From Thermoplasmata archaeon (lineage in GTDB: Archaea > Thermoplasmatota > Thermoplasmata > Lutacidiplasmatales > UBA184), in the NCBI GenBank assembly GCA_033854115.1, contig JAWOKS010000008.1, positions 9,828 through 73,827 on the forward strand: DNA of 64,000 bases, given 5' to 3'. Each line of letters begins with the position of its first letter. Positions within the stretch are counted from its first letter, which is position 1. This document shows, one piece after another, positions 1 through 64,000 of this stretch. The notes beneath the pieces were generated by a model. That model was not told the DNA's origin, did no database searches, and saw nothing but the letters and a program-made list of their open reading frames with translations. The position numbers and the translations under genes were made by a program.

Positions 1-2634
<2,634 letters not shown>

Positions 2635-2641
2635 GGTCCGC

Positions 2642-3364
2642 TCACGGCGGCAGAAGGGTCGTGACCGTCGCGACCAGGCGCTCGAGGACGTGGGCCTGGA
2701 TCTTGCGACCAAGCTCCGCGCTCGCCGGACGGGTGTCGCCGATGACGCTCTCGGGCCAGTCGGCCTCGGAGGGGCTGCCGGGCACGAACGGGCTGTGGCG
2801 GTAGGCGACCTGCGGCCGCTCGGGGCCGACCGTACCGGGGGCGATCGCGAGGACGCGCGACGTCTCGAGCAGGCCCCCGTGACCGTCGTCGGGGGGCGCG
2901 TCGACGCCGCGCAGCTCGTAGACGAAGTCGTAGTCCGAGAGGACCACGACCCGGCAGCCGGGATGCTCCCGCATCGTCCGGTCGCCGGCCTCCCGCAGCG
3001 CGGCCATGTGCCCGCGCTCGGCGTGGCCGGAGAGGACTAGGAGGCGGCGAACGCCCGTCCGGGCGAGCTCGCCGAGTACCCCCGCGACATGCTCCTCGAG
3101 CTCGGCGATGCGGAGCGACACGGTCCCCGGGAACTTCCGGGCCCCCGGGGCCGAGCCGTAGGGGATCGTCGGGGCGACGAGCCCGTCGAGCCGGGCCGCG
3201 AGGGCGAGCGAGGTCGCCTCGGCCTGGATCTGGTCGGCGCCGAGCGGGAGGTGCGGCCCGTGCGCTTCGAGCGCGCCGACGGGCACGATCACGAGCGGGT
3301 TCGAGGCCAGGCGCCGCTCGAACGAGCGCGAGTCGAGCTCGTGGAGACGGTAGGAGGAGGACAC
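2642..3364 (-). CDS. Creatininase-family amidohydrolase
   Basis: The 240-aa ORF has the family metal-ligand block [18 protein letters not shown], followed by [11 protein letters not shown]. Its stop lies 8 nt upstream of the uvrA start on the same strand. Confidence 0.75.
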
Positions 3365-3447
3365 ACCGCTTCGAGCGGGAGAGCGTATTTAACGCGCGGC
3401 GCGAGGTCGGGGAACGCCTCGGCGCGACGACCCGCGGCGACGCCGTC

Positions 3448-5952
3448 TTAGGTCGCGGACGAGTGCCGTGAGGCTTCGCCCTCGGGGTGGGCCGACGCCT
3501 CGGTGGGAGCCTCCCCTTCGACCGCCGGCGCCCTCGACGCCCGCGGGGAGCGGACCCGCGCGGCCGGTGCGCCAGCGCGCGCCGGTCGCTTGCGCGCCGT
3601 GGGCGTTCCCGCGGGCGCCTTCGCGCTCCGGGCCTTCTTCGCGGCCGCCGGGGCGGGCGCGGCCGGCTTCGCGCGGGACGGGCACGCCGGGTTGATGCAG
3701 AGCGTCCAGGGAGGGCGCCCGGCCTCGATCGCGGTGACGATGGGGGCCCGGCACTCGGGACAGGGAGGCTGGTCCTTCTCGAGCTTGCCCCGCTGGGGCA
3801 AGGGGTAGGTCACGCGGCACTCGGGGTACCCCGTGCACCCGACGAACCGCTTCCCCGCGAACGAGTAGCGGATCTCGAGCGGGCGGCCGCAGGTCGGGCA
3901 GACGCCGATGCGGAACGCGCGGTGGTGCTCCGCGCAGTCCGGGTTGATGCAGTAGAGGTCGGGCCGCTGCCCGCGGAAGACGATCTTCACCCTCGGGACC
4001 TTGCAAGTTCCGCACAGGAACTCCGGGGCAGGCTCGATGAAGCCGGCGGCCGGCAGCGCGAAGGTCGTAGTGCACGAGCTCGGGTTGTTGACGCACTGGA
4101 CCCAGCGCGAGCCGCGCGGGCTCCGGGCGAGGCGGAGCGCGCCCCCGCACTTCGGGCACGGTCCGACGAAATGCTGGCGGTCGAGCGCGGTCGTGAGGGT
4201 CTGCCGTACCCCCGCCGAGTTCGCGGAGAGGAGAGCGAACGCGTCCCGCAGCATATCCCGCGAGTCGCGCAGGACCTCCTCCTTCGGCTTCTTCGACTCC
4301 GCGACGAGCTCCATCTCCTCCTCGAGGCGATGGGTCATCTCCGGGCGGGTGATCAGGGGCGCGTGGGCGCGCAGCGCCTCCGTGACGGCGACCCCCGTGG
4401 AGGTCGGCTCGAGCTGACGCGCGGAGACGTAGTGGCGGTCGAACAGCTTCTGGAGGACGTCGTGCCGGGTGCTCTTCGTGCCGAGGCCGAGCCGCTCCAT
4501 CTCCTGGACGAGCGAGCCCTGCGTGAACCGGCGGGGGGGTTTCGTCCGGTCCTCCTTGAGGTCGACCGACTCGATGGCGACCGCCTGGCCGACCTCGAGC
4601 ACCGGCATCGTGGCCTCGTCCGGCTGCGTGTAGGGGTAGATCCGGTACCAGCCGGGGTCGACGACCCGGCGTCCCTCGCCCTCGAACCGCTCGCCCGAGA
4701 TCTCGACCGCAACCGTGCGCTTCCAGCCGACCGCGTCGGGCGCGAGCGTCGCGAGGAACCGGCGGACGACCAGCTCGTAGAGCCGGGCGGGCTCGGGCCG
4801 GAGCTTCTTCGGGTCGACGGCGGCCGTCGGGTAGATCGGCGGATGGTCGGTCGTCTCGGTCCGACCGCGCGTGGGTCGGAGCGACGGCTGGGCGAGGACG
4901 AGCTCGGCGGCGCCCGCGAACGGTCCCTCGCGGAACTTCTCCGCGAGGGTCCGGAGCCCGAGGCCGCGCGGGTAGACCGTGTTGTCCGTCCTCGGGTAGC
5001 TGATGAGGCCCTGGGTGTAGAGGTCCTCCGCTAGGCGCATGGCGTACGCGGCGCCGAAGCCGAGACGGCTCGCCTCGGCGACGAAGAGGGTCGTGGAGAA
5101 CGGGATCGGGGGCCTCCGCCGGGTCTCCTCCTCCTGGAACGCGCGGACGGTTCCGGTCCGGGCGTCGCGGACGCGCGCGTAGACGAGGTCCGCCTCGTCG
5201 CGCTTCTCCCAGATCCCGTGCGCGTGGCGCAGCGCGAACGTCTCGCCGGCGTGCGCGCCGGTCGCGACGATCTCCCAGAACGGCGTCGGCTCGAACTCCT
5301 TGATCTCCTGGTCCCGCTCGACGAGGAGCGCGAGCGTCGGGGTCTGGACCCGGCCGACGGAAAGGAAGCTCCGCCCGCGCTGGTTCGCGGTGAGCGAGAG
5401 GTAGCGCGTGAGGAGCGCGCCCCAGACGAGGTCGATCTCCTGGCGGGTCTCGCCGGCCTCGGCGAGCGCGCGGTCGACCTCGGCGAGGTGCGCGAAGCTC
5501 TGGTCGATCTCGTCCCGGGTGAGCGCGCTGTAGCGGGCGCGCTTCACCTCGATGGTCGGGTGGACCTTCTGAAGGAGCTCGAGGCACTCGAGGCCGATGA
5601 GTTCCCCCTCCCGGTCGAAGTCCGTCGCGAGGATCACGCGGTCGTGGTCGCGGACGATCTCCTGGAGGGTCGCGACGATCCCGCGCTCGGTGACGCGCTT
5701 CTCGGGCGTCGTCTCGAGCAGCCTCGGCAACCCCGCCACCGTCCACTCGGCGAGCTCCTTCGGGTAGTCGAGCTCGACGATGTGGCCCCGCAGCCCGACG
5801 ACCGAGTAGGGTCCTTCCGCGCGCTCGAACGTGAAGACGGGGGTGCCGCCGATGCGCGTGCGCTTCATGCGCCCGTCGGACAGCACGATCGCGATCCGGA
5901 GGGCGGTGTTGAACTTCTCGGTGACCACGAGGGTGCGCATGGGGGCCTTCAT
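3448..5952 (-). CDS. topA: DNA topoisomerase I (type IA) with C-terminal zinc ribbons
   Basis: Toprim region (VVTEKFNTALRIA, ATDFDREGE). Active-site Tyr motif QGLISYPRTDN. Several C-terminal CxxC pairs (CPKCGG, CGTCK, CPTCGR, CPECR). A TATA-like TTTATCTA (minus-strand reading of 5968-5975) fits a leaderless start better at the in-frame ATG 5940 (MRTLVVTEK) than at 5952. Confidence 0.93.
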   Translation of the reverse strand: MKAPMRTLVVTEKFNTALRIAIVLSDGRMKRTRIGGTPVFTFERAEGPYSVVGLRGHIVELDYPKELAEWTVAGLPRLLETTPEKRVTERGIVATLQEIVRDHDRVILATDFDREGELIGLECLELLQKVHPTIEVKRARYSALTRDEIDQSFAHLAEVDRALAEAGETRQEIDLVWGALLTRYLSLTANQRGRSFLSVGRVQTPTLALLVERDQEIKEFEPTPFWEIVATGAHAGETFALRHAHGIWEKRDEADLVYARVRDARTGTVRAFQEEETRRRPPIPFSTTLFVAEASRLGFGAAYAMRLAEDLYTQGLISYPRTDNTVYPRGLGLRTLAEKFREGPFAGAAELVLAQPSLRPTRGRTETTDHPPIYPTAAVDPKKLRPEPARLYELVVRRFLATLAPDAVGWKRTVAVEISGERFEGEGRRVVDPGWYRIYPYTQPDEATMPVLEVGQAVAIESVDLKEDRTKPPRRFTQGSLVQEMERLGLGTKSTRHDVLQKLFDRHYVSARQLEPTSTGVAVTEALRAHAPLITRPEMTHRLEEEMELVAESKKPKEEVLRDSRDMLRDAFALLSANSAGVRQTLTTALDRQHFVGPCPKCGGALRLARSPRGSRWVQCVNNPSSCTTTFALPAAGFIEPAPEFLCGTCKVPRVKIVFRGQRPDLYCINPDCAEHHRAFRIGVCPTCGRPLEIRYSFAGKRFVGCTGYPECRVTYPLPQRGKLEKDQPPCPECRAPIVTAIEAGRPPWTLCINPACPSRAKPAAPAPAAAKKARSAKAPAGTPTARKRPARAGAPAARVRSPRASRAPAVEGEAPTEASAHPEGEASRHSSAT

Positions 5953-6190
5953 TCAGGCGGGCCGCGGTAGATAAACCGACCGCCCCTCGCCGTGACGCGA
6001 CCGCCTTCGAACGTGGGCGCGCGCGTTCGACCGGTCGATCGTCGGGCCGGACCCCCGGGTCGCGACCGACCCCTCTCCCTCGGACCTCGCTCCTGCGTCG
6101 CCCTCCGGGGGGCCGGAGCGGAGCCCGCGGCGGACGGGGGACCGGCCGGCTTATCGCGGGCGGAACGGTGGGCGGCTCCCGGGGGTCCGC

Positions 6191-7120
6191 GTGATCGACC
6201 TCGAGGAGCTCACCAAACGGTTTGGCGACGTGGTCGCGGTCGACGGCCTCACGCTCCACGTGAACGAGGGGGAGATCTTTGGCTTCCTCGGACCCAACGG
6301 CGCGGGCAAGACGACCACCGTACGGATGCTCACGGGTCTCATCTCGAAGACGAGCGGCGAGGCCCGCGTGGGGGGCTTCGAGATCGGCCGGGAGGAGGAC
6401 CGGATGAAGATCCGGGGGATGGTCGGCCTGCTGCCGGAGAACGTCGGCCTCATCGAGGAGCTGAGCCCGGTGCGCAACCTCGACTTCTACGGCCGGCTCT
6501 ACGATTGCCCCGACGACCGACGGCGCGCGAACATCGAGCGGCTGCTCACGATGCTCGACCTCTGGGACCAGCGCGACCGGCCCGTGGCGACGTTCTCGAA
6601 GGGGATGAAGCAGAAGGTCGCGGTCGCGCGCGCGCTCGTCCACGATCCCCGCGTGCTGTTCCTCGACGAGCCGACGGCCAACCTCGACCCTGAGGCGACC
6701 CGGACCGTGCGCGACGTCATCCTCCAGCTGAAGCGCGAGGACCGGACGATCGTCCTCACCACCCACAACCTGTACGAGGCGCAGCGCATCTGCGACCGGG
6801 TGGCGATCGTGAAATCGAAGCTCGTGACGGTCGGCTCGCCGGACGAGCTCCGCTCACGGTTCCCTTCGGTCCGCACGGTCCTCCGGCTTGAGCGCGTGAC
6901 CGAGCCGGTCCTGGCGGCCGTGCGCGCGAGGATCGGGACCCGCTCCATCGTCGCCGAGGGCAACAGCCTGATCGTCGGGGTGTCCGACCCGGCACGGGAG
7001 AACCCGGACCTGGTCGAGGCCGTGGTCGCGGCGGGGGGCCGGGTCCAGCAGGTGACGGAGCTCGAGCCCTCGCTCGAGGACGCCTACCTGAGCCTCGTCC
7101 ACCAGGGCGAAGGGGGGTAG
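6191..7120 (+). CDS. ABC transporter ATP-binding protein (ABC-2 type)
   Basis: Walker A GPNGAGKTTT, signature FSKGMKQKV, Walker B LFLDEPT. GTG start. Stop lies 1 nt before the permease gene start. Confidence 0.9.
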   Translation: MIDLEELTKRFGDVVAVDGLTLHVNEGEIFGFLGPNGAGKTTTVRMLTGLISKTSGEARVGGFEIGREEDRMKIRGMVGLLPENVGLIEELSPVRNLDFYGRLYDCPDDRRRANIERLLTMLDLWDQRDRPVATFSKGMKQKVAVARALVHDPRVLFLDEPTANLDPEATRTVRDVILQLKREDRTIVLTTHNLYEAQRICDRVAIVKSKLVTVGSPDELRSRFPSVRTVLRLERVTEPVLAAVRARIGTRSIVAEGNSLIVGVSDPARENPDLVEAVVAAGGRVQQVTELEPSLEDAYLSLVHQGEGG

Positions 7121-7121
7121 C

Positions 7122-7859
7122 ATGAGGTTCGCCAAGGTCTGGGTCGTCGCCCGCAAGGACCTCGCGGTCTTCCGTCAGAAGAAGAGCATCCTCTACACGG
7201 TCGCCGCCGCGCCACTCCTCATCGGCATCGGCCTCCCGATGGTGCTCCGGTTCGCCGGCGCGAGGAGCGGGGGCATCCCCCCGGTGGCCCTCCCCCCGCT
7301 CCTCGACTCGTTCGCCTTCTTCTTCGTGATCTGGGTCGTGACGCTGCCCGCGGCGATCGCCTCCTACTCCCTCGTCGGAGAGAAGGTGGAGCGGAGCCTC
7401 GAGCCGCTGCTCGCGACCCCCACGACCACGGGGGAGATCCTGATGGGGAAGAGCGTCGCCGCGTTCTTTCCGCCGATCGTCTCGGTCTATCTCGGCCAGA
7501 TCGTCTTCATGGTGCTCTCCGACGCGTTCACCGTCGGGAGCCTCGGCTACCTCTACTATCCCAACTGGACGATGGCCGTCGTGCTCTTCGCGGTGACCCC
7601 CCTCGCGTGCCTGCTCGGCGTGGAGAGCAGCGTCTTCATCTCGTCCCGCGTCGCCGACCTCCGCGTGGCGCAGCAGCTCTCCGGTCTCCTCGTGCTTCCG
7701 TTCGCGGCCCTCTACGTGGCCGGGGAGATCGGGGCGGTCCCGCTGCACGCGACGAACCTCCTCGTCATCGCGGGCGCCCTCGCGATCATCGATGTGCTGC
7801 TCTTCTTCGTCACCCGCTCGGTCTTCCGTCGCGAGGAGATCCTGACCCGGTGGAAGTGA
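7122..7859 (+). CDS. ABC-2 family transporter permease
   Basis: 245-aa polytopic hydrophobic protein, about 6 TM by eye. It immediately follows the ATPase gene. Confidence 0.75.
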   Translation: MRFAKVWVVARKDLAVFRQKKSILYTVAAAPLLIGIGLPMVLRFAGARSGGIPPVALPPLLDSFAFFFVIWVVTLPAAIASYSLVGEKVERSLEPLLATPTTTGEILMGKSVAAFFPPIVSVYLGQIVFMVLSDAFTVGSLGYLYYPNWTMAVVLFAVTPLACLLGVESSVFISSRVADLRVAQQLSGLLVLPFAALYVAGEIGAVPLHATNLLVIAGALAIIDVLLFFVTRSVFRREEILTRWK

Positions 7860-7926
7860 CGCCGTCGAGGAGCCCGAGGAGGCGCCCGGACCGTGAGGGC
7901 CCGCTGACCCCGCGGCCGGAGCGGCC

Positions 7927-8154
7927 ATGCTGAGGATCCTCACCGCAGGTCGGATCCACCCGCCTCTCCCGTGGGAACTGTTCGTTGCCCTCGGGGGTGG
8001 GTTCCTCCTCGCCTCGGGGCTCCTCGTCGTGACCCTGCCCCGTGCGCCGTACGCCGAGCTGGAACAGGCCGAGATGGGGCTGTTCGCCGCCGCGGGGCTC
8101 GCACTTCTCTTCTTCGGCCTCTACCGGCGCCGCTCGAGCCGGGCGAGAAGGTAG
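7927..8154 (+). CDS. Small 2-TM membrane protein (hypothetical)
   Basis: 75-aa ORF with two hydrophobic stretches and a basic C-terminus. No family recognised. Confidence 0.35.
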   Translation: MLRILTAGRIHPPLPWELFVALGGGFLLASGLLVVTLPRAPYAELEQAEMGLFAAAGLALLFFGLYRRRSSRARR

Positions 8155-8242
8155 CAGGGGGCACCTCCGCCACGCCGGGGCACCGAACGGTTTCGGTTCG
8201 TCGCTTAGCAGGGAACGGAAGGTCCGCTGCCGAGGACGTGCC

Positions 8243-8521
8243 ATGACCGATCTCTCCCGCCCGAGGGCCACCGCTACGACCAGCGAGCGCGAAGTGGACG
8301 TTCGCGCGACGCCGCCGGCCGAGCGCCACCCCCGCATCTGGCAGGCGTACGCGGAGCTAGGAAGCGGGGAGTCGTTCGTGCTGGTGAACGACCACGACCC
8401 GAAGCCGCTCTACTACCAGTTCCAGGCGGAGCAGGCGGGGCGGTTCACCTGGGAGTACCTCGAGAAAGGTCCGGTCGACTGGCGTGTCCGGATCGGACGC
8501 CCCGCCGCTCCGATGGCCTAA
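8243..8521 (+). CDS. DUF2249-domain protein
   Basis: The ATG at 8243 inside track ORF 8042..8521 gives MTDLSRPR...HPRIWQAYAELGSGESFVLVNDHDPKPLYYQFQAEQAGRFTWEYLEKGPVDWRVRI. This is the typical DUF2249 pattern (xxHDPxPL, W.Y.e.GP..w). Confidence 0.7.
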   Translation: MTDLSRPRATATTSEREVDVRATPPAERHPRIWQAYAELGSGESFVLVNDHDPKPLYYQFQAEQAGRFTWEYLEKGPVDWRVRIGRPAAPMA

Positions 8522-8609
8522 CAACACCGAGCGCATCCCCGCCCCGGACGACGGCCGGCCCTCTCACGACGGAGCGGGCCGGCGCCCGAGGTCTGACGAG
8601 CAGGTTCCC

Positions 8610-9725
8610 GTGACCCCGAGAAGTCGGCTGCGCTTCCTCGCGATGGCCGTCACCTTGGCGGCGCTCGCCCTCGGCCTATGGACGGCGCTCGATCTGATCG
8701 GCTGGAGGGTCGCGCCGATCGCCGCTGCTCTTCCCGGGGCGCACGGCGTCCTGATGGTCAACGGGGTGCTCGCGAGCCTGATCGGGGTCGAACGCGCGGT
8801 CGCGCTCGGCCGTCGGCCCTACTACGCCGCTCCGCTCCTCACCGCCTTCGCCTCGGTCGGCCTCGCCCTCGGCACGACCCCGAAGCTCGCCTTCGAGGGC
8901 GTGACGGCCGGAGCGGCCGCCCTCCTCGTCCTGTTCGCGATCATCCTGCGTCGGCAGCCGGCCCTCTACACGGCCACGATGGCGCTCGGGGCCGCGTGCC
9001 TCGTGGTCGGGGACTACTTCGGCTCGGGAGGCACCGCGATTTTCGAGCTGATCCCGTGGTGGGGGTCGTTCCTCGTCCTCGTCATCGCCGCGGAGAGGCT
9101 CGAGCTGACGAGGGTGGTCCGCCAGACCGCGTTCAACCGGGGGCTCTTCGCCTTCACGGCCGCTCTCGGGCCGCTCGGTGCCGCGATCTCGACCGTTGCC
9201 TTCTCAACCGGCTTCATGCTCGCCGCCGCCGGCTGGCTGCTCGTCGCCGTCTGGCTGATCTTCCACGACCTCGCCTGGTGGAACCTTGACCGAGCCGGGC
9301 TCCCGCGATTCACGGCGGTGAGCCTCCTGCTCGGGTTCGCCTGGCTCCTCGTCGGAGGGGGGCTGATCCTGATCGACGGAGGAGTGCTCGCCGGGCTCGC
9401 CTACGACGCCGGTCTCCACGCGATCTTCCTCGGCTTCGTCCTCTCGCTCGTCTTCGCCCACGCTCTTGTGATCGTCCCGGCCGTCCTCGGGCGACCGATC
9501 CCGTTCCACGCCGTGCTGTACGTCCCGGTCGGGATGCTCGAGCTCTCGCTCGTGGCCCGCGTCTACGCGGACCTCGCGAACGATCCGGTCCTTCGGGAGT
9601 GGGCCGGTCTCTTCAACGTCGGAGCGATCGTCCTGTTCGGCGCCCTTCTTCCGGCCCTCTATCTGCGCGGCCGCTCCGTCCTCGCGGACGCGGTCCCGCT
9701 CGAGCTTCCGATGGTCCACCCCTGA
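8610..9725 (+). CDS. Polytopic membrane protein, about 10-12 TM (possibly NnrS-like; family uncertain)
   Basis: The track ORF 8484..9725 overlaps the DUF2249 gene. Plausible starts are GTG 8610 or ATG 8643 (MAVTLAALALGLW). It is almost entirely hydrophobic, with conserved-looking His residues in TM segments (GAHGVLMVNG, GLHAIFLGFVLSLVFAH). Confidence 0.6.
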   Translation: MTPRSRLRFLAMAVTLAALALGLWTALDLIGWRVAPIAAALPGAHGVLMVNGVLASLIGVERAVALGRRPYYAAPLLTAFASVGLALGTTPKLAFEGVTAGAAALLVLFAIILRRQPALYTATMALGAACLVVGDYFGSGGTAIFELIPWWGSFLVLVIAAERLELTRVVRQTAFNRGLFAFTAALGPLGAAISTVAFSTGFMLAAAGWLLVAVWLIFHDLAWWNLDRAGLPRFTAVSLLLGFAWLLVGGGLILIDGGVLAGLAYDAGLHAIFLGFVLSLVFAHALVIVPAVLGRPIPFHAVLYVPVGMLELSLVARVYADLANDPVLREWAGLFNVGAIVLFGALLPALYLRGRSVLADAVPLELPMVHP

Positions 9726-9821
9726 GCGGCACCGTCGGGCTCAGGAGCTCCTCCCCCACCTCGGGGGAGCAGGGTCGCGGCCCTCCCCCGCGCGCGGTCG
9801 CGGCGCGACGGTGGCCCGCCG

Positions 9822-9829
9822 TTTTATAA
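9822..9829 (+). promoter_or_regulatory. TATA box for tRNA-Phe
   Basis: TTTTATAA sits in an otherwise GC-rich spacer, centred about 29 nt upstream of the tRNA 5' end. Confidence 0.5.
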
Positions 9830-9854
9830 GCCGCGCGCCGTCGGGGCGGCCGGC

Positions 9855-9928
9855 GCCGCGGTAACTCAGTTTGGGAGAGTGCAAGACTGAAGATCTTGAA
9901 GCCGCCGGTTCAAGCCCGGCCCGCGGCA
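9855..9928 (+). tRNA. tRNA-Phe (anticodon GAA)
   Basis: Hand-folded cloverleaf of 74 nt. Acceptor GCCGCGG/CCGCGGC. D arm ACTC-AGTTTGGGA-GAGT. Anticodon arm CAAGA-CTGAAGA-TCTTG. Variable loop AAGCC. T arm GCCGG-TTCAAGC-CCGGC. Discriminator A. No encoded CCA. Confidence 0.93.
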
Positions 9929-10043
9929 CCTCCCCTCGACGGTTGACCCTCGCGCTCGGCCCCGAGCCCGGCCCCGATCGGACGCGGGGCGCCGCGGGTG
10001 CTCGCCAAACCTTGATTGGGGACAGACCGTCTGCGCCCGGGCG

Positions 10044-10604
10044 ATGGCGACGACGCGACGCTTCGCTCGGCTCGCCCGGTCCGCGGACCGACCGTTCGTC
10101 TACGAGGTCCCGAACGACGGGATGTGCCTCTCGGCTTTCCTCGTGGTCCGGCCCCCGTCGCGACCCCACGAGGTCCTCGTCGGGCGCATGAAAGCGACCG
10201 ACGCCTGGGAGCACGCGGCGGGCGTCCACGCCGACCGTATCCGCTCGACGGGGGACCGATGGGTGCTCCCCGCGTCGCAGCTCGTGTTCTTCGAGAGGCC
10301 GGACGAGGCGGCCCGTCGCATCGCCGCGGAGCAGCTCCACCTCGCGGACCTTCCGCTCGGCTCGCCCCGCGTCTTCTCCGAGGCGTACCCTCGGCGCGAC
10401 GGTCCCCAGGACCCGCACTGGGACCTCCACTTCGTCTACACCGTCGACCGACCGTCGGCCTCCCCGCCACCACGGGGGGAGCTCTGGCAGGAGCTCACCT
10501 ATGTTGACGTCCGCTCCACGCCCGCGTCGGCGTTCGGCCGGGGCCACGGCGACGTGCTCGCGCTCGTCGGCCTCGCCCCCTCGGGGACCGCGACGCCCCT
10601 CTAG
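10044..10604 (+). CDS. NUDIX-fold protein with a degenerate Nudix box
   Basis: 186-aa ORF. The segment FFERPDEAARRIAAEQLHL resembles the Nudix box (E-x7-REUxEExGU) but is degenerate. Confidence 0.45.
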   Translation: MATTRRFARLARSADRPFVYEVPNDGMCLSAFLVVRPPSRPHEVLVGRMKATDAWEHAAGVHADRIRSTGDRWVLPASQLVFFERPDEAARRIAAEQLHLADLPLGSPRVFSEAYPRRDGPQDPHWDLHFVYTVDRPSASPPPRGELWQELTYVDVRSTPASAFGRGHGDVLALVGLAPSGTATPL

Positions 10605-11128
10605 GACCGGTCGGGAACGAACCAGACGTCCGTGACCCGGAAGCTCGGTCGCTCGGCGAACCGGGCGACGACGGGCATCCCCACGTAGATCTCCGACTCG
10701 GTGCAGTCCTTCAGGCGGACGAGGAGAAGGCTCCCGGCCCCGTCGAACTCGACCAGTGCGAGGTTGTACGGGGTCTCGGCGAGGAACGCCTCGCTGCCGA
10801 ACCGGCAGGTCGTCCAGGAATGGACCCGGCCCTTCGCCGGGAGCTCGGTCCACTCGGTCGGGCGGCCGCAGACCATGCAGTGCGACCGCGGGGTCGCGTA
10901 GCGGAAGCCGCAGCGCGCCCCGGTGCACTTCGAGCCGAGGAGCTTCCCTTCCGCGAGCCCGAGGAAGAACGGGGAATCCTCGGCGTAGCTGTGGATGTAC
11001 TCGATCACGTACGGGTCGCGGATGACGAGGCTCTCCTCCCCCTCCCGGTCGCGGAAGATCGCGGAGCCCGTGCGCTGGAGCTCCGCCTGCACGTCGCGGA
11101 ACTTGTCGAAGGTGCTCGGGCGCGCCAT
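10601..11128 (-). CDS. DUF35 family Zn-ribbon/OB-fold protein (thiolase-associated)
   Basis: The ATG at 11128 inside track ORF 10601..11695 gives MARPSTFDKF.... It has a rubredoxin-like ribbon (CTGARCGFRY...HCMVCGRP) followed by an OB-fold tail. The ATGA overlap with the upstream thiolase-like gene suggests translational coupling. Confidence 0.85.
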   Translation of the reverse strand: MARPSTFDKFRDVQAELQRTGSAIFRDREGEESLVIRDPYVIEYIHSYAEDSPFFLGLAEGKLLGSKCTGARCGFRYATPRSHCMVCGRPTEWTELPAKGRVHSWTTCRFGSEAFLAETPYNLALVEFDGAGSLLLVRLKDCTESEIYVGMPVVARFAERPSFRVTDVWFVPDRS

Positions 11129-12555
11129 CAGCGGAACCCCCGCTCGAGGATCGAGACGGTCACCGACGAGCCGGTCCCCGCGTGGCTGTGGATCGCGCCG
11201 CGCCGCGGCGACGGGACCTGGAGCGCCGCGTCCCCGAAGTGCTTGCGGATCGTCCCCTGGAGCTGCCAGAAGGCGAAGGCGGCCTGCATGAGACCGGTCG
11301 CCCCGACCGGGTGGCCACACGCGATGAGGCCGCCCGAGGGGTTCACCGGGATCTTGCCGGCCGCGGGCACGTCGAGCCCGTAGTCGATCCCCTTGAGGAA
11401 CGGCGCGCCCGAGAGGGTGAAGTCGTACCCCTCGCCGTAGCGGCAGAGCCCGAGGTCCTCGTAGGTCTGGATCTCGCTCGACGCGTAGGCGTCGTGGAGC
11501 TCGACGAAGTCGAGCTCGCGGATCGGGTCGGTGAGGCCGGCCATGCGGTACGCCTCGAGGCCGGCGGAGCGGCCCGCGCGGAAGGAGTGGACGCCCGGGT
11601 ACTCGAGCCCCCGGTAGTCGGCGGCCTTCTCGTGGGGCATCAGCGGGACCTCGCCGAACGGCCGGTCGGCGAGCCGCATCGTATCGGTCCCGCACCCGAC
11701 CCCGGTGACGCGGACCGGCTTGTCGGTGAACTCACGCGCCCGCCGCTCGTCGCAGAGGATCGCGACCGCGGCGCCGTCGGACATCGTGCATATCTGCTCG
11801 CGCGTGAGCGGGTAGGAGATCATCTCGGAGGCGAGGACGTCCTCGACGGTGAGCCGCTTCGGGTACTGGGCGTAGGGGTTGTGGAGCGCGTTGGTGTGGT
11901 TCTTCACCGAGACCCAGCTCATCACCCGCTGACCTTCCGCGATCGCGAGCCGCTGCGCCTCCCGCTCGTCCTTCACGTTCGCGAACTTGCCCCGGCGAAG
12001 GTACTCGTAGATGTGCCGGACGACCATGAGCGCGTAGTAGCCGGTGTAGAACCCCCCAAGGGGGAAGTCGAAGTTCGTGTCGGAGGCGAGCGCGATGAAC
12101 TCGTTGCCCTTCCACGTCGCGACCCGGCTCATCGTCTCGTAACCGGCGGCCAGGCAGACGTCCATCCGCCCGCTCGCGACCGCCTCGTACGCGGCCTGGA
12201 AGCACTCGCCCCCGGTCGCCCCGCCCCACTCGATGCGGACCGAGCCTTTCGGGTTGAGGCCGAGGTAGTCCTGGACCATGCTCGCGGCCTTCAACTGGCG
12301 CGAGAAGTGGTCGGAGAAGTAGGAGATCCGCGAGCCGTCGATCCGGTCCTTGGTGAGGTTCGGGATCCCGCGGAGCGCGTCGTCGTACGCCCGCTTGACC
12401 ATCAGGCGGAAGTCCATCGCGGGGTGCGCCTTCGCGAACTTCGTGACGCCGGCCGTCACCACGTAGACGCGGCGTCCCGGCAGGGAGGACGGACGCGAGG
12501 AGGCGCGGGTCCGGCGCACGGGGCGGCGCTTCGGGCGGGGCGAACGTGCGGGCAT
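11128..12555 (-). CDS. Thiolase-fold (SCP-x-type) protein lacking both catalytic cysteines
   Basis: VYVVTAGVTKF... has thiolase architecture and keeps NPSGGLIACGHPVGATG. The nucleophile position reads RIEWGGATGG (the in-window paralog has RVENACASGG), and HDCF is replaced by HDAY. The first ~35 aa are Arg-rich; an alternative GTG start lies at 12519. Confidence 0.8.
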   Translation of the reverse strand: MPARSPRPKRRPVRRTRASSRPSSLPGRRVYVVTAGVTKFAKAHPAMDFRLMVKRAYDDALRGIPNLTKDRIDGSRISYFSDHFSRQLKAASMVQDYLGLNPKGSVRIEWGGATGGECFQAAYEAVASGRMDVCLAAGYETMSRVATWKGNEFIALASDTNFDFPLGGFYTGYYALMVVRHIYEYLRRGKFANVKDEREAQRLAIAEGQRVMSWVSVKNHTNALHNPYAQYPKRLTVEDVLASEMISYPLTREQICTMSDGAAVAILCDERRAREFTDKPVRVTGVGCGTDTMRLADRPFGEVPLMPHEKAADYRGLEYPGVHSFRAGRSAGLEAYRMAGLTDPIRELDFVELHDAYASSEIQTYEDLGLCRYGEGYDFTLSGAPFLKGIDYGLDVPAAGKIPVNPSGGLIACGHPVGATGLMQAAFAFWQLQGTIRKHFGDAALQVPSPRRGAIHSHAGTGSSVTVSILERGFR

Positions 12556-12658
12556 AGGTTCGAACCTCGCGCGGCCAGCCGGGCCCGGTTCTTAACGTGC
12601 GCTCGGGGCGAGCGCGCTCGGGGGCGACGGTTTTCCCTCCGCGGCCCTAGCGCGACCG

Positions 12659-13681
12659 ATGGCGCCCGAGGACCCGAAGCGAGATCTCGTCTCGATCGCC
12701 GACGTCGCCGACGCGCTCGGGGGGCTGCTCGACCGCGCGGCCCGCCTGAAGGCCGAACGGGCCCGACGGACGGTGCGCCCGAGCCTCGCCGGCCGGACGC
12801 TCGCCCTGATCTTCGAGAAGCCCTCGACCCGCACCCGGACCTCGTTCGAGGTGGCGATCCACGACCTCGGGGGGCACGCCCTCTATCTCAACGCGAACGA
12901 CCTCCAGCTCGGCCGCGGCGAGACGATCGGCGATACCGCGCGCGTCCTCTCGCGCTACGTCGACGCCATCACCTACCGCGCGTATCGCCACGAGAACGTC
13001 CTCGAGCTCGCGCGCGGGGCGACCGTGCCGGTGATCAATGCGCTGGACGACCGGGAGCATCCGTGCCAGATCGTCGCGGACCTCCTCACGATGCGGGAGC
13101 GCTGGCCGGACGGCTTCCGCGGGCACCGCCTCGCGTGGATCGGGGACGGCAACAACGTCCTCCACTCGCTCCTGCTCGGCGCGGCCGCCGTCGGCCTCGA
13201 CCTCACGGCCGCGACCCCCGAGGCCTACCGCCCCGAGGCCGACGTGGTCCGGGCGGCCCGCGCCCTCGCCGACCGCTCGGGCGCGTCCCTGACGTTCACG
13301 TCGTCCCCGGCCGAGGCCGCGAAAGGGGCCGACGCCCTCTACACGGACGTCTGGGTCTCGATGGGCGACGAGGCGGAGCGGGAGGCGCGTGAGCGCGCGT
13401 TCCGGAGCTACCAGATCAACGCGGAGCTCCTCGGGCGGGCCGCGCCCGGGGCGTTCGTCCTCCACGATCTCCCGGCCCATCGCGGCCAGGAGATCACCGA
13501 CGAAGTGCTGGATGGTCTCCGTTCCGCGGCGTGGGACCAGGCGGAGAACCGCCTGCATGCCCAGAAGGCGATCCTCGAGCATCTCCTCCTCGGGGAGGAG
13601 CCGCGCCCGGCGCGGGTCCACGCGGCGCCCCCGAGGACGGCGGGGCGGACGCGCCGCCCGGCGCACGGCCGGGATTCGTAG
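12659..13681 (+). CDS. argF: Ornithine carbamoyltransferase
   Basis: Motifs FEKPSTRTRTSFE, DDREHPCQIVADL, DVWVSMG and HDLPAHRGQE. There is a ~30-aa Arg/Pro-rich C-terminal tail before the first stop. Confidence 0.9.
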   Translation: MAPEDPKRDLVSIADVADALGGLLDRAARLKAERARRTVRPSLAGRTLALIFEKPSTRTRTSFEVAIHDLGGHALYLNANDLQLGRGETIGDTARVLSRYVDAITYRAYRHENVLELARGATVPVINALDDREHPCQIVADLLTMRERWPDGFRGHRLAWIGDGNNVLHSLLLGAAAVGLDLTAATPEAYRPEADVVRAARALADRSGASLTFTSSPAEAAKGADALYTDVWVSMGDEAEREARERAFRSYQINAELLGRAAPGAFVLHDLPAHRGQEITDEVLDGLRSAAWDQAENRLHAQKAILEHLLLGEEPRPARVHAAPPRTAGRTRRPAHGRDS

Positions 13682-13700
13682 GCGGCGGGCGCGCGCCGGC

Positions 13701-14162
13701 TCAGCGCTCGGCCGCCGCCCCCGTCTCCGGGGTGGCCCGAAGGCGTACCTTGAGCAGGTGCTCGAGCCGGCGGACGAGCTCGTCCGGCGGATGGAACGAG
13801 CCGCTCTCGATCTTGAGGACGACCGACTTCTTCTCGTTGAGGCGCTTTCCGAGCTCCTCCGGCGTCCAGGTGAGCGCCTCGCGGGCGTGCCGCACCCGCT
13901 GACCCCAGTCGGGGGCGAGCTCGAGGTCGCCGATCTCGGCATAGAGGTCCCGCTCCTCGAGACGGCGCGGCCCGGTCGCCGCCCGGGTGGCGGCCGTCGC
14001 CGGGCGCGGCCGGCCCCCAGGGGCCTCCGGAGCCGCCGACGCGGGAGCGGGATCGACCGGGGTCCCGAACTTGGCGCACGCCGGGCAGAGCTGGAGCACG
14101 GACTGTTCGATCCGGACGCGGCTCGTCGTTTCAACCTCGTTTCCGCACATTTCGCAGAGCAT
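13701..14162 (-). CDS. mbf1: Archaeal multiprotein bridging factor 1 (Zn ribbon + cro/C1 HTH)
   Basis: N-terminal CEMCG...CPAC ribbon, a disordered A/P linker, and the C-terminal HTH WGQRVRHAREALTWTPEELGKRLNEKKSVVLKIESG. Confidence 0.85.
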   Translation of the reverse strand: MLCEMCGNEVETTSRVRIEQSVLQLCPACAKFGTPVDPAPASAAPEAPGGRPRPATAATRAATGPRRLEERDLYAEIGDLELAPDWGQRVRHAREALTWTPEELGKRLNEKKSVVLKIESGSFHPPDELVRRLEHLLKVRLRATPETGAAAER

Positions 14163-14171
14163 CGTTCCCTC

Positions 14172-14528
14172 CTAGTGGCCCCTCGACCGGCATCGTTCGC
14201 CCGTCCACCGACCGCCGTCCTCGAACCGACCGTGCTCCTCATCGATCGAGAGCGCGATCGGTGGGACCTCGCGGGGGCGTTCCTTCCCCTCGACGGCGAC
14301 CCTGGTGACGGCGGCCCGAGCGAGCCGGTGGTTGGATCCCCCCGTCGCCGGAGCGGCCCCGACCGCGACCTTGACCTGCATCGACCTCCGTCCCACCCTC
14401 GTCACCCCGACTCGATCTCGGAGAGGATCGCCCCTCCGATTCCCGGCGAAGTTCGTGTCGTTCGGCACCATGAGCCGCGCCACGGAGGCGCGGCTCGCGG
14501 CGACGGTCCCGTGCGACGTATCGGTCAC
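14172..14528 (-). pseudogene. Decayed hotdog-fold acyl-CoA thioesterase (internally deleted and frame-scrambled, still an open 118-aa ORF)
   Basis: Frame 0 has LMVPNDTNFAGN and later VTRVGRRSMQVKVAV...VTRVAVEGKERPREVPP, which are thioesterase hallmarks. The expected GG-AILSEI-D block that follows appears only in the +1 frame (GGAILSEIESG, then a stop). About 45 aa of the core are missing. Confidence 0.4.
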
Positions 14529-14747
14529 GCGGAGCGCCTCGCAGGTAGGGCTGCCCTGCTATCGGCCCGTCCCCCTATAATGGGTTGGTGCGCGCCATGC
14601 GAGGGTCGTCGCGAAAGCGGGGCGGCGACCGGGGTCCGGGCCAGGGTCCGGCGCGTCGTGGGAACGGTCTCCTCACGGATTTCTCGGCGGGCGAGCGCAA
14701 CAAGTGTGATATAGGGGCACCTTTTGGCCGCGCCCGGAGTCCATCGG

Positions 14748-16028
14748 ATGGCGCAGAAGCCCCACCTCAACATCGTCTTCATCGGCCACGTCGATCACGG
14801 CAAGTCCACGACGGTGGGGCGCCTTCTCCTCGACACCGGCTACATCCGCCAGGAGGAGATCGACAAGTACCGCCAGGAGGCGGAAGCGAAGGGCAAGGCG
14901 ACGTTCGAGTTCGCCTGGGTGATGGACGAGCTCAAGGAGGAGCGGGAGCGGGGCGTCACCATCGACATCGCCCACCGCCGCTTTGACACCCAGAAGTACT
15001 ACTTCACCATCATCGACGCGCCCGGCCACCGCGACTTCGTGAAGAACATGATCACGGGGACGAGCCAGGCCGACGCGGCCGTCCTCGTCTGCTCCGCGGC
15101 GGAAGGGATCCAGGAGCAGACCCGCGAGCACATCTTCCTCTCCCGGACGCTCGGGGTGAGCCAGCTGATCTGCGCGGTCAACAAGATGGACCGCCAGGAG
15201 GTCGCCTACTCCGAGGCGAAGTACAACGCGCTCAAGGAGGAGCTCACGAAGCTCCTCAAGAACGTCGGGTTCAAGGTCGACCAGCAGGTCACCTTCGTGC
15301 CGATCTCCGCGTTCAAGGACGACAACATCAACAAGGCGAGCCCGAATATGGCGTGGTTCAAGGGCCCGACCCTGCTCCAGGCGCTGGACGCCCTCAAGGT
15401 CCCCGAGAAGCCGACCGACAAGGCGCTGCGGCTCCCCGTCCAGGACGTCTACACGATCACCGGGATCGGGACCGTGCCCGTCGGGCGCGTCGAGACCGGG
15501 AAGCTCAAGATCGGCGACAAGATCGTCTTCATGCCGAGCGGGAAGTCCGGCGAAGTGAAGTCGATCGAGATGCACCACGAGGCGGTGCCCGAGGCGATCC
15601 CGGGGGACAACATCGGCTTCAACGTCCGCGGGATCGACAAGAACGACATCCGTCGCGGCGATGTCGCGGGCCCCTCCACGAGCCCCCCCACGGTCGTCGA
15701 GAGCTTCGTCGCGAACATCCAGGTCCTCAACCACCCGAGCGTCATCACGGTCGGCTACACCCCGGTCTTCCACTGCCACACGGCGCAGGTCGCCTGCGAG
15801 TTCACCGAGCTCCAGAAGCGGCTCGACCCGAAGACGGGTCAGGTCGCGGAGGAGAACCCCCAGACCTTGAAGACGGGGGACGCGGCGGTCGTAAAGATCA
15901 CGCCGAAGCGCCCGCTCGTGCTGGAGAAGTACAAGGAGTTCCCGCAGCTCGGCCGGTTCGCGGTCCGCGACATGGGCCAGACGGTCGCGGCCGGCGTCGT
16001 CGTCGACGTCAAGAAGCGCGCGGCGTAG
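14748..16028 (+). CDS. tuf: Translation elongation factor EF-1 alpha
   Basis: [33 protein letters not shown]. The track start at 14724 is a TTG; the ATG at 14748 matches the canonical N-terminus. Confidence 0.95.
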
Positions 16029-16072
16029 ACGCGCGGGCAAGGAACGGACTCGACCTCGGGGAGGGACGCTCG

Positions 16073-16384
16073 ATGCCGCAGAAGGCCCGGATCTCGCTGA
16101 GCGGCACCGACGCCCGGCGCGTCGACTCGATCTGCCGCCAGATCCGCGAGATCTCGCAGAAGACCGGGGTCGCGATCGCCGGCCCGATCCCCCTCCCGAC
16201 GAAGAAGCTCCGCGTCCCGGTCCGCAAGGGCCCGGACGGCGGCGGCACGAGCACGATCGACCACTGGGAGATGCGGATCCACAAGCGCCTGATCGACATC
16301 GACGCCGACGAGCGGGCGCTCCGCCAGGTGATGCGGATCCAGGTCCCGGACGGCGTCAACATCGAGATCGTCCTCACGGGGTAG
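16073..16384 (+). CDS. rps10: 30S ribosomal protein uS10
   Basis: The ATG at 16073 inside track ORF 15353..16384 gives [24 protein letters not shown]...[38 protein letters not shown]. Confidence 0.95.
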
Positions 16385-16385
16385 C

Positions 16386-17018
16386 GTGCTCGCCCCCCGG
16401 GCGGTCCGCTGGCTCGCCCCGGTCGCGGCGGCGTTCGCGCTGGACGTGGGGCTGCTCCTCGCGACCCGGCCGCGCGGCGCCCCCGAGCTCGCGCTGCTCG
16501 GGATCGCGGTCGCGCTCGCCGTCCTTCTCGGCTTCCTCGCGATCTTCTTCCGCGACCCCGAGCGGCCGGTCGGGGACGGGATCGTCTCCGCGGCGGACGG
16601 GGTCGTCCGCGAGGTCGCCACCTCGGAAGGGCGCCTCACGATCTCCGTCTTCCTGGGGGTCACCGACGTCCACGTCAACCGCTGGCCGCTCGACGGGGCG
16701 GTCGAGGCGATCGCCGCCGAAGGCTCCGGGTTCCGGCCCGCGTACCGCGCCGACGCCGCCTCGAACGTGCGGCGCCGCTACCTTCTCCGGACGGAGATCG
16801 GGCCGGTCGAGCTCGTCCAGATCGCGGGGATCGCCGCCCGCCGGCTCGTCTCGTTCGTCGAGGTGGGCAGCTCCGGGAAGAAGGGCGACCGCTTGGGGAT
16901 GATCGTCCTCGGCTCGCGCGTCGACGTGGTGCTGCCCGCGGACCGGGCGATCGCCGCGGTCCGGGTCGGGGAGCGGGTCCGCGGCGCGAGCTCGACGATC
17001 GCGCGAGTGGTGCCGTGA
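16386..17018 (+). CDS. psd: Archaetidylserine/phosphatidylserine decarboxylase proenzyme (short archaeal type)
   Basis: 210 aa with an N-terminal TM segment and the self-cleavage-type region GDRLGMIVLGSRVDVVLP. GTG start 1 nt after the rps10 stop. Confidence 0.75.
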   Translation: MLAPRAVRWLAPVAAAFALDVGLLLATRPRGAPELALLGIAVALAVLLGFLAIFFRDPERPVGDGIVSAADGVVREVATSEGRLTISVFLGVTDVHVNRWPLDGAVEAIAAEGSGFRPAYRADAASNVRRRYLLRTEIGPVELVQIAGIAARRLVSFVEVGSSGKKGDRLGMIVLGSRVDVVLPADRAIAAVRVGERVRGASSTIARVVP

Positions 17019-17764
17019 CCGACCGCTGGCGGGTGGGGGCCAACCTCGCGACCCTCGCGAACGGCCTCCTCGGCGTCGGCGCGATCCTCTACACGCTCGC
17101 GGGCAACAAGCCGTGGGCGATGCTGCTCGTCGTGATGGCGATCGGCTTCGACGGGCTCGACGGTCTCCTCTCCCGCCGGAGCGCGCGGCCGATGGGCCGG
17201 TTCGGCCGGATCGCCGACTCCGTCGCCGACGCGATCTCGTTCGGCATCGCCCCCGCGGTGTTCCTCGCCATCCACACCTCCGACACGGGCCTCTGGGCGC
17301 CGTACGCGCTCGCGACGCTCGCGGTCGCGGTCGTCTACGTCGCGGCCGCGTTCGCCCGCCTCACCTACTTCACGGTCCGGGCGCACGGGCTCCCGTACTT
17401 CCTCGGGGTCCCGACCCCCGAGAGCACGCTCGCGCTCGTCGTGCTGCTCCTCTTCCACGAGACCCCGGCGTTCGCGGGGATCTCCCCCCTCGGGGTCGCC
17501 GTCGGCGCGGCGATCCTTGCGGGGCTGATGGTGGTGCCGATCCCGTACCCGAAGCTCCGGCGCGGCGCTCCGCTCCGGGGCCCGAGCACGGTGACCGCCA
17601 TCTTCGCCGCCCTCTGCCTGGTCCCGTTGCAGTTCCGGCCCGGCCCCTCCACCCCGCTCGGCCTCGTGGTCGAGATCACGGCCTGGGGGATGCTCGCCGG
17701 CGTCATCGTCTACTACGTGATCGGCCCCTTCACGGTCGGGCGGCCGAACGCCGCCCCGGACTGA
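17015..17764 (+). CDS. pssA: CDP-alcohol phosphatidyltransferase (archaetidylserine synthase-like)
   Basis: CDP-alcohol motif DGLDGLLSRRSARPMGRFGRIADSVADAISF (D-G-x2-A-R-x8-G-x3-D-x3-D pattern) in a polytopic protein. GTGA overlap with the psd stop. Confidence 0.8.
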   Translation: MTDRWRVGANLATLANGLLGVGAILYTLAGNKPWAMLLVVMAIGFDGLDGLLSRRSARPMGRFGRIADSVADAISFGIAPAVFLAIHTSDTGLWAPYALATLAVAVVYVAAAFARLTYFTVRAHGLPYFLGVPTPESTLALVVLLLFHETPAFAGISPLGVAVGAAILAGLMVVPIPYPKLRRGAPLRGPSTVTAIFAALCLVPLQFRPGPSTPLGLVVEITAWGMLAGVIVYYVIGPFTVGRPNAAPD

Positions 17765-17766
17765 CG

Positions 17767-18303
17767 ATGGACGGACCGAGCGCTCACCACCCCGCGCGGC
17801 TCGCGCCCCGCGAGGCGCTCCTCTTCGAGGCGGGGATCAAGCTCGGCGGCGTCTTCCACCAGTACCTCGGCACCCCGGTGAGCGCCCGCACGGCGCCGGG
17901 CCTCGCCCGCGCGATCGAGGCGGCGCTCCGCCTCCAGCCGTACGTCGTCCGGGCGCGCGTGCGGCTCGACGTCCGTCGGGGGGGCCCGCTCGGGCGGGGC
18001 CGGTTCGCCTACCGGTACCTGAGCGCGGAGATGCTCGACGTCGTCGTCGAGCTCGAGGACGGACCGTGGTCGGTCCGGGCCCGCCTCGCCCAGCGCGAGG
18101 ACCTTCACTACCCCCTCATGCGCGTCGAGGCGAGGGGCGGGGAGCCCCGGGGAGGGCCTACCCGCGTCCTGCGATCGGCACGTAGGCGAGGTCGGTCGGG
18201 CCGACGTAGTGCGAGGTCGGCCGGATCAGCCTCAGGTCGTCGTACTCCTCGAGCACGTGGGCGGTCCAGCCGACCACGCGGCTCGCGGCGAAGACCGGCG
18301 TGA
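17767..18303 (+). CDS. mptD: Archaeal-type dihydroneopterin aldolase (MptD family) with a ~55-aa Arg-rich tail
   Basis: The ATG at 17767 gives ...LLFEAGIKLGGVFHQYLGTPVS...YLSAEMLDVVVELEDG...LHYPLMRVE, which matches the MptD pattern. There is no in-frame stop until 18303, so the reading frame runs 146 nt into the convergent citrate synthase gene. Confidence 0.7.
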   Translation: MDGPSAHHPARLAPREALLFEAGIKLGGVFHQYLGTPVSARTAPGLARAIEAALRLQPYVVRARVRLDVRRGGPLGRGRFAYRYLSAEMLDVVVELEDGPWSVRARLAQREDLHYPLMRVEARGGEPRGGPTRVLRSARRRGRSGRRSARSAGSASGRRTPRARGRSSRPRGSRRRPA

Positions 18304-19291
18304 ACAGGTCGTGCGGGATCCCGAGCAGGGTGTAGACCGCGCCCGAGTAGAGGTCGACGTTGGGGTAGAGCCCCTTCTCGCGGTGGACGACCTCGACGAC
18401 CTTCTCGAGGAGGTCGAAGTACCGGAGGTTCTGCTTCGCCTCCCCGACCTGGCGCGCGAGCTGGCGGAGGATCGTCGCGCGGGGGTCCTCGACCTTGTAG
18501 ACCCGGTGGCCGAACCCCATGATCCGCTCGTGACGCGCGAGCTTCCCCTTCACGACCTCCTCGACGCGGTCGAGGGTGCCGATCTCGTCGAGGAGCTCCA
18601 TCACGCGCTCGTTCGCGCCCCCGTGGAGGGGTCCCTTCAAGGTGCCGATGGCGCTCGTGATCGCGCTGTAGAGGTCGCTCAGCGTCGACGCGGTGACGCG
18701 GGCCGCGAACGTCGAGGCGTTGAGCTCGTGGTCGGCGTGCAGAATGAGCGCGACGTCGATCGCGCGTTCCTCGAGCTCCGTCGGAGCGCGGTCGAGGAGC
18801 GCGTGAACGAGGTAGGCGGCGTGGGAGCTCCCGGGGCGGGGCGTGAGCGGCGGGAGGTGCGCGCGCCGGCGGTGGTAGACGCCGAGGATCGTCGGCAGGA
18901 CGGCCGTGAGGCGCTGGGCCCCGCCGATCGAGCTCGGCCCGGGCCGGGTCTCCGCCGGCTCGAGGACGGCGAGCATGCTCACGGCGGTCCGGAGCATGTC
19001 CATCGGGTTCGCGTTCGCTGGTAGGCGCGCGAGCTCGGTCGCGAGCGGCTCGGGCAGGGCCCGGAGCTCCTCGAGCCGGCGGCGGAGCTCGGTGAGCTGG
19101 GCCACGTTCGGGAGCCGGCCGTACCAGAGTAGGTAGGCGACCTCCTCGAACGTCGCGTGGGCGGCGAGGTCCCGGATGTCGTAGCCGCGGTAGATGAGCC
19201 GGCCCTGCCGCCCGTCGATGAAGCAGATCCGGGACTCGAGCGCGACGACGTCCTCGAGGCCCCGCTGGACTTCGCTCGGCAACGGACTCAC
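18158..19291 (-). CDS. gltA: Citrate synthase
   Basis: 377 aa with the signature MGFGHRVYKVEDPRA and GPLHGGANE. Confidence 0.93.
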   Translation of the reverse strand: MSPLPSEVQRGLEDVVALESRICFIDGRQGRLIYRGYDIRDLAAHATFEEVAYLLWYGRLPNVAQLTELRRRLEELRALPEPLATELARLPANANPMDMLRTAVSMLAVLEPAETRPGPSSIGGAQRLTAVLPTILGVYHRRRAHLPPLTPRPGSSHAAYLVHALLDRAPTELEERAIDVALILHADHELNASTFAARVTASTLSDLYSAITSAIGTLKGPLHGGANERVMELLDEIGTLDRVEEVVKGKLARHERIMGFGHRVYKVEDPRATILRQLARQVGEAKQNLRYFDLLEKVVEVVHREKGLYPNVDLYSGAVYTLLGIPHDLFTPVFAASRVVGWTAHVLEEYDDLRLIRPTSHYVGPTDLAYVPIAGRG

Positions 19292-19325
19292 CAGGAGTTG
19301 GCCGGCCGCCCCACCGTCGGCGGAC

Positions 19326-20732
19326 TTAATGCGGTTTGCCCGACGGCGTCGGGGAGACCGGAACGGCCGCGGGAGGGGCGACGGGGGCCCCGTCCGTGGT
19401 CGGAGGGGTCCCCGCCCGGCGGCGGGCGTAGGCGAGCGACGCGAGCGCCCAGAGCGGGACCGAGGCGATCAGGACGCCGCCCGAGACGAGGAAGACGAGC
19501 CGGAAACTCCCGAAGAGGGAGAGGATCCCGCTGAGCCCGGCCCCCGCGACCGCGGCGACCCCGCCGAGGGCGCTGTTGAGGCCGAGGAGGCGCCCCGGGT
19601 CCCGGGGGCCGAGCCCCCGGAAGAGCATGAGGGAGCTCGCGGTCGTGTAGACCGCGATCGCCCCGCCGAGGAGCGCGTAGACGGCGACGTTGGCGTCGAA
19701 GGTCGCGCCGCGCGATAGGACCGCGAAGGTGAAGCCGGCCGTCGCGAGGTAGCCGAGGCTGCGCGCGTAGGTCGCCTGGCCGACCAGGCGGTCGGCCCCG
19801 AGGCGGTTCGCGAGCCCCCCCGTGAACGGGAAGACGAGCGTCTGGACGAAGTTGTTCGAGAGGTTGACGAGGAAGATCGCCGACGCCGCGAGCCCCGCCG
19901 AGTAGAGGTACGGGGTGTAGGAGATGTTGAACAGGTTCCCGGAGAGGTTGAACAGGAACGAGGCGATCATGATGAGCGGGAGCTCGTGGTGGAGCTCCTC
20001 GCGGGCCCAGCGGCGGAACCTCGCGACCGGATGCGCCCTCCACTTCGGGCGGTGCGGGAAGAACGGGACCGCGGACCGCTCGAAGTGGGGGCGGAGGCGC
20101 GAGAAGAGGCTCTCGGGGTGGCGCGCCACGTGGCGGGTCGTGAGCGGGCGCGGGCCCTCGGAGATCCCGAACCAGAGCGCGACCGCGCTCGCGGCGGAGA
20201 GCCCCGCGAGGACCCAGAGGAGGGTGAGGAGGGCGTCGTTCGCGCTCGTCCAGAAGAAGCCGATGAGGAGGCCCGCGATCGAGCCGATCATGCTCATCTC
20301 CTGGAACGAGGCGAACGCGGTCGCGCGCTCGCCCTCCCCGAACTTCTCGAGGATGAGGAGGTTCGAGGCGCTCACCCCGGCCGGCGCGATCGTGCCGAGC
20401 GCGGTGTAGATCGCGTAGAGCTCGTAGACCGAGCCGACGCGCGTGAGCGCCGCGTAGAGCGCGGCGAAGCCGGCGTAGTTGATGACGAGGAAGAGCCGGC
20501 GGCGGGGGTAGGTGTCGGCGAGGTGGCCCCAGCCGATCGAGGCGAGGATGACGGCCCCGTTGAAGAGGGTCGCCGCGACGGCGACGTCGGACCACGAGCC
20601 GCGGAGCTGGATCAGGATCAGGAGCGGCAGAACGACCGAGAAGCCGGCGGTCGCCGCGTTGAACGGGACGAACGCGAGGAGCCAGGGTCGGGCGACGAGA
20701 CGGCCCGACCAGGTCCGGAACGGAACGGCCAT
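19326..20732 (-). CDS. MFS transporter
   Basis: 468 aa, about 12-14 TM by eye, with typical MFS loop patterns (GHLADTYPRRRLF). Confidence 0.85.
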   Translation of the reverse strand: MAVPFRTWSGRLVARPWLLAFVPFNAATAGFSVVLPLLILIQLRGSWSDVAVAATLFNGAVILASIGWGHLADTYPRRRLFLVINYAGFAALYAALTRVGSVYELYAIYTALGTIAPAGVSASNLLILEKFGEGERATAFASFQEMSMIGSIAGLLIGFFWTSANDALLTLLWVLAGLSAASAVALWFGISEGPRPLTTRHVARHPESLFSRLRPHFERSAVPFFPHRPKWRAHPVARFRRWAREELHHELPLIMIASFLFNLSGNLFNISYTPYLYSAGLAASAIFLVNLSNNFVQTLVFPFTGGLANRLGADRLVGQATYARSLGYLATAGFTFAVLSRGATFDANVAVYALLGGAIAVYTTASSLMLFRGLGPRDPGRLLGLNSALGGVAAVAGAGLSGILSLFGSFRLVFLVSGGVLIASVPLWALASLAYARRRAGTPPTTDGAPVAPPAAVPVSPTPSGKPH

Positions 20733-20895
20733 GCGGCTCGACCCGGCGCAGGCGCCCGGGGCTTAAGCCGACCGAGTCGACAGGACGGCACGGGACGCGG
20801 GTTCCCTCTCGAAGAACGGGGGTCGTCCTCGGCCGACTGGGACACTCTTATTAAGGGGGGGACTTCTCGCGGCCCCCGAAAGGGGTCGTCCGAGC

Positions 20896-21129
20896 GTGGC
20901 GATCGGATTCGTCCTGATCAGTACGGCCCCGGCGAAGGAGCACGAGGTGTACACCGAGCTGTTGCGGGTGAAGGGGATCGTCGAGCTTCACCCCCTGTTC
21001 GGGGAGTACGACCTGATCGCCAAGGTCGAGGCCGAGGACTTCAACGCGCTCGGCCAGCTCGTGGTCGACAAGATCCGCTCGGTGGCGGGCGTCATCGACA
21101 CCAAGACCCTCACAGGTATCAAATTCTGA
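20896..21129 (+). CDS. Stand-alone Lrp/AsnC ligand-binding (RAM) domain protein
   Basis: 77 aa: MAIGFVLISTAPAKEHEVYTELLRVKGIVELHPLFGEYDLIAKVEAEDFNALGQLVVDKIRSVAGVIDTKTL. GTG start. Confidence 0.8.
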   Translation: MAIGFVLISTAPAKEHEVYTELLRVKGIVELHPLFGEYDLIAKVEAEDFNALGQLVVDKIRSVAGVIDTKTLTGIKF

Positions 21130-21138
21130 GGTAGGAGT

Positions 21139-21471
21139 ATGTTCGGTGGGATAGGTACGGAGCTCAACGTGCAGGGCTGGCAGTTCCTCGAGATCTTCCT
21201 TCTCGTCTTCGCGTTGTTCATGATCCTCGCGGGCGTCTTCACCGCGTACTTCGGGAGCGGGAAGAGCCGGACGATCGGGATCGGCCTGCTCGCCGCGGGC
21301 CTCGTCGTCGGCCTCTTTGCCGGCTACGCCTACAGCGTCGGCTGGCTCAACAGCGGCCACTCCGGCCAACTCGGTACGCTCGTCTGGGAGTCGTTCCTCG
21401 TCATCGTTGCGGCGGTCATCGGCGCGCTGATCGCGGTCGGGATCTTCCTCGTCGCGATCATGAAGTCGTAG
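21139..21471 (+). CDS. Small 3-TM membrane protein (hypothetical)
   Basis: 110-aa hydrophobic ORF. A GGTAGGAG Shine-Dalgarno-like element lies 9 nt downstream of the preceding stop. Confidence 0.5.
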   Translation: MFGGIGTELNVQGWQFLEIFLLVFALFMILAGVFTAYFGSGKSRTIGIGLLAAGLVVGLFAGYAYSVGWLNSGHSGQLGTLVWESFLVIVAAVIGALIAVGIFLVAIMKS

Positions 21472-21490
21472 GCGCGCCCCGTCCCGGGTC

Positions 21491-22336
21491 GTGCCGGCCC
21501 GTCGCCCGACCCGCCGGCGACCTCGCCTCGTCACGCTCTCGAGCGATCTCGGGAGCGCCTACGCGGCGCAGATGAAGGCGGTGCTCATCCACGCGGTCGA
21601 GCCAGGGCGGATCGTCGACCTCGCCCACGACCTCCGCCCCCACGCGGTCGCCGAGGCCGCGTTCGTGGTGCGCGCGATGGGCGAGAGGTTCCCTCGCGGG
21701 ACCGTCCACGTGGTCGTCGTCGACCCGGGGGTCGGCGGCCGACGGCGCGCTCTCGCGATCCGCTGCCGGGACGGCTCCGTGCTCGTCGGACCGGACAACG
21801 GGGTGATGATGCCGCTCGCCGAGGCGCTCGGCCTGGACGCCGCGTTCTCCATCGCGCCGGAGCGGCTCCCGGCGACCGCGCGGGTCGGCACGACGTTCGA
21901 CGGGAGGGACGTCTTCGCGCCGGCCGCCGCCTTCCTCGCCCGGGGCGGGCGGCCCGAGCGGCTCGGTCCGCGGGTGGAGCCCGCCCGGCTCTCCCTCCGC
22001 CCGGCGCGTCGGACCGACGGTGGGGCTGACGGCCGCGTGGTCCACGTCGACCACTTCGGGAACCTCATCACGGACGTGCCGACCCGCTGGGTCCCTCGCG
22101 GGACCCGCGCGGTCGGCCTGCTCGGAGCACGCGGGGCGCGCCGCCTGCCGTGGACGACGAGCTACGAGGCGGGCGGGCCCGGCCGAGCGTTCGCACTGGG
22201 GTCGAGCTTCGGCACGGTCGAGATCGCGGTCGGGGAGGGTCGGGCCGCCGATCGTCTCCACCTCGGCCCCGGCGCGCGCGTGCGACTCCGCTGGATCGGC
22301 GCGGGCCCGGCGCGTCGCCGTGCCGAGAAACCGTAA
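21491..22336 (+). CDS. SAM hydrolase / SAM-dependent halogenase family protein (DUF62)
   Basis: LVTLSSDLGSAYAAQMKAVL, VVVVDPGVGG, LVGPDNGV and VVHVDHFGNLITDV are typical of S-adenosyl-L-methionine hydroxide adenosyltransferases. Confidence 0.85.
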   Translation: MPARRPTRRRPRLVTLSSDLGSAYAAQMKAVLIHAVEPGRIVDLAHDLRPHAVAEAAFVVRAMGERFPRGTVHVVVVDPGVGGRRRALAIRCRDGSVLVGPDNGVMMPLAEALGLDAAFSIAPERLPATARVGTTFDGRDVFAPAAAFLARGGRPERLGPRVEPARLSLRPARRTDGGADGRVVHVDHFGNLITDVPTRWVPRGTRAVGLLGARGARRLPWTTSYEAGGPGRAFALGSSFGTVEIAVGEGRAADRLHLGPGARVRLRWIGAGPARRRAEKP

Positions 22337-22385
22337 GTAAGGACCGACCTAGGACGGGGAGGAGACCCCGCACTCTCCCGGTCCG

Positions 22386-23531
22386 ATGGCCAAGCGAGAC
22401 TACTACGAGGTGCTCGGCGTCGAGCGCGCCGCCTCGAACGACGAGGTGAAGTCGGCGTACCGGCGCCTCGCCCGGCAGTACCATCCGGACGTCTCCAAGG
22501 AGAACCCGAAGGTCGCCGAGGAGAAGTTCAAGGAGCTCTCCGAGGCGTACGAGATCCTCGCGAACCCCGAGAAGCGCCGGCGGTACGATCAGCTCGGGTT
22601 CTCGGGCGTCGAGACCGACTTCGGCCCGAGCGGGTTCACCTGGCAGAACTTCACCCACGTCGAGGACCTCGAGGACCTGTTCGGCGGCTCGCCGTTGTTC
22701 CGCCAGTTCTTCGAGGGGTTCGGCTTCCCGGTCGGCGGCGTCCGGCGCGACCCTGGTCGGGGGACGGATGTCGAGATGACCCTCCGCCTCCCCCTCGTGG
22801 CCGCGGTCCGGGGGGCGACGCCCACGGTCGAGGTCCCGCACATCGGGCCGTGCGCCGACTGTCGTGGCACGGGGGCGAAGAACGGCACGGCGCTCGAGAC
22901 CTGCCCCGACTGCGGCGGGCAAGGCCAGGTCCGGAGGGTCCAGAGCCGCGGCTACACGCAGCTCATCACGATCGGAGAGTGCCCTCGGTGCCGCGGGGCC
23001 GGCCAGCGCATCCTCGAGAAGTGCCCGGCGTGCGGCGGCTCGGGTCGCGTCTCCTCGGTCGAGAAGATCCAGCTCCAGGTGCCTCCGGGGATCGAGGAGG
23101 GAGCGGTCCTCCGGGTCCCGGGGCACGGCTCGGTCGGGCGTGCGGGCGGCCGGCCGGGCGACCTCTACGTGCAGATCGTCTTCGACTCGACCTCGGCGAT
23201 CCGCCGGGAGGGACCCGACGGGTTCACCGAGACGACGGTCCCCCTCGCGACCGCGCTCCTCGGCGGCACGGTGACGGTCCCGACGATCGACGGCCACGCC
23301 GAGCTCAAGGTCCCCCCGGGGACCCAGCCCGAGACCCAGTTCCGCCTCCGGGGCCACGGCTTCCCCCGCCTGCGCGGATCGGCCCGCGGCGATCTCCTCG
23401 TCACGGTCCACGTCGAGGTCCCGCGCTCGCTCGGGGGCCGGGAACGGGAGCTCCTGCGCGAGGCGCTCGGGGCCCCGACGTCGTTCTCGAACGGGCGGAA
23501 GGAGTCGTTCTTCCGGCGGCGGTCGTCGTGA
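22386..23531 (+). CDS. dnaJ: Molecular chaperone DnaJ
   Basis: J domain (DYYEVLGV...YHPD) and four CxxCxGxG repeats (CADCRGTG, CPDCGGQG, CPRCRGAG, CPACGGSG). Confidence 0.93.
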   Translation: MAKRDYYEVLGVERAASNDEVKSAYRRLARQYHPDVSKENPKVAEEKFKELSEAYEILANPEKRRRYDQLGFSGVETDFGPSGFTWQNFTHVEDLEDLFGGSPLFRQFFEGFGFPVGGVRRDPGRGTDVEMTLRLPLVAAVRGATPTVEVPHIGPCADCRGTGAKNGTALETCPDCGGQGQVRRVQSRGYTQLITIGECPRCRGAGQRILEKCPACGGSGRVSSVEKIQLQVPPGIEEGAVLRVPGHGSVGRAGGRPGDLYVQIVFDSTSAIRREGPDGFTETTVPLATALLGGTVTVPTIDGHAELKVPPGTQPETQFRLRGHGFPRLRGSARGDLLVTVHVEVPRSLGGRERELLREALGAPTSFSNGRKESFFRRRSS

Positions 23532-24190
23532 CGCCCGCCGGCGAACGGGCGGAGCCGGACCACTACTACAGCGAGCGGCCCCGGGCCCGGTCGGACCGGC
23601 GGGAGCTGAGGTTCCTCTACCGGGGGGAGCTGCTCGCGTTCGTCGTCGACACCGGGGTGTTCGCTTCCCGGGGGCTCGATCCCGGGAGCGCGCTCCTCAT
23701 CGAGAACCTCGGGCTCCGGCCACGGGACCGCGTCCTCGACCTCGGCTGCGGCTGGGGGGCGGTCGGCGTCGCGGCGGCCCGTTCCGCCCACGAGGGCTCG
23801 GTCGTCCTGACCGACGTGAACCGCCGGGCCGCGCGTCTCGCGGAGGAGAACCTCGCCCGCAACCGCGTCCGGAACGCGGACGTGCGGGTGGGGCGCCTGT
23901 TCGAGCCGGTCGCCGCGGAATCGTTCGATGTCATCGTCACCAACCCGCCGTACCGCGCGGGGCGCCCGCTCGTGCTCGAGCTGCTCGCCGAGGCACCGGC
24001 GCACCTCGCGCCCGGGGGCCGGCTCCTCCTCGTCGGCAAGGGGAGCCAGGGGATCCTCTACTACCAGGGGTGGCTCGCCGAGCACTGGGCTCCCGCGGTG
24101 CGGGTCCTCGCCCGGGGTTCGGGCTACCGCGTCCTCGAGGCACCGGGGCCGGGGGGCGCTCTCGCGCCCCGAGCCCGGCGAAGGGGTTAA
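23528..24190 (+). CDS. Class I SAM-dependent methyltransferase (RsmC/RsmD-like 'methyltransferase small' type)
   Basis: The GTG at 23528 (GTGA overlap with the dnaJ stop) lies inside track ORF 22850..24190. Motif I is VLDLGCGWG and motif IV is VTNPPY. Confidence 0.8.
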   Translation: MTPAGERAEPDHYYSERPRARSDRRELRFLYRGELLAFVVDTGVFASRGLDPGSALLIENLGLRPRDRVLDLGCGWGAVGVAAARSAHEGSVVLTDVNRRAARLAEENLARNRVRNADVRVGRLFEPVAAESFDVIVTNPPYRAGRPLVLELLAEAPAHLAPGGRLLLVGKGSQGILYYQGWLAEHWAPAVRVLARGSGYRVLEAPGPGGALAPRARRRG

Positions 24191-24292
24191 AAGCGGAAGG
24201 GCGCTCGGCCGCCGCCCCCGAGACCTCGGGGACGAAGGCGGGGTCGTGCCTGCCGCTCGTTCGCGGGGCGCGGGGTCCACCGGTACGAGGGA

Positions 24293-25033
24293 GTGAACCG
24301 CATGCCGAAAGAGGCGAAGGAGCCCGACGCGGAGGCCGCGCCGTCGCCCGACGCCGCCCCGGCCGCGCCCGAGAAGACGGCCCGGAAGGAGAAGGCCGGG
24401 AAGGGCAAGGAAGGGAAGGAAAAGAAGGAGGGCAAGGAGGCCAAGGAGCCGAAGGGCAAGGGCCGCCCGGGCGCTCCCGCGAAGACCACCAAGGTCATTC
24501 CCGACAACCCCAACTTCCGGTACATCGTCCGCCTCTCGAACACCGACCTCGACGGGACCCGCTCGACCGCCCTCGCGCTCACGAAGGTGCCGGGCGTCGG
24601 GCTCCGCCTGGCCGAGACGACCTGCCGTCTCGCGCAGGTCGATCCCCACGAGATGATCGGCAACCTGCCCGAGACGACGGTCGAGGGCATCGAGACGACG
24701 CTCCAGTCGCTCCCGAGCAAGGTCCCCCGCTGGATGGTCAACCATCCGAGCGAGCCGGTGCTCGGGGACTCGCCGCACTATCTCGGCGTCGACGTCGAGA
24801 CCCGGCGGCGGGACGATGTCAACGTGATGAAGATGATCCGCAGCTACCGCGGCGTGCGCCACGAACGCGGCCAGAAGGTCCGCGGCCAGCGCACCCGCTC
24901 GAACGGCCGCACGGGCATGGCGGCCGGGGTCCTCAAGAAGGCCGCGAAGGAAGCGGCCGCCGCCGCCGGCAAGGAGGCGGCCGCGCCTGCGGCCCCCGCC
25001 GCCCCCGCGGCCGCGCCGGAGAAGAAGGCGTAG
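24293..25033 (+). CDS. rps13: 30S ribosomal protein uS13 with long low-complexity N- and C-terminal extensions
   Basis: The core FRYIVRLSNTDLDGTRSTALALTKVPGVGLRLA...MKMIRSYRGVRHERGQKVRGQRTRSNGRTG is canonical uS13. It is preceded by ~73 aa of K/E/A/P-rich sequence and followed by ~30 aa of A/P/K-rich tail. Confidence 0.9.
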   Translation: MNRMPKEAKEPDAEAAPSPDAAPAAPEKTARKEKAGKGKEGKEKKEGKEAKEPKGKGRPGAPAKTTKVIPDNPNFRYIVRLSNTDLDGTRSTALALTKVPGVGLRLAETTCRLAQVDPHEMIGNLPETTVEGIETTLQSLPSKVPRWMVNHPSEPVLGDSPHYLGVDVETRRRDDVNVMKMIRSYRGVRHERGQKVRGQRTRSNGRTGMAAGVLKKAAKEAAAAAGKEAAAPAAPAAPAAAPEKKA

Positions 25034-25043
25034 GTAGCTACCG

Positions 25044-25640
25044 ATGGGTGACCCGAAGTTCCTCCGCCGGCGCTACGACACGCCGAAGCATCCGTGGGAA
25101 GGGACCCGCATGGAGGAGGAGCGGAAGCTCCTCGAGCGCTACGGGCTCAAGAACAAGCGGGAGCTCTGGAAGGCCCAGTCGGTCCTCCGGGGGTTCCGTC
25201 GCCAGGCCCGTGAGCTCCAGGCCCGGCTCCGTGCCGGGGAACCCCAGGCGCGCCGGGAGACCGAGCAACTGATCGCGCGGCTCACCCGGCTCGGGATCCT
25301 CACCGTGGGGGGCCCGACGCTCGATGACGTTCTCGCCCTCACGACGGAGGACGTCCTCCGCCGCCGCTTCGAGTGGATCGTGTTCTCGCGCGGCCTCGCT
25401 CCGACCGCGTTCAGCGCGCGCCAGTGGATCGTCCACGGCCACCTGTCCGTGGGGGACCACCGCGTGACCCGCCCCGGCTACCTCGTGCCGTCCGCCGAGG
25501 AGAACCAGCTCGCCTACAGCCCGACGAGCCCGCTCGCGGACGAAGGGCACGCGATGCGGGTCGCGCTCCGCGAGAAGCAGGAGCGCCGGCCGTCCGCACC
25601 CGAGCCCGCCCCGGCGCCGCGGGAGGAGGGAGCCTCGTGA
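25044..25640 (+). CDS. rps4: 30S ribosomal protein uS4
   Basis: [19 protein letters not shown]... and an S4 RNA-binding domain ([24 protein letters not shown]). Confidence 0.93.
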
Positions 25641-26020
25641 CGAAGGTCGGGATCGCGCACATCTTCGCGAGCTACAACAACATCCACATCACCGTCACCG
25701 ACATCACCGGGGCGGAGACGCTCGCCAAGGCGACCGGCGGGATGGTCGTGAAGGCGGCGCGCGACGAGTCGAGCCCGTACGCTGCGATGAAGGCCGCCGA
25801 CCAGATCGCGGCGGTCCTCAAGGAGAAGGGCTACGAGACGCTCCATGTGCGCGTGCGGGCGCCGGGCGGCAACCGTTCGCGTTCCCCGGGTCCCGGGGCA
25901 CAGGCCGCGATCCGCGCCCTCGCCCGCGCCGGGGTCAAGATCCAGCGGATCGAGGACGTGACGCCGGTGCCGCACGACGGCACGAAGCCGAAGGGCGGCC
26001 GGCGCGGACGCCGGGTGTAG
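25637..26020 (+). CDS. rps11: 30S ribosomal protein uS11
   Basis: The GTG at 25637 (GTGA overlap with the rps4 stop) gives [37 protein letters not shown]...[31 protein letters not shown]. Confidence 0.93.
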
Positions 26021-26022
26021 GC

Positions 26023-26868
26023 ATGCCGGTCACGATCGAGGCGCTCAAGCCGCGCGGTTCCTCCCTCGAGCTCGAGGGGGTCTCGGCCGCTCAGGCGAAC
26101 GCGATCCGGCGCACGCTGCTCTCGGACGTGCCGAAGCTCGCGATCGAGGACGTCGAGTTCCATCTCGGCCCGATCCGGGACGAGGCGACGGGAAAGGACT
26201 ACGACTCGTCGACGAGCATGTTCGACGAGGGCGTGGCCCTCCGGCTCGGCCTGCTCCCGATCCCGACGAACCTCTCCGAGTTCCGCCGGAAGTCCGACTG
26301 CACCTGCGGCGGCCAGGGGTGTGCCCACTGCCAGGTGATGTACTCCATCGACCGGAAGGGGCCGTGCACGGTCTACGCGAAGGACGTGGTTCCGCTCGGG
26401 GACTCCACGCTCGCGATCCTCGAACCGGACGTGCCGATCGTCCGCCTCGGCGCGCGCCAGGCGCTCCTCGCCTACGCGACCGCGGTCGTCGGCACGGCGC
26501 GCGAGCACGCGAAGTGGCAGGTCGCGCACGCGGTCGGGATCTTCCCGCGGCCGCACGTCAAGATCGCCCGCAAGGAAGGCTGCACCGACGCCTGCCTCCG
26601 CCGGGTGAGCGCGTCCTGCCCGGTGAACATCCTGCCGTTCGCGGACGGGAAGCTCACCGTCACGGACGAGGTGAAGTGCATCGACTGCAAGGCGTGCGAG
26701 AAGACGTGCGAGCACGGCTCGGTGCACATCGAGCCGGACGAGGAGCGCTTCTTCCTCCGGTTCGAGACCGACGGTTCGCTCTCCGCGCGCGAGGCGCTCC
26801 GCTTCGCGCTCAAGGACCTCAAGCGCCGCTTCGAGGAGCTGCGCGAGGCGGTCCAGGCGATCCCGTAG
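26023..26868 (+). CDS. rpoD: DNA-directed RNA polymerase subunit D (Rpo3) with a ferredoxin-like Cys domain
   Basis: Position follows uS13-uS4-uS11. N-terminal ANAIRRTLLSDVPKLAIEDVEF. Cys clusters CTCGGQGCAHC and CPVN...CIDCKACEKTC. Confidence 0.9.
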   Translation: MPVTIEALKPRGSSLELEGVSAAQANAIRRTLLSDVPKLAIEDVEFHLGPIRDEATGKDYDSSTSMFDEGVALRLGLLPIPTNLSEFRRKSDCTCGGQGCAHCQVMYSIDRKGPCTVYAKDVVPLGDSTLAILEPDVPIVRLGARQALLAYATAVVGTAREHAKWQVAHAVGIFPRPHVKIARKEGCTDACLRRVSASCPVNILPFADGKLTVTDEVKCIDCKACEKTCEHGSVHIEPDEERFFLRFETDGSLSAREALRFALKDLKRRFEELREAVQAIP

Positions 26869-27928
26869 AGCGCGAGGCGCTCGTCCAGTCGTAGCGCAGG
26901 ATCGCGGCGATCCCGCCGAACCCTGCGAGCCGCTTTCCCGGCGGGTCGTCGGCGCGCACCACCAAGAGGCGCGCCCGGGCCGCGCGGGCCCGCTCGAGGA
27001 GGCCGCTCACCTCCGCGTCGGGCAGGAGGTTCTCGCTCACGAGGACGGTCTCGGCCGCGCCGGCGTTCACCGCCTCGTCGACCTCGCGCCGGCCCACGGC
27101 GGCCCGCCGCCCCCCCGCGACGGCCTCCACGAGGCGCTCGACGACCTCCGCCTCCTCGGCTGCCACGCTATGGCGGAGGACCTCGCTCGCGCGGCCGCTC
27201 CGGAGGAGCTCGTCGACCCCCGTCCGGCCCGCCTCCGAGGTCGGGTAGACCTTCACCTTGCGCGCGAGCGCGGGCTCGGTCTCCGCGAGACGCCGGGAGA
27301 GCGCCTCCTTGAGGAAGCCCGGGCCGGCGATCACGACGGCGGTCGCGGCCGCCCCCTCCCGCACGAGGACGCCGCGGAGCTCCTCGAGGTAGCTCGCGCG
27401 GTCCTTCTCGCCCTGGCCGCCCGGGAACCGCTTCCCTGCGATCGTGCGGCGGACGTCAGCGAGCGGCTCGACCGCACGCCCCCGCAGCCGGACGATCGAT
27501 GAGTCGCCCCAGTCGACCGCCGCGATGAGGATCGTCGGGTCGCCCCGGCCCGCGAGGCCCTCGTCGAGCAGGGCGCGTTCCCCGGCGCCGAGGCTCGGCT
27601 TCACGACGGTGACGTCCTCGCCCTCCGCGAGGTCGAGCGTGTGGTGGCGTCCGAGGTCGAACGGGCCCTCGACGATCGGGCCGGTGATGCGGACGTGCTT
27701 CGAGAACCCGTGGAACTCGACCTGTTCGGCGCGGACCGCGAGGTAGACCCGCCGACGCGCCCTCTCCGCCCCCGGGACGTCCGCAGGGGCCTCCGGGTCC
27801 CGCCGGGTCGTCGACGCCCCGACGAGCTCCCCGGGGCGGACGAGCCGCGCGATCCTCCAGAGATCGCTCGGGGTCTCGAGGCGGAGACGGTAGGTCCCGG
27901 TCGTCGCGTCCCTCGAGAGCAGGCGCAC
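26819..27928 (-). CDS. pelA: Pelota (mRNA surveillance / ribosome rescue factor)
   Basis: MRLLSRDATTGTYRLRLETPSDLWRIARLVRPGELV... and a C-terminal eRF1-like domain ending GGIAAILRY. A further 28 aa follow before the first stop, overlapping the rpoD 3' end by 50 nt. Confidence 0.9.
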   Translation of the reverse strand: MRLLSRDATTGTYRLRLETPSDLWRIARLVRPGELVGASTTRRDPEAPADVPGAERARRRVYLAVRAEQVEFHGFSKHVRITGPIVEGPFDLGRHHTLDLAEGEDVTVVKPSLGAGERALLDEGLAGRGDPTILIAAVDWGDSSIVRLRGRAVEPLADVRRTIAGKRFPGGQGEKDRASYLEELRGVLVREGAAATAVVIAGPGFLKEALSRRLAETEPALARKVKVYPTSEAGRTGVDELLRSGRASEVLRHSVAAEEAEVVERLVEAVAGGRRAAVGRREVDEAVNAGAAETVLVSENLLPDAEVSGLLERARAARARLLVVRADDPPGKRLAGFGGIAAILRYDWTSASRSTGSPGPPRAAPRSGA

Positions 27929-28038
27929 GCCCGGACCCCAGCGGCGTCCGACGGTCCCGGGCTACAAGCCCGTTTCGCCCGCTCGGGCGAGCCGAGTTCG
28001 ATAGGTTCATAGCGGAAACCGGCGGTGGGCGCTCTGCC

Positions 28039-29376
28039 GTGGCAGGGTTCTCCGGCGGCGTCCGGTACGGCGAGATCTTCCGTCGCGAGTCGTTCTCCGC
28101 CTTCCTCGTCGCGGGCGCGCTCCAGTTCGCCGGCCCGTCGACCGCGATCGTCGTGCTCATCTTCGCGATCCCGCAGGCCTACCCTCCCCACGAGGCGACC
28201 TCGGGCGGCGCCATCGCCCTCGCCCTCCTCGGGCTCTCGTCCGCCCTCCCGACCCTCGCGGGCGCCTTCTTCTCCGGCCCGCTCGCCGACCGGCACGACC
28301 GACACCTCATCCTGCGGACCGCGAACGTCTTCTCGCTCGTCGCGACCGCTGGCATCGCGGTCGACCTCTTCGTGCGGCCCGGCGGAACCGTCATCCTGCC
28401 GTTCCCCGCCGGCGTCCACCTTCCCGTCTGGATCGTCCTGCTCTATCCCGGTTGGGCGCTCCTCATCTCGACCGCGACCCTCTTCCGGCCGGCGTACAAC
28501 GCGTCGATCCCCCGCTTCGTGAACGCGGCCGAGCTCGGGCGCGCGAACGGGCTCATCTACGCGATCGCCGCGCTCACGAGCGCCGGGGGGAGCCTCTTCA
28601 CCGGCGTCGTCCTCGCGGAGACCTCCGCCGTCTACGCCATCAGCGTGCCGTTCGTCCTGTTCCTTGCGACCCAGATCGCGCTCGTCGCCGTGAGCGCGGA
28701 CCTCTCGGTCGCCGCGGGTGCCCCCGCGCGGCGCATCCTTCCGGCCGTGATCGAGGGGTTCCGCTACCTCTACGGTCGGCGCGACCTCTTCGAGATGACG
28801 ATCGCCGCGCTCGTCGTCAACTTCCTCGCCGCGGTCGCCCTCGTCGAGCTCGGGCTCTACGTCCTCGTCTGGCTCGGGGTCGCCTCCGGCTTCTGGTACG
28901 GGGCGATGATCGCCGCGTCGACCCTCGGGGCGGCCGCGGGCCTGCTCGCGATCTCCCACGTCCGCTTCGAGGAGCGGGCGGGCCGGGTCCTGATCGTGCT
29001 CGTCCTCGCGATGGGCTTCGCAATCGTGGGCCTCGCCCTCGTCCGCTCGATCTGGCTCGCGCTCCCGATCATCTTCCTCTACGGCCTCCTGCCCGGGATG
29101 ATCCAGACGGTCTTCCTCTCGAGCGTCCAGGCGACCGTGCCGGACGAGATCCTCGGGCGGGTCTTCTCGGCCGACGAGGTCGGGAGCTACTTCCTCGTCC
29201 CGTTCGGCCAGGCGGCGGGTGGCGTGCTCACCGTGGCGATCGGCATCCAGGGCACGTTCCTTGCGGCCGGCGCTGCGATCGTGGGGCTCGGGGGGGTCAT
29301 GGTCGGGAGCTTCGGGGCGCTCCGGGGCCTCGGTTTCCGCCCCGACGAGACGGCCGGCGCCGCGAGCTCGGGCTAG
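28039..29376 (+). CDS. MFS transporter
   Basis: 445 aa, about 12 TM, with the MFS loop GPLADRHDRHL. Confidence 0.8.
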   Translation: MAGFSGGVRYGEIFRRESFSAFLVAGALQFAGPSTAIVVLIFAIPQAYPPHEATSGGAIALALLGLSSALPTLAGAFFSGPLADRHDRHLILRTANVFSLVATAGIAVDLFVRPGGTVILPFPAGVHLPVWIVLLYPGWALLISTATLFRPAYNASIPRFVNAAELGRANGLIYAIAALTSAGGSLFTGVVLAETSAVYAISVPFVLFLATQIALVAVSADLSVAAGAPARRILPAVIEGFRYLYGRRDLFEMTIAALVVNFLAAVALVELGLYVLVWLGVASGFWYGAMIAASTLGAAAGLLAISHVRFEERAGRVLIVLVLAMGFAIVGLALVRSIWLALPIIFLYGLLPGMIQTVFLSSVQATVPDEILGRVFSADEVGSYFLVPFGQAAGGVLTVAIGIQGTFLAAGAAIVGLGGVMVGSFGALRGLGFRPDETAGAASSG

Positions 29377-30323
29377 GGCGGAGCGTCGGGCGCGACCGGG
29401 ATCCGCAGAGTGCTGTACCAGTCCCGGCTCGGACCGAGCGAGCGGGCGAAGCCGACGCGCTCGTAGAGCCGGAGGGCGGGGGCGTTCCCCTCGGTCACGT
29501 TGAGGTAGATCGACCCCTCGCCGGAGGCCCGCAGCGCGCGCAGGGCCGTGAGGAGCACCCGACGGCCGATCCCGCGACCCTGGAGCGCGGGGTCGACCAT
29601 CACGTCCGCGAGCAGCACCCCGGCCCCGCCGTGGACCGCAAGGACCGCGCCAACGACCTCGCCGGCCCGTTCGGCGATCCACGAGCCCGCCGGGACGAAC
29701 GGTCCCCACCGGCCCTCGAACATCTCGCGGACCTCCCGCGCCGCGTCCGCGGCCTCGTCCGGGAGCTCGTAGAACAGGTAGCGGTCGAACCGGCCATGGT
29801 AGGCCCGCCGGTGGAGCTCGGCGAGCTTCGGGAGGTCGTTCGTCTCGACGGGGCGGAGGAGCTCTCCCGGCTCCGGAAGGACCGCGGGCAGGGTCGCCCC
29901 GGCGCGCAAGGACATCTCGCTCCGGCCGTAGGGAGCGAAGCCGAGGCCCCGCATGAGGCGATCCTCGGCCTCCGGCGCCACGCCCGCGAGCGCCCCGGGG
30001 GCGAACGCGACCGGGCCGCTCGCCTCCTGCACCCCGTAGAGGAGGTCGGCGTACGTTTCCGGGACCGCGGCCGTTCCGAGGGCGAACCAGAGGTCCACGC
30101 TCACCCCGGGAGGACCCCCGTCCGTCCAGCTCACGAAGCCGGAGGGGACCCCGTCGACGACGTAGAGCCGACCCGCGACCCGTCCGGCGACGAGCCGCTC
30201 GTCGAACGAGCGGCGCCAGCTCTCGCTCCAAGCGCCCGGGCCGGCGTGCGCGTCGATCGCCTGGTGACCGAGACGACGCGCCGCCGCGAGGTCGTCCGAG
30301 AGCGGCTCGAGCATCCCGCGCAC
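29373..30323 (-). CDS. Two-domain GNAT family N-acetyltransferase
   Basis: The C-terminal domain has the acetyl-CoA motif QGRGIGRRVLLTALRALRASG. An N-terminal second GNAT-like repeat gives a 316-aa protein. Confidence 0.75.
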   Translation of the reverse strand: MRGMLEPLSDDLAAARRLGHQAIDAHAGPGAWSESWRRSFDERLVAGRVAGRLYVVDGVPSGFVSWTDGGPPGVSVDLWFALGTAAVPETYADLLYGVQEASGPVAFAPGALAGVAPEAEDRLMRGLGFAPYGRSEMSLRAGATLPAVLPEPGELLRPVETNDLPKLAELHRRAYHGRFDRYLFYELPDEAADAAREVREMFEGRWGPFVPAGSWIAERAGEVVGAVLAVHGGAGVLLADVMVDPALQGRGIGRRVLLTALRALRASGEGSIYLNVTEGNAPALRLYERVGFARSLGPSRDWYSTLRIPVAPDAPP

Positions 30324-30458
30324 GTCCCCGCGGAGGGGGCGCGGGGTCTAAAACCGCTGGTGCCGTCCGTCGTGCCGGCTTCACGGCGGATTTGATACCT
30401 CGGAGCGAGGCTGGTCCGGACCGTGCAGCTCATTCCCCCCCGGCCTACCAGCAGCACC

Positions 30459-32096
30459 ATGCCCACTCTCCGTTCGATCGCCGACCTCGCGGCCGATCTC
30501 GGCCTCGGGGCCGACGAGGTCTATCCCGCCGGTGTGGGGGTCGGGAAGGTCTCGGTCGCGGCGGTCACCGCGCGGGCCCATCGCCGCCGGGGGAAGCTCG
30601 TCCTCGTCACGGCGATGACCCCGACGCGCCACGGGGAGGGCAAGACCGTCACCACGATCGCGCTCGCCGACGCGCTGGCCCGTCGTGGCGGGAACGCGGT
30701 CGCGTGCCTAAGGCAGCCGTCGCTCGGTCCGGTCTTCGGGGTGAAGGGTGGGGCGACCGGAGGGGGCCGGTCGACCGTCGAGCCCTCCTCCGAGATCAAC
30801 TTCGGCTTCACCGGCGACATTCACGCGGTCGGAGCGGCCCACAACCTCCTCGCCGCGCTCGTCGACAACCACATCTTCCACGGGAACCCCCTCGGACTCG
30901 ACCCGCTCCGGATCCTCTGGAACCGCTCGATGGACATGGAGGACCGCGCCCTGCGCCACATCTTGGTCGGGCAGGGCGTCCTGCACCAGGTCGTCCACCC
31001 GTCGTCGTTCGCGATCACGGCGGCCTCCGAGGTGATGGCGATCCTCGCGCTCGCCCAGGACTACCCGGACCTCAAGACGCGGCTCGAGCGGATCCTCGTC
31101 GGCTTCTCCCTCGACGACCTCCCCGTGCGGGCGCAGGACCTTCACGCGGGCGGGGCGATGGCCGCCCTCCTCCGCCACGCGCTCGAGCCGAACCTCGTCC
31201 AGACGAGCGAGGGGACGCCCGTGCTCGTCCACACCGGACCGTTCGGCAATCTCGCGCACGGCACGTGCAGTCGCCTCGCGATCGAGCTCGCGCTCGCCTC
31301 GAGCGACTACGCGGTCGTCGAAGCGGGGTTCGCGACCGAGCTCGGGGCCGAGAAGTTCGTCGACATCGTCACCCCCGCGATCGGGGCGGACGTGGATGCC
31401 GCGGTCCTCGTCGTGACCCAGCGGGGCCTGCGCTTCCAGGGCGGGGCGAGCGACGAGGAGGCGACCCGGCCGGCCCGGGCGGCCCTCGAGCGCGGGCTCG
31501 CGAACCTCGACCAGCACCTCGAGAACCTCGGCGCGCTCGGGATCCCCGCGACGGTGGCGCTGAACCACTTCCCCGGCGACTCCGTCGAGGAGGGCGCGCT
31601 CGTCCGGGACTTCTGCCGGGTGAAAGGCATCCACGTGATCGACTCGTTCGGGTTCGAGCGCGGAGGCGAGGGCAACCTCGAGCTCGCGCGCTCGGTGGAG
31701 GACGTCGCGTCGCTCGGCCGGCGCAGCCGTCCGCTCTACCCGGCGGGCACGGCCCTCCTCGGCCAGGTCGAGACGATCGCGACGCGGCTCTACGGGGCCG
31801 ACGGCGTCGTCGAGGCTCCCGAGGCTGCCGAGGAGCGACGGAGGCTCGAGCGGATCGGCGAGGCCACCGGGCCCGTCTGCATGGCGAAGACCCCGCTCTC
31901 GCTCTCGGACGACCCGCACCGGCTCAACCGCCCGCGGGACTACCGCGTGACGGTGCACCACTATCTCCGGTCGGCCGGCGCGGGCTTCACCGTGGCCCTC
32001 CTCGGCACGATCGAAACGATGCCGGGCCTGCCGACCCGTCCGGCCGCGGAGGCGATCGACCTCGCGCCGGACGGTTCGATCCTCGGCAGGCACTGA
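30459..32096 (+). CDS. fhs: Formate--tetrahydrofolate ligase
   Basis: TAMTPTRHGEGKTVTTIALADAL P-loop and full-length similarity pattern. The track start at 30423 is a GTG; the ATG at 30459 (MPTLRSIADLAADLGL) matches the usual N-terminus. Confidence 0.93.
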   Translation: MPTLRSIADLAADLGLGADEVYPAGVGVGKVSVAAVTARAHRRRGKLVLVTAMTPTRHGEGKTVTTIALADALARRGGNAVACLRQPSLGPVFGVKGGATGGGRSTVEPSSEINFGFTGDIHAVGAAHNLLAALVDNHIFHGNPLGLDPLRILWNRSMDMEDRALRHILVGQGVLHQVVHPSSFAITAASEVMAILALAQDYPDLKTRLERILVGFSLDDLPVRAQDLHAGGAMAALLRHALEPNLVQTSEGTPVLVHTGPFGNLAHGTCSRLAIELALASSDYAVVEAGFATELGAEKFVDIVTPAIGADVDAAVLVVTQRGLRFQGGASDEEATRPARAALERGLANLDQHLENLGALGIPATVALNHFPGDSVEEGALVRDFCRVKGIHVIDSFGFERGGEGNLELARSVEDVASLGRRSRPLYPAGTALLGQVETIATRLYGADGVVEAPEAAEERRRLERIGEATGPVCMAKTPLSLSDDPHRLNRPRDYRVTVHHYLRSAGAGFTVALLGTIETMPGLPTRPAAEAIDLAPDGSILGRH

Positions 32097-32267
32097 GCGA
32101 CCGCGACGCGGGTCGCTCGCCCGAGTCGGTCGATTCTTGGGGACCGGCCGCTCCACGGCGAGAGCTTCGCGACCTGGGCTCCCGGCGACGCCGGCGGATG
32201 GTTCTGCTGCAATTCGTGTGGTAAACCCTCTCGGCTTGTGGACGTTTCGCGTCGAGAGGTCTCGTTC

Positions 32268-32471
32268 CTAGGTGGCAGGTCGGCGCATCAGATACAGCCC
32301 CCATGCCCCCAACGAGGCGAGGCACACTCCTTGGACCGCGAGAAGGAAGGACGACGGCCAGGGACGGAGAAGTGCTTGCCGCGTACTCACCGCGCCTCCG
32401 ACTATCCCTACGGCGAACACGACCAACATGGCGCATCTCGGCAAGTGAAAGCCGGAAGGCGGCTTTGTCAT
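32268..32471 (-). CDS. Small 2-TM membrane protein (hypothetical) in a low-GC segment
   Basis: 67-aa ORF with two hydrophobic helices. It lies just left of the solo IS end and may be the remnant of another element. Confidence 0.3.
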   Translation of the reverse strand: MTKPPSGFHLPRCAMLVVFAVGIVGGAVSTRQALLRPWPSSFLLAVQGVCLASLGAWGLYLMRRPAT

Positions 32472-32530
32472 GGTTCAGGCGGAGAGCACCCCCACCCGAC
32501 CTGAGACGGGAGGTCCGGTCCGCCACGGAC

Positions 32531-32552
32531 CACCCGCTTAGGTAACAGAACC
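32531..32552. repeat. Solo IS end (third copy of the IS6-like terminal repeat, right-end orientation)
   Basis: CACCCGCTTAGGTAACAGAACC here compares with the right end of the element, CACCCGATGGGGTAACAGAACC (34837-34858). The CACCCG and GGTAACAGAACC blocks are identical. Confidence 0.6.
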
Positions 32553-32561
32553 TCCTCCGGG
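32553..32561. repeat. Left flanking direct repeat TCCTCCGGG (candidate target-site duplication)
   Basis: Identical 9-mer at 34859-34867, immediately outside the right terminus. Confidence 0.55.
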
Positions 32562-32628
32562 GGTTCTGTTACTTCTCGGGTCATGAACTCTCTCGGTTTC
32601 TCTCTCGTTTCAACTCGGGTGACGCGCC

Positions 32629-33786
32629 TCAGTTCGGGATGACCTCAATCTCGGGGTAGCCGGGCTTCGGCTGTGGCGCGGCCCGCTTGATGAGTTCGGC
32701 CCACCGGAACCCTCCGAGCGGGGCGAAACCCGCGGCGACCCCCGGGGTTGTCCCGAGGGACTGATGGTCGCGCACGAGGTTGTAGTGCGCCCGGAAGCCC
32801 TCCATGAGTGCCCCGGTTCCCCGGTCCGTGTCGAACCCGCGCATGACCTTGATGCGCTCCTTCTCGGTCCCGTGGAGCCTCTCGACAAGGTTGTTCGACT
32901 CCTTGGCCCGGATGCTCGGGACCCGGACGTGAGGACTCCGGCTCCCGCGACCGAGTTCCTTGACGACCGCCTTCGGGTAGGCCGTCATCCCATCCGTGAA
33001 CACCTCGTTCGGCCGGTCGGGAGTGACCGCCTTGGCCTTGTGCAGAGGGGCCTGAGTGTCGCTCAGTCCCCGGTTCTCGCTGACGTGCGTGGCAAGGAGG
33101 AACCGTGTGTCCCGGTCGAGGACGTTCCAGAGATACCGGGGTGAGCCGTCCACGTTTACCACCGTTTCGTCCACGTGCCACCGCTCTCCGGTCCGGGCCC
33201 CCTGACGGTCCATCCTCTCCGCGGCCAGCTTCCCGAAGTGGGTGACCCACCGATAGACCGTGACGTGGCTGACGTTGAGGCCCTGAGCCTGCCGGAAATG
33301 CTCCGCGACCTTGCGGACGGACATGCCCCGGAAGTAGAGGTCGAGCGCGAGGGCGATCTTGTCGGGGTCAGCCCGGCGGCGCTGGAAGCCGTCCCGGCCC
33401 GTGAATCGGTAACCGCACCCGCGGCATAGGAAACGGGCGAGTAGTCCGCTCTTGTTGTGCCTCTTACCGTTCCCGACTACGTTACCGGACCCGCACCGAG
33501 AGCAGGTCTCGGACACCGAGGGTAGAGGCTCGGCCCCAACCTTGAACCCTTCCCGGAACCGGACCGCAAAGACGTGGATGCATGAGATCCCGGTCTCCCG
33601 GAAGAAGGGACAGTCGCACGACCACCGGTCCCTCATGACGGTGACCTTGTACTCCACCCCAAGCCGGCTCTGAGAGCGCACGACGTACTCCGTGGGGGAG
33701 ACCGTCTGAATCTGGTCGCCGCGAGCTACGATAGCGAGAGCCGGGGTTCGCATGTCGGACCACACCTCCGTCATCGGCAGGGACAT
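32629..33786 (-). CDS. IS6-family DDE transposase with N-terminal SWIM zinc finger and Zn ribbon
   Basis: SWIM motif WSCDCPFFRETGISCIHVFAV. Ribbon CSRCGSG...CRGCGYRF. HTH MSVRKVAEHF...VSHVTVYRWV. DDE core WHVDETVVNVDG...YLWNVLDRDTRF...TDGMTAYPKAV...NNLVERLHGTEKERIKVMRGF. The first 107 codons of track ORF 32629..34107 overlap neighbouring genes and were dropped. The ATG at 33786 or at 33774 (MTEVW) is the likely start; 33774 is about 26 nt from the centre of the ATATAT element at 33797-33802. Confidence 0.85.
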   Translation of the reverse strand: MSLPMTEVWSDMRTPALAIVARGDQIQTVSPTEYVVRSQSRLGVEYKVTVMRDRWSCDCPFFRETGISCIHVFAVRFREGFKVGAEPLPSVSETCSRCGSGNVVGNGKRHNKSGLLARFLCRGCGYRFTGRDGFQRRRADPDKIALALDLYFRGMSVRKVAEHFRQAQGLNVSHVTVYRWVTHFGKLAAERMDRQGARTGERWHVDETVVNVDGSPRYLWNVLDRDTRFLLATHVSENRGLSDTQAPLHKAKAVTPDRPNEVFTDGMTAYPKAVVKELGRGSRSPHVRVPSIRAKESNNLVERLHGTEKERIKVMRGFDTDRGTGALMEGFRAHYNLVRDHQSLGTTPGVAAGFAPLGGFRWAELIKRAAPQPKPGYPEIEVIPN

Positions 33787-33792
33787 ATCAAC

Positions 33793-33878
33793 GTGGATAT
33801 ATGAAGGTGGCGTATCCACTTGGATTACAGGGGTGGACCGGAGGCCGTATATATGTGGATAAACTTGTCCACTTGGAT
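33793..33878. promoter_or_regulatory. Divergent intra-IS control region with two TATA-like elements and repeated motifs
   Basis: GTGGATA at 33793-33799 and 33855-33861, each fused to an alternating AT run (33797-33802 and 33848-33854). TCCACTTGGAT at 33815-33825 and 33868-33878. GTGGATA-N13-TATCCAC forms an inverted repeat. Confidence 0.45.
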
Positions 33879-34044
33879 GCCGAAGTGGAAGAAGGACGCC
33901 AAGGAGTTCACCGTGAGCGTCAACTACCACGAGACCCGAGGGACCCTGACGACTATCCCCAAGCCAGTGGTCGATCATCTTTCCCGACCCGAGAAGATCA
34001 CGTTCGTGATTCGGAAGGAGAAGGTCGAGGTTCGGGCAGCGTGA
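33877..34044 (+). CDS. Small AbrB/SpoVT-like DNA-binding protein (55 aa), divergent from the transposase
   Basis: The ATG at 33877 inside track ORF 33820..34044 gives MPKWKKDAKEFTVSVNYHETRGTLTTIPKPVVDHLSRPEKITFVIRKEKVEVRAA, with the swapped-hairpin-like pattern tIPK.v...l....kitF.i. The start is ~26 nt from the centre of the TATATAT element at 33848-33854, which suggests a leaderless transcript. Confidence 0.45.
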   Translation: MPKWKKDAKEFTVSVNYHETRGTLTTIPKPVVDHLSRPEKITFVIRKEKVEVRAA

Positions 34045-34807
34045 CCCGTGGGCCAAAGTCGATACCCGAAGGATCTTCCTGAATCCACTCCGCCACGCGG
34101 TTTTCAATGAGCTCCGGGTCCATGAGGTCCCAGAGTTCGGAAACCTTCTCTCCCCAGACCGACCTCTGTAGTTCTCTGCCGCTGGGTTTCAGGGCAAAGT
34201 AGGTCGGGACGACGGCTGCCGCCAGGACCGCGGCCAGAACGAGGAGCAACATGGAGGAGTCGTTCTGGTCGTGAAATCCTATGGTGAGCAAGGAAGGTAT
34301 GACCGAGAAGAACCCAAACACCAACAGCAGCAGATCGGCTTTGAAGCCGGTTCTCCTTGCCACACTCGAGTTTACGATGAGCCACTCAATCCGCTGAATC
34401 TTCTCTCGGCAGAGATGCTCCTCGTTCTGGTCTCCCTTGTTGGTCGGCCCCGACGCAAGCACGCGGGCCCTGTCGTAGAGGTGATAGCGCAGGGAGAGCA
34501 GAACCGACCTTAGTGACGTACCATCGGCCCGGATAGATGTGAGCTTCTTGTGGGGAAGCCACAGGTAGTTGTTGCACACGACGTAAGCGAAGGTCCAACC
34601 CATCGCCACGGCGACAACATAGGTTATTGTCAGATACGGAATCACGAGAGTGACCTCCGTGAAGTAGAGAAGGGCCGCTCCACCTGCCGTGATGAGGGCG
34701 GCCACGATGGCGGGACCGAACTTGCGCGAGGTCGGCATCCAAAGGTCGGCGTCCTCCGGAATGGGAACTCCGGGAAGTCGGTATGACGGAGGGACGTGAC
34801 CCGACAT
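33998..34807 (-). CDS. 4-TM membrane protein of unknown function (IS passenger gene)
   Basis: 269-aa ORF with low-GC codon usage. It has two N-terminal and two central hydrophobic helices separated by a soluble loop. No family recognised. Its 3' end overlaps the AbrB-like gene by 47 nt, convergently. Confidence 0.6.
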   Translation of the reverse strand: MSGHVPPSYRLPGVPIPEDADLWMPTSRKFGPAIVAALITAGGAALLYFTEVTLVIPYLTITYVVAVAMGWTFAYVVCNNYLWLPHKKLTSIRADGTSLRSVLLSLRYHLYDRARVLASGPTNKGDQNEEHLCREKIQRIEWLIVNSSVARRTGFKADLLLLVFGFFSVIPSLLTIGFHDQNDSSMLLLVLAAVLAAAVVPTYFALKPSGRELQRSVWGEKVSELWDLMDPELIENRVAEWIQEDPSGIDFGPRVTLPEPRPSPSESRT

Positions 34808-34858
34808 GCAACGGCCAGTGTTTCCCCGACGCTAATCACCCGATGGGGTAACAGAACC

Positions 34859-34867
34859 TCCTCCGGG
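34859..34867. repeat. Right flanking direct repeat TCCTCCGGG
   Basis: Identical to 32553-32561. With the adjacent terminus it forms a 21-bp direct repeat GGTAACAGAACCTCCTCCGGG (32541-32561 and 34847-34867). Confidence 0.55.
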
Positions 34868-34874
34868 AGGAGTC

Positions 34875-34931
34875 TATATACCTGAAACACGATATGTCAA
34901 TCGTCAGACAAAGAAGCACATCTTGTCTGAC
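34875..34931 (+). promoter_or_regulatory. Promoter (TATATA) and 9-bp inverted-repeat operator candidate upstream of the RHH gene
   Basis: TATATA at 34875-34880. GTCAGACAA (34903-34911), an 11-nt spacer, then TTGTCTGAC (34923-34931), ending 5 nt before the ATG at 34937. Confidence 0.45.
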
Positions 34932-34936
34932 AAGCC

Positions 34937-35302
34937 ATGGTCGACACCTCGGAGCGGGTGACCGTACGGATCCCCCAGGAACTGCTCGAGAAGCTGAAGC
35001 AGATCCAGGAGGCGAAGGGCACCGCCACCATCTCCGACACCATCCGTGAGGGGCTCGAGCAGTACATCGAGCTCCACCTTCCTCCCCACCACATCCGCAA
35101 GGTGGTCGTCGAGCTCTCCCGTCGCGACAACAGCCGGCTCGAGGAGTTCGTTCGGGAGGGCAACTCCGTGAGCGTCGACGACGCGGTCCGCTCGGCGGTG
35201 CGGGAGTACATCCGCAGTCGCATCGACCAGCTCGCGCCCCCCTCGAGGACCCACCGACGGGAGGGCGAAGCCGTCACCGCCGAGGACGCGCCCCCTCCGT
35301 AG
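34937..35302 (+). CDS. Tandem ribbon-helix-helix (CopG/Arc/MetJ-type) DNA-binding protein, CdrS-like context
   Basis: Two RHH units in one 121-aa chain: RVTVRIPQELLEKLKQIQEAKGTATISDTIREGLEQYIE and KVVVELSRRDNSRLEEFVREGNSVSVDDAVRSAVREYIRSR. Its stop lies 15 nt before the ftsZ-like ATG, which has an AGGAGG Shine-Dalgarno element. Confidence 0.75.
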   Translation: MVDTSERVTVRIPQELLEKLKQIQEAKGTATISDTIREGLEQYIELHLPPHHIRKVVVELSRRDNSRLEEFVREGNSVSVDDAVRSAVREYIRSRIDQLAPPSRTHRREGEAVTAEDAPPP

Positions 35303-35317
35303 GAGGACGAAAGGGCG

Positions 35318-36343
35318 ATGCTCGAGCGGTCGGCGGCGGACGCCCTCGATGCCTTCGCGCTCTCTCCGTCGATCGCCGTGGTCGGCCTGGGGGGGGCGGG
35401 GAGCGAGGCCGTCGAGGACCTCGTCACCCTCGGGCTCCCGGGCGCGCGGGCGATCGCGGTCAACACCGACGCGACGCACCTGCGCCGGGTCGGCGTGGAG
35501 GAGCGGATCCTCCTCGGGCGGCGACAGTTCGGCGGCCGCGGGAGCGGCGGGGACCGCGACGCGGTCCTCCTGGCCGCGGAGGAGAGCCGGGAGGAGGTCG
35601 TCCGCCGCCTCGGCCAGTTCGAGCTCGTCTTCCTGCTCGCCGGGCTGGGGGGCGGCACCGGGAGCGCGCTGCTGCCGTTCCTCTCCCGGGAGCTGCGGGA
35701 GACGCCGGCGCTCCCGATCCCCGTCGTCTTCCTTCCGTTCCGCATCGAGCTCGAGGCGAACTCGGGGCTCCGGGCGAACGTCGAGCGGGCGGTCGCCGAG
35801 CTCGAGGAGCTCGGGGGCCTCCTCCTCCCCCTCGCCAACGAGAAGCTCCGCCGGTTCGACACGCTCGCCGTCCACCGCGTCTTCCGGATCCGGAACGCCT
35901 ACCTCCACGGGCTGGTCGCGAGCTTGGTCGACATGGTCGATCACCCGAGCCAGCTCAACGTCGACCTCGCGAGCTTGAAGAGCCACCTGAGCCAGTCGGG
36001 GCTCTCGACCCTCGTCATCGGCGAGCACCACATCAGCGAGCCCGACCGGCTCGTCCGCCAGGCCCTCGCCGATTCGCTCCTCGACTTTCAGCTGCCGGAC
36101 CACCCGACCGCCCTCGTCCATCTCGAGGGAGGCACGAACCTGACGCTCCGCACCCTCGACGAAGTGCTGCGCGAGGTCCGTGCGAGCTTCCGCGACCCCG
36201 AGCGGCTCGTCTTCGGGACCCGCATCCGCCCCGAGCCCCGCGAGGTCGTGCGGCTCACGGCCGTGCTCGGAGGCCTCCGGCCCCGCACCGTCCGGGAGGC
36301 GATCCGGCCCGCGGCCGCGCGCCCCGCCCTACCCGCGCGCTGA
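35318..36343 (+). CDS. Divergent FtsZ/tubulin-superfamily GTPase
   Basis: IAVVGLGGAGSEAV (T1), NTDATHL, GGRGSGGDRD, LLAGLGGGTGSALLP (tubulin signature with the last G changed to A), NVDLASLKS (T7 loop). 341 aa, with no long C-terminal linker. Confidence 0.8.
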   Translation: MLERSAADALDAFALSPSIAVVGLGGAGSEAVEDLVTLGLPGARAIAVNTDATHLRRVGVEERILLGRRQFGGRGSGGDRDAVLLAAEESREEVVRRLGQFELVFLLAGLGGGTGSALLPFLSRELRETPALPIPVVFLPFRIELEANSGLRANVERAVAELEELGGLLLPLANEKLRRFDTLAVHRVFRIRNAYLHGLVASLVDMVDHPSQLNVDLASLKSHLSQSGLSTLVIGEHHISEPDRLVRQALADSLLDFQLPDHPTALVHLEGGTNLTLRTLDEVLREVRASFRDPERLVFGTRIRPEPREVVRLTAVLGGLRPRTVREAIRPAAARPALPAR

Positions 36344-36372
36344 GGAGCGGCCTGCCCGGGAAGGGCGGGACG

Positions 36373-36975
36373 CTAGCCGTGCTCTCGCACGTCGAGCTCA
36401 CGGTGGAAGACGTCGATCACCTGGCTCGTGCGGAGCGACCTCGGCCCGACCGAGACCTTCGGGACCCCGCTCGCGGTGAGGATCGCCGCTTCCTCCGGAG
36501 GCGGGTCGAACGGGTCCGAGACGAACGCGGCCACGTCCAGAGAAGGGGGGTTCCAGGCGGCGAGGGGCGCCCCCTTCTCGGTCAGCCAGACGGCGCCGCT
36601 CTGGCGAAGGAACCCCTCGAGGTAGCGCGGGGGGTCGACGGGGCCGACCCTCAAGCCCGGGGAGGACTCGAAATCGGAGGGGAAGTGGGCGGCCCGGACG
36701 AGGGCGTTCTTGAGGAGGGCCGCGGTCGACCGCTCGTCGGGGTTCAGGTACCGCAGGCGGGCCCCGACCAGCTCGATCCTCCGGGCGGCCGGAGGGGGCT
36801 CGGCCGAGAAGATGATCGCGACCTCGGTGTCCCGTCGCAGATCGTTCGAGAGCGTGAACGCGGTCGAGACCGCGCGGGCGACCTCGTCCATCCGGCCCGC
36901 GCCCCCCGCGAGGTCGTTGAGCGTGAACTCGCCCCTCGGCGGGACCTTGTGGGCGATGAGGAGGAACCGTCGCAT
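36373..36975 (-). CDS. trmY: tRNA (pseudouridine54-N1)-methyltransferase (SPOUT, DUF358)
   Basis: MRRFLLIAHKVPPRGEFTLNDLAGGAGRMDEVARAVSTAFTLSNDLRRDTEV... matches the TrmY N-terminal pattern (F.L.DL.G.aGR.D...R). Confidence 0.8.
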   Translation of the reverse strand: MRRFLLIAHKVPPRGEFTLNDLAGGAGRMDEVARAVSTAFTLSNDLRRDTEVAIIFSAEPPPAARRIELVGARLRYLNPDERSTAALLKNALVRAAHFPSDFESSPGLRVGPVDPPRYLEGFLRQSGAVWLTEKGAPLAAWNPPSLDVAAFVSDPFDPPPEEAAILTASGVPKVSVGPRSLRTSQVIDVFHRELDVREHG

Positions 36976-37028
36976 CGGCCCGCCTCCCGAGGGGTGGCGG
37001 GGGTTAACGGTTCGGGCCGCGGAACGTT

Positions 37029-37700
37029 TCAGTCGGCGGTCGGGCCCGCCCGGCCACGGTGGGTCGGCGGGGCCGCCGGGGCCGCGGGCGAGGGGCTCTG
37101 GCGCCGCTCGAGCCAGATCTCGTCCCCGAGCTCATGGTAGACGGCATGGGCGGGAAGGCCCGTTCCGTGCTCGCCGTGGGGAAGTCGGTAGCCTCCCGAT
37201 CGCTGGGCGTTCGGGGAGTACACGACCTCCTGCTCGCCGGCCTCGGCCATCGCCTCCGACTCCTCGCGGGCGAGCTCGAAGATGCGGTCCTTGCGGAACA
37301 TCCAGTAGTGGATCCGCCACTCGCGGCCATCGTAGAGGGTCGTCTCGTCGCGCTCGGTCTCGAGGATCCCGGTGTCCTCGAGCATGTAGAACGTGTCGCG
37401 GTCGTCCGGCTCGAGGACGTTGTCGATGATCCGCTCGTTGAAACCGAAGAAGTTGAGGACATGGGCCGCGATCGACCGGGCGTCCTCCGGGCGCATCCCG
37501 TCGTGGCCGACCGACCGGCGGATCGCCTTCGCGAGCGAGTCGAAATCGACCGGCCCGGACGCGGCGGCGAGCGCGGCGTCCTCCGGGATCCCCACGCGGG
37601 TCGTGGTGACGTCAGCCGCAGACCTCAGCGGAAGTGGATTGCGCAGCCGGTAGGCCTTCGACGCCTCCGGCTTGGGCGGGCGCCCCCCCGTGCCCGACAT
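37029..37700 (-). CDS. Conserved hypothetical protein
   Basis: The ATG at 37700 (MSGTGGRPP...) lies 24 nt downstream of the minus-strand TATA TTTATATA. It has a structured core AHVLNFFGFNERIIDNVLEPDDRDTFYMLEDTGILETERDETTLYDGREWRIHYW. The upstream part of track ORF 37029..37943 was rejected. Confidence 0.6.
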   Translation of the reverse strand: MSGTGGRPPKPEASKAYRLRNPLPLRSAADVTTTRVGIPEDAALAAASGPVDFDSLAKAIRRSVGHDGMRPEDARSIAAHVLNFFGFNERIIDNVLEPDDRDTFYMLEDTGILETERDETTLYDGREWRIHYWMFRKDRIFELAREESEAMAEAGEQEVVYSPNAQRSGGYRLPHGEHGTGLPAHAVYHELGDEIWLERRQSPSPAAPAAPPTHRGRAGPTAD

Positions 37701-37724
37701 GCGCGAATCTATCCCGTGGTTCGC

Positions 37725-37732
37725 TATATAAA
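37725..37732 (-). promoter_or_regulatory. TATA box (TTTATATA on the minus strand) for the leaderless gene starting at 37700
   Basis: This is the only AT-rich octamer in the spacer, with 24 nt between the box and the ATG. Confidence 0.5.
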
Positions 37733-37765
37733 CGTTCGCCGAGCGCATCGACCGCGCCGGCCTCT

Positions 37766-38344
37766 TTAGACGGCCGGACGACGGGGGCGAGCGAGGCGCT
37801 GGAAGGTCTCGACCGTCGGGCGCCACTCTTCCTCCTCGAGACGGCGCTCGACGTCCGCGAGATCGCCGAGGTCCCGCGGAAGAGGGACGAAGGAGCGGGC
37901 GAGGTAGACGTGGGCGAACGGGCTCCCCGGCGGCCCCTCCCACGCCTTCCCGGCCGCCTCCGCGGCCCGGAAGGCGTAGTACTCGGGGGCGGGGGTGAAC
38001 CAGACGATCGCGTCGTCGGTCCCCCTGAGCCGCGGTCCCCGCGCGTGGACCCGGAGCTCGAGATGCTGGGCCACCTGGGTCGGCAGCGTGAACAGAAGGC
38101 GCTCCCCTGGCCGCGAGGTCGCAAGGAGCCGGCCCCGGACCGTCTCGACGGCGAGCGCCTCGCGCGCGGGGTGGGTCGGGACGATGCGGGCGATCCCGCG
38201 TCCCCGTGCGAGGAACGAGACCGACCGTCCCGCGAGCTCGCCTGGATGGGCCCGGGGGTCGAACCGCAGCATCTGGGCGACCTCGGTGGGGATCATCAGG
38301 GTGAGCCAGGAGGGGTGGGTCGCGCGGACGATCACATACTCCAT
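37766..38344 (-). CDS. Hypothetical protein with two AbrB-like pseudo-repeats
   Basis: 192 aa. LTLMIPTEVAQMLRF and LLFTLPTQVAQHLEL are internal repeats of the xIP.eva..L type. A minus-strand TTCTTATA element (38368-38375) lies 23 nt upstream of the ATG. Confidence 0.55.
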   Translation of the reverse strand: MEYVIVRATHPSWLTLMIPTEVAQMLRFDPRAHPGELAGRSVSFLARGRGIARIVPTHPAREALAVETVRGRLLATSRPGERLLFTLPTQVAQHLELRVHARGPRLRGTDDAIVWFTPAPEYYAFRAAEAAGKAWEGPPGSPFAHVYLARSFVPLPRDLGDLADVERRLEEEEWRPTVETFQRLARPRRPAV

Positions 38345-38464
38345 CGGAGGTCGGACGTCGGGGCCGGTATAAGAAATCTGTTTGCAGCGTTCACTCTCGC
38401 GCCGGTCCCCGTTGTCCCGGTCCGCCGGATCGGGCCGGCGGCCCGTCCGGCGCGTACGCCTCGG

Positions 38465-38695
38465 CTATCGTCGTCCGCCGGAGCCCAAGAGGAGGCCGCC
38501 GGACCAGATCGCCACGACCCCGACCGCGGCAAGAGCGACCGTCCGCTCGAGCGTGGAGGCCGAGGTCGGGAGTGCGCCGCCCAACACGAACAGGCCGACC
38601 AGCGTAAGGAATAGTCCGAGCCCGACCTTCCCCCGGCGCGAGAGGCGGGGCTTCCGGAGGGGACGGTCGGGGGCCGCCGGCGGCCCTTCGTTCAC
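38465..38695 (-). CDS. Small 2-TM membrane protein (hypothetical)
   Basis: 76-aa ORF with a basic N-terminus followed by two hydrophobic helices. Confidence 0.35.
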   Translation of the reverse strand: MNEGPPAAPDRPLRKPRLSRRGKVGLGLFLTLVGLFVLGGALPTSASTLERTVALAAVGVVAIWSGGLLLGSGGRR

Positions 38696-38743
38696 GGCCG
38701 AACCGGCCCCGGCCCCGAGATAACCGTGGCGGGGCCCCCCCGC

Positions 38744-40072
38744 CTAGGGGTCGGGAAGCTCCTCCCCGTCGCCGAAGGTGGACGGCGGCAGCGAGGCGGC
38801 GAGCCAGGGCCGGAGGCCGGCGTCCGCGGGGGACCTCGAGGGGGCGGCGACGGACCGGACGAACGGCCGGGCCCCGATCGGGGAGAGGAACGTCGTGACG
38901 AGGCCGACCCCCGCGACGACCGTGAAGATCGTCTCGTCGAAGACGCCGAGGTCGAGGAGGATGAACGCCATCGCGAGCTCGACCGCGCCCCGGCTCGCGA
39001 CGAGGAAGCCGGCGCCGAGGGCGTCCCCCGGGGCCCAGCCGAGCGACCGGGTGAGGAGGCTCCCGACCGCGACCTTGGAGAGGAACGCGAAGACGCAGAG
39101 CGCCGCGAAGGTGGCGAGGACCGCCTCGGAGGTGACGAGCAGCCGGAGGTTCATCCCGAAGCCGACGAGCGCGAAGAACAGGGGAATGAAGAATCCCCAC
39201 GTCACCGCGTCGAAGATCCGCGTGATGTCGCGGTGCTCGCGCGCGCCCGCGCTCTCGGGGGTCACGAGGAGCCCCGCGTAGAACGCCCCCACGAGGAACG
39301 TGAGGCCGAGCGCCTGGGAGTAGAGGGCCGCCGCGAGCGAGCCGACCATGAGGAGGGCGAACCCGGCCTCCTTCGAGCGCCACGACCCGCGGACCCCGGC
39401 GACCATCCGCCCCCAGAGCTGCTGCACGCGCAGGCTGCGGAGCCCGAAGTGGACCGCGAGGATCGAGGAGAGAAAGACGCCGACCGTGAGCAGCGCGATC
39501 GTGCTGTCGAGCCAGACGCTGTAGGTCCCTGTGCGGAGCCGGAGGAGGACCGAGAACGTCGTCACGGCCGCGAGCTCGTTCAAGAGGGCGCTGTTCAGCA
39601 GGAAGGTGCCGAAGCGGCTGTCCATCAGCCGGAACTCGTGCAGCATCACCCCGAGGACCGGGAGGGCGGTGATCGAGATCGTGAGCGAGATGAACAGCGT
39701 GGTCGACCAGGCGAGCGCGGGGTAGAGGAGGCGGACGACCTCGGCGCCGGCGAGGAACGGCACGACGAACATCGTGACGCCGAGCAGGGCGGCGGGGACG
39801 CCGGTCGCGTAGATCTGCTCGGGGGTGACCGCGAGCCCGGCCGTCATGAGGACGAAGAACGTCGCGAGGATCTCGAGCCCGGTGAACTCGGTGCTCACGC
39901 CCGAGAGGCCGAGGAACGGTCCGAGGAGCGTCGGCCCGAAAACCACCCCGACCGCGAGCTGGCCGACGAGCGCCGCCTGGCCGAGACGGCTCACGAGCTC
40001 CCCGACCGCGACCGCGCAGGCGACGAGCAGGAACAGCCCGACGATGAACAACGTGGTCGGGTCCATGGTCAC
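38744..40072 (-). CDS. Cation:proton antiporter (CPA2 / Kef-NapA type)
   Basis: 442 aa, about 12 TM, with a sodium/hydrogen-exchanger-family pattern throughout (GQLAVGVVFGPTLLG...). Confidence 0.85.
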   Translation of the reverse strand: MTMDPTTLFIVGLFLLVACAVAVGELVSRLGQAALVGQLAVGVVFGPTLLGPFLGLSGVSTEFTGLEILATFFVLMTAGLAVTPEQIYATGVPAALLGVTMFVVPFLAGAEVVRLLYPALAWSTTLFISLTISITALPVLGVMLHEFRLMDSRFGTFLLNSALLNELAAVTTFSVLLRLRTGTYSVWLDSTIALLTVGVFLSSILAVHFGLRSLRVQQLWGRMVAGVRGSWRSKEAGFALLMVGSLAAALYSQALGLTFLVGAFYAGLLVTPESAGAREHRDITRIFDAVTWGFFIPLFFALVGFGMNLRLLVTSEAVLATFAALCVFAFLSKVAVGSLLTRSLGWAPGDALGAGFLVASRGAVELAMAFILLDLGVFDETIFTVVAGVGLVTTFLSPIGARPFVRSVAAPSRSPADAGLRPWLAASLPPSTFGDGEELPDP

Positions 40073-40227
40073 TCCTCCTCCGTTCCCTCGTCCTCAGGTC
40101 CCGCGACCGGGCGCGCGCCGGTCCGGGGGCCCCGCGTCCGCGGGCTCCCGGCCTCGCGCTCCATAACTACCTTTGTCCGGAAGGGCGACGCCCTTGCGCT
40201 CTTCAAGGGTCCGGCCCTGGGGCGGTC

Positions 40228-40704
40228 ATGCCCCTTCGCGGGAGCGGAAGGCGGCGCGCCGCGCCTCCGCGCGAGGAGGCGGCCGAGCGCGCCCGGCGAC
40301 GCCTCCGGGCCGTCGAAGAGCCGCTCGACGTCCGGGTCCGGCGTCGTGAGCCCTACCTCGAGCTCGAAGTGCGCAACCCCGTGCATCGCACGAGCTACCG
40401 CGTGCTCCTGCCGGCGTTCCCTTCCCGCGAGGCGGTCCTCTGCACCTGTCCCGATTTTGCCCGGCGGGGGCTCGGAACGTGCAAGCACGCTGAGGCCGCC
40501 TGGGGCTGGCTCGAGCTTCACCCCGACCTTCCCGGAGGGACCGACCTGGGGCGTCGGACGCGACCGCTCGACGCGCTTTGGGCCTCGATCGACCGGAGGC
40601 TCGACGAGCTCCGGGCGACGTCCGAGCCCGACATCCGGGCCGTAGAACGGCCGGGGGCGGTGCTGTTCGAAGAGGCGGACGGGGCCGACGCCGGACGGGC
40701 GTAG
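40228..40704 (+). CDS. SWIM zinc-finger protein
   Basis: CTCPDFARRGLGTCKHAEAA is a CxCx(n)CxH SWIM motif in a 158-aa Arg-rich protein. Confidence 0.65.
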   Translation: MPLRGSGRRRAAPPREEAAERARRRLRAVEEPLDVRVRRREPYLELEVRNPVHRTSYRVLLPAFPSREAVLCTCPDFARRGLGTCKHAEAAWGWLELHPDLPGGTDLGRRTRPLDALWASIDRRLDELRATSEPDIRAVERPGAVLFEEADGADAGRA

Positions 40705-40742
40705 CCTCTCGACCGCCGCTCGCCGAGCGGGGGACCGGCGCC

Positions 40743-42452
40743 CTAGGACGTCATCCCGGGCGCCTGCTTGAGCGCCCGGATTTTGTAGTACTCAGGGTCG
40801 ACGGTGACCTCGCCGTTGATCCCCATCGTCTCGATCGTCTTCAGGGGGACGCCCACCTGCGACTTCGCCCGCTGCCAGTCGGGGATCGGGATCGAGAACT
40901 TCTTCTCGACCTCCGTCCGGTAGATCGGACCGGAGTTGTACGAGCAGAACGGGATGATCCGCCCGTCGGGCACCGCGTAGTGGATGTCGCAGCGCATCAG
41001 GCGCTGGATGTCGTAGTCGTAGGCGTCCTGGAAGTGCATGTTGCCGATGTAGAGCGTCCGCCACGTGAACTTCGCGACGGCCTCCTTGTTGCCTTCCGTG
41101 AAGATCGCCGCGATGATGCGGACAACGTTCTTCTCGGTGACCCCCTCGGGCGCCTTCGAGAAGTCGAAGTACTTCGCGACATCGTGCAGGAGCCGCGCCC
41201 CGGCGACCGCCGTCCGGACACGGGCGAACCGGGCGTCCCGGTACTTCTCGATCATCGACTCGACGTTCTCGAAGAAGCCGTCGACGTCCATGAACCGCGG
41301 GAGCGGCGTGATCGTCTGCCCGTCCTTCGAGACGAACGCGAACGTCGCGCAGCCGCAGCCCGGGTGCGTCGTGAGCGTCATCTTCTCCTCGCCGTGGATG
41401 ATCGATGCGAGCTCCGAGATCGGCGCGACCGACGGCACAGGGAAGAAGTCGGACTTGTCGAACGGTCCGTCGGTGCAGAGGATCCGGACGAGGTCGGACT
41501 GGGTGAACCGCATCTGGAAGCGGTCCTTGTCCGGGATACGGGCGGTGAGCGCCACCGGCTGGAAGTTGACGCCGCGGACGACGTCGATGTTGTCGATCGC
41601 GAACTTCACGGTCGGCCAGATCTCCTTCTCGTTGAACCCGCCGACCAGCGTCGGGACGAGGACGACCGAGAGCGGCTTGTCCGGCTTCCCCGCGGCGAGG
41701 TCGGCCGCGGGCGAGTGGGTCTCCCGCGCCGCCTGGATCGCCTTCTGCTTCACCTTGAGGAGCGGAACCCCGCGCACCTTGCGGTAGATCTCGTCGTCCA
41801 GGCCGTCGAACTGAAGGTAGAGGGTGTGGAGGCCCGCGTCGCGGGAGGCCTGCGCGAAGCCGGGCTCGTTCGCGACACGGATCCCGTTCGTCGCGACCTG
41901 GATCTGCTTGAAGCCGAGGTCGCGGGACATGCTGACCGCGTCAAGGAAGAGCGGCGAGAGCGTCGGCTCCCCACCGGAGAACTGGACCGCCACGGTGCCG
42001 ACCGGCTTCTGTTCGCGCAGCGTCTTCAGCATGAAGTAGATCTGCTCGCGGGTCGGTTCGAAGACGTAGCCCGCGGCGTTCGCGTTGGCGAAGCAGACCG
42101 GGCACTTCAGATTGCAGCGGTTCGTGAGGTCGACGAGCGCGAGCCCCGTGTGCGACTTGTGGTGGCTGCACATTCCGCAGGTCGTCGGGCAGCCGATGAA
42201 CTTGTCGTAGTACGGGTTCTCGTAGCCAACCCCGTCGTGGGCGTAGACCTCCATCCGGAGGTAGAAGTCGACGTCGTTCGAGATGATGTCCCAGAAGTAG
42301 CCGTGGGTGCGGCACGTCTTCTCCATGATGACGCGCCCCTCCTTCTCACGGACGATTGCCGGGATGACCTTGATGCACTCCGGGCAGACGGATGCGGTCT
42401 TCCGGGGGAGACCCCGGGGGGCCTGGAACTCCTTCATTACGCGCGCCGGCAT
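40743..42452 (-). CDS. Radical SAM protein of the MJ0619 / tetraether-lipid-synthase (Tes, GDGT-MAS) type
   Basis: N-terminal Cys/His knuckle SVCPECIK...CRTHGYF. Radical SAM motif TNRCNLKCPVCF (CxxxCxxC). Followed by QFSGGEPTL. The ATG at 42452 (MPARVMKEF) is preceded by GGAGGAAGG at -8; the longer track start at 42530 was rejected. Confidence 0.75.
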   Translation of the reverse strand: MPARVMKEFQAPRGLPRKTASVCPECIKVIPAIVREKEGRVIMEKTCRTHGYFWDIISNDVDFYLRMEVYAHDGVGYENPYYDKFIGCPTTCGMCSHHKSHTGLALVDLTNRCNLKCPVCFANANAAGYVFEPTREQIYFMLKTLREQKPVGTVAVQFSGGEPTLSPLFLDAVSMSRDLGFKQIQVATNGIRVANEPGFAQASRDAGLHTLYLQFDGLDDEIYRKVRGVPLLKVKQKAIQAARETHSPAADLAAGKPDKPLSVVLVPTLVGGFNEKEIWPTVKFAIDNIDVVRGVNFQPVALTARIPDKDRFQMRFTQSDLVRILCTDGPFDKSDFFPVPSVAPISELASIIHGEEKMTLTTHPGCGCATFAFVSKDGQTITPLPRFMDVDGFFENVESMIEKYRDARFARVRTAVAGARLLHDVAKYFDFSKAPEGVTEKNVVRIIAAIFTEGNKEAVAKFTWRTLYIGNMHFQDAYDYDIQRLMRCDIHYAVPDGRIIPFCSYNSGPIYRTEVEKKFSIPIPDWQRAKSQVGVPLKTIETMGINGEVTVDPEYYKIRALKQAPGMTS

Positions 42453-42690
42453 TGCTTCCTTCCTCCGTCTTCGGCCCTGCTCTGCAGCTTGGGCCTGCCT
42501 CGACCACCGATCCTGTCGTACATAACCCATCTGTCGTTCTTGTCGCTACAGTCTCGGCATCCCATGACGGACAATCGCACGGTTCCGCTCGCTACAACGC
42601 TGCCGAAGGGGAGCCGCTGGACGCGGCCGAGGGGGCGGGACCGTCTCCGGTCCATGGTACCTTAAGGCCCACGGCGTGTCGCTAGGGACC

Positions 42691-43290
42691 ATGCCCAAGA
42701 GGGCGGCGAAGTCGCGCCGTGGTTCGGGCCACAAGAAGCGCGGGTCGACCGGCCGTCGTCCGGCCCGGTCGTCGGTCCCCCGATTCGTTGGCCGAGATCC
42801 CTCCCCGGTTCTGGACCGATATCCCCCGAAGGCCACGGCGGGACCCCCTCCCCGGGCGTCGCCCTCGGCTTCCGCCCCTCCTACGCCATCGGCCCCTTCT
42901 TCCCCCTCCGTCCGCGGAAGCGGTTCCGGGACAGTGGCCGGCCCGGCGCCCTCGCCGGGGGCACCCCCGCCGGCGACGCCCCCGGCAGGGCTGATCCGAC
43001 TGGACCGACCGTTCGATGTGGACGAGTTCGCTCAGATGCTCGGGGAGACCTCGATCCGGGTCCGCGTGCCGCGCGACAGCCTCGCGGAGGTCCTCCGGCG
43101 GGTCACCGACTTCATGGGGTTCGGGATCTACGTCTATGCGATCACCATCCGGCCTGCCCCTTCCGAGCTGCTCAAGGAGTTCATCGTGGAGCTCCAGCGG
43201 ATGGACTACTCGCCCGAGCAGGGGACCTGGAGCCCCTTCGTGGAGAAGGGTACTTCGGATTCGCCCTTCGGGTCGACCTCGTCGGGATAG
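42691..43290 (+). CDS. Hypothetical protein (disordered basic/Pro-rich N-half, ~90-aa folded C-domain)
   Basis: The ATG at 42691 lies 25-30 nt downstream of the AT-containing palindrome cluster at 42652-42667 (a TATA surrogate). No family recognised. Confidence 0.45.
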   Translation: MPKRAAKSRRGSGHKKRGSTGRRPARSSVPRFVGRDPSPVLDRYPPKATAGPPPRASPSASAPPTPSAPSSPSVRGSGSGTVAGPAPSPGAPPPATPPAGLIRLDRPFDVDEFAQMLGETSIRVRVPRDSLAEVLRRVTDFMGFGIYVYAITIRPAPSELLKEFIVELQRMDYSPEQGTWSPFVEKGTSDSPFGSTSSG

Positions 43291-43354
43291 ACCGGTCGCA
43301 CGGCCCCCCCTCCGCGGTTCATGGAACTGTTTCGCCACGTGCTAATCTAGGCCC

Positions 43355-43597
43355 GTGCGCTGGTCTGGGGGAGGGAACATGACGATCTCCGGGACGTCCG
43401 ATCACTGGGAGGTGGAGATGAAAGCGCTCCGCGAGGAACTTCGTGAGCTTCGGGCGGAGCAGCGTGAGATGGCGAACGCGATCCAGGAGCTCGTCACCAC
43501 CTTCCGGACCCTCGCCACCCATCTCGGGATCGCTTCCGAGCCTTACCAGCCGAAATCCGGCGGTTCGAAGGGGCGGGACCTCCCGGGGTTCGCCTAG
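43355..43597 (+). CDS. Small coiled-coil protein (hypothetical)
   Basis: 80-aa ORF with the heptad-like stretch EMKALREELRELRAEQREMANAIQELVTTFRTL. An alternative ATG lies at 43379. Confidence 0.4.
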   Translation: MRWSGGGNMTISGTSDHWEVEMKALREELRELRAEQREMANAIQELVTTFRTLATHLGIASEPYQPKSGGSKGRDLPGFA

Positions 43598-43668
43598 GGC
43601 TGCTTCGCGCCCGGTAGTTCGGAATCCCCATCTCGCGAGAACGTCGAAGGGACCCGAGCGCAGGGGCA

Positions 43669-44709
43669 CTAGCCGGGACGGGGGACGGCCGAGAGCGGCA
43701 CGGCCTTGCGGCCGTACCTCCACCGACCCTCGAGAGGGTAGAGGCGCCGCAGCCGGGTGGCGATCGAGGAGCCGATCCCCATCTCCTCGGGAGACCCCTC
43801 GGCGACCTGGAGGGTCACACGGACCTCGGGGGTCACCTCGGCCAGCACCACGCCGTACGCTCCTTGGGCCTCGACCTGGAGGTCGAACTCCGTCGGTTGA
43901 CCCCCCCGTCCGATCCAGGTTGCCGCCACGACCCGGGCGCCGTCGAGGGGTAGGGGGAGTTCCTCGAGGCCCTCGACCGCACCGCACCCGCGGCACCGGC
44001 CTCGGGCCGGGAACGTGGCGACACCGCACCGGGGGCAGCGTTCGGCGAGGAATCTCCAGCGGCTCGCGAGACCCTCCTCGTAGCGGGCGGGAGGGACGTA
44101 CGCCCCTTCGGAGACCGTCGGGGGCGCGGCCGCGCCCGTGGTCGCCGGTCCGATCGGTCGACCCCGCCGGGGATCGGCCTCCCAGTCCCCGGGCAGGAGG
44201 CTCTCGGTACCGGGCCCCCGGTGGCGACGGACCTCCTCGAGCAGAGGACCCAACCCGCCGTCCTCTCGAGCAGGGGGTGCGGGCGAAGGAAGTGCGGCTG
44301 CGCCCTCCCCTTCGTCGTAGTAGTACGCGATGGCCCCTTCGCTCGGGGGGCCCCGACCGGCCGCCCCGACGCGGACCCCCGACCCCCGGGCGACCACGAC
44401 GACCAGCTGGGCTCCCGGCCCGGCCATGGCCCGGTCGAGCACGGTCGAGAGCGCCGTGGGACCTTCCGGTACCGCCGTCCAGGTCGAAGGACCCCCGAGG
44501 AGGCTTGCGAGCTCCGCCGGCTCCCGCCCCGCGGGATAGCCCACGAGGCGTACGGTCCAGTTCCGGGGGCGAGGGGCCCCCGCGGGGACCGCACGCTCGA
44601 TCGCGGTCGCCGCGAAGGTGAGCTCGTCCTCATCGAAACCGCCGACCCGTCGGTGACCGTCGGTCCAAGAGGGCAGGTAGGCCGCCGCCCGGAGGAGCCC
44701 CCGCGCCAT
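43669..44709 (-). CDS. DUF35 Zn-ribbon/OB-fold protein fused to a degenerate HMG-CoA-synthase-like N-terminal domain
   Basis: The C-terminal ~140 aa (RWRFLAERCPRCGVATFPARGRCRGCG... plus an OB fold) is DUF35. The N-terminus (AAYLPSW...GGFDEDELTFAATAIERAV...EGPTALSTVLDRAMAGPGAQLVVVVA) resembles the first third of HMGCS, but the Cys of the A-C-x-G-G-T motif is not present. The 1-nt overlap with the thiolase stop suggests translational coupling. Confidence 0.7.
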   Translation of the reverse strand: MARGLLRAAAYLPSWTDGHRRVGGFDEDELTFAATAIERAVPAGAPRPRNWTVRLVGYPAGREPAELASLLGGPSTWTAVPEGPTALSTVLDRAMAGPGAQLVVVVARGSGVRVGAAGRGPPSEGAIAYYYDEGEGAAALPSPAPPAREDGGLGPLLEEVRRHRGPGTESLLPGDWEADPRRGRPIGPATTGAAAPPTVSEGAYVPPARYEEGLASRWRFLAERCPRCGVATFPARGRCRGCGAVEGLEELPLPLDGARVVAATWIGRGGQPTEFDLQVEAQGAYGVVLAEVTPEVRVTLQVAEGSPEEMGIGSSIATRLRRLYPLEGRWRYGRKAVPLSAVPRPG

Positions 44710-45872
44710 CAGGCGACCCCGAAGATCGTGACCGCCGCCGTGGCCCCCGCGCCGCCCACGTTGTGCGCCACGGCCCGGCGCGCATGGCCGACCTGGCGCT
44801 TCCCCGCGGTCCCACGCAGCTGCTCGAAGATCTCGTAGACCTGAGAGACCCCCGTCGCACCGATCGGGTGACCCTTCGCCTTCAGTCCGCCGTCCGGGTT
44901 GACGGGGAGCCGGCCGTCCCGGCGCGTGGCCCCCGAAAGGGTCAGCGCCCCGGCCCCGCCCTGCGGGGCGAAGCCGAGGTCCTCAAGGGCGAGCAGCTCG
45001 GCGATCGTGAAGCAGTCGTGGGCCTCGACGAACGACACCGAAGCGCGCTCGCAGCCGGCGGAGCGGAACGCGGCCTCCGCGGCCCGGCGGGTCGCGGGGA
45101 AGCCGAGGAGATCCGGCCGCTCCTGCACCGCAAGGTAGTCGGAGGCGGCGCCGGTCCCCTCGACGAAGACCGGGGTGTCGGTGAGCGTGCGGGCGAGCTC
45201 CGGCGAGGCGAGGACGACCGCGGCCGCCCCGTCGCTCACCGGACAGCAGTCGTAGAGCCCGAGCGGGTCCGCGACCCGCGGGCTCGCGAGCGCCTCCTCC
45301 CGGCGCACCACCTTCTGGAAGTGCGCGTTCGGGTTGAGCGCCCCGTTCTCATGGTTCTTCACCGCGACCTCGGCGAGCGCGTCGCGGGGGACGCCGTAGT
45401 GGTGGAGGTACTGGGAGGCGATCAGACCGTAGACCCCGGCGAAGGTGAGGCCGGCCTGCCGCTCCCACTCCGTGTCGCCCGAGACGCCGAGCCAGTAGCG
45501 GCGCCGGGCGCTCGAGACGTCCGTCATCTTCTCCACGCCCGCGACCATCACGAAGTCGGTGTCGCCCGAGGCTATCGCCCGCACCGCCTCGTGGAGCGCG
45601 AACCCGCCCGAGGCGCAGGCGTTCTCCACGCGGACCGTGGGGAGCCCCGGGACCCCGAGCTCCTCGGCGAGGAGCGCCGAGGAGTTGCCGATCTGCCAGC
45701 CCCCGAAGCCGAGGGTCGCAAGATACCCCCGCCCGATCCGTCTCGGGTCGATCCCTCGGTCGACGCTCGCGAGCGCCTGCCGGGCGGCCTCGCGCACGAG
45801 CTCCCGCGGCCCGGGACGGACGGCCCCGAACCGCGTATGCCCCGCCCCCACGACCGCTGCCCGATACCCCAC
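44709..45872 (-). CDS. Acetyl-CoA C-acetyltransferase (archaeal thiolase)
   Basis: AAVVGAGHTRFG. Nucleophile block RVENACASGGFAL. VEAHDCFTIAELLALEDLG. NPDGGLKAKGHPIGATG. Confidence 0.9.
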   Translation of the reverse strand: MGYRAAVVGAGHTRFGAVRPGPRELVREAARQALASVDRGIDPRRIGRGYLATLGFGGWQIGNSSALLAEELGVPGLPTVRVENACASGGFALHEAVRAIASGDTDFVMVAGVEKMTDVSSARRRYWLGVSGDTEWERQAGLTFAGVYGLIASQYLHHYGVPRDALAEVAVKNHENGALNPNAHFQKVVRREEALASPRVADPLGLYDCCPVSDGAAAVVLASPELARTLTDTPVFVEGTGAASDYLAVQERPDLLGFPATRRAAEAAFRSAGCERASVSFVEAHDCFTIAELLALEDLGFAPQGGAGALTLSGATRRDGRLPVNPDGGLKAKGHPIGATGVSQVYEIFEQLRGTAGKRQVGHARRAVAHNVGGAGATAAVTIFGVA

Positions 45873-45940
45873 GCCGTCCCGCCCCGCGAACCGTCTTATC
45901 GACCGAGTCGCTCCGCCGATTTAACCCCCGGGGGGGCCTC

Positions 45941-46516
45941 GTGGTCGAAGAGGGACCGGTCGTCGTCGGCGTGAGCGGAGCGAGCGGAGCCCCGATCACG
46001 CTCCGGGTCCTCGAGGGGCTCTCGGCCGCCCGGGTGCCGACCGCGCTCGTCGTCTCGAAGGGCGGGGAGGCCGTGCTCCGCGAAGAGCTCGGGATGGGGG
46101 TCGACGAGCTCGCGCCCCGCGCGACCGTCACCTACGCCGACGATGACCTCGCGGCCCCGATCGCGAGCGGGTCCCGTCCGACCCGGGGGATGGTCGTCGT
46201 CCCATGCTCGTCCTCCACCGTCGCGAAGATCGCGCTCGGCCTTGGCGACCACCTTCTCGTCCGGGCGGCGCACGTCCACCTCAAGGAGCGCCGCCCGCTC
46301 GTCCTCGTCCCGCGCGAGACCCCGCTGCCGACGATCCTTTTGCGCCAGCTCACGACGCTGAGCGAGCTCGGGGTCGTGATCCTCGTCGCATCCCCGGCCT
46401 ACTACCTCAAACCCCGCTCGGTCGACGACCTCACGGACTACCTCGCCGGCAAGGTCCTCGACCATCTCAAGGTCCCCCACGCCCTCTACCAGGGCTGGAA
46501 GGCGGAGGCGAAGTGA
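45941..46516 (+). CDS. ubiX: Flavin prenyltransferase UbiX
   Basis: VVGVSGASGAPITLRVLEGL and MVVVPCSSSTVAKIALG are typical UbiX/Pad1 motifs. Confidence 0.88.
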   Translation: MVEEGPVVVGVSGASGAPITLRVLEGLSAARVPTALVVSKGGEAVLREELGMGVDELAPRATVTYADDDLAAPIASGSRPTRGMVVVPCSSSTVAKIALGLGDHLLVRAAHVHLKERRPLVLVPRETPLPTILLRQLTTLSELGVVILVASPAYYLKPRSVDDLTDYLAGKVLDHLKVPHALYQGWKAEAK

Positions 46517-47100
46517 CCGCCGCGCCTCGTCCGGTCGTCCCCTCGGCCAGCCCCGCCCGCGACCGGACCCCGGTCTACCTCGCCGGGATCGCGGCGATCC
46601 TCCTCGCGCTGATCGTCTTCACCCCCGTCCTCATCAACCCCGGTTCCCCCTCGTTCCTCACGAACGCTCGCCTGATCGTCGACCGGACCCCGGGCTCGTC
46701 GACCACCGACTTCTACCTCCAGGCCTGGAGCGGCTACGTGCGGTACAGCACGCTCGAGCTCGATCTCGGCACCGGCTTCAGCTGGAACGGCTCGTGCCCG
46801 AGCTCGGGGCTCACGTGGACGAACCTCGCCCAGCACGACCTGCTCGAGTTGTCCGTCCGCCCGAACGCCACCGGCCCGATGGTCGTGGACGCGACCGCGG
46901 TCTACTCGTCCGGCGGCTCGGAGACGATCTATGCGGCGGAGATCGCGTTCGAGGTGGTGAACGAGGGGCAGCCGGACGAGAGCCTCCTCATGGTCCCCTG
47001 TCCGGCGACCCCGGGCGAGAGTCCGCCGGCGTCCTGGCCCGTCGCGCAGCTGCCGTACTCCCTTCTCCTCGTGAACTACGGCGGAGCCGGACCCCCGTGA
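46513..47100 (+). CDS. Membrane-anchored extracytoplasmic protein (hypothetical)
   Basis: The GTG at 46513 forms a GTGA overlap with the ubiX stop. There is a single N-terminal TM (VYLAGIAAILLALIVFTPVL) followed by a ~150-aa domain rich in S/T/N. Confidence 0.5.
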   Translation: MTAAPRPVVPSASPARDRTPVYLAGIAAILLALIVFTPVLINPGSPSFLTNARLIVDRTPGSSTTDFYLQAWSGYVRYSTLELDLGTGFSWNGSCPSSGLTWTNLAQHDLLELSVRPNATGPMVVDATAVYSSGGSETIYAAEIAFEVVNEGQPDESLLMVPCPATPGESPPASWPVAQLPYSLLLVNYGGAGPP

Positions 47101-47456
47101 GGCCGTCCCGCAAGGTGCTCCTCGTCTGGAGCGTCATGATCGTGATCCTGGTCGCCCTCGAGTTCCTGGAGCTGACGCGCTTCTTCACGTTCCCGATCTC
47201 CTACATCCTGGGCGATCCCGCCCTCCTGGTGTTCTCGCTCGTCTTCCTTACCGTCGTCGCGATGATCGGCGCGATCTTCGTCGGCATCTACATCTCCGAA
47301 CGTCTGCTGAGCCCCCGCGGGTTCACGCCGTTCGAGGAGGAGATGCTCAAGATGAGCGCCGAGCTGCGCGAGGTCCGCGCGACCGTCGAGGAGCTGCGGG
47401 CGCGCCTCCCACCGTCCCCTCCCGGGCCGCCCGGGGAGGAGGTCCGCCGGCGTTGA
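47097..47456 (+). CDS. Small 2-TM protein with a C-terminal amphipathic helix (hypothetical)
   Basis: The GTG at 47097 forms a GTGA overlap with the preceding stop. Two TM helices are followed by EEEMLKMSAELREVRATVEELRARL. Confidence 0.45.
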   Translation: MRPSRKVLLVWSVMIVILVALEFLELTRFFTFPISYILGDPALLVFSLVFLTVVAMIGAIFVGIYISERLLSPRGFTPFEEEMLKMSAELREVRATVEELRARLPPSPPGPPGEEVRRR

Positions 47457-48016
47457 GGGTGCCCGTCGTCGACAACGGCGGCCAGTGGACCCACCGGGAG
47501 TGGCGGGTCCTGCGCGACCTCGGCGCGGAGAGCCGCATCGTGCCGAACACGACCCCCCTCGAGAAGCTCGAGGCGGACGGGATCGTGCTCTCCGGCGGGG
47601 CTCTCAGCCTCGAGGGCTCGGCCGAGCCGCTCGGCGCCGTGGACGGCTGGATTGACCGGGTCGACGTCCCGGTCTTCGCGATCTGCGTCGGACACCAGTT
47701 CCTCGCCCGCCACTTCGGGGGCCGGGTCGCGCGCGGCGGCCCGGAGTACGGCTCCGTCGACCTCACGATCGACCGACCCGACCACCCGCTCTTCGCCGGG
47801 CTCCCGAGCTCGATCCGCGTCTGGGCGAGCCACAGCGACCAGGTCGTGGCGCCCCCTCCCGGGTGGACGGTCCTCGCGCACTCGGCCGCCTGCGCGGTCG
47901 AGGCGATGGCGAACCCCGCGAAGCCGATCTGGGGGGTCCAGTTCCACCCCGAGGTCGAACACACCGAGGGCGGGCGCGAGATCTTTCGCCACTTCCTCGA
48001 AACGTGCCGCCGCTGA
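47453..48016 (+). CDS. guaAA: GMP synthase (glutamine-hydrolysing) subunit A
   Basis: VPVVDNGGQWTHREWRVLRDLG. GATase-1 catalytic FAICVGHQFLA and VQFHPEVEHT. The start is TTG 47453 (TTGA overlap) or GTG 47459. Confidence 0.9.
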   Translation: MRVPVVDNGGQWTHREWRVLRDLGAESRIVPNTTPLEKLEADGIVLSGGALSLEGSAEPLGAVDGWIDRVDVPVFAICVGHQFLARHFGGRVARGGPEYGSVDLTIDRPDHPLFAGLPSSIRVWASHSDQVVAPPPGWTVLAHSAACAVEAMANPAKPIWGVQFHPEVEHTEGGREIFRHFLETCRR

Positions 48017-48072
48017 ACGACCGGTCCCCGACCCCCGAGAATAAGTAGCGGCCCCCGCTCGCCGGCGTCGCC

Positions 48073-49647
48073 GTGGCGCGTATCCGGAAGGGCTCGGGGC
48101 TCCGCGAGGCGGACCTCGTCGCCCGGTCCAAGGCGCTCCGCGCGGACGTCGGCCAGCTGCTCCCCCGCCTCACCCCCGATTGCCCGCCCGAGCGGTTCGA
48201 GCGGCTCCGCGCCGAGCTCGAGGACGTCGTCGCCTACGCCGACGACCCGAAGCGCCTGCTCAAACTCGCCCACCGGGGCGAGCCGATCGCCCGCGCGCTC
48301 GCGGGCCTGCTCAAGTTCGCGCAGGAGCCGGCAACGCCCATCGTGATCTCGATCCCGACCGCGACCGGCGAGGTCTCGTACGCGCCGCTGTCGAAGACCG
48401 ACCACGAGGTGGAGGTCGCGGTCCAGCGCTCGGACGAGCCCGAGCGGCTCCTGCTCGCCTACCTCTCGTGGGCCCGGAGAGGGTTCCACTTCTTCGCGAC
48501 CCACAAGGTCCTCTGGTGCACCGGCCGCTCGCCGCAGCCCCCGGTGGAGTTCGTCGCCGAGCGGGTCGCCGAGCTCCCGTACCGCCTCGTCGAGGACCCC
48601 GCGACGCGTCGCTACCGCTGCCCCCACCTCGCCGCCGGGGAGCCGCGGCCGTACCTCGAGGTAGGATGGGTCGGGGCCGAGCGGGCGTTTCAGGTCTGCC
48701 GCCGCTGCGTGAAGGACGACCGCCACCTCCTCGGCGCCCTCTCGAGCGGCGCCGCCGTGCCGGACCCCGAGGCGGAGTTCCCGGTGGCGGTCGCGCTCCA
48801 CGTCGACTGCCGGGGGGGCGACGAGTGCGTTCATCGTACCGTGCCGGGCCCGCCGAAGGGTCTCGTCCAGCGATACGTCGTCGGCCGCCTGTCCGATGCC
48901 GGGCTGCTCGACGGCTACCTCGCCGAGGTCCGGCCCCGCATCGAGCGGACGGGGACGCCCACGTTCGTCGCGGGCGGGGTCTGCTACGGCGGCTCGCTCG
49001 ACGCGTTCCTCGAAGCGCTCGGTCCGTCGCCGGTCGAGCGCCGGGCCCTCACGGACGCCCTCGAGGGCGAGGGTGGCTACTTCGAGATCGACGAGCGTAG
49101 CGCGAGCCGGGCCCTGGAGAAGCTCTGGGCGACCCACGCGGAGACGATCGTCCGGGCGATCGTAAGCGACCCGGAGGAGGCGCGGCGCCTGGTCGAGGGG
49201 GCGCGGGGAGCTCCCGGTCGCGTCGCCGAGATCCTGAAGCGGCTCCAGCGGCGGGCGGAGGAGCGCGAGCTGCTCGAGACCCTCCCCCAATACACCCTGC
49301 TCGCGCCGGAGGCCGCCTGGGTCGACCGCGTCGCGCGGGCTTACCGCACGCAGGGCGAGGGCGGGGCGGAGCGAGCGGTCCTCCAGTCGCTCCCCCGCGA
49401 GGGGAAAGAGCGGGGCTTCGCCTACGGGTTCCTGCTGGCGGTCGGGCGCGCCCGGGCCCACGCCTGGCAGTTCTCCCCCACCGAGCAGGAGTTCGGCCAG
49501 GCCCTCGAGGGACGGGCGCGCGAGCTCCTCAGCTCCCCAGCCGACGGCTACCATGTCGCCCTCGACGCGTTCCTCCAGGCGGCCGGTGTGGCCAACTGGG
49601 GAACGCTCGCCTCCCCGGCCAACCACACCCGGAAAGCCCCGTCTTGA
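48073..49647 (+). CDS. Large conserved hypothetical protein (524 aa) with a Cys-rich central segment
   Basis: Long ORF with genome-typical codon usage and a GTG start. Central motifs are YRCPHL...FQVCRRCVKDD...HVDCRGGDECVH. No family recognised. Confidence 0.6.
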   Translation: MARIRKGSGLREADLVARSKALRADVGQLLPRLTPDCPPERFERLRAELEDVVAYADDPKRLLKLAHRGEPIARALAGLLKFAQEPATPIVISIPTATGEVSYAPLSKTDHEVEVAVQRSDEPERLLLAYLSWARRGFHFFATHKVLWCTGRSPQPPVEFVAERVAELPYRLVEDPATRRYRCPHLAAGEPRPYLEVGWVGAERAFQVCRRCVKDDRHLLGALSSGAAVPDPEAEFPVAVALHVDCRGGDECVHRTVPGPPKGLVQRYVVGRLSDAGLLDGYLAEVRPRIERTGTPTFVAGGVCYGGSLDAFLEALGPSPVERRALTDALEGEGGYFEIDERSASRALEKLWATHAETIVRAIVSDPEEARRLVEGARGAPGRVAEILKRLQRRAEERELLETLPQYTLLAPEAAWVDRVARAYRTQGEGGAERAVLQSLPREGKERGFAYGFLLAVGRARAHAWQFSPTEQEFGQALEGRARELLSSPADGYHVALDAFLQAAGVANWGTLASPANHTRKAPS

Positions 49648-49663
49648 CGACCCAGTGGGCGCG

Positions 49664-50431
49664 CTAGGCGACGCGGAACCTCGCGAGCGCCGCCTCCTCC
49701 TGGAAGTGCAGCTCGGGGGCGACGACGACTAGCGTGTGGAGCGGAGGCCCGAAGTCGACCGTCCGGAGGGCCCGGAAAGGTCCGAAGAACCCGGCCGCGT
49801 CGTCCCGGCCCACGCGCGCCGCGACCGCGATCGGGGCGTCCTCTCCGAGGACCCGGCCGTCCGGGTCCTTCTCGCGCAGGAGCGCGAGCGCGACCTCGGC
49901 CCGGAGGTAGCAGCCTTCCTCCGGCGCGAGGTCGAGGAGGACGAGGGTGTGGAGGTTGCGCGAGCGGTTCCCCGCGATCTGCTCGAGCGGCGACGACGGG
50001 GAGAAGCCGGGCGAGGGGAGCGGGAGCGAGACGGTCCGCCCGAAGCGGTAGTGCATCAGGCCGAGGAAGCCCGCGGCGGCGACCAGGATCGAGGCGTTGG
50101 GGAGGTACCGCCAGGTGTGCCCCGCTCGCTCCGCGGCGAGGCGGAGCGCGACGTGGGTCGTCGCGGCGAAAGGGTCCCCGACGACGAGGAGCGCGACCCG
50201 CGCGCTCCGGCCGAGCGCCTCGAGGAGGGGGGTCTCCGCCTCGAGTTCCGCCCGGCGGAGCGGCCGGATCGGGCGGCCGAGCTCCCGCGCGAGGCGGTCC
50301 AGCGCCCCAGGGCTCGCGACCGCGGTGTACTCCTCCACGAACACCTCGCTCGTCCGGAGCACGTCGAGCGCCCGCCGGGAGAGCCCGCGCTCGTCGTCGA
50401 GCCCGAGACCGACGAACCAGAGCTCCGCCAC
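49664..50431 (-). CDS. dphB: Diphthine synthase
   Basis: The GTG at 50431 gives VAELWFVGLGLDDERGLSRRALDVLRTSEVFVEEYTA... plus LLVVGDPFAATTH (tetrapyrrole-methylase fold, Dph5 pattern). Confidence 0.85.
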   Translation of the reverse strand: MAELWFVGLGLDDERGLSRRALDVLRTSEVFVEEYTAVASPGALDRLARELGRPIRPLRRAELEAETPLLEALGRSARVALLVVGDPFAATTHVALRLAAERAGHTWRYLPNASILVAAAGFLGLMHYRFGRTVSLPLPSPGFSPSSPLEQIAGNRSRNLHTLVLLDLAPEEGCYLRAEVALALLREKDPDGRVLGEDAPIAVAARVGRDDAAGFFGPFRALRTVDFGPPLHTLVVVAPELHFQEEAALARFRVA

Positions 50432-50444
50432 GGCCGCGCGTCCC

Positions 50445-51248
50445 CTAGGCCCGGAGCGCGAGGACGGGGCACGGCGCGCCCCGGAAGAGCTCCTCGAGGA
50501 AGCGGCGGGTGAGGAGCGGGCCGCCGGCGCCACCCTCCTCGCCGACCAGGAGGAGCCCGTAGCGCTCGCGCGCCGCCGCCTCGAGGATCACCTCGGGCAG
50601 GCGGCGCCGCCGGCCGAGGAGCGACTCGGGGAACCGGAACCCCCGCCGCTCGAGGGGGACCCCGCGCGCGGTGCGGTCCGCCTCCGGCGCGCCCCCGCCC
50701 TCCGAGGCGCGGCTCCCGAGGGCCAGCGTGATCACCGGGACGCCCCCCGCTTTGACCGAGAGCTGCTCGGCGACCGCGAGCGAGCGCGCGCTCGGGCGCT
50801 CCCGGAACGTCGGCACGAGCACACGCGGGACCGCGCCGGTCGCGAGCGCGAGACGGTTCACGACGAGCACGTCCGCGCGCGCGTGCTGGAGGAGCGCGGT
50901 CGCCGTGTGCCCGACGAACGGGTTACGGCTCCGTCGGTCGCCGCGGAGCGTGAAGACGAGCGCGTCGACGCTGTGCGTCTCGGCGCTCTCGAGGATCTCG
51001 CCCGGGACGTCCGTCGCGGCCCGCACCTCGGGGTCGACCTTCACGTCGAGCACCGCGCCAACCTCGTGGGCGGGCACGACGAGGTTCACCGACGCGCGCC
51101 ACTCGCGGGTCACCTCGGGGAGGGTCGTCGTCGGGATGACGTGGAGGACCCGGATCTCCCCGTCCGGCTCGAGGAGCTGCGCCGCGAACCGGACGAGCGG
51201 TTCCACCTCGACCGGGACCTGCACGGGGACGAGGATCCTGCGGTACAT
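50445..51248 (-). CDS. Tandem universal stress protein (two UspA domains), KdpQ-like position
   Basis: The two halves begin RRILVPVQVPVE and PRVLVPTFRERP, with the UspA-like block ADVLVVN in the first half. The ATG at 51248 shares one base with the kdpC stop (TGATG). Confidence 0.8.
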   Translation of the reverse strand: MYRRILVPVQVPVEVEPLVRFAAQLLEPDGEIRVLHVIPTTTLPEVTREWRASVNLVVPAHEVGAVLDVKVDPEVRAATDVPGEILESAETHSVDALVFTLRGDRRSRNPFVGHTATALLQHARADVLVVNRLALATGAVPRVLVPTFRERPSARSLAVAEQLSVKAGGVPVITLALGSRASEGGGAPEADRTARGVPLERRGFRFPESLLGRRRRLPEVILEAAARERYGLLLVGEEGGAGGPLLTRRFLEELFRGAPCPVLALRA

Positions 51249-51892
51249 CAGCACCGTCCTTCGAGCTCGAGGAGAGCGAGGTCGAGCTCAAGAACGTTGA
51301 CGTACGGCACCCCGAGGAACGGAACGGGGGGCTCCGTGATGTGCGCGTTCACGAGGTCGAGGAGGACGGCGACGGGAACCCCGGACGAGGCGTTGACCCG
51401 CGGGATCTGGACGAGGACGGCCCCCGGCACGAGGTCGGGGTCGACCCCCGAGGCCGACGGGGCGACCCACCAGAACGGGAGCGGCACGGTAAGGGAGCCG
51501 TTGCTCTCGTTCACGAGGTAGTCGACGGTCTCGTTGAGGAGGGCGCGGAGCGCCGGGTCGCTCGGGCCGGGAAGGGTCGGGATGCCGAGCGTCGTGTTGT
51601 AGTCCGTCGGCGAGGGCCGGCCCCAGAACAGCCCCGGACCGAGCGCGCCCGCGGAGAGGTTCTGGGCGAGGAGCGAGGAGCCGACCACCGTCCCGTCCGG
51701 GCAGGTGAGGAGCGAGCCCCCCGCCGTCGAAGGGGCGATCTCCTGCGCGATCTCCGTGAGGAGGATCGGGTAGGCGAAGCCGCTCACGAGCAGCGTGAGC
51801 ACGAGGAACAGCACGCCGGCCCGCACGTGCGTGCTCCAGGGGAGGCTCGGGGCCGGCTCGCCCGGGGGCCGGGAAGGGGCGGGGGCGCTCAT
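51248..51892 (-). CDS. kdpC: Potassium-transporting ATPase subunit C
   Basis: The ATG at 51892 (ATGA overlap with the kdpB stop) lies inside track ORF 51248..52600. N-terminal TM VLFLVLTLLVSGFAYPILL. Conserved APSASGVDPDL block. Confidence 0.85.
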   Translation of the reverse strand: MSAPAPSRPPGEPAPSLPWSTHVRAGVLFLVLTLLVSGFAYPILLTEIAQEIAPSTAGGSLLTCPDGTVVGSSLLAQNLSAGALGPGLFWGRPSPTDYNTTLGIPTLPGPSDPALRALLNETVDYLVNESNGSLTVPLPFWWVAPSASGVDPDLVPGAVLVQIPRVNASSGVPVAVLLDLVNAHITEPPVPFLGVPYVNVLELDLALLELEGRC

Positions 51893-54030
51893 CGGCCTCC
51901 GAGCGGCAACACGCGGGCGATCGCCACGGCCGCGTCGTGGACGAACGGCTGGCCGCTGAGCCAAGCGAGCAGCGTGTAGCAGAGCCAGATGCCGACGAAC
52001 GCGCTCACGAGCCCGCCGAGACCGTAGGTGAGGATGTTGCGGCGCAGGAGGTCGATCGCGCTGCGGGGCCGGAACGGCACGCCGGCGAGCGCGAGCGGGA
52101 TCAGCATCGGGATGATCACCGCGTTGAAGACGAGGGCGGCGAGGACCGCGAGGTACGGGTCGGACAGGCCGAGAAGATTGAGCGCGGAGATCCCGGGGAG
52201 CGCGGTCACGCTCGACGCCGCGAAGATCGCCGGGAGGATCGCGAAGTACTTCGCGACGTCGTTCGTGATCGAGAAGGTCGTGAGCGCCCCGCGGGTGATG
52301 AGGAGCTGCTTGCCGATCGAGACGACCTCGATGAGCTTCGTGGGGTCGTTGTCGAGGTCGACCATGTTGCCGGCCTCCTTCGCGGCGCTCGTCCCGCTGT
52401 TCATCGAGAGCCCGACATCGGCGCGCGCGAGGGCCGGCGCGTCGTTCGTGCCGTCCCCGGTCATCGCGACCAAGCGCCCCGCGCTCTTCTCCCGCTGGAT
52501 CAGCCCGAGCTTCGTCTCGGGCTTCGCTTCCGCGACGAACTCGTCGACCCCGCTCTCCTCGGCGATCGCGGCGGCCGTGAGGCGGTTGTCCCCGGTGCAC
52601 ATGATCGAGCGGATCCCCATCGTCCGGAGCTCGTGGATCCGATCGCGGATCCCCGGCTTCACCACGTCCTTCAGGACGACGAGCCCGACCACCTTGCGGT
52701 TGACCGAGATCGCGAGCGGCGTCATCCCCTGGCGGGCGGCCTCGCGCGCCGCCTCGCGCGTCGGGACCGTGAGCTCCGCGCCGTAGGCCTCCATCGCGCT
52801 CACCGCCCCCTTGTAGACCTCGGTCCCGTCCGCGAGCAGGAGCCCGCTCATCCGTCGCTCCGGGGTGAACGGCATCACTTTGAACGTCCCCTCGTCGAGG
52901 TGGCGGGCGTCGCCGCCGCGACGGGCCGCGAGCCGGACGATCGAGCGGCCCTCGGGGGTCTCGTCGAGCGTGGAGGAGAGGAGCGCGGCCTCGAGGAGGG
53001 CCTTCGGCTCGACCCCGGGGGCGGGGACGAACTGCACCGCGAGGCGGCTCCCGACCGTGATCGTGCCGGTCTTGTCGAGGATGACGACGTCGAGGTCCCC
53101 CGACGCCTCGACCGCCTTCCCCGACTTCGCGATGACGTTCGCGCGCGCGACCCGGTTCACGCCCGAGATCCCGATCGCGGGGAGGAGCGCCCCGATCGTG
53201 GTCGGCATGAGGCAGACGAGGAGCGCGACGAGCGTCGCGAGGTCGACCACGACGAGACCCGAGAGGTTCGCGAGGTACGCGAAAGAGAGCGCGACCACGA
53301 AGAGGGTGACCGTGAACGCCGCGAGGAGCACCCCGAGGGCGATCTCGCTCGGCGTCGGCTCACGGCCGAGGCCTTCGACGAGGCGGATCAGCCGGTCGAG
53401 GAACGACTCGCCCCGGGTCGCGCTCACCCGGACCCGGATCGTCCCCTGGAGGACCCGGGTGCCCCCGAGGACGCTCGTCTTGTCCCCGCCGCTCTCCCGC
53501 ATGACCGCCTCGCTCTCGCCGGTCATCATCGACTCGTCGATGAGGGCCGCGCCCCGCACGACGTCCCCGTCGAGCGGGATCGGCTCGCCCGGCCGGACCT
53601 CGACGGAATCGCCGACGTGCAGGACGTCGGAGGCGACCCAGCGGCCGGTCCCGTCCGGGAGGACCTGGCGGGCGCGGATCCCGCTCCGGATCGAGCGGAG
53701 GCTCTCCGCCTGCGCCCGGCCCTGGGCCTCCGCGATCGCCTCCGCGAGATTGGCGAACCAGATCGTGAGGAAGAGGATCGCCGCGACCGCGAGGTAGTAG
53801 CCCGCCCGGTACGTCGCGGCGACATCCGGGAACGCCCGGGGGTAGACCGTCGCGAGGCTCACGAAGACGAACAGCACGAAGACGCAGAACATGAGCGGGT
53901 GGCGCACCTGCCGGCGGAGGCCGAAGAACCGGAACGAGTCCGCGAAGACCCGCCGGGCCGAGGTGTGCGGCCGCCGCCGGACCGGCACGCGCGCCCCGAG
54001 CTCGACCCCGAGCGGGAATTCCGACGCCAC
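51889..54030 (-). CDS. kdpB: Potassium-transporting P-type ATPase subunit B
   Basis: DKTGTIT phosphorylation site, MCTGDN, MTGDGTNDAPALA. Confidence 0.95.
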   Translation of the reverse strand: MASEFPLGVELGARVPVRRRPHTSARRVFADSFRFFGLRRQVRHPLMFCVFVLFVFVSLATVYPRAFPDVAATYRAGYYLAVAAILFLTIWFANLAEAIAEAQGRAQAESLRSIRSGIRARQVLPDGTGRWVASDVLHVGDSVEVRPGEPIPLDGDVVRGAALIDESMMTGESEAVMRESGGDKTSVLGGTRVLQGTIRVRVSATRGESFLDRLIRLVEGLGREPTPSEIALGVLLAAFTVTLFVVALSFAYLANLSGLVVVDLATLVALLVCLMPTTIGALLPAIGISGVNRVARANVIAKSGKAVEASGDLDVVILDKTGTITVGSRLAVQFVPAPGVEPKALLEAALLSSTLDETPEGRSIVRLAARRGGDARHLDEGTFKVMPFTPERRMSGLLLADGTEVYKGAVSAMEAYGAELTVPTREAAREAARQGMTPLAISVNRKVVGLVVLKDVVKPGIRDRIHELRTMGIRSIMCTGDNRLTAAAIAEESGVDEFVAEAKPETKLGLIQREKSAGRLVAMTGDGTNDAPALARADVGLSMNSGTSAAKEAGNMVDLDNDPTKLIEVVSIGKQLLITRGALTTFSITNDVAKYFAILPAIFAASSVTALPGISALNLLGLSDPYLAVLAALVFNAVIIPMLIPLALAGVPFRPRSAIDLLRRNILTYGLGGLVSAFVGIWLCYTLLAWLSGQPFVHDAAVAIARVLPLGGR

Positions 54031-54033
54031 AGC

Positions 54034-55746
54034 TCACCCTCCCCCCACGATCTGGGAGAGCGGCCCGAGGGCCATCACGGGGAGGAAGACGAGCGCCGTG
54101 ACGATGATGAGGAACAGCGTGAGGTAGAGCGTGTAGGTCGTGCTCGCGGTGCGGAGCGTGCCGGGACCCGGCGGGAGGCTCTCCTGCTCGGCGAACTGCT
54201 CGCCGACCATGAGCATCGCCCAGAACGGGACGAACCTCCCCACGAGGACGATCGCCGCGCCCGCGAGGTTGAAGAAGAGCGTCGTGTCGTTGACGCCGAG
54301 GCTCGGGAGCGCGCTCCCGTTGTTCGCGGCCTCGCTCGTGAACTCGTAGAGCACGCTCGAGAAGTTGAGGGCGGTCACGCTCGGCGTCGGTCCGTGGAGC
54401 GCGACGAAGCCTCCGAGGAGGCCGAGCGCGAACGGGACGAGGATCGCGGCGGGGTGCACGAGGAGCGCGAGGGTCGCCCAGCGGACCTGGCTCGTGCCGA
54501 TCTTCTTCCCGAGGTACTCGGGCGTCCGCCCGACCATGAGCCCGCCGACGAAGATCGCGAGCACGCTGAACAGGAGCAGCATCCCGAAGCCGCTCCCGTC
54601 TCCGCCGGGGGTCGACTGCGTGAACATCCCGAACAGGAGGACGAGCTGGGCCATCGGCGCGATCGCGCCGATCTGCATGTCGGTCGCGCCGACGTTCGCG
54701 TAGACGCTCGTCACCTGGAACGCGGAGCCCTCGGAGAGGCTCCAGCGTGTCTCCTGGCCGACCGGGTAGCCGTTCGAGGACGGCGAGAGGGCCGAGAGCC
54801 CCGAGAGGTAGGGGTTCGAGGCCGCCTGGAAGGCGAGGAAGAGGCCGAGCGCGATCGCGAAGATGATCAGGATGACCCCGAGGTACGGCCAGGCCTCGCC
54901 CTTCCGCCGGACGATCGTGCCGAACGCGAACGGCGTGGAGAACGGGATGAGCATCATCACGAACGTGCCGAAGAGGTTCGTGACGGCGGACGGGTCCGCG
55001 AGCGGGCTCGCCATGTTGGCGGCGTAGTAGCCGCCGCCGTTCGTCCCGAGGAGCGAGATCGCCTGGAACGAGGCGACCGGCCCGAGGTAGATCGTCTGGA
55101 GGCCTCCGGTCAGCGGGTGTGCGACCACCTCCGCCCGCGAGGTCTGGGGCACTCCGAGCAGGATCAGGACGAGCGCGGAGGCGACCGCGAGCGGGAGAAG
55201 GAGGCGGGTCATCGTGCGGACGAGGTCGACATAGAAGTTGCCGAGGGTGCCGTCGCGCCGCACGAACCCGCGGATCATCGCCGCGGCGACCGAGAGGCCG
55301 GTCGCCGGCGCGACGAAGAGCGCGAGCGGCCAGGCGACCCCGAGCGCGGCGAACGAGACCTGGGCCTCGCTCGTGAAGTGGGTGAAGTCGGTGTTCGTCG
55401 TGAGGCTCGCCGCGGAGTGGAGGGCGAGGTCCCAGCTCATCCCGGGCGCCGCGGTCGGGTTTCCCGGGAGCATCGCCTGGTAGAGGAAGACGACGAACAG
55501 GAACACGAGGACCCCGGCGTTCACCCCGAGGACCGCGGAGAAGTACTCCCGGGCCCGCATCGACTGGCGGGGCGAGGTGCCGAGCAGGCGGTAGACCGCG
55601 CGCTCGATCGGGAGGAAGAGGGTGTCCCCCGCGAGGGGCCGGGAGAGGTAGACCCGGCCGAGGTAGCGGCCGAACCACGGGGCGATCGCGAGGACGAGGC
55701 CGATGAGGACGAGGACGTCCCAGAGCGACCGGAGCTCGAACTCCAT
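54034..55746 (-). CDS. kdpA: Potassium-transporting ATPase subunit A
   Basis: 570-aa polytopic protein with the KdpA selectivity-filter-type motif LLGTNGGGYYAANMASP. Confidence 0.95.
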   Translation of the reverse strand: MEFELRSLWDVLVLIGLVLAIAPWFGRYLGRVYLSRPLAGDTLFLPIERAVYRLLGTSPRQSMRAREYFSAVLGVNAGVLVFLFVVFLYQAMLPGNPTAAPGMSWDLALHSAASLTTNTDFTHFTSEAQVSFAALGVAWPLALFVAPATGLSVAAAMIRGFVRRDGTLGNFYVDLVRTMTRLLLPLAVASALVLILLGVPQTSRAEVVAHPLTGGLQTIYLGPVASFQAISLLGTNGGGYYAANMASPLADPSAVTNLFGTFVMMLIPFSTPFAFGTIVRRKGEAWPYLGVILIIFAIALGLFLAFQAASNPYLSGLSALSPSSNGYPVGQETRWSLSEGSAFQVTSVYANVGATDMQIGAIAPMAQLVLLFGMFTQSTPGGDGSGFGMLLLFSVLAIFVGGLMVGRTPEYLGKKIGTSQVRWATLALLVHPAAILVPFALGLLGGFVALHGPTPSVTALNFSSVLYEFTSEAANNGSALPSLGVNDTTLFFNLAGAAIVLVGRFVPFWAMLMVGEQFAEQESLPPGPGTLRTASTTYTLYLTLFLIIVTALVFLPVMALGPLSQIVGGG

Positions 55747-55755
55747 CGACCTCGC

Positions 55756-55881
55756 CTAGTACCTCTCGGGGTGCGCCATCACGTCGACCAGGTACGCGGC
55801 CAGCCCGACGACGAGCGCCGTGAGGAGCGCGAGGCCAGGATGGTCGAGGACCCAGTCGACGAGCTCGATCAGGACGACCAC
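55756..55881 (-). CDS. kdpF: Candidate KdpF mini-protein (41 codons from a GTG; too short for the ORF track)
   Basis: Hand translation gives VVVLIELVDWVLDHPGLALLTALVVGLAAYLVDVMAHPERY-stop. It has a single TM helix and a C-terminal YL..v...PE.Y pattern like KdpF (YL.YAL..PE.F). It ends 9 nt upstream of the kdpA ATG. The start codon is uncertain. Confidence 0.45.
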   Translation of the reverse strand: MVVLIELVDWVLDHPGLALLTALVVGLAAYLVDVMAHPERY

Positions 55882-55958
55882 GGGCGTGACCGCGTTCGAC
55901 CGGGGCCCGGCTCTTTAGCTTCCCGTTCGGGTGGAGAGCGGCCCGCGGAACCGAATCT

Positions 55959-57644
55959 TTATGGACCGTCCGCCGTGGGGCGGCTCCCCCGCCGACGCGC
56001 CTCCGCCGAAAGGCGGCGCACGATGCGCTTCATCGCCCGCTCGCGCCGGACCTCGGCGACCTGGTACGCCACGTCCCGGGTCGCGCGGGTGAGGAGCACC
56101 ACCACCTTCCCGAGCGACGTCCGCCCGGTCCGTCCCCGTCGCTGGATCGCCCGGATCTCGCTCGGCACCGACTCGAAGAAGACGACGAGGTCCACGTCCG
56201 GCACGTCGAGGCCCTCCTCGGCGACGCTGCTCGCGACGAGGATCGGGAAACGGCCCGCGCGGAACTCGCGAAGGACCTCGGCCTGCTCCTTCTGGTTCAT
56301 CCCCGGGTCGTCCGGGTCGCGCGTCGCCTGGCCGACGAACCGGCCGACCTTCCAGCCCTGGAGCTCGAGGAGGCTCTGGATCGAGCGGATCGTGTCCCGG
56401 TACTGCGCGAAGACCAGGATGCGGGGCGGATGGTCCCGGGGCTGGTCGAGGGTCTCGCTGACGAGGGCGACGAGCGCGTCCAGCTTCGGATGCGACAGCT
56501 CCTTCGTCGTGCGGAGGACGGTCGAGGCCTCCTCCCGGGCCTGGACGACCTCGGGGAGCTTGAGGAACGCGCCGTCGCCCCGGCTCGGCTTCTCCTTCGC
56601 GCCGACCCGCTCGACGTACTGCAGGAACGGTTCGAGCCCCTGGGTCTCGAGGCGCTCCTGGGCGTGGTGCAGGTGGAGGAGGACGAGCTGGTGGAAGAGC
56701 GGGCCGAACCTCCGCACCATCGGCCCGGGCCGCGCGAAGATCTCCGCGCGGAGCGCGATCAGGTCCTTCACGGAGAGCGAGGCGATCGGCTTCGTCCGGA
56801 GGTAGCCCATCTTCTGGAGCTTCCGCGCGGTCGCGTGGGCCGCGGTCGCGAGCAGGTCGCGGATGTGGGCGGTCGCGGGCGGGAGGTCGACCCATCGCTG
56901 GTCGACCTCGATCGGCTGGACGTGCTCGCGGACCCCTTCGTCCTCCCGGGTCCTTGCCTCGATGCGGCGGACCCCGAGGGCGCCGACGACCTCCTCGATC
57001 CGCTCGTCCTTGCCCCCGGGGGAGGCCGTGAGCCCGAGGACGCGTCCGTCCTGCGGGCGTTCGGCGCGGTAGCGCTCGGCGATCGGGACGTAGGCGTACT
57101 TGCCGACCGCGTGGTGGGCCTCGTCGAAGATGAGGAGCGCCACGTCGTCCAGCCGGTAGCGCCCGGCGCTGAGGTCGTTCGCGACGATCTCGGGGGTGGC
57201 GAAGACGAGGTCGGCGCCGTCCCACGCCCCCTCACGGACGGGCCGGCGCACTGTGCCCGTGAAGCGGGCGGTCACGAGCGGGATGAGCCAGCGGCCGAAC
57301 ACCTCCGCGTGCTGCTGGACGAGCGGTCGCGTGGGGGCGAGGACGACCACCTTCCCCTCGGAGCGGCGCAGGACCTCGGCCGCGAGCAGGGCTGCGATCA
57401 CCGTCTTCCCGAGCCCGGTCGGGAGCACGATGAGGAGGTCCTCGGTGAGGCCGACGCGTGCGAGGTCGAGCTGGAACGGGAGCGCACGGATCGTGCCGGA
57501 ACGGAGGAGGGGGTGCTCGACCATGGCGTCCGCGACCCGCCAGACCCCCTCGAGCGCGGGAGGTCGGGGCCGCCCGGTCGCGAGCGGAGGGGCGGGCGAG
57601 CTCCCGTCCCCCGCGAACTCGTCGAGGAGGTGCTGCCGAGCCAT
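55959..57644 (-). CDS. Hef/FANCM/Mph1-like SF2 helicase (helicase module only, no ERCC4 nuclease domain)
   Basis: Motif I VLPTGLGKT, motif II FDEAHHA, motif VI IQRRGRTGR. 561 aa, ending shortly after the second RecA-like domain. Confidence 0.85.
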   Translation of the reverse strand: MARQHLLDEFAGDGSSPAPPLATGRPRPPALEGVWRVADAMVEHPLLRSGTIRALPFQLDLARVGLTEDLLIVLPTGLGKTVIAALLAAEVLRRSEGKVVVLAPTRPLVQQHAEVFGRWLIPLVTARFTGTVRRPVREGAWDGADLVFATPEIVANDLSAGRYRLDDVALLIFDEAHHAVGKYAYVPIAERYRAERPQDGRVLGLTASPGGKDERIEEVVGALGVRRIEARTREDEGVREHVQPIEVDQRWVDLPPATAHIRDLLATAAHATARKLQKMGYLRTKPIASLSVKDLIALRAEIFARPGPMVRRFGPLFHQLVLLHLHHAQERLETQGLEPFLQYVERVGAKEKPSRGDGAFLKLPEVVQAREEASTVLRTTKELSHPKLDALVALVSETLDQPRDHPPRILVFAQYRDTIRSIQSLLELQGWKVGRFVGQATRDPDDPGMNQKEQAEVLREFRAGRFPILVASSVAEEGLDVPDVDLVVFFESVPSEIRAIQRRGRTGRTSLGKVVVLLTRATRDVAYQVAEVRRERAMKRIVRRLSAEARRRGSRPTADGP

Positions 57645-57694
57645 CGTTCCGCCGTCCTCGGGCCCCTACCGCCGAGGGCGCTAAGGCCCTTGGG

Positions 57695-58999
57695 TCAGCT
57701 CGCGCCGCCGGCGGCGGGACCGCCCACGAGGCTCGCGCGACCCCCGAGGTACGGGCGAAGGGCCGCGGGGATCTCGATCGAGCCGTCCGGCCGTCCGTAC
57801 TGCTCGACGAGGACCGCGAGGGCCCGGGAGGTCGCGACCGCGGTCGAGTTGAGCGTGTGCGGGACGACCTTTCCCGGGCGGCCGGCCTTCCCGAGGCGGA
57901 TCCCGAGGCTGCGCGCCTGATAGTCCGTGCAGTTCGAGCAGCTCACCACTTCGCGGTACGCCTGCTGGCGGGGGAACCAGGCCTCGATGTCGTACTTCTT
58001 CGCGGCGATGGTCCCGACGTCCCCCGTGCAGACGTTCACCACCCGGTACGGTACCTCGAGCCGTCGGAAGACCTCCTCGGCGTTCGCCCGGATCTCCTCG
58101 TGGAGCGCGGGCGACTCCTCGGGCCGGCAGAAGACGAACTGCTCGACCTTCGTGAACTGGTGGACCCGGAAGAGCCCCTTCTGGTCGACCCCGTGGCCGC
58201 CGATCTCGCGGCGGAAGCACGCGCTGATCCCCGCGAGCCGGATCGGGACCGTCTCCTCCTCGAGGATCTCGCCCTGGTAGAGCGCGGCGAGCGGGTGCTC
58301 GGCGGTCGCGATCAGGTAGAGGTCCTCCCCGTCGATCTTGTACATCACGTTCTCGAAGTCGGCGAGGTCGGTGACCCCCTCGTACGGCTCCCGCCGGAGG
58401 AGGAACGGAGGCACGATCGGCGTGAAGCCGCGCGCGACGAGCAGGTCGAGGGCGAACCGCTGGAGCGCGAGGTCGAGGAGAACAAGGGGACCCCGAAGGT
58501 AGTAGAAGCCGGCTCCGCTCGCGCGGCGCGCCCGCTCGAACTCGACGAGGCCGAGGGCCTCGAGCGTCTCGCCGTGGGACCGGGCGAGGACCCGGTCCTT
58601 CGCGGGCGTCCCCCAGGTGGTGACCACCACGTTCTCCGAGTCGTCCTTGCCGAAGGGGACCGTGGGGTCGAGAAGGTTCGGGAGCCGGCGCAGGAGGTCG
58701 TCCCGCTCGTCGCGGAGGGCGGTCTCGGTCCGTTCGGCCTCCTTGAGCTTCTCGGGGAGCGCCCTCGACTCGGCCACGAGCGCGTCGGCGGGCTCGCCCT
58801 TCTTCCGCGCCTCGGCCACCTTCTGGCCGAGCGTGTTGCGGAGCGCCCGCAGCTGGTCCGCCTCGCGGACGGCCGCGCGCCAGGCCGTGTCCTTCTCCCG
58901 GACCCGCGCGAAGAGCTCGGTGTACGCCGTCGTGCGGCGGCGGGCGAGGTTCTCCTCGACCTTCTCCGGCTCCCGACGCAGAAGCTCGATGTCGATCAC
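57695..58999 (-). CDS. serS: Seryl-tRNA synthetase
   Basis: The GTG at 58999 (VIDIELLRREPEKVEENL...) gives an N-terminal coiled-coil arm and class II motifs (FYYLRGPL, ISACFRREIG, TLNSTAVATSRALAVLVEQY). The upstream 795 codons of track ORF 57695..61384 were rejected. Confidence 0.93.
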   Translation of the reverse strand: MIDIELLRREPEKVEENLARRRTTAYTELFARVREKDTAWRAAVREADQLRALRNTLGQKVAEARKKGEPADALVAESRALPEKLKEAERTETALRDERDDLLRRLPNLLDPTVPFGKDDSENVVVTTWGTPAKDRVLARSHGETLEALGLVEFERARRASGAGFYYLRGPLVLLDLALQRFALDLLVARGFTPIVPPFLLRREPYEGVTDLADFENVMYKIDGEDLYLIATAEHPLAALYQGEILEEETVPIRLAGISACFRREIGGHGVDQKGLFRVHQFTKVEQFVFCRPEESPALHEEIRANAEEVFRRLEVPYRVVNVCTGDVGTIAAKKYDIEAWFPRQQAYREVVSCSNCTDYQARSLGIRLGKAGRPGKVVPHTLNSTAVATSRALAVLVEQYGRPDGSIEIPAALRPYLGGRASLVGGPAAGGAS

Positions 59000-59122
59000 G
59001 CGCGACCCGGCAGGAGGTCCGCGCGAAAATGTTTGCCGTCGTTCCTCGACCCGTCCCGCGGGGCCGACAACCGTCAAGTATCCTTGGCGGCGCTGCGGTC
59101 GACGTTGCCGGGAGGGTACGGC

Positions 59123-60610
59123 ATGGACCCGGAGTACGGTCATTTCCTCGACGGGAAGTGGGTGACGCCTCCCCACGCGAAGCGCTTCGAGACGACGAAC
59201 CCGGCGAACGGCGAGCGCGTGGGCTCGTTCGTCGCGGGGACCGCGGACGACGTGAAGGAGGCGGTCGGCGCGGCCGCCCGGGCCTTCCCGGTCTGGCGCG
59301 ACACGCCGCCCCCGGTGCGCGGCCAGATCCTGCTCGAGGTCGCCCGGCTCCTGCGCGAGCGGAAGGCCGAGCTCGGCCGCCTCGTGACCCGCGAGATGGG
59401 CAAGGTGATCAGCGAGGGCCTCGGCGATGTCCAGGAGTCGATCGACTTCGTCGAGTACATGGCCGGGGAGGGCCGGCGCCTCGCCGGCGAGACCGTCCCC
59501 TCCGAGCTCCGATCGAAGTTCTGCCTCACCATGCGCCAACCGAAGGGGGTCGTCGCCTGCATCACCCCCTGGAACTTCCCGACGGCGATCCCGAACTGGA
59601 AGGTCGCGGCGGCGCTCATCTCGGGCAACACGGTGGTCCTCAAACCCGCGACGGGGACCTCGGGTTGCGCCGCGGAGATCGTCCGCGCCTACGCGGACGC
59701 GGGCGTTCCGCCGGGAGTGCTCAACCTGGTCACGGGGTCCGGCGGCGTCGTCGGCACGGCGCTCCTCACCGACCCGCGCGTGCGGGCGATCTCGTTCACG
59801 GGCGGCGTGGAGACCGGGCGGGAGGTCTACGTCCAGGGGGCCCGCGGGCTCAAGATGGTCCACCTCGAACTCGGGGGGAAGAACCCGGTGATCCTGATGG
59901 ACGACGCCGACCTTCGGCTCGCCTTGGACGGCGTCCTCTTCGGCGCCTTCGGCACGGCCGGCCAGCGCTGCACGGCGACGAGCCGGCTGATCGTCCACGA
60001 GAAGGTCTACGAGCCGTTCCTCGAGATGCTCACGGCGCGCCTCGACGCGTTCCCGATCGGCGACCCGCTCGACCCGAAGACGGGGATGGGCCCGGTCGCC
60101 TCGCTCGACCAGGAGCGGAAGGTCCTCGAGTACATCGCGATCGGCCGGCAGGAGGCGAAGCTCCGCTACGGCGGCTCGAAGCTCACGGGCGGCCTCTACG
60201 ACCGCGGCCACTTCCTTCAGCCGACGATCTTCGAGACCCGCCACGGGACGCGGATCTCGAAGGAGGAGATCTTCGGCCCGGTCCTCTCCGTCCTCAAGGT
60301 CGGATCGTACGACGAGGCCGTGCGCGTCGCGAACGACGTCGACTACGGGCTCTCCTCCTCGATCTACACGCGCGACGTCAACGTCGCCTTCCGGGCGATG
60401 CACGACCTCGAGGCCGGGATCACCTACATCAACGCCCCGACGATCGGCGCCGAGGTCCAGCTGCCGTTCGGGGGCGTGAAGAACACGGGGAACGGCGGCC
60501 GCGAGGCCGGGAGCGTCGCGATCGAGGAGTTCACCGAGATCAAGACGGTCTTCGTCGACTTCTCCTCGAAGCTCCAGAAGGCCCAGATCGACAGCGAGAC
60601 GGCCGCATGA
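59123..60610 (+). CDS. NAD(P)-dependent aldehyde dehydrogenase
   Basis: The ATG at 59123 inside track ORF 57458..60610 gives a protein with ITPWNFP, LELGGKNP and FGTAGQRCTATSR (catalytic Cys). Confidence 0.92.
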   Translation: MDPEYGHFLDGKWVTPPHAKRFETTNPANGERVGSFVAGTADDVKEAVGAAARAFPVWRDTPPPVRGQILLEVARLLRERKAELGRLVTREMGKVISEGLGDVQESIDFVEYMAGEGRRLAGETVPSELRSKFCLTMRQPKGVVACITPWNFPTAIPNWKVAAALISGNTVVLKPATGTSGCAAEIVRAYADAGVPPGVLNLVTGSGGVVGTALLTDPRVRAISFTGGVETGREVYVQGARGLKMVHLELGGKNPVILMDDADLRLALDGVLFGAFGTAGQRCTATSRLIVHEKVYEPFLEMLTARLDAFPIGDPLDPKTGMGPVASLDQERKVLEYIAIGRQEAKLRYGGSKLTGGLYDRGHFLQPTIFETRHGTRISKEEIFGPVLSVLKVGSYDEAVRVANDVDYGLSSSIYTRDVNVAFRAMHDLEAGITYINAPTIGAEVQLPFGGVKNTGNGGREAGSVAIEEFTEIKTVFVDFSSKLQKAQIDSETAA

Positions 60611-60813
60611 GCCCGTTCCGGGGCTCGGACGAGCAGCTCGAGCGGGAGATCGCCGTGCTCGAGGGGATCGTCCGGTTGCGCGTGCGCCGCACCGCGACCG
60701 ACCTCCGCGAACTCGAGCGCGACCTCCACGAGCTCCGCCGCGAGCTGAAGCGGCGCCGCGGCGGGGCCCCGGCGTGGTCGGACGAGAGCGCGGATGCGAA
60801 CGTCCCCGCGTAG
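60607..60813 (+). CDS. Small coiled-coil protein (hypothetical)
   Basis: The ATG at 60607 forms an ATGA overlap with the ALDH stop. 68 aa, including LEREIAVLEGIVRLRVRRTATDLRELERDLHELRRELKRRR. Confidence 0.4.
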   Translation: MSPFRGSDEQLEREIAVLEGIVRLRVRRTATDLRELERDLHELRRELKRRRGGAPAWSDESADANVPA

Positions 60814-60840
60814 GGGTGGCGCGCGGGCCGACGGGCGCGG

Positions 60841-62271
60841 CTACAGCGACCCGGGGCGGCCCGGGTTGTCGAAGTTCGTGAGGAGGAGCTGGCCGCGGTT
60901 CTTCGGGCGGGCGACGGGCGCGAGCAGGGGGTCCTCCTCGAGCGCGGGGAGCGTCTCGGAGATCGGCACGTCGATCTGGATCTCGCGCGTCCGGCCGCCG
61001 CGACCGCGCGAGACGATCGTCGCGCGCACGAGCCCAAGGGTCTCGAGCTCGCTCACGTAGTTCGAGATCGAGCGGGCGTGGAGCGGCGGGAGCCCAAGCC
61101 GCTCGGTGAGACGCCGGTAGGCGTCGTAGACCTCGCCGGTGAGGACGCCCGTGCGCCGGCGCTCGTAGAGCTGGAGGATCGCGTAGAGGAGGATCTTGCA
61201 GTGCGGCGGGAGGGTCCGGCAGCACTCGACGACGATGTCCTGCTCGAGCCGGTTCTTCGCCTTCACGACGTGGTCGGGCGTGATCCGCTTCGCGTGGTCG
61301 CGCTCGGCCATCTCGGCGGAGAGCCGGAGGAGCGCGAGCGCCCGTCGCGCATCGCCGTTCTCGAGCGCGGCGTAGGCGGCGCACCGCTCGACGACACCCG
61401 GGTCGACGACGTCGTCCTTGAACGCCTCGCGGGCCCGGTCCCGGAGGATGTCCTGGAGCTCGCTCGCGTTGTACGGCTGGAAGACGATCTTCTCCTCGTT
61501 GAGCCGGCTGCGGACCCGCGCGTCGAGCTGGTTCGTGAACTTGAGGTCGTTCGAGATGCCGACGAGGCTGAGGCGCGCGGTCTCGAGCTCGGTGTTGAGC
61601 TGGCTCAGGGTGTAGAGGACGTTGTCGCCGCTGCGAGCGACCAGGCGGTCGATCTCGTCGAGGAGGAGGACCGTCGTCCCCCCGTGGGCGTCGAGCAGGC
61701 GGCGCATCGCGGCCTGGACGCGGTCGAGCGACCAGCCGGTCGGGATCCGCTCCGCCTCGCTCGGGGCGTAGGTGTTGCCGATCGTCTGGAGGAGGCTGTA
61801 GGCCGTGTCGAGGTTCCCGCAGTTGACCGCGATGAAGTTGAGCTTCGGCGCGAGCTCGGCGCGCCGCTGGATGTCCTTGCGGACCTGCGCGACCACGGCG
61901 GTCTTGCCGGTCCCGATCTTGCCGTAGATGAGGAGGTTCGACGGGAGCTCGCCCCGGAGCGCGGGGGCGAGGATCTCCGCCACCTTCCGGATCTCGTCCT
62001 CGCGGTGGGGGAGACGCGGCGGGACGTACGAGTCGCGCAGGACCTCGCGGCTTCCCCGGAACAGCTCGCTCCGGCTCTGGAGGAGCGCGTCGAGGAACGC
62101 TCCGGCGCTCCCGCTGTTCCCGGGCGGAGGCGTGGACGAGCCCGTGGGGGCCTCGGCCAAGCCTCCGCCCGGCCGGCGATCGTTGACGGAGGCGACCGCC
62201 GGAGTCTTCGCCTCGTTCGCTTGGGGTCGTACCGGCGTCACCGCCGGGCGATCCTCGGGAGCAGGTGGCAC
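60841..62271 (-). CDS. orc1: Orc1/Cdc6 replication initiator
   Basis: Walker A IYGKIGTGKTAVV, Walker B VLLLDEID, and a C-terminal winged helix (TGEVYDAYRRLTERLGLPPLHARSISNYVSELETLGLV). About 75 aa of disordered N-terminal extension precede the AAA+ core. Confidence 0.9.
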   Translation of the reverse strand: MPPAPEDRPAVTPVRPQANEAKTPAVASVNDRRPGGGLAEAPTGSSTPPPGNSGSAGAFLDALLQSRSELFRGSREVLRDSYVPPRLPHREDEIRKVAEILAPALRGELPSNLLIYGKIGTGKTAVVAQVRKDIQRRAELAPKLNFIAVNCGNLDTAYSLLQTIGNTYAPSEAERIPTGWSLDRVQAAMRRLLDAHGGTTVLLLDEIDRLVARSGDNVLYTLSQLNTELETARLSLVGISNDLKFTNQLDARVRSRLNEEKIVFQPYNASELQDILRDRAREAFKDDVVDPGVVERCAAYAALENGDARRALALLRLSAEMAERDHAKRITPDHVVKAKNRLEQDIVVECCRTLPPHCKILLYAILQLYERRRTGVLTGEVYDAYRRLTERLGLPPLHARSISNYVSELETLGLVRATIVSRGRGGRTREIQIDVPISETLPALEEDPLLAPVARPKNRGQLLLTNFDNPGRPGSL

Positions 62272-62426
62272 CGTCGCGCCTACCCGGGCCTCGGGCGAAG
62301 GTTCGCAGGGTCGTGTGCCATATCTACCTTTTGCCGAAAGTTGTCGCGCGCGTCGCCGACGAGCACGTTGCGACGCGACTCCGACACGACCGAACCGATT
62401 TGAAGGGGGTCCCCCTCCGTCGGACC

Positions 62427-62654
62427 GTGAGCGAGCCCGCGATCGCCTCCGCGCCGTCCCCGATCGCCGCCGCGGACGCGGGCGCGGTCTCGATCCCGCT
62501 CGTGGTCGGCTCCGCGCTCCTCATCGGGATCGGCCTCCTCGGGGTCGCGTACTGGCTGATCACGTTCCGCTGGCTCTACTTCGCGAGCCTCGTGCCGCTC
62601 ATCGTCGGAGCGTTCCTCCTCTTCACCCGCGCGACGGGGCCGGACCACGCCTAG
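62427..62654 (+). CDS. Small 2-TM membrane protein (hypothetical)
   Basis: A GTG at 62427 inside track ORF 62265..62654. The hydrophobic segments are IPLVVGSALLIGIGLLGVAYWLI and LYFASLVPLIVGAFLLF. Confidence 0.4.
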   Translation: MSEPAIASAPSPIAAADAGAVSIPLVVGSALLIGIGLLGVAYWLITFRWLYFASLVPLIVGAFLLFTRATGPDHA

Positions 62655-62700
62655 CCCGATCGCCGCCAGGGCGCCCCCGGACCGCGCGCCCCGACCCCGG

Positions 62701-63486
62701 GTGGTTGTGAAGCTCGGCGGTAGCCTCATCACCCGGAAGCGCGAGGTCGAGAAGCTCCGGCCGAAGGTCCTCCGCCGCCTCGCCGAAGAGATCGCCGAGG
62801 TCCGGGACCGGGAGGTCGTGGTCCTCCATGGCGCGGGCTCGTTCGGCCACCCCGGCGCGGCACGGTTCGGTCTCGCCCGGGCGCCCGACGACCGCGCGAA
62901 GCCCGCGGAACGGGCCCGGGGGGCCGCGATCGTCTCGGCCGAGGTCCGCCGACTGCATCTCGCGGTCCTCCGGGAGCTCGTGCACGCCGGCGTGTCGGCC
63001 TGGTCGGTCCCCCTCGCGAGCGTCGCGCGGAACCGGGACGGTGCGCTCGCCGACCTCGACGCCCGTCCGTTCGAGGAGGCGCTCGCGCGGGGCAACGTCC
63101 CGGTCGCCTTCGGCGACGTGGTTCCGGACACGAGCTGGGGGTTCTCCATCCTGAGCGCCGACCGCGTGGCGGTCGAGCTCGCCCGCCGGTGGCACCCGGC
63201 CCGGGTCGTCTTCGCGACCGACGTCGCGGGGGTCCTCGAGGGTCCGAAGGGGGGCCCTCGGACGGTCGTCGCGGAGGTGGGGCCCGAGCTCTTCCGCCGG
63301 CTCGCCCCCGCCACCGGGGCGACCGACGTCACGGGCGGGATCCGGGGAAAGGTCGAGGCGATGTGCGCGATCGCGGAGACCGGCTCCGACGCAGTACTTA
63401 TTAGCGGACTCTCCGATGGCGCGGTCTCGAGAGCGATCCGGGGGGAGGCCGTCTACGGGAGCTGGGCCCACGCGCGAGCCCCGTAG
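62701..63486 (+). CDS. Isopentenyl phosphate kinase
   Basis: Amino-acid-kinase fold motifs VVKLGGSLIT and VVLHGAGSFGH, and ATDVTGGIRGK near the C-terminus. Confidence 0.88.
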   Translation: MVVKLGGSLITRKREVEKLRPKVLRRLAEEIAEVRDREVVVLHGAGSFGHPGAARFGLARAPDDRAKPAERARGAAIVSAEVRRLHLAVLRELVHAGVSAWSVPLASVARNRDGALADLDARPFEEALARGNVPVAFGDVVPDTSWGFSILSADRVAVELARRWHPARVVFATDVAGVLEGPKGGPRTVVAEVGPELFRRLAPATGATDVTGGIRGKVEAMCAIAETGSDAVLISGLSDGAVSRAIRGEAVYGSWAHARAP

Positions 63487-64000
63487 CGAGACCGACCGCT
63501 CGGCGCTCGACCTCTCGCACCGCAAGGCCGAGCACGTCAAGGTCGTCCTCGGGCGCGAGGTCGAGGGTCGCTACCGCTACTGGAACGACATCCAGCTCGT
63601 CCACCGAGCGCTCCCCGAGATCGACTTCGAGGAGGTCGACCCCTCCGCGACGTTCCTCGGCCACCGCCTCCGGGCCCCGATCGTGATCACCGGGATGACG
63701 GGGGGTTTCCCGGACGCCGCGAAGATCAACGACAACCTCGCCCGCGCCGCCGCGGAGGTCGGCGTGGCGATGGGCGTCGGGAGCGAGCGCGCCGCGATCC
63801 TGAAGGGCCAGTACCCCGAGAGCTACGCCTGCGTCGCGAAACATGAGGTCCCGCTCAAGATCGCGAACCTCGGGGCGCCCCAGCTGATCCCCCAGGGGCC
63901 GGACTCGCGCGTCGTGGGCGTTGCGGAGGCGCGGGCCGCGATGGAGCTCATCCGGGCGGACGTCCTCGCGGTCCACCTCAACTTCCTCCAGGAGATGGTC
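63416..64000 (+). CDS. fni: Type 2 isopentenyl-diphosphate delta-isomerase (partial; runs off the right edge)
   Basis: Hand translation gives ...LSHRKAEHVKVVLGREVEGRYRYWNDIQLVHRALPEIDFEEVDPSATFLGHRLRAPIVITGMTGGFPDAAKINDNLARAAAEVGVAMGVGSERAAI.... The only in-frame ATG is at 63416, which overlaps the IPK 3' end by 71 nt, so the start is uncertain. Confidence 0.85.
   Translation, partial: MARSRERSGGRPSTGAGPTREPRSETDRSALDLSHRKAEHVKVVLGREVEGRYRYWNDIQLVHRALPEIDFEEVDPSATFLGHRLRAPIVITGMTGGFPDAAKINDNLARAAAEVGVAMGVGSERAAILKGQYPESYACVAKHEVPLKIANLGAPQLIPQGPDSRVVGVAEARAAMELIRADVLAVHLNFLQEMV

Follow-up and report, generated by a model that had tools for sequence, protein, structure and literature searches.

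[quoted passage not shown] 2018 relate that the DUF35 protein helps to build a shared CoA site (PMC6392133, PMC12960953). In Sulfolobus, the thiolase-fold and DUF35 pair Saci_1121/Saci_1120 is an active ketothiolase assigned to a proposed archaeal fatty-acid synthase, and 3.8 thiolase/DUF35 pairs per genome have been reported for Asgard archaea (bioRxiv 10.1101/2024.07.05.601840). The steroid side-chain retro-aldolases Ltp2–ChsH2 (PDB 6OK1) and Sal–Shy (PDB 9MYR) are also DUF35-partnered; they have Gly at the nucleophile position and cleave a C–C bond without an acyl-enzyme intermediate, the Gly backbone contacting the beta-hydroxyl (PMC12329534). Here we analyse a thiolase-fold/DUF35 pair in a 64,000-nucleotide stretch of DNA from a soil-dwelling Thermoplasmata archaeon (the window), in which the thiolase-fold gene, which we call thlX, lacks both catalytic cysteines (Table 1).

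Table 1. Features of the thlX–DUF35 locus, in window coordinates.
Feature	Position	Strand	Remarks
thlX, cysteine-less thiolase-fold protein	11128..12555	(-)	475 aa; PRK06365/NF004982-like, 'Gly-type' clade
Basic N-terminal tail of thlX, 27 residues (MPARSPRPKRRPVRRTRASSRPSSLPG)	12475..12555	(-)	predicted disordered
Gly111-Gly112 codons (RIEWGGATGG), Gly112 at the nucleophilic-Cys position	12220..12225	(-)	alignments
His354-Asp-Ala-Tyr357 codons, in place of HDCF	11485..11496	(-)	alignments
His415 codon, retained GHP motif (GHPVGATG)	11311..11313	(-)	alignments
His456-Ser457-His458 codons (HSHAGTG)	11182..11190	(-)	clade-specific motif, end of strand C-beta4
DUF35 partner gene	10601..11128	(-)	175 aa: N-terminal extension of ~55 aa, Zn ribbon, OB fold
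Intergenic region shared with divergent argF	12556..12658	(-)	TTAAGAA box and GAGGT upstream of thlX start; read from sequence
NUDIX-like gene, divergent; convergent with DUF35 gene (4-nt tail overlap)	10044..10604	(+)	sub-threshold Pfam match

The thlX product contains the Pfam domains Thiolase_N and Thiolase_C_1, and its AF2 model predicts an intact five-layer fold (pLDDT 94.5, pTM 0.92), modelled as the SCP2/archaeal type, with 6ET9/6ESQ as the top Foldseek match (TM 0.93, 28–29% identity). The NF004982 profile matches thlX over model positions 15–427 of 430 with 624 bits, just short of its curated 695-bit cut-off, which the orthologs straddle: the G026 protein scores 694.7 bits, and low-GC Thermoplasmatales-type orthologs exceed the cut-off (816 bits for G022). 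Tree and synteny unite the three proteins in one orthologous group. Scores against canonical-thiolase NCBIfam profiles fall below their cut-offs (NF004720, 266 versus 420 bits; NF053570, 197 versus 600 bits). The NF004982 family name carries no functional information. Databases label the branch "acetyl-CoA acetyltransferase" or "thiolase domain-containing protein", and JGI labels thlX orthologs acetyl-CoA C-acetyltransferase; a full-text literature search for 'PRK06365' returned no match, and the PDB entry closest to clade members has only about 29% identity. The basic N-terminal tail, first described as Arg-rich and about 35 residues long, is shorter than that, with 10 Arg/Lys, and the mean pLDDT of residues 1–20 is about 57–61 in the AF2 model. 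High-GC orthologs repeatedly begin with M/V-P-A-R and then a basic stretch, which low-GC ones lack. GAGGT lies 8 nt 5′ of the ATG at 12555, and translation may alternatively start at GTG codons 32/33.

The partner was correctly recognized in the preliminary description as a Zn-ribbon/OB protein of the DUF35 type, as Pfam finds OB_ChsH2_C (8.9e-16) and zf-ChsH2 (2e-4), and the Zn-ribbon ligands C68, C73, C84 and C87 show at least 99% conservation across 153 orthologs. The junction TGATG, not the ATGA reported earlier, couples translation of this gene to that of thlX, the stop TGA (11130–11128) and the start ATG (11128–11126) overlapping by 1 nt. The proposed functional tie between the two is upheld by the DUF35 gene lying directly downstream of thlX in 77/77 and 79/79 complete loci. 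In these 156 complete Thermoplasmata loci the operon consists of thlX and DUF35 alone, the partner is always stand-alone and without MaoC, and no catalytic thiolase-fold partner is co-encoded; in the window's own lineage no metabolic genes neighbour the pair, and such a stand-alone operon leaves the substrate unconstrained. We expect thlX and DUF35 to depend on each other for solubility and assembly, as is also expected of Saci_1121 and Saci_1120. The adjacent NUDIX-like gene is a possible associate of the pair: among 80 orthologous loci, 32 contain a homolog, no more than ~3.6 kb away on either flank and directly abutting the pair in about 29, and the Pfam match stays sub-threshold in four orthologs (E 0.002–0.03).

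The nucleophile block of thlX aligns with RVENACASGG of a paralog in the window (44709–45872, BLASTP) and with RVEAACASGS of 6ESQ (phmmer), both alignments placing Gly112 at the nucleophile position, opposite Cys85 of 6ESQ. In the same alignments ELHDAYAS lies opposite HDCF, so that the acid/base Cys is replaced by Ala356 while His354 is retained, and His415 is kept in its GHP context. The replacements of Cys by Gly and of HDCF by HDAY and the intact GHPxGATG block, all noted at the outset, therefore hold, as does the suspicion, given the absence of both the nucleophilic and the acid/base Cys, that thlX is probably not a thiolase. Gly at the nucleophile position combined with Ala at the acid/base Cys makes the acyl-enzyme intermediate of thiolases impossible, and thus, judged by its sequence, thlX cannot be a canonical ping-pong thiolase.

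Among 14 core-clade representatives, Gly occupies the nucleophile position in 13 and the GHP His is present in 13, the first residue of the HDAY motif is His in 10 and Tyr in only 1, and no alternative Cys is conserved across them. thlX also retains the NPSGG and GxG loops alongside His354 and His415. Where canonical relatives read HN(V/I)GG, thlX has HSHAGTG, whose strand position was taken from the AF2 model; Ser457 is found in 13/14 and His458 in 12/14 core representatives, versus 10% and 3% in Cys-type relatives. In classical thiolases this loop bears the catalytic base, and by analogy with the thiolase fold it presumably lies close to the active site. Arg294 is invariant and clade-specific and Arg329 near-invariant; the conserved polar residues peculiar to the clade are His458/Ser457, Arg294, Asp82 and Tyr170. 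The signature of the core subclade reads GG / HDA[YF] / GHP / HSH-x-GTG / Arg294, and its four motifs are kept from Thermoplasmata to Asgard, Methanolliviera and Nitrospinota.

Conservation of the locus is extensive. R[IL]EWGGATGG is present in each of the 80 close orthologous loci, ELHDAY in 79 and GGLIACGHPVGATG in 78; in 80 Thermoplasmatales-type loci R[VIL]E[GSA]GG[AS]TGG occurs in 79, ELHDAY in 74 and a nucleophile Cys in none. Motifs so nearly invariant across orthologous loci rule out sequencing noise as the origin of the Cys substitutions. Both genes are intact in 156/156 complete loci, drawn from about 160 species of Thermoplasmata, and 20/20 full-length orthologs (E <=1e-150) and 33/33 class-sample matches are open frames without internal stops, the only exception being G015, in which the thlX ortholog is split into two adjacent open pieces. 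Between two genomes thlX is 84% identical, compared with 91% for EF-1α, 73% for OTCase and 55–73% for metabolic neighbours, and its dN/dS is about 0.2. thlX is fixed in Thermoplasmatales and Lutacidiplasmatales-like soil archaea, with a conservation almost at the level of a translation factor. It also occurs in cultured strains, namely Oxyplasma meridianum M1 and a Cuniculiplasma isolate.

The genome provides an internal control. It has six archaeal-type thiolase-fold genes, half of them unfit for ketothiolase chemistry, and its HMG-CoA-synthase-linked thiolase, encoded on another contig, is cysteine-less while the HMG-CoA synthase itself is intact; the expectation that the archaeal thiolase/HMG-CoA synthase/DUF35 complex needs the cysteines therefore fails in this lineage. 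The degenerate HMG-CoA-synthase-linked thiolase drifts at its motifs, with G/S/D/E at the nucleophile position, HDAY/HDCY/HDNF/HDIV/HDDF in the second motif and G(R/Q/D/Y)P in the third, whereas His354, Asp355, His415, NPSGG and HSH of the thlX type are conserved across phyla, a contrast that, at the level of sequence, indicates constraint on the thlX site. The window paralog at 44709–45872, taken as a normal thiolase in the preliminary description, does have all catalytic residues, but the thiolase linked to HMG-CoA synthase in this genome is a different protein. Of 28 sampled genomes in which the HMG-CoA-synthase-linked thiolase is degenerate, 27 encode a classical bacterial-type thiolase, and HMG-CoA lyase was absent from all 31 sampled genomes. 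thlX is not needed as a thiolase, since the genome of the window also encodes a classical thiolase in which every catalytic residue is present and three archaeal-type paralogs that bear the Cys.

In the tree thlX falls within a well-supported clade of 30 representatives, every one without the Cys, from Thermoplasmata, Asgard, Bathyarchaeia, Methanolliviera, Nitrospinota and one eukaryote with a thiolase–DUF35 fusion; this Gly-type clade is an old, widespread and uncharacterised branch. In 12/12 readable neighbourhoods of other members the next gene downstream is of the DUF35 type, and in the eukaryote the two are fused in one protein. Genes for short-chain acyl-CoA dehydrogenase (ACAD), electron-transfer flavoprotein (ETF), enoyl-CoA hydratase (ECH), 3-hydroxyacyl-CoA dehydrogenase (3HCDH) and CoA ligase or transferase lie beside the pair in Nitrospinota, Methanolliviera, Atabeyarchaeum, G022 and loci L212-L215, the distant lineages having been read from a single flank of few contigs. 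The Nitrospinota operon runs Gly-type, DUF35-like, 3HCDH, ACAD and ECH and the L212 locus Gly-type, DUF35, ACAD, EtfB and EtfA, and neither includes a Cys-bearing thiolase. Some distant relatives have, next to the Gly-type gene, a second thiolase-fold gene that is itself Cys-less.

We tentatively propose, with a probability of about 0.4, that the thlX–DUF35 pair is a non-thiolytic enzyme acting through an acyl-CoA enolate, namely an aldol-type lyase. We infer a complex built along the lines of other thiolase–DUF35 assemblies, in which a thiolase-fold dimer would be flanked by Zn-ribbon/OB subunits, bind acyl-CoA and stabilize the enolate through His354, His415 and the NPSGG and GxG loops. A C–C bond would be made or cleaved beside the CoA thioester without covalent catalysis, with a histidine as general base/acid, a putative catalytic role for Arg294, and the backbone of Gly112 giving room for, and a hydrogen bond to, the beta-oxygen. 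The supposed reaction is an aldol/retro-aldol cleavage of a short-chain, possibly carboxylated or branched, 3-hydroxyacyl-CoA. The loss of the cysteines, the kept oxyanion-hole histidines and the Ltp2/Sal precedent favour an aldol lyase, as do the constraint on the site, the confidently predicted fold, the constant DUF35 partner, the acyl-CoA gene context in other lineages and the other thiolases of the genome; the missing Tyr base of Ltp2/Sal speaks against it, as does 3HCDH in the Nitrospinota operon, which suggests a 3-keto intermediate and not an aldolase substrate.

It is rather unlikely that the pair is instead an inert pseudoenzyme, serving as a subunit for structure or regulation that would bind acyl-CoA or dock on another thiolase-fold enzyme. 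The loss of both catalytic Cys would suit such a role, as would the dead thiolase-fold subunits PhlA and MucA of the PhlABC and MucABC DUF35 complexes (PMC6392133, PMC12960953), the degenerate thiolase kept beside an intact HMG-CoA synthase in the same genome, and the very high conservation of thlX, which befits a many-interface protein. The second thiolase-fold gene adjoining some distant Gly-type genes points the same way, but these neighbours are Cys-less too and offer no obvious catalytic partner, and about 160 Thermoplasmata loci hold a two-gene operon only. The purely scaffolding role considered earlier becomes less likely because the active-site residues (H354, D355, H415, NPSGG and HSH) are conserved across phyla, unlike those of the HMG-CoA-synthase-linked paralog.

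Thiolases catalyse 3-ketoacyl-CoA + CoA <-> acyl-CoA + acetyl-CoA, and we consider it distinctly unlikely that thlX carries out this type of step, or the condensation, without cysteine, as a Claisen enzyme, through direct attack within a ternary complex in which DUF35 would supply the second CoA site. We know of no thiolase-fold enzyme that uses such direct-attack chemistry, and the lack of a precedent counts against it. The pair does fill the expected thiolase slot in the Nitrospinota operon and at L212, where the locus has no Cys thiolase, thlX keeps the enolate-stabilising residues, and DUF35 is part of the shared CoA site in 6ESQ, as related of Vögeli et al. 2018 in two articles (PMC6392133, PMC12960953). 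However, replacing the Cys by Ala or Ser inactivates related enzymes (PhlC C88A/S, Sal C304A/S), the distant lineages were viewed on one flank of few contigs, and thlX-bearing Thermoplasmata own classical and archaeal-type Cys thiolases, leaving no gap to fill.

Cys-less condensing enzymes commonly retain decarboxylase activity. Slightly more improbable still is a decarboxylase/enolase-type enzyme that would use the oxyanion hole on malonyl-, methylmalonyl- or other beta-carboxy/beta-keto acyl-CoA, or in alpha-proton exchange or epimerisation, without making a new C–C bond. Arg294 and Arg329 could hold a carboxylate, and the Cys-less SLP of Trypanosoma brucei slowly decarboxylates malonyl-CoA, as cited in PMC12329534, but the SLP rate is very low, Sal has no such activity (PMC12329534), and we saw no carboxylase or decarboxylase gene context. 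Finally, that thlX is a dispensable paralog or one decaying into a pseudogene, as its lost catalytic residues and an NCBIfam score a little under cut-off (624 versus 695 bits) might hint, is refuted by the conservation data: orthologs have open frames, 156/156 loci are intact, dN/dS is about 0.2, identity is 84% against 73% for OTCase and the predicted fold is confident, so the paralog is conserved and not decaying.

Thiolase/DUF35 pairs are now read as ketothiolases and counted toward archaeal fatty-acid synthesis or beta-oxidation. Given the Gly-type branch and the unfitness of half of this genome's six archaeal-type genes, such pair counts and the automatic 'acetyl-CoA C-acetyltransferase' labels mislead, and counting each pair as ketothiolase capacity is an overcount. 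The conservation of thlX and its presence in cultured strains point to an acyl-CoA reaction that is apparently important and directly testable. More broadly, though we regard this as unlikely, Gly-type pairs might be an unrecognised class of cysteine-independent, histidine-based C–C bond enzymes for CoA thioesters with His354, His415, His458 and Arg294 as candidate catalytic residues. Such a class would be of ancient origin, with members in Thermoplasmata, Asgard and Bathyarchaeia as well as in some bacteria and one or more eukaryotes. They would perform either a direct Claisen reaction in the thiolase slot or the cleavage of 3-hydroxy(-3-methyl/-carboxy)acyl-CoAs beyond ordinary beta-oxidation; if true, one example could be a thiolase-fold substitute for HMG-CoA lyase.

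Of the described systems, 6ESQ is the best sequence match of thlX (132 bits), sharing the SCP2/archaeal-type fold, the HD-motif His, GHP and the reliance on a Zn-ribbon/OB DUF35 protein. thlX differs from it in three insertions (about residues 181–207, 299–322 and 386–398), the HSH motif, the extra N-terminal residues of its DUF35 partner and an operon without an HMG-CoA synthase gene. The Saci_1121/Saci_1120 pair is likewise an archaeal two-gene thiolase-fold and DUF35 operon, but thlX lacks the residues for its ketothiolase chemistry. ST0096 of Sulfolobus tokodaii (PDB 4YZO, RVDNTSGSGG / HDMA) and T. brucei SLP (PDB 5AB4-7) are, like thlX, thiolase-fold proteins without a nucleophilic Cys; their substitutions differ (Ser in 4YZO, YDCF in SLP), neither belongs to the Gly-type clade, and SLP lacks a DUF35 partner (PMC12329534). 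The resemblance to Ltp2 suggested in the preliminary description stands for the Cys-to-Gly change, which thlX shares with Ltp2/Sal, and does not extend to membership. The Tyr base of Ltp2/Sal (YDHF/YDCY) is His354 in thlX; of their second catalytic residue, Cys304 in Sal and Tyr344 in Ltp2, the Sal Cys corresponds to Ala356; their DUF35 is the C-terminal domain of a MaoC hydratase (ChsH2/Shy) whereas that of thlX is stand-alone, and thlX has an archaeal host and no steroid-catabolic context. 6OK1 matches thlX with 25 bits, Ltp2/Sal rank 38–39 in Foldseek at 20–22% identity, and Ltp2 is not the best match of any Gly-type subclade; thlX, closer to 6ESQ, is therefore rejected as an Ltp2/Sal member. 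thlX would also represent a third independent rewiring of the thiolase fold with a DUF35 partner, after Ltp2 and Sal.

The thlX motif RIEWGGATGG paired with RVENACASGG of thl2, the Cys-bearing thiolase paralog in the window, by BLASTP and with RVEAACASGS of the archaeal thiolase structure 6ESQ by phmmer, which placed Gly112 at the nucleophile position. In the same two comparisons, ELHDAYAS paired with HDCF, putting Ala356 at the position of the acid/base Cys, and the block GHPVGATG containing His415 was retained; a MAFFT alignment with 92 representatives assigned the thlX motifs to the same columns. The preliminary description had read a Cys-to-Gly change at the nucleophile, a Cys-to-Ala change in HDCF and a preserved His block, and BLASTP, phmmer and MAFFT all concurred. 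Checking the register by alignment revealed no Cys at the nucleophile position, and the concordance of three independent alignments excludes a register error at Gly112. An alternative nucleophile within thlX is also excluded, as no Cys is conserved throughout the core subclade of its relatives (14 representatives): C118, C134, C268, C288 and C413 are variable, and C256 and C371 are kept in part only. With these residues, thlX is incapable of forming an acyl-enzyme.

The thlX stop codon TGA (11130-11128) and the start codon ATG of the partner gene (11128-11126) have one base in common, and the junction therefore reads TGATG rather than the ATGA coupling first described. The assignment of the partner as a DUF35 Zn-ribbon/OB protein held, with both the ChsH2-type Zn ribbon and the OB fold found. 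Because the divergent argF and the convergent NUDIX-like gene bound the pair on both sides, thlX and the DUF35 gene constitute a two-gene unit. The top NCBIfam model for thlX was NF004982 (PRK06365, 'thiolase domain-containing protein'), which matched over nearly the whole model with 624 bits, slightly below its cut-off of 695 bits; models of ordinary archaeal thiolases scored far lower (266 and 197 bits). The Arg-rich N terminus, initially put at about 35 residues, does exist as a basic tail, predicted by AlphaFold2 to be disordered, but is 27 residues long. GAGGT lies 8 nt 5′ of the thlX ATG, and the M/V-P-A-R start of the tail was seen repeatedly in high-GC orthologs; the tail is missing in low-GC orthologs, and translation of thlX may instead begin at internal GTG codons.

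Coordinates of thlX, its neighbours and the thiolase-fold genes compared with it (C, contigs of the window's genome; L, numbered loci)
Feature	Position	Strand	Description
thlX	11128-12555	-	ORF, 475 aa; Pfam Thiolase_N + Thiolase_C_1
DUF35 partner	10601-11128	-	ORF, 175 aa; ChsH2-type Zn ribbon + OB fold
Cys108 codon of DUF35 partner	10805-10807	-	fifth cysteine, WTTCRFG
argF	12659-13681	+	upstream of thlX, divergent
Weakly NUDIX-like gene	10044-10604	+	downstream of DUF35 gene, convergent
thl2 pair	43669-45872	-	Cys-bearing thl2 (44709-45872) + 346-aa protein
HMG-CoA synthase/thiolase-like/DUF35 canonical operon	C5:6314-8885 (locus L007)	-	outside window
Classical thiolase	C61:10169-11329	+	CxS Cys, NEAY, GHP, CMGG motifs
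Ser-type thiolase-fold paralog	C24:12176-13093	-	RVEAASATGA, HDAF; outside window
Eukaryotic fusion	L024:8001-10259	+	752 aa, Gly-type thiolase-like domain + DUF35 OB domain

A protein database search with thlX returned 7,094 homologs, the best 120 of which were 81-92% identical. Scanning one genome per species yielded 556 related stretches. The analysis retained 80 loci, nearly all of which derive from Thermoplasmata MAGs of soil, peat and acid sulfate soils; one MAG bears the name Ca. Lutacidiplasmatales. The DUF35 gene was located directly 3′ of the thlX ortholog in 77 of these loci, the other three being truncated by a contig edge, and the active-site signatures recurred as R[IL]EWGGATGG (80/80), ELHDAY (79/80) and GGLIACGHPVGATG (78/80). 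Open frames without internal stops were found for all 20 full-length orthologs in relatives and all 33 class-sample matches, the sole exception being one genome (G015) in which the ortholog is split into two adjacent pieces. By a rough NG86 estimate, the thiolase-like gene has a dN/dS of 0.21 and the DUF35 gene one of 0.37. In a comparison of the window's genome with another of its genus, thlX showed 84% identity, with EF-1α (91%), S10 (91%), OTCase (73%), PssA (63%), citrate synthase (57%) and Psd (55%) as yardsticks. Open frames, intact pairs, fixed motifs, dN/dS and yardstick identities exclude a pseudogene and mark thlX as a conserved paralog, with no decay detected.

A second scan, using the ortholog from the low-GC genome G022 (63% identical to thlX), added 432 relatives, including the complete genome of Oxyplasma meridianum M1, a Cuniculiplasma isolate, plus MAGs classified as Thermoplasma, Ferroplasma or Cuniculiplasma. 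Of the second-scan loci, 79/80 had DUF35 downstream, and the signatures were R[VIL]EGGGATGG, ELHDAY and IHSHAGTG. When the class was sampled evenly, thlX orthologs occurred in 33/121 genomes and 12/57 genera: every genome listed for families f1, f10, f20 and f21 had one, and the other families of this sample gave no match. Among the families sampled, thlX is present in f1, f3, f5, f10, f20 and f21, with a divergent copy (~40% identical) in f5, and went undetected in the rest.

A HMMER scan covering all 1.84 billion cluster representatives produced 141 matches at E < 1e-30. Maximum-likelihood analysis of 96 sequences placed thlX among 30 representatives on one side of a branch (SH-aLRT 99); the nucleophilic Cys is present in none of these 30 (25 Gly, 3 Ala, 1 Ser, 1 Asp) and in 48 of the 66 on the opposite side. 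Named members of this Gly-type clade come from the Asgard archaea Atabeyarchaeum, Njordarchaeum and Thorarchaeota, and from Bathyarchaeia, Ca. Methanolliviera and Nitrospinota. Full-text literature searches gave no title or abstract on the clade and no paper at all for PRK06365, and no characterised member came to light. Residues conserved in the core subclade and rare in Cys-type relatives comprise F80, D82, G111-G112, Y170, R294 (14/14), D297, Y319-P320, R329 and S457-H458, the last of these giving HSH-x-GTG where Cys-type relatives have HN(V/I)GG.

The association with DUF35 extends across the clade: a DUF35-type gene followed the thiolase-like gene in 12/12 readable neighbourhoods of other members, one further neighbourhood stopping at a contig end 156 nt past the gene. 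On a eukaryotic metagenomic contig with histone H2A, Not3 and RING genes, one clade member with the motifs RIEAGGATGG and HDAF and a DUF35 OB domain at residues 615-700 naturally unites both partners in a single protein. The DUF35 partner weakly resembles the DUF35 proteins of Shy, 6ESQ, SSO2064 and ChsH2, and its four Zn ligands are at least 99% conserved among 153 orthologs. Its Cys108 is 100% conserved among the 153 near orthologs; the position is Met, Leu or Ile in the more distant Gly-type partners (G020, G026, Atabeyarchaeum, Methanolliviera, Thor and the eukaryotic fusion), which excludes a catalytic cysteine donated in trans by DUF35. Thiolase-fold genes adjoining Gly-type/DUF35 pairs in Atabeyarchaeum, Methanolliviera and one other contig (L138:3-1160, L019:6282-7481, L026:7532-9860) likewise lack the catalytic Cys and His; at these loci, thiolase-like proteins without the Cys and DUF35 proteins are encoded together in cassettes of several genes.

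Within the window's lineage, thlX and its DUF35 gene form an isolated pair, and apart from syntenic genes only the NUDIX-like gene recurs nearby. It lies within ~3.6 kb in 32/80 loci and can occupy either flank, usually as the immediate neighbour (immediately downstream in convergent orientation at ~20 loci, immediately upstream in divergent orientation at ~9, and 0.9-3.6 kb downstream at 3); this recurrence suggests a functional link to the pair. Its product had no PDB match, only sub-threshold Pfam NUDIX matches and a partly degenerate Nudix box. In other lineages, adjacent genes are indicative of short-chain acyl-CoA metabolism. The gene order is Gly-type, DUF35-like, 3-hydroxyacyl-CoA dehydrogenase, ACAD, ECH/HIBCH-like in Nitrospinota; Gly-type, DUF35, ACAD, CoA transferase, BKACE in Methanolliviera; and thiolase-like, DUF35, Gly-type, DUF35 in Atabeyarchaeum, with an ACAD gene lying opposite. 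The pair is followed by ACAD and an acetate/short-chain CoA ligase in G022, by ACAD, EtfB and EtfA at L212, by ACAD and a CoA ligase at L213, and by ACAD, a methyltransferase and a CoA transferase at L215. The ACADs are nearest to butyryl-/acryloyl-CoA-type enzymes, every score being under the equivalog cut-off.

This 1.75-Mb genome has six thiolase-fold genes of archaeal type, three of them without the catalytic Cys. In the canonical operon, the HMG-CoA synthase has all of its catalytic Glu, Cys, His and Asn; the thiolase-like protein reads MRVEGGGASGA / EIHDAYS / GRPFGAVG and is therefore missing both Cys residues as well as the His of GHP. This HMGCS-linked thiolase is degenerate in 28/30 relatives and intact in families f4 and f7 only. 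A classical thiolase of bacterial type (TIGR01930; 26 genomes exceed the cut-off, and G007 and G016 have partial matches below it) accompanies the degenerate gene in 27/28 genomes and the intact gene in 0/2, the 74%-complete G030 being the sole degenerate-gene genome that lacks it. The pattern resembles non-orthologous displacement, in which the catalytic role would have passed to the classical thiolase and the old subunit would have stayed on as a scaffold. Because the classical thiolase accompanies the degenerate gene, thlX is ruled out as the acetoacetyl-CoA supplier; its replacement of the degenerate subunit is further excluded by families f2, f6 and f8, which have the degenerate gene and no thlX. 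Several archaeal-type thiolases, among them the HMGCS-linked one of G030 (L117) and the representatives P0190, P0207, P0231 and P0256, carry Asp in place of the nucleophilic Cys (RVEGADASGS); HDCF and GHP persist in some of them, and in family f3 the nucleophile position is Glu. thl2 overlaps the start of the adjacent 346-aa protein by one base (44709), and a homologous pair is present in G027. The C-terminal part of the 346-aa protein contains a ChsH2-type Zn ribbon (residues 219-244) and an OB-like region aligning with DUF35 proteins; its N-terminal ~200 aa had no Pfam or NCBIfam match and, by eye, look like a remnant of the N-terminal half of HMGCS/KAS-III.

The AlphaFold2 model of thlX, built on a 71-sequence alignment, reached a mean pLDDT of 94.5 and a pTM of 0.92; only the N-terminal tail was uncertain, and insertions such as the long helical pair 170-190/197-223 were confidently modelled. 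thlX has kept the thiolase residues for thioester polarisation and enolate stabilisation and has gained an invariant Arg and a conserved His/Ser pair, the latter in the loop that carries the catalytic base of classical thiolases. From general fold architecture and strand positions in the model, we infer that His458 and Arg294 are located in the pocket. The HMGCS-linked thiolase, likewise without the Cys in the same genomes, provides an internal control: its motifs vary among families (G/S/D/E; HDAY/HDCY/HDNF/HDIV/HDDF/HDSF; GRP/GQP/GDP/GYP), whereas those of thlX stay fixed across phyla, a difference that supports a putatively live active site in thlX. Because no acyl-enzyme is possible, the enolate residues are kept and the internal control differs in this way, we favour, at a probability of roughly 40%, an enolate enzyme that is non-thiolytic, in the simplest case a lyase of the aldol type. 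That thlX-DUF35 is an inert scaffold would suit the missing cysteines, but the fixed motifs speak against it and we consider it unlikely. Less likely still is a cysteine-independent Claisen enzyme occupying the thiolase slot, which could use the same enolate residues and would have to work without an acyl-enzyme. A decarboxylase or proton-exchange enzyme, for which the enolate residues would also serve, we hold least probable. HMG-CoA lyase (NF004283) had a match above cut-off in 0/31 genomes, so complementarity with thlX is uninformative.

Among solved structures, the first-ranked Foldseek PDB match of thlX was the M. thermolithotrophicus thiolase of the thiolase/HMGCS/DUF35 complex (6ET9/6ESQ; TM 0.93, 28-29% identity), followed by ST0096 (4YZO), SCP2-thiolases, PhlC and BbsB; searches of the PDB with Foldseek and phmmer found no solved structure for the Gly-type clade itself. 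Ltp2 (6OK1) and Sal (9MYR) ranked only 38-39, at 20-22% identity, and for three other Gly-type subclades archaeal thiolases, not Ltp2, were the top phmmer matches. In both Ltp2 and Sal, Gly occupies the position of the thiolase nucleophile, the Tyr of YDHF/YDCY serves as base and Tyr344 (Ltp2) or Cys304 (Sal) as acid, and DUF35 is supplied by a MaoC hydratase as its C-terminal domain (PMC12329534). thlX shares with them the Gly and the dependence on DUF35; it departs from them by a His in place of the Tyr, an Ala in place of the Cys, a stand-alone DUF35 and a separate lineage. Residues, sequence and fold ranking thus exclude thlX from the Ltp2/Sal family. The Ltp2-type likeness proposed in the preliminary description survives in the Gly and the DUF35 partner and fails in the Tyr base, the hydratase-fused DUF35 and the lineage, and by analogy thlX may nevertheless work like Ltp2 and Sal.

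Follow-up and report, generated by a model that had tools for sequence, protein, structure and literature searches.

Structure of the element and its flanks

The window (the whole 64-kb stretch of DNA that was analysed) contains a mobile element of 2,297 bp at positions 32562-34858, coordinates that we checked in the window sequence. The element carries three ORFs, including the only transposase gene in the window. Its GC content is 56-68% against approximately 73% for the host, so that its composition is foreign. The termini are 11-bp perfect inverted repeats, GGTTCTGTTAC at 32562-32572 and its exact complement GTAACAGAACC at 34848-34858, and each is bordered on the outside by the 9-bp sequence TCCTCCGGG. 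The right end reads CACCCG-ATGG-GGTAACAGAACC (34837-34858), and a third end, CACCCG-CTTA-GGTAACAGAACC (32531-32552), adjoins the left 9-bp copy. A repeat search recovered a direct repeat bracketing the insert (42 nt at 81% identity, 21 nt of these perfect) and a palindrome with 14-nt arms at 32542-32572. The original prediction had described the perfect termini, the identical flanks and the third end, all of which were confirmed to the base, and had also pointed to the direct repeat and the palindrome that our search recovered. The locations of these features are summarized in Table 1.

Six occurrences of the GGTAACAGAACC 12-mer, with at most two mismatches allowed, were counted in the window, where 1.1 were expected; no shuffled sequence out of 100 gave as many. 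A profile HMM trained on end sequences from 11 related elements, with the window element left out, detected exactly the three ends described above and one internal subterminal repeat over the 64-kb window at E values up to approximately 1. Ends in the related loci were located by a motif regular expression and later by this ends HMM; a generic inverted-repeat finder missed known ends in those loci, as its output was swamped by GC-rich chance pairs.

Table 1. Features of the element, the neighbouring relic and the host promoter edge (window positions).
Feature	Position	Strand	Description
Tentative decayed left end of relic X	32200..32221	+	GGTTCTGCTGCAATTCGTGTGG; resembles family ends such as GGAACTGTTGCAAATCGGGTGG by eye
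Subterminal repeat of relic end	32489..32508	-	Reverse complement CGTCTCAGGTCGGGTGGGGG; offset ~41-60 nt inward, as in family ends
Terminal repeat of relic (third, solo) end	32527..32552	-	Outer terminus 32552; ends HMM E=0.035
Left target-site duplication copy	32553..32561	.	TCCTCCGGG, 9 bp; single copy in empty allele
Left terminal inverted repeat (IRL)	32562..32585	+	Transposase 3' side; GGTTCTGTTACTTCTCGGGTCATG; sequence check, repeat search, ends HMM
Left-end subterminal repeat	32603..32629	+	Core GTTTCAACTCGGGTGACG at 32607-32624; ends HMM match, profile positions 7-25
Transposase gene	32629..33774	-	381 aa from MTEVWSD; longest annotated version starts at 33786
Putative divergent promoter/operator region between transposase gene and orf55	33775..33876	.	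AT-rich TATA-like boxes under palindromes
orf55, divergent from transposase gene	33877..34044	+	55 aa; conserved; predicted AbrB/MazE-like DNA-binding fold
Passenger region	33998..34807	-	269-aa ORFan, membrane-protein-like; ORF list
Right-end subterminal repeat	34796..34813	-	Reverse complement GTTGCATGTCGGGTCACG; position and sequence in end alignment
Right terminal inverted repeat (IRR)	34832..34858	-	Outer terminus 34858; ends HMM E=0.022
Right target-site duplication copy	34859..34867	.	TCCTCCGGG, 9 bp; repeat search and empty allele
Host promoter edge	34868..34881	+	4-bp spacer AGGA, then TATA-like box GTCTATATAC of RHH gene (putative promoter); ATG at 34937

The transposase and its group

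The transposase comprises a SWIM zinc finger, a CxxC...CxxC zinc ribbon, an HTH and a DDE domain, in that order; the Pfam matches to the SWIM and zinc-ribbon domains were weak. The protein matched the NCBIfam model NF033587 (transpos_IS6) with 152.1 bits (cutoff, 125) over profile positions 1-202 of 202 and Pfam DDE_Tnp_IS240 at 1.2e-22 (81 bits; cutoff, 27), bearing out its earlier assignment as IS6-like. Thirteen residues were invariant in 27 relatives (C57, C59, C69, H71, C95, C98, C121, C124, D206, D265, E302, K309 and R311), and the last five of these form an IS6-type DDE triad followed by K/R. The start-codon context ATGACGGCGATGTGG was also conserved in the relatives.

Identity to the annotated IS6 transposases of a plasmid collection was 25-31%, the best of these matches being a Clostridium perfringens IS6 transposase (31%, 2e-31). 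The group to which the transposase belongs numbers more than 500 proteins, almost all from Thermoplasmata metagenome bins. Curated archaeal IS6 elements are 696-853 bp long, encode transposases of 211-237 aa and mostly generate 8-bp duplications, ISH15 and ISPfu5 being listed as exceptions with 9-bp duplications (PMC6807381); the proposal of a new archaeal IS6 subgroup fits this picture. For the archaeal and 'long' IS6-type elements no experimental record exists, and it is disputed where they belong in the family (PMC6807381). We conclude that the element is an autonomous transposon whose group, undescribed and deep-branching within the IS6 superfamily, occurs mostly in uncultured Thermoplasmata.

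The divergent gene orf55 and the passenger region

Two palindromes, ATCCACTTGGAT (33814-33825) and GTCCACTTGGAT (33867-33878), lie over the TATA-like boxes between the transposase gene and orf55. The same divergent layout was found in 12 relatives, in which ATC-N6-GAT palindromes co-vary from element to element, and these palindromes may serve as operators. orf55 adjoins the transposase gene in 15 distinct related loci at 34-77% identity by tblastn (50-77% in 13 of the 15; L001/L018 and L021/L047 were each counted once), and most of the sampled relatives carry it. Its 231 homologues share the invariant pattern PKWK..FTV.V..RG..P.P.

An AlphaFold model of the orf55 product had a pLDDT of 82. 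The top ten, and 10 of the 12 best, PDB matches to this model were MazE, AbrB, VapB or AbrB-like C68 (TM 0.42-0.67), with SpoVT at rank 23, all at Foldseek E values of at least 1.6; the leading MazE, AbrB-N, VapB and SpoVT structures matched at TM 0.54-0.67. Weak Pfam matches to MazE/PrlF (E 0.014-0.1) were found in only 2-3 of 39 members. Acting at the ATC-N6-GAT palindromes, the putatively AbrB-like product probably keeps the divergent internal promoters repressed.

The passenger ORF lies in the part of the element with the lowest GC content (56-59%). It had no match in Pfam, NCBIfam or PADLOC and no homologue other than itself among 5.8 billion proteins, and it was absent from all related elements.

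Empty and occupied alleles

A contig of Logan assembly SRR21720905 (locus L049) aligned to window positions 31304-32561 and 34837-35703 at 99.5-99.8% identity and lacked the element. It reads ...CACCCGCTTAGGTAACAGAACC TCCTCCGGG AGGAATCTATATACC and contains one copy of TCCTCCGGG, which identifies the 9-bp flanks as a true target duplication; the empty site foreseen in the original prediction, ...GGTAACAGAACC TCCTCCGGG AGGA..., is thus present in a nearly identical strain. Occupied alleles were found in three other assemblies. The left junction of relic, duplication and IRL was recovered from two 99.9% identical assemblies, NCBI GCA_037917035.1 and Logan SRR16529295, and is therefore not an artefact of one assembly. 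Logan assemblies use k=31. An assembly artefact was ruled out by the independence of the assemblies and because assembling the empty-site contig takes 31-mers that reach into unique sequence beyond either side of the 21-bp repeat. Copies elsewhere have ends of the same kind, and the repeat does not occur without an element, as the original prediction required of a mobile element. These alleles show that the element is mobile and recently active.

The empty allele could equally have arisen by deletion between the 21-bp perfect direct repeats instead of being ancestral. Such a deletion leaves intact a relic that is not the element's own end, since the two differ (CTTA versus ATGG) and their interiors are unrelated. 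Simple insertion with a duplication, together with an empty allele, fits either cut-and-paste or copy-in with subsequent resolution.

The third end is a relic of an older element

The third end matches the right end of the element at 18 of 22 positions, with equal spacing to CGGGTG, and was unchanged in the empty allele. Because it was already present in a strain without the element, we regard it as the terminus of an older, decayed element, here called X. Its subterminal repeat lies at the offset typical of family ends, which shows the solo end to be a genuine two-part end, at least 62 bp long, and not a chance 22-mer. The earlier reading of the third end as a remnant was thus upheld.

The left end of X was placed only tentatively, at 32200, in which case X would span 32200-32552 (353 bp). 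The GC content falls from approximately 73% to approximately 62% from near this position, the distance from the FTHFS stop codon to 32200 (103 bp) may be set against the 98 bp between the FTHFS stop codon and the element in the syntenic locus L003, and a comparable MITE-like relic of 347 bp occurs in L039. The candidate left end was significant neither by the ends HMM nor against shuffled sequences. BLASTN and TBLASTX searches with the 465 bp to the left of the element, run against every locus and the remainder of the window, returned no real homology. A third copy of the duplication on the far side, as expected of intact older insertions at the same site, was seen at none of the relics. A look-up with the FTHFS protein found a single contig, which stops 16 bp short of the relic.

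Related elements and end-to-end junctions

We found 13 complete elements of the group, including that of the window, which ranged from 1.9 to 5.9 kb and all had perfect 9-bp duplications. The minimal element measures approximately 1.9-2.1 kb; passenger DNA varies and includes restriction-modification genes in some relatives. The ends share the consensus GGWWCTGT, and two-part ends were recognized in L003, L017, L020, L021, L024, L033, L034, L038, L041 and L076. Many of the relatives' loci are orthologous sites in related bins, so that independent events are fewer than loci.

Unique tail-to-head junctions between ends numbered eight. The spacing was exactly 9 bp in all eight, with no other spacing between 0 and 47 bp, and the junction 9-mer was perfectly repeated at the far side of one element in seven; in the eighth, L020, 7 of the 9 positions matched. 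Both relative orientations occurred. Approximately one-third of all unique end instances sit in such 9-bp junctions.

Placement upstream of TATA-like boxes

On its other side, the element abuts a putative host promoter: it was inserted in the 9 bp that separate the X terminus from the promoter region of an RHH-ftsZ-paralogue operon, where we infer from position that the GTCTATATAC box is the promoter of the RHH gene. Of 12 duplication-bounded elements, 11 had an AT-rich box at +14 to +21, counted from the end of the element, whereas such boxes make up 2.2% of 8-mers in the background. The 13-bp offset from an AT-rich TATA-like box was found at no fewer than seven distinct host sites, including those of smc, ftsZ and the RHH-ftsZ-paralogue operon. 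Wherever a relic and a TATA-like box were both visible, the relic lay on the side away from the box. No AT-rich box was seen on the readable side or sides of L076, L066, L023 (at 1789) or L043.

The same positions were used repeatedly. Two relic-free elements, L003 and L009, occupy this position in front of the orthologous RHH gene, in the opposite orientation and with other duplications. Approximately 11 loci share one position upstream of smc and include both orientations. At the eight smc loci read on both sides, the duplication differed between genomes; it was perfect in L001/L018, L002, L007, L017, L026, L038 and L039 and matched at 8 of 9 positions in L034. One ancient, vertically inherited insertion at the smc and RHH sites was ruled out for the complete elements, because each genome has two identical 9-mers that differ from those of other genomes. 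For the ftsZ-adjacent clade, vertical inheritance is likely. The smc-promoter motif GGTTAAATATGGCGGACAGGGC was absent from the 64-kb window.

Target choice and alternative explanations

We favour, with a probability of roughly 0.7, the interpretation that the window element is a transposon of an undescribed IS6 group that inserted recently beside an older relic and that its target was chosen by two cues, a resident end and a fixed promoter offset. The transposase would bind the terminal and subterminal repeats and would make strand transfers staggered by 9 bp. Under one cue, the element would land at the outer edge of a family end already present, which gives end-9 bp-end junctions; under the other, it would land 13 bp (9 + 4) in front of a TATA-like box. 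Relic and box occur together in most loci, so that the two cues are confounded, and the case for targeting by an end alone comes mainly from L076. Re-use of the same 9 bp would stack new copies between older ones and the promoter, and the older copies would decay into relics.

A more specific form of this interpretation, which is possible but doubtful, is that the archaeal core-promoter complex (BRE/TATA DNA bent by TBP/TFB) acts as a landing pad, with the outer edges of resident ends as another, producing ordered arrays at the 13-bp offset. The link between TBP/TFB and insertion is speculation prompted by the fixed 13-bp offset to AT-rich boxes. The promoters named in this connection belong notably to genes for chromosome segregation and cell division, namely smc, ftsZ, a cdrS-ftsZ2-like operon and a PRC-barrel gene.

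Targeting by the promoter alone, in which a feature just upstream of the BRE/TATA is recognized, successive insertions hit the same 9 bp and the relic plays no part, seems unlikely. The AT-rich box enrichment is strong, and L003, L009, L024 and L010 have the same offset without a relic. In the empty allele, the relic itself is exactly 13 bp from the TATA-like box, so that the first insertion used the same position without a resident end. However, at L076 exactly 9 bp lie between element A and its neighbour B, which is apparently complete, and neither outer flank shows an AT-rich box; the ends at L020 and L009 are inserted beside or within other ends, away from a recognizable box. The proportion of ends in 9-bp junctions would also need very frequent re-use of single sites.

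We consider it very improbable that an IRR-9 bp-IRL circle, resembling a translocatable unit, recombined with the relic end and its flank, either by homologous recombination across the 21-31-bp repeat or by IS26-style conservative end exchange, in which case the 9-bp repeat would not be a duplication. The direct repeat that brackets the insert would suit such an event, as would the 30-bp perfect repeat at L007, and IS26 integrates conservatively beside a resident copy (PMC7986276). However, the 9-mer differs at every site and always equals the host sequence next to the promoter, so that the circle would have to come from the very site that it entered. Five complete elements (L003, L006, L009, L024 and L077) have clean 9-bp duplications without a relic, the relic in the window differs from IRR inside the repeat, and there is one transposase copy with no flanking pair of IS copies.

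Hardly credible is a remnant of a head-to-tail dimer with one copy deleted down to its terminal repeat: the order of end, duplication-length spacer and end is that of IS dimers (PMC9333248), and the abutting 347-bp neighbour at L039 derives from the same element (65 nt at 97% identity), but the inner sequence of the relic and its interior of approximately 350 bp share nothing with the element, the relic stands alone in the empty allele, and the abutting ends in L017, L026 and L076 are from clearly different elements.

Comparison with known systems

Among known systems, the element is close to the IS6/IS26 family (IS26, IS257, IS1216 and IS6100), with which it shares a DDE triad with K/R seven to nine residues after the E and ends that begin with GG, include CTGTT and carry a G at position 7. 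The end of IS26 reads GGCACTGTTGCAAA, and the ends of some relatives read GGAACTGTTGCAAA. The IS6 family also tends to sit beside resident copies. The differences are considerable: a transposase of 381 aa with SWIM and zinc-ribbon domains versus 213-254 aa, a duplication of 9 bp (here and in 12 other complete elements) versus 8 bp, and two-part ends of 24-60 bp versus 14 bp. Members of the family usually measure 0.7-0.9 kb (up to 1.8 kb in long clades) and carry a transposase gene only, whereas the window element has 2,297 bp and three ORFs, and its group has a second conserved gene and passengers and reaches 5.9 kb. The IS6/IS26 family moves only by replicative cointegrate formation (copy-in) and by a conservative reaction at a resident copy; abutment here comes with a full duplication, in contrast to conservative end exchange without one. 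The translocatable-unit-like structure that the original prediction offered as an alternative was not supported, as there is one transposase copy, no directly repeated flanking IS, and complete inverted ends with a duplication. The features of IS26-type pseudo-compound transposons and translocatable units were absent, and no further family end was found in the 64-kb window.

The long clostridial elements of the ISCpe7 group (clade VII of Harmer and Hall; clade h of Varani et al.) likewise have an N-terminal zinc-binding extension before the HTH-DDE core, and ISDsp3 carries a passenger gene, the only such IS6 element on record (PMC7986276). Unlike the elements described here, they are 1.2-1.8 kb long, have a single ORF (except ISDsp3) and make 8-bp duplications; a SWIM domain, a partner gene, a site preference and an archaeal host are not reported for them.

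The targeting resembles, by analogy, the dual target choice of IS30, which prefers two classes of target (hot spots and its own inverted repeats) and forms an end-spacer-end junction on insertion at a resident end. The spacer of the IS30 IR-IR junction is 2 bp, while that found here is 9 bp, equal to the duplication. The staggered attack of IS30 spans 2 bp and gives a 2-bp duplication (PMC9333248). The likeness is behavioural only: the IS30 transposase belongs to an unrelated family that moves by copy-out-paste-in through circles or dimers, whereas the present one is of the IS6 type, and IR targeting by IS30 gives only IRL-IRR junctions, whereas both relative orientations occur here and no circular form is known.

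The group offers a well-delimited example, clearly active and represented in natural populations by both occupied and empty alleles, that departs from the IS26 paradigm in its 9-bp duplication, two-part ends, small partner gene, passengers and precise, recurrent target choice. Insertion at a fixed offset by promoters and resident ends would account for the persistence of transposons in compact archaeal genomes without gene inactivation. It would also create ordered arrays and relic ends, and it would bring foreign regulatory DNA immediately in front of essential genes of cell division. This rule of target choice might also serve for site-directed insertion in archaea. A functional analogy exists with the Ty3/Ty1 and Tf1 retrotransposons, which insert at a fixed short distance upstream of core promoters, where a compact genome offers a 'safe haven'. 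For these eukaryotic retroelements the tethering factors have been identified by experiment, whereas a role of TBP/TFB here is conjecture. If landing at the core promoter were true, archaea would provide their first described example of a promoter-tethered DDE transposon, with safe-haven integration in a prokaryote to set beside that of Ty3/Ty1.

Structure of the insertion and its empty allele

A check of the sequence located the perfect termini, the identical 9-bp flanks and the solitary third end of the 2,297-bp element (32562-34858) just where the original prediction had placed them. Our repeat search of the window recovered a direct repeat of 42 nt, 21 nt of which are perfect, together with a palindrome at 32542-32572. 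The terminal 12-mer was over-represented in the window, with six matches at two mismatches or fewer against 1.1 expected, and none of 100 shuffles reached six. A profile HMM trained solely on the ends of other family members detected exactly the three termini and one subterminal repeat in the 64-kb window. The junction of third end, duplication and left terminal inverted repeat (IRL) was also present in two further assemblies, at 99.9% identity.

Positions of the main features (window coordinates unless a related locus is named; termini, flanks and third end confirmed by sequence check)
Feature	Position	Sequence or remark
IRL	32562-32572	GGTTCTGTTAC
Right terminus	34848-34858	exact complement of IRL GGTTCTGTTAC
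9-mer outside both termini	32553-32561 and 34859-34867	TCCTCCGGG
Third end	32531-32552	CACCCGCTTAGGTAACAGAACC; abuts left TCCTCCGGG
Subterminal repeat of third end	32489-32508	family-typical offset
Older element X, possible extent	32200-32552	353 bp
orf55	33877-34041	55 aa; divergent from transposase gene
RHH gene, then FtsZ paralogue	34937-36343	
Leader motif, window	34905-34935	
Leader motif, L003	7460-7480	
Leader motif, L009	~6800-6815	
Leader motif, L007	6800-6835	
Leader motif, L052	6660-6680	

An exact look-up of the RHH protein encoded next to the element led to a Logan contig from another sample (SRR21720905), which aligns to 31304-32561 and 34837-35703 of the window at 99.5-99.8% and reads ...CACCCGCTTAGGTAACAGAACC TCCTCCGGG AGGAATCTATATACC.... 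This is the empty site that the original prediction had anticipated: it lacks 2,306 bp, corresponding to the element and one 9-mer, and retains the third end. Because the empty allele carries a single 9-mer, the TCCTCCGGG flanks are a genuine target duplication, and because it keeps the third end, that end does not belong to the new insertion. The same empty sequence would also result from a deletion between the 21-bp perfect repeats. At the boundary between the 4-bp spacer and the TATA-like box, position 34872 differs from position 1263 of the empty contig (G/A), with AGGAG in the occupied alleles and AGGAA in the empty one. A Logan contig from SRR16529295 begins at 34873, exactly one base past this site, a start that hints at the coexistence of both alleles in that sample.

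The third end differs from the right end of the element itself (CTTA versus ATGG), has its own subterminal repeat and adjoins an interior unrelated to the element; we therefore regard it as the terminus of a different, decayed element, X. A degenerate end at 32200, where the drop in GC content begins, is a candidate for the left end of X. The distance from the FTHFS stop codon to this position is 103 bp, compared with 98 bp from the FTHFS stop codon to the element in the syntenic related locus L003. The left boundary at 32200 had no statistical support in the ends HMM or the shuffle test.

Gene content and family

The GC content falls from ~73% in the host to 56-68% between ~32200 and 35050. 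The large minus-strand ORF encodes the transposase, which matched Pfam DDE_Tnp_IS240 (1.2e-22) and the curated IS6 model of NCBI (152 bits; cutoff, 125), and matched SWIM and zinc-ribbon models weakly. In an alignment with 27 relatives, the SWIM ligands C57, C59, C69 and H71, the ribbon cysteines C95, C98, C121 and C124, and residues D206, D265, E302, K309 and R311 were invariant. Since the start context ATGACGGCGATGTGG is conserved, we placed the start at 33774, giving a protein of 381 aa. The remaining 0.8 kb is a passenger encoding a membrane-protein-like ORFan of 269 aa, for which the databases searched yielded neither a family match nor a homologue.

In 15 distinct related loci, tblastn found the small gene orf55 beside the transposase gene (34-77% identity, 50-77% in 13 of them). 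Its 231 database homologues share a strongly conserved core, MPKWK..FTVSV..RG..IPKP, and the best matches to its AlphaFold model (pLDDT 82) were MazE, AbrB-N, VapB and SpoVT (TM 0.54-0.67), with non-significant E-values. The ~100 bp between the two genes contain AT-rich boxes overlapped by ATC-N6-GAT palindromes, a layout common to the relatives, while the palindrome centres vary from element to element. A repressor and operator evolving together would produce such a pattern; we infer this function from the sequence. Annotated proteins of Nitrososphaerota (Nitrosotalea, Nitrosarchaeum and 'Thaumarchaeota') include three homologues of orf55 (P0197, P0206 and P0226; 56-60% identity), so the range of this partner gene, and perhaps that of the element family, may reach beyond Thermoplasmata.

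The transposase has more than 500 relatives, nearly all of the named ones from 'Thermoplasmata archaeon' bins, and we fetched ~75 related loci (labelled with the prefix L). Thirteen complete elements of 1,994 to 5,923 bp are bounded by perfect 9-bp duplications; the minimal form (~1.9-2.1 kb) consists of an end, orf55, the transposase gene and an end, and a variety of passengers occurs in the larger forms. Each end has two parts, a terminal GGWWCTGT-N6-9-CGGGWG and, ~39 nt inward, GTTCA-N-TCGGGWGG. In one locus (L006, 2271-2279), the duplication ATGACGGCG starts the longest ORF of an adjoining gene for an M24 peptidase (methionine-aminopeptidase-like); either the true start codon of this gene is located downstream of that position, or the gene is now transcribed from a promoter within the element end.

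The best annotated relatives in a plasmid collection (IS26, IS1216 and a C. perfringens IS6) share 25-31% identity with the transposase. IS6 elements generally make 8-bp duplications, measure 700-890 bp and include a single passenger-carrying member (PMC7986276); archaeal members measure 696-853 bp and encode 211-237-aa transposases, and zinc-finger members of the long type are recorded solely in Clostridia (PMC6807381). Judged by its transposase and end sequences, the element is an IS6-superfamily transposon; its duplication length, size and gene content fail the usual IS6 definition, and it should therefore not be filed as a standard member. Our full-text literature searches found no description of this group. 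The main proposal of the original prediction is supported, namely an atypical archaeal IS6 subgroup that carries cargo, makes 9-bp duplications and abuts a remnant end; its alternative of an IS26-style translocatable unit is ruled out by the single transposase gene and complete inverted ends.

End-to-end junctions

Across all loci, the ends HMM revealed eight distinct junctions at which two outward-facing termini face each other, all with a spacing of exactly 9 bp and none with any other spacing within 0-47 bp; L019 and L023 contain two more below the HMM threshold. The junction 9-mer is repeated perfectly at the far end of one element in seven of the eight (7 of 9 positions in L020), which identifies that element as the later insertion. 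Its neighbour is a bare relic in the window, L007, L017 and L026, a 347-bp MITE-like derivative in L039, and in L076 a second element, apparently complete, that has both an orf55 and a transposase gene of its own. Abutment of ends recurs across the family and is no accident.

The two L076 elements (3438-7892 and 10921-13452) lie head to head with the 9-bp spacing, and the flanks of the second are mismatched (TCAGCAGCC versus GCCAGCGCC). They are followed by a series of small ORFs and a Prim-Pol gene, so an integrated plasmid or virus may contain both elements. L009 (2484-2540 and 6693-6764) has an extra inner inverted-repeat pair and an inner right end at 6692 that lies 72 bp inside the outer right end, and L020 (1-60 and 2550-2620) carries the 9-mer again in inverted orientation, with a partial end after it; both sites have histories more complex than a single insertion.

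Offset from AT-rich boxes

One flank of 11 of the 12 duplication-bounded elements consists of the 9-mer, 4 bp and an AT-rich 8-mer (for example GGTTAAATAT, GTCTATATAC, TTTCATATAC, ATTTAAGAAT or CTTTTTATAT). Of all 8-mers in these loci, only 2.2% are that AT-rich. The box was found at at least seven host sites, counted as sites rather than loci: upstream of smc (~11 loci), upstream of the RHH-ftsZ-paralogue operon (window, L003 and L009), one each upstream of ftsZ, a PRC-barrel gene and dnaK, and two without an identified gene. From their position ~55-95 nt before start codons, we call the boxes TATA-like and the regions putative promoters. At the smc and RHH sites, the duplications are identical within a genome and different between genomes, and both orientations occur, which indicates repeated insertion at the same position rather than one inherited event. 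Wherever box and abutting end are both visible, the relic and the box lie on opposite sides of the element, as would be the case if every new copy inserted into the same 9 bp beside the promoter. The readable flanks at L076, L066, L043 and one L023 site contain no box, so the rule is a tendency.

Proposed mechanism

Established features are the DDE enzyme of IS6 type, the two-part ends, the 9-bp duplication and the presence/absence polymorphism between strains, as well as the precise adjoining of the element to both a pre-existing end and an AT-rich box. We propose that the transposase would bind the terminal and subterminal repeats and perform strand transfers staggered by 9 bp, guided by two cues, the outer edge of a family end already in place and a feature just upstream of BRE/TATA; older copies would later decay to relics, and orf55 probably autoregulates the divergent promoters. 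The sequence is compatible with either copy-in or cut-and-paste.

Targeting by the promoter alone is a plausible explanation, to which we assign a low probability; the two cues coincide in most loci. Insertions at a TATA-like box only (L003, L009, L024 and L010) and at an end only (L076) suggest a role for each cue. Recombination of a circle across the 21-31-bp repeat is an unlikely route of integration, as the 9-mer is always local host sequence and five complete elements carry duplications without a relic. A collapsed tandem dimer is contradicted in the window by the unrelated relic interior and the relic-only allele.

Host genes beside the insertion sites

The element lies directly upstream of the presumed promoter of the RHH-ftsZ-paralogue operon. 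This operon encodes an RHH protein with weak matches to the CdrS and aCcr1 models and an FtsZ paralogue (TIGR00065, 177 bits, below cutoff), an arrangement like the haloarchaeal cdrS-ftsZ2 operon (PMC7439475, PMC8406309). A similar leader motif follows the TATA-like boxes of this operon (CGTCAGACAAAG / CTTGTCTGACAAG), smc (CTGTCTGACAAAC / GCTGACAACCGTC) and ftsZ (CGTCCGACAAAC); these Thermoplasmata may use it as a common operator for a cell-division regulon.

Another clade, with transposases ~63% identical to that of the window (L004, L005, L028-L032 and L052-L065; e.g., L052 6581-6625), is always immediately upstream of ftsZ (Tubulin and FtsZ_C) in 46 contigs from many samples. The right end contains its stop codon, the flank GCTCTACGC-AAAC-GTTTAT is kept between genomes, methyltransferase, EcoRII-C and HTH genes lie upstream, and no left end was found within 5 kb; it looks like an old, possibly immobilised insertion. 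In L057 (1-1470), an IS200/IS605-type Y1 transposase gene and a Cas12f/TnpB-like gene lie beside the methyltransferase cargo, which suggests that mobile elements accumulate at this site.

Follow-up and report, generated by a model that had tools for sequence, protein, structure and literature searches.

Two adjacent genes in a 64,000-nucleotide stretch of the genome of an uncultured soil archaeon of the Thermoplasmata (the window) probably constitute the Thermoplasmatota version of the archaeal cdrS-ftsZ2 operon for cell division; in this reading, held with moderate confidence, a regulator with a tandem-duplicated ribbon-helix-helix (RHH) unit would bind two DNA boxes, repress its own operon, and set the dose of an FtsZ2-like protein. 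In Halobacteria, the small RHH gene cdrS lies directly 5′ of, and is cotranscribed with, an FtsZ2-type paralog (PMC7439475, PMC8406309), and the gene order of Halobacterium salinarum (VNG0194H-VNG0192G) and Haloferax volcanii (HVO_0582-HVO_0581) is the same as the one found here, where the RHH gene stands directly 5′ of a co-oriented FtsZ homolog, as the first-pass annotation of this DNA had proposed. Several differences are also evident, since haloarchaeal CdrS is a single RHH unit of ~60 aa whereas the regulator here comprises two units in 121 aa, no CdrL is present, and the FtsZ partner lacks the T7 aspartate and the C-terminal tail. The features of the locus, by position in the window, are as follows.

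34873..34880, + strand: TATA-like box TCTATATA, the presumed operon promoter, conserved at 85-95% or more in 79 related loci
34890..34902, + strand: non-coding block CGATATGTCAATC between the TATA box and box 1, at least 95% conserved
34903..34911, + strand: box 1, GTCAGACAA, core GTCAGAC, starting 22 nt after the TATA box
34923..34931, + strand: box 2, TTGTCTGAC, ending 5 nt before the start codon
34937..35302, + strand: tandem-RHH regulator gene, ORF of 121 aa, CdrS-like, two units
34946..35083, + strand: RHH unit 1, aa 4-49, strand ERVTVRIP followed by helices 14-27 and 32-47
35090..35233, + strand: RHH unit 2, aa 52-99, strand RKVVVELS followed by helices 62-73 and 80-99
35234..35299, + strand: clade-specific C-terminal tail of the regulator, aa 100-121, a lower-confidence prediction
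35301..35306, + strand: AGGAGG, Shine-Dalgarno-like, overlapping the TAG stop of the RHH gene, 11 nt before the ftsZ-like ATG
35318..36343, + strand: gene for a divergent FtsZ2-type tubulin homolog, ORF of 341 aa
35957..35974, + strand: T7 loop NVDLAS, aa 214-219, with Ser in place of the second catalytic Asp of N.D..D
36373..36975, - strand: TrmY-like SPOUT RNA methyltransferase, convergent neighbor (Pfam Methyltrn_RNA_2, E 1.2e-29)

The layout agrees in its coordinates and in the AGGAGG motif with what had been annotated, including the gap of 15 nt (35303-35317) between the RHH and ftsZ-like genes. Third codon positions are of coding type in both ORFs (GC3 of 0.91 for the RHH ORF and 0.96 for the ftsZ-like ORF, in a window of 71.5% GC), and both are real genes, since full-length homologs number in the hundreds for each. 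A purine-rich gap of 13-19 nt separates the two genes in nearly all related loci, which may be interpreted as translational linkage. No SepF-like gene was found among the 30 window ORFs scanned with Pfam, and no second FtsZ gene within the 64-kb window or across all related loci.

Homologs of the two-unit regulator are widespread: clustering at 50% identity gives at least 120 clusters within Thermoplasmatota, and GTDB species genomes contain 419 matches, a breadth that derives from protein searches and eight single loci. The two-unit RHH genes of Methanomassiliicoccales and other Thermoplasmatota, which are labeled 'CopG family' or 'ribbon-helix-helix domain-containing protein', have the same architecture at 32-44% identity. 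By these comparisons, a regulator of two units is the norm across Thermoplasmatota, Methanomassiliicoccales included, and the fusion, described at the outset as a twist, is not confined to this locus; because the layout is the rule in a large archaeal group, it broadens the known CdrS-FtsZ2 module and does not stand as a one-off oddity. Linkage to FtsZ was surveyed in the 80 closest loci, which came from a profile search of genome contigs with a narrower alignment and all belong to the same clade. An FtsZ-like gene lies directly 3′ of the RHH gene in 78 of them, the remaining two stopping at a contig edge, and FtsZ is likewise found 3′ of the RHH gene in half of the eight distant lineages sampled (L083, L086, L091, and L092), so that the pairing sought in relatives is indeed conserved. 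Darnell et al. are said to list 93 cdrS-ftsZ2 loci.

The other Thermoplasmatota loci resemble the window in having the RHH gene 5′ of FtsZ, the two-box GTCNGAC geometry, and a convergent SPOUT methyltransferase downstream. They differ in that their regulators are ~100 aa long and without the tail of the window clade, and in that their FtsZ partner is canonical (T7 loop NLDY/FAD, GGGTGTG), whereas the RHH-linked FtsZ of the window clade evolves much faster. In Methanomethylophilaceae-type loci, the RHH-linked FtsZ gene has shrunk to 272 aa or 160 aa or has been lost, and it is therefore dispensable there. A haloarchaeal origin of acidic family members such as P0308 was considered and rejected, their gene context being of Methanomethylophilaceae type.

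Profile comparison identifies the regulator as a true internal duplication of the RHH unit. In a single-sequence scan, Pfam RHH_1 covers only aa 7-45 (35.8 bits vs. a cutoff of 20.5, E 7e-9), and unit 2 remains below threshold (RHH_8, 14.4 bits vs. 25.4). When the halves of the 83-sequence family alignment are compared profile to profile, units 1 and 2 align in register over 46 columns with a probability of 98.7% and an E-value of 1.8e-16. The two units also match solved RHH proteins separately: positions 52-106 of the family profile, corresponding to unit 2, match 6x0a (E 1.3e-5), 4me7, 6iya, and 7etr, and unit 1 has its best solved-structure and Foldseek match in the RHH domain of NikR, with an rmsd of 0.5-1.3 Å over 42-48 residues. 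The in-register alignment and the solved matches to unit 2 bear out the claim of two complete RHH units in 121 aa, and profile analysis finds the RHH fold in the second unit, whose nature had been flagged as a point on which the first-pass annotation might fail. The DNA-facing strand residues of unit 1 (R7, T9, R11) are 85-98% conserved in the family; the outward-facing strand residues of unit 2 are K55, T/V57, and E/D59, so its strand is less basic than that of unit 1. Nowhere is the family more conserved than in the DDAVRSAVREY motif of unit 2. In the tail, R107, R108, and the terminal PP are invariant in the clade, and the tail is missing or different in other lineages.

The best NCBIfam matches of the regulator are CdrS, NikR, and aCcr1-type regulators, none of them antitoxins. 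On the CdrS equivalog model NF058555, the whole protein scores 26.2 bits and units 1 and 2 score 17.9 and 15.0 bits, far under the curated cutoff of 100 bits. In a Methanomassiliicoccales member of the family (P0252), NF058555 is the best match of both units, at 40.3 and 29.6 bits. Comparison of both units with CdrS, which had been suggested at the outset, thus places them closer to the haloarchaeal protein than to most other models.

Ahead of the regulator gene lies a conserved inverted repeat, GTCAGACAA-N11-TTGTCTGAC, a candidate operator with perfect arms in the window, core centers 22 bp apart, and no second occurrence in the 64 kb (0.02 expected); a form suited to regulon searches is GTCNGACAA-N11-TTGTCNGAC. 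Of 79 loci, 72 have perfect 9-bp arms, and the spacer, though free in sequence, never departs from a length of 11 nt. Single, uncompensated arm changes occur in the other seven clade loci, four in the center base of a box, two in the AA flank of box 1, and one in the TT flank of box 2. Loci L083 and L086 have GTCNGAC cores 22 bp apart 5′ of the RHH gene, with center bases C/G and G/C, and TTATATA at the same distance of ~22 nt 5′ of box 1. Across four lineages the center bases of the two boxes are complementary (A/T, C/G, G/C, and C/G), each core GTC-N-GAC is palindromic in itself, and extra TGTC/GACA half-sites lie nearby (GACAAATGTC in L083 and L086, ATGTCA in the window). Judging from this conservation and geometry, the two-box inverted repeat is likely an autoregulatory operator, downstream of a TATA-like box that is presumed to be the archaeal promoter of the operon. 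The asymmetric operator that had been suggested for a fused RHH protein was not recovered, the only conserved candidate being this two-fold symmetric pair of boxes.

An ATG at 34894, inside the conserved block that precedes box 1, is the start codon in the annotations of some relatives, giving '135-aa' proteins. This ATG lies 43 nt from the real start and is therefore out of frame in the window, and its frame meets a TAG in L003; it was rejected as the true start. Because its frame is broken in both, the block is conserved as DNA or RNA and not as protein.

The second gene encodes a protein that is clearly FtsZ-like, with Pfam matches to Tubulin (81.8 bits, cutoff 33) and FtsZ_C (41.7 bits, cutoff 27), the same fold as canonical archaeal FtsZ2, which likewise has an RHH gene upstream. 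Its best PDB matches are archaeal FtsZ (E 1e-40), with CetZ at 1e-7 to 1e-10, and its TIGR00065 score of 176.8 bits falls under the cutoff of 295.2. Canonical FtsZ2 carries N.D[FY]AD in T7 and a GID-type C-terminal domain, whereas the proteins of this clade read NVDLA[S/T] and GGGTGSA, have Glu in the G-box, and lack GID. The NVDLAS of the window aligns to NLDFAD in PDB 9v7v and to NVDFAD in 1w5e (M. jannaschii FtsZ1), and of the 120 clade homologs, 110 have Ser and 10 have Thr at the position of the second T7 Asp. GGGTGSA, the clade's version of the tubulin signature GGGTG[ST]G, is invariant in the clade, with the remaining T4 loop intact, and the G-box Glu replaces Asn. No GID-type SepF-binding C-terminal motif was found in the FtsZ-like protein or in the clade homologs examined; the protein ends 20-25 residues past FtsZ_C in an unconserved Pro/Arg/Ala tail, and it is the C-terminal peptide around the GID motif that serves as the SepF-binding element (PMC8178401). 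Purifying selection on the derived motifs is strong in the clade.

By its profile scores the protein fits the FtsZ2 type better than the FtsZ1 type, and it is highly derived. It scores 198.9 bits on a profile of RHH-linked FtsZ vs. 166.1 bits on an FtsZ1 profile, where the RHH-linked set is equated with FtsZ2 from published synteny and not from experimentally named FtsZ2 references; for each of the 120 clade proteins the RHH-linked profile gives the higher score (mean +26.8 bits), and independent controls behave as expected. Since its 199 bits on the RHH-linked profile are below the scores of FtsZ1 proteins (340-359) and of E. coli FtsZ (261), synteny is the main ground for orthology to FtsZ2. 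That ftsZ2 goes together with an RHH or parD gene has been described repeatedly (PMC7439475, PMC8178401, PMC9871819). In L083, two FtsZ1-type genes lie beside secE-spt5, which leaves the RHH-linked gene as the other paralog. The motifs L[IV]H..GG.N-L and [VL][IV]FG.R and a short N-terminus are common to the FtsZ-like protein and RHH-linked FtsZ. As to which paralog this is, the question raised in the first-pass annotation, the profiles favor the FtsZ2 type and the RHH linkage is conserved, and a neighbor-joining tree agrees in grouping the protein with RHH-linked FtsZ, at a bootstrap of only 31%; a separate canonical FtsZ2 may also exist elsewhere in the genome.

In the preferred reading, one promoter at the TATA-like box would drive a bicistronic transcript, the first gene giving a CdrS-related regulator with a tandem-duplicated RHH unit and the second a fast-evolving, FtsZ2-derived tubulin homolog. 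The two GTCNGAC boxes, 22 bp or two helical turns apart, are the most likely binding sites of the regulator, which would occupy them with two RHH DNA-reading modules, one per box, with a two-fold axis between the modules; each module might be formed by unit 1 with unit 2 of one chain or between chains. NikR half-sites in the E. coli nik operator are also about two helical turns apart. Because the boxes start ~22 nt after the TATA-like box, they would lie at or just past the transcription start, where the bound regulator would repress its own operon and so set the dose of the FtsZ2-like protein. We infer binding, repression, cotranscription, and any role in division from the arrangement of genes and sites. 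CdrS of H. volcanii binds mostly 41-110 nt upstream of starts and is an activator (PMC8406309), whereas the candidate site here is at the transcription start of its own operon, so that repression there would depart from the model system. The nucleotide-binding loops are retained in the FtsZ2-like protein, which probably still binds GTP and joins filaments. Loss of the second T7 Asp would leave it poorly able to activate GTP hydrolysis by its neighbor, and loss of the SepF-binding tail would deprive it of the usual anchoring by SepF.

The inverted repeat might instead act in RNA, as a 5′-terminal hairpin of the mRNA leader that controls stability or access to a start codon without a Shine-Dalgarno sequence, in which case the RHH protein would regulate other genes or bind the hairpin RNA. 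Such a hairpin is predicted at -13.7 kcal/mol (z -2.1); the prevalence of perfect arms around a free loop and the end of the repeat so near an ATG that has no Shine-Dalgarno sequence would suit it, and the complementary center bases in four separate lineages are as base pairing would predict. This reading is nevertheless unlikely, as L083 and L086 keep the distance of the boxes to the TATA box and not that to the start codon, which is about 21 nt there vs. 5 nt in the window and has a Shine-Dalgarno-like GAGAGG in between. The palindromic cores, the half-sites outside the hairpin, and the seven loci with uncompensated arm changes also argue against it, no Rfam match was found in 34600-36500, and real covariation is absent within the clade because the arms are invariant there. 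An AlphaFold monomer built from the 83-sequence alignment and read through DSSP and Foldseek is confident (pLDDT 90.4, pTM 0.59; a shallow clade-only alignment of 19 sequences gave pLDDT 48, and that model was discarded) and contains the four listed helices, the two of unit 2 at pLDDT above 90, yet DSSP finds no paired β-strands in it. The monomer prediction, proposed in the first-pass annotation as the check on its single-chain pseudo-dimer, thus lends that idea no support. A monomeric pseudo-dimer, with the strand of unit 1 paired to that of unit 2 as in F-plasmid TraY and one chain on each asymmetric site, is accordingly a possible but doubtful arrangement. It has precedents in the F TraY monomer, which holds a whole RHH-dimer fold (bioRxiv 2024.12.19.629322), and in SIFV gp29, a predicted monomer with two RHH motifs (PMC9976892); one chain here does hold two complete units, their strands differ (R-T-R vs. 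K-T-E/D), and each 9-bp arm, made up of the core and the inner AA/TT, is asymmetric and stands inverted to the other, as would fit two asymmetric modules about a dyad. In addition to the unpaired strands, it is opposed by a linker of only about 7 residues between helix 2 of unit 1 and the strand of unit 2, by the palindromic box cores, which suit a symmetric ribbon, and by Foldseek, which finds one-unit RHH matches only and no good two-unit match in PDB or BFVD (rmsd of 17.5 Å to single-chain Arc 1u9p, best BFVD TM 0.41-0.52). Mean-field DCA of 337 family sequences (Neff 125) yields plausible contacts within units and no strand-strand pattern between units 1 and 2, a result compatible with N:C and N:N' pairing alike.

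The second gene shares its operon structure and regulator with ftsZ2, purifying selection acts on the derived motifs, and the PDB matches are to FtsZ and not to CetZ, all of which make it rather improbable that the FtsZ-like protein has left the division ring to become a derived cytoskeletal or regulatory tubulin (CetZ-like in spirit) or a filament capper, with the RHH protein as an inherited regulator. That possibility gains from the score under the TIGR00065 cutoff, from a distance to FtsZ2-type proteins greater than that of E. coli FtsZ, from the replacement of the T7 Asp in all 120 homologs together with GGGTGSA and the G-box Glu, from the lack of a conserved C-terminal tail or GID-like motif for SepF binding (PMC8178401), and from the decay or loss of the RHH-linked gene in Methanomethylophilaceae-type loci. 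A more speculative and quite unlikely variant of the operon reading would make the FtsZ2-derived protein a 'β-tubulin-like' subunit that binds GTP but, for want of the second T7 Asp and the SepF-binding tail, does not trigger hydrolysis in the next subunit below, and that functions solely as a partner of FtsZ1 filaments or as their cap. Tight negative autoregulation by the tandem CdrS, which would read the two boxes through a two-fold assembly of asymmetric RHH modules, would fix its dose; if true, archaea would here have moved in the direction of an obligately heteropolymeric, tubulin-like system that has its own single-chain regulator. According to Pende et al., ftsZ2 occurs 'frequently with parD' (PMC8178401), and some surveys label the RHH gene 'parD', which invites a toxin-antitoxin-like or partner-binding module in which the RHH protein neutralizes the FtsZ-like protein through unit 2 or the tail, besides binding DNA. 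Matches of the family profile to ParD/CopG antidote structures (5ceg, 6x0a, 7ycv), the invariant RR and PP of the clade-specific tail, and the acidic unit 2 strand, unusual for a DNA-reading ribbon, are compatible with such a module, but it is very improbable: the best NCBIfam matches are regulators and not antitoxins, the partner, an FtsZ of housekeeping type, occurs once and at a constant chromosomal position, and the RHH/FtsZ pair itself has no mobility signal.

Among proteins with at least two RHH repeats per chain, the regulator of the preferred operon model can be compared with TraY, SIFV gp29, and the Bicaudaviridae homologs of aCcr1, the relatives of the last being archaeal cell-cycle regulators too. 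No specific sequence relationship to these proteins is detectable, and the contexts differ, TraY belonging to the relaxosome and gp29 to virus-host cell-cycle control. The monomeric pseudo-dimer has been shown for TraY and predicted for gp29, in contrast to the unpaired strands of the monomer modeled here. NikR differs in that a metal-binding tetramerization domain separates its two RHH dimers, where the present regulator has a second RHH unit and no metal-binding domain.

[quoted passage not shown] If the preferred reading is right, Thermoplasmatota, among them the Methanomassiliicoccales of gut and rumen, would commonly have this regulator as a duplicated, two-unit RHH protein, its own promoter would carry a simple, strongly conserved, and directly testable site, and the family would offer a natural system for how a fused RHH protein reads DNA. 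The soil clade would likewise be a natural experiment on FtsZ2, combining a conserved T7 change with the absence of a SepF-binding tail, and these changes bear on the division of labor between the two archaeal FtsZ paralogs. The advance is incremental, as each ingredient had been known separately, namely the module, its RHH-ftsZ2 synteny, and the existence of fused RHH proteins.

The TrmY-like SPOUT methyltransferase that converges on the operon is a conserved neighbor for which no part in the mechanism is claimed; it was found in 73 of 80 related loci, and in Methanomassiliicoccales loci a SpoU methylase occupies its position.

The gene pair consists of two co-oriented ORFs separated by 15 nt, the layout that the first-pass annotation had placed at 34937-36343, and its coordinates, gap, and AGGAGG were all borne out. 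The operon-like arrangement is directly visible, GC3 marks both ORFs as strongly coding, and the GC content of the window is 71.5%:

34937-35302, + strand: regulator ORF, 121 aa, GC3 0.91
35301-35306, + strand: AGGAGG, overlapping the TAG stop of the regulator ORF
35318-36343, + strand: FtsZ-like ORF, 341 aa, GC3 0.96

Ordinary chromosomal genes flank the pair on both sides, with a formate-tetrahydrofolate ligase, a GNAT acetyltransferase, an IS6-type transposase, and an orphan membrane ORF upstream, a convergent TrmY-like methyltransferase, DUF6015, a Na+/H+ exchanger, and a radical-SAM enzyme downstream, and an S13-S4-RpoD cluster, DnaJ, citrate synthase, and KdpAB farther off in the window. 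Judging from names on near-identical proteins and loci, the window derives from an uncultured Thermoplasmata archaeon whose clade is one of soil and peat.

In a single-sequence Pfam scan of the regulator, the RHH_1 (ribbon-helix-helix) match was confined to aa 7-45, and aa 54-106 gave only sub-threshold matches to RHH_8 and ParR. Homologues within the clade are 75-91% identical, and a half-versus-half alignment made from them reached only E 1e-3, which is uninformative on duplication because these sequences are too similar. A profile search run exhaustively over 1.84 billion representatives yielded ~120 clusters of 95-135-aa proteins matching both halves, from which an 83-sequence alignment was drawn for profile and structure tests. 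With this alignment, 46 columns of the N-half and C-half profiles, spanning strand, helix, and helix, matched in register (probability 98.7%, E 1.8e-16). Unit 1 of the family profile matches the solved RHH proteins NikR, 5ceg, ORF56, and CopG, and unit 2 independently matches solved RHH structures 6x0a (E 1.3e-5), 4me7, 6iya, and 7etr. The AlphaFold model (pLDDT 90.4) has helices at 14-27, 32-47, 62-73, and 80-99, repeating the helix-helix pattern twice. The profile-profile alignment, structure matches, and helix pattern all identify the second unit as an RHH, and the earlier proposal of two complete units holds; judged by these comparisons, the regulator truly carries two RHH units in tandem. 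Its C-terminal tail (aa 100-121; window 35234-35299) is clade-specific; it carries an invariant Arg107-Arg108 pair and ends in Pro-Pro. Other lineages lack this tail, and the model is less confident in it; it might serve as a short linear interaction motif.

Structural results tilt against the simple pseudo-dimer picture, in which the two units of one chain would pair with each other. In the confident AlphaFold model, DSSP assigns no beta-strand to residues 7-12 or 55-60, the places where an intrachain ribbon would show strands. Foldseek searches against the PDB returned one-unit superpositions only (NikR, 0.5-1.3 Å over 42-48 residues), single-chain Arc (1u9p) gave an rmsd of 17.5 Å to the model, and the top BFVD match covered 94 columns at a borderline TM of 0.41-0.52. 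The linker between the units is ~7 residues long, including a conserved proline, and coevolution analysis of the family was uninformative on pairing. The outward-facing strand residues are R7, T9, and R11 in unit 1 (conserved at 85-98%) and K/R55, T/V57, and E/D59 in unit 2, and because they differ, an N:C ribbon would be strongly asymmetric.

The fusion of two RHH units, initially regarded as a twist of this locus, is real but is a family trait rather than a local peculiarity. Close relatives of the regulator form 370 clusters at 90% identity, a profile made without the window's clade recovered a further 432 (source names including Methanomassiliicoccales, Methanomethylophilaceae, 'Thermoplasmatota archaeon', and 'Methanobacteriota archaeon'), and the motif DA[IV]RxAVREY has 419 confirmed matches in GTDB species-representative genomes; by these counts, having two units is the norm on this branch of the archaea. 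Within the clade, an FtsZ-like gene lies directly 3' of the RHH gene in 78 of 80 loci, mostly after a gap of 13-19 nt, and the other two stop at a contig edge. Linkage to an FtsZ2-type gene is also seen directly across orders: among eight distant members sampled for gene context (loci L083, L084, L086, and L088-L092), a full-length FtsZ follows in L083, L086, L091, and L092. In L088 its place is taken by a Tubulin-only remnant of 272 aa, and in L084 by one of 160 aa that shares 29% identity with the L088 remnant; L089 and L090 have no FtsZ there. In Methanomethylophilaceae-type genomes (L084/L085 5001-6103; L088 4001-5117; L089), the two-unit RHH gene sits just past the L11-L1-L10-L12 ribosomal cluster, and the FtsZ partner is decaying (272 aa, 160 aa, or none). 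Because the regulator persists there, the pattern suggests that it has targets beyond its own operon. Two database entries of 290-294 aa (P0268, P0298) join a two-unit RHH in-frame with the N-terminal part of a canonical FtsZ; frameshifts or faulty gene calls most likely explain these fusions, which are also an independent sign of RHH-FtsZ adjacency in yet another lineage.

The regulator holds the genomic position of CdrS, which is a single unit of ~60 aa, whereas the window protein has two units in 121 aa. In a Methanomassiliicoccales-type member (P0252), the best NCBIfam match of both units is the CdrS model NF058555 (40.3 and 29.6 bits); the window regulator scores lower on it (17.9 and 15 bits for units 1 and 2), and its unit 1 places NikR and aCcr1 models slightly above CdrS. 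No family member tested comes near the equivalog cutoff of 100 bits, and because of these scores and the single-unit form of CdrS, the regulator is CdrS-related but falls outside the curated family. CdrL, which combines an RHH with a double zinc ribbon, occurs only in Halobacteria (PMC7439475). RHH repeats are likewise fused in one chain in F TraY, a monomer holding the whole RHH-dimer fold (bioRxiv 2024.12.19.629322), and in SIFV gp29 of the aCcr1 cell-cycle regulator clade, which has two RHH motifs per chain, with more in bicaudavirus homologues (PMC9976892).

A CetZ identity for the FtsZ homologue was rejected, archaeal FtsZ entries in the PDB matching at E ~1e-40 versus 1e-7 to 1e-10 for CetZ. 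Beside secE-spt5 in the Methanomassiliicoccales locus L083 lie two FtsZ1-type genes that are almost identical, and a third ftsZ gene (347-aa product) follows the two-unit RHH gene. In this RumEn M1-like locus (516-2926 and 5001-6373), the tandem FtsZ1-type genes (367 and 376 aa) are only ~2 kb from the RHH-FtsZ2 operon, with all three ftsZ genes within 6 kb. Because of this layout and the published association of ftsZ2 with an RHH/parD gene and of ftsZ1 with translation genes (PMC7439475, PMC8178401, PMC9871819), RHH-linked FtsZ was treated as FtsZ2-type. The window protein scored 198.9 bits on the RHH-linked profile versus 166.1 on the FtsZ1-type profile, and all 120 clade homologues favoured the former (mean difference 26.8 bits), with held-out sequences and E. 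coli FtsZ behaving as expected. A neighbour-joining tree rooted on E. coli FtsZ placed the clade as sister to RHH-linked FtsZ with a bootstrap of only 31%. On that FtsZ2-type profile, FtsZ1 proteins reach 340-359 bits and E. coli FtsZ 261 bits, and the window protein also falls well under the TIGR00065 cutoff; by these scores it is extremely derived. Neither the window nor any of the related loci yielded a further FtsZ gene.

The clade-invariant motifs of this homologue include a G-box GLGGAGSEA with Glu in place of Asn, a T3 loop GRGSGGDR, and GGGTGSA instead of the tubulin signature. The T7 loop is visibly altered, reading NVDLA[S/T] versus NLDFAD in 9v7v and NVDFAD in M. jannaschii FtsZ1. 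In FtsZ generally, activation of GTP hydrolysis in the neighbouring subunit depends on the second aspartate of T7 (D212 in E. coli), and we infer that the clade protein may be impaired in activating its neighbour. The conserved tail is also missing: the C-terminus is short and unconserved, and no GID-type peptide, through which archaeal FtsZ1 and FtsZ2 bind SepF (PMC8178401), was found there.

Upstream of the regulator's start codon, every one of the 79 related loci whose flank is long enough carries these elements, in this order:

34873-34880, + strand: TATA-like box
34890-34902, + strand: conserved block CGATATGTCAATC
34903-34911, + strand: box 1 GTCAGACAA, a perfect inverted repeat with box 2 across an N11 spacer
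34923-34931, + strand: box 2 TTGTCTGAC, ending 5 nt before the ATG

Of the 79 loci, 72 have perfect arms, and all have an 11-nt spacer whose sequence drifts freely. The two-box element occurs once in the 64-kb window (0.02 expected) and once per related locus, and each box core is a GTC-N-GAC palindrome, with centres 22 bp apart. In L083 and L086, whose regulators are only ~35-42% identical to that of the window, cores 22 bp apart begin ~22 nt past a TTATATA box 5' of the RHH gene, and in both loci the ATG lies another ~21 nt past box 2, a stretch that includes an SD-like GAGAGG. What stays fixed is the distance to the TATA box, not to the start codon; this favours a candidate transcriptional operator at the transcription start, which would imply negative autoregulation. 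The same repeat might instead fold as a 5'-leader hairpin in the mRNA, predicted at -13.7 kcal/mol (z -2.1) with no matching Rfam family; the centre bases of the two boxes are complementary in four lineages, as a hairpin would have them, but single arm changes go uncompensated in 7 of the 79 clade loci, in four cases at the centre of a box, and these count against the hairpin. Many relatives (P0003, P0006, and others) are entered as 135-aa proteins whose start is called at an ATG in the conserved GATATGTCA block, corresponding to 34894-34936. That ATG (34894) is out of frame in the window, and its frame contains a TAG in the related locus L003; these N-terminal extensions are probably annotation artefacts covering the operator.

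An autoregulated operon of a tandem CdrS-like RHH and a derived FtsZ2-like partner is, taken whole, somewhat favoured. The regulator would bind both boxes as a two-fold assembly, with two RHH modules two helical turns apart, much as on the operators of tetrameric RHH repressors. It would repress its own promoter and buffer the level of the FtsZ2-like protein, and it may control further genes elsewhere. The FtsZ2-like protein would co-assemble with FtsZ1, with altered GTPase coupling and membrane anchoring.

The cdrS-ftsZ2 module, RHH-ftsZ2 synteny, and fused RHH proteins are already known. No description of a two-unit CdrS-type regulator was found in the literature searched, a coverage outside which the supplementary table of Darnell et al. 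falls. As far as could be established, the new elements are the tandem duplication of the CdrS-position regulator of Thermoplasmatota, its candidate conserved operator, and what appears to be a strongly derived FtsZ2 in the window's soil clade. For specialists this is useful, not startling, the window's instance being one among hundreds.

On the upstream side (32629-34807), an IS6-family transposase (DDE_Tnp_IS240, 492 aa, GC3 only 0.78) and an overlapping 269-aa membrane ORF adjoin the operon's promoter. The membrane ORF has no Pfam match, and none of the 80 related loci has a counterpart of it; the two look like a window-specific insertion beside a conserved promoter. Downstream (36373-37943, - strand), the TrmY-like Methyltrn_RNA_2 gene convergent to the FtsZ-like gene is kept in 73 of the 80 clade loci, and the DUF6015 gene after it in 68; in Methanomassiliicoccales loci, another SPOUT enzyme (SpoU_methylase) occupies the same convergent position. 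A radical-SAM protein with an HMPTM-type N-terminal zinc ribbon (40743-42530, - strand) lies ~5 kb from the operon, and the same family is found at 5121-6321 in the distant, AT-rich locus L090, ~2 kb from a two-unit RHH gene that is followed by pheT, not ftsZ; this shared proximity may be coincidence.
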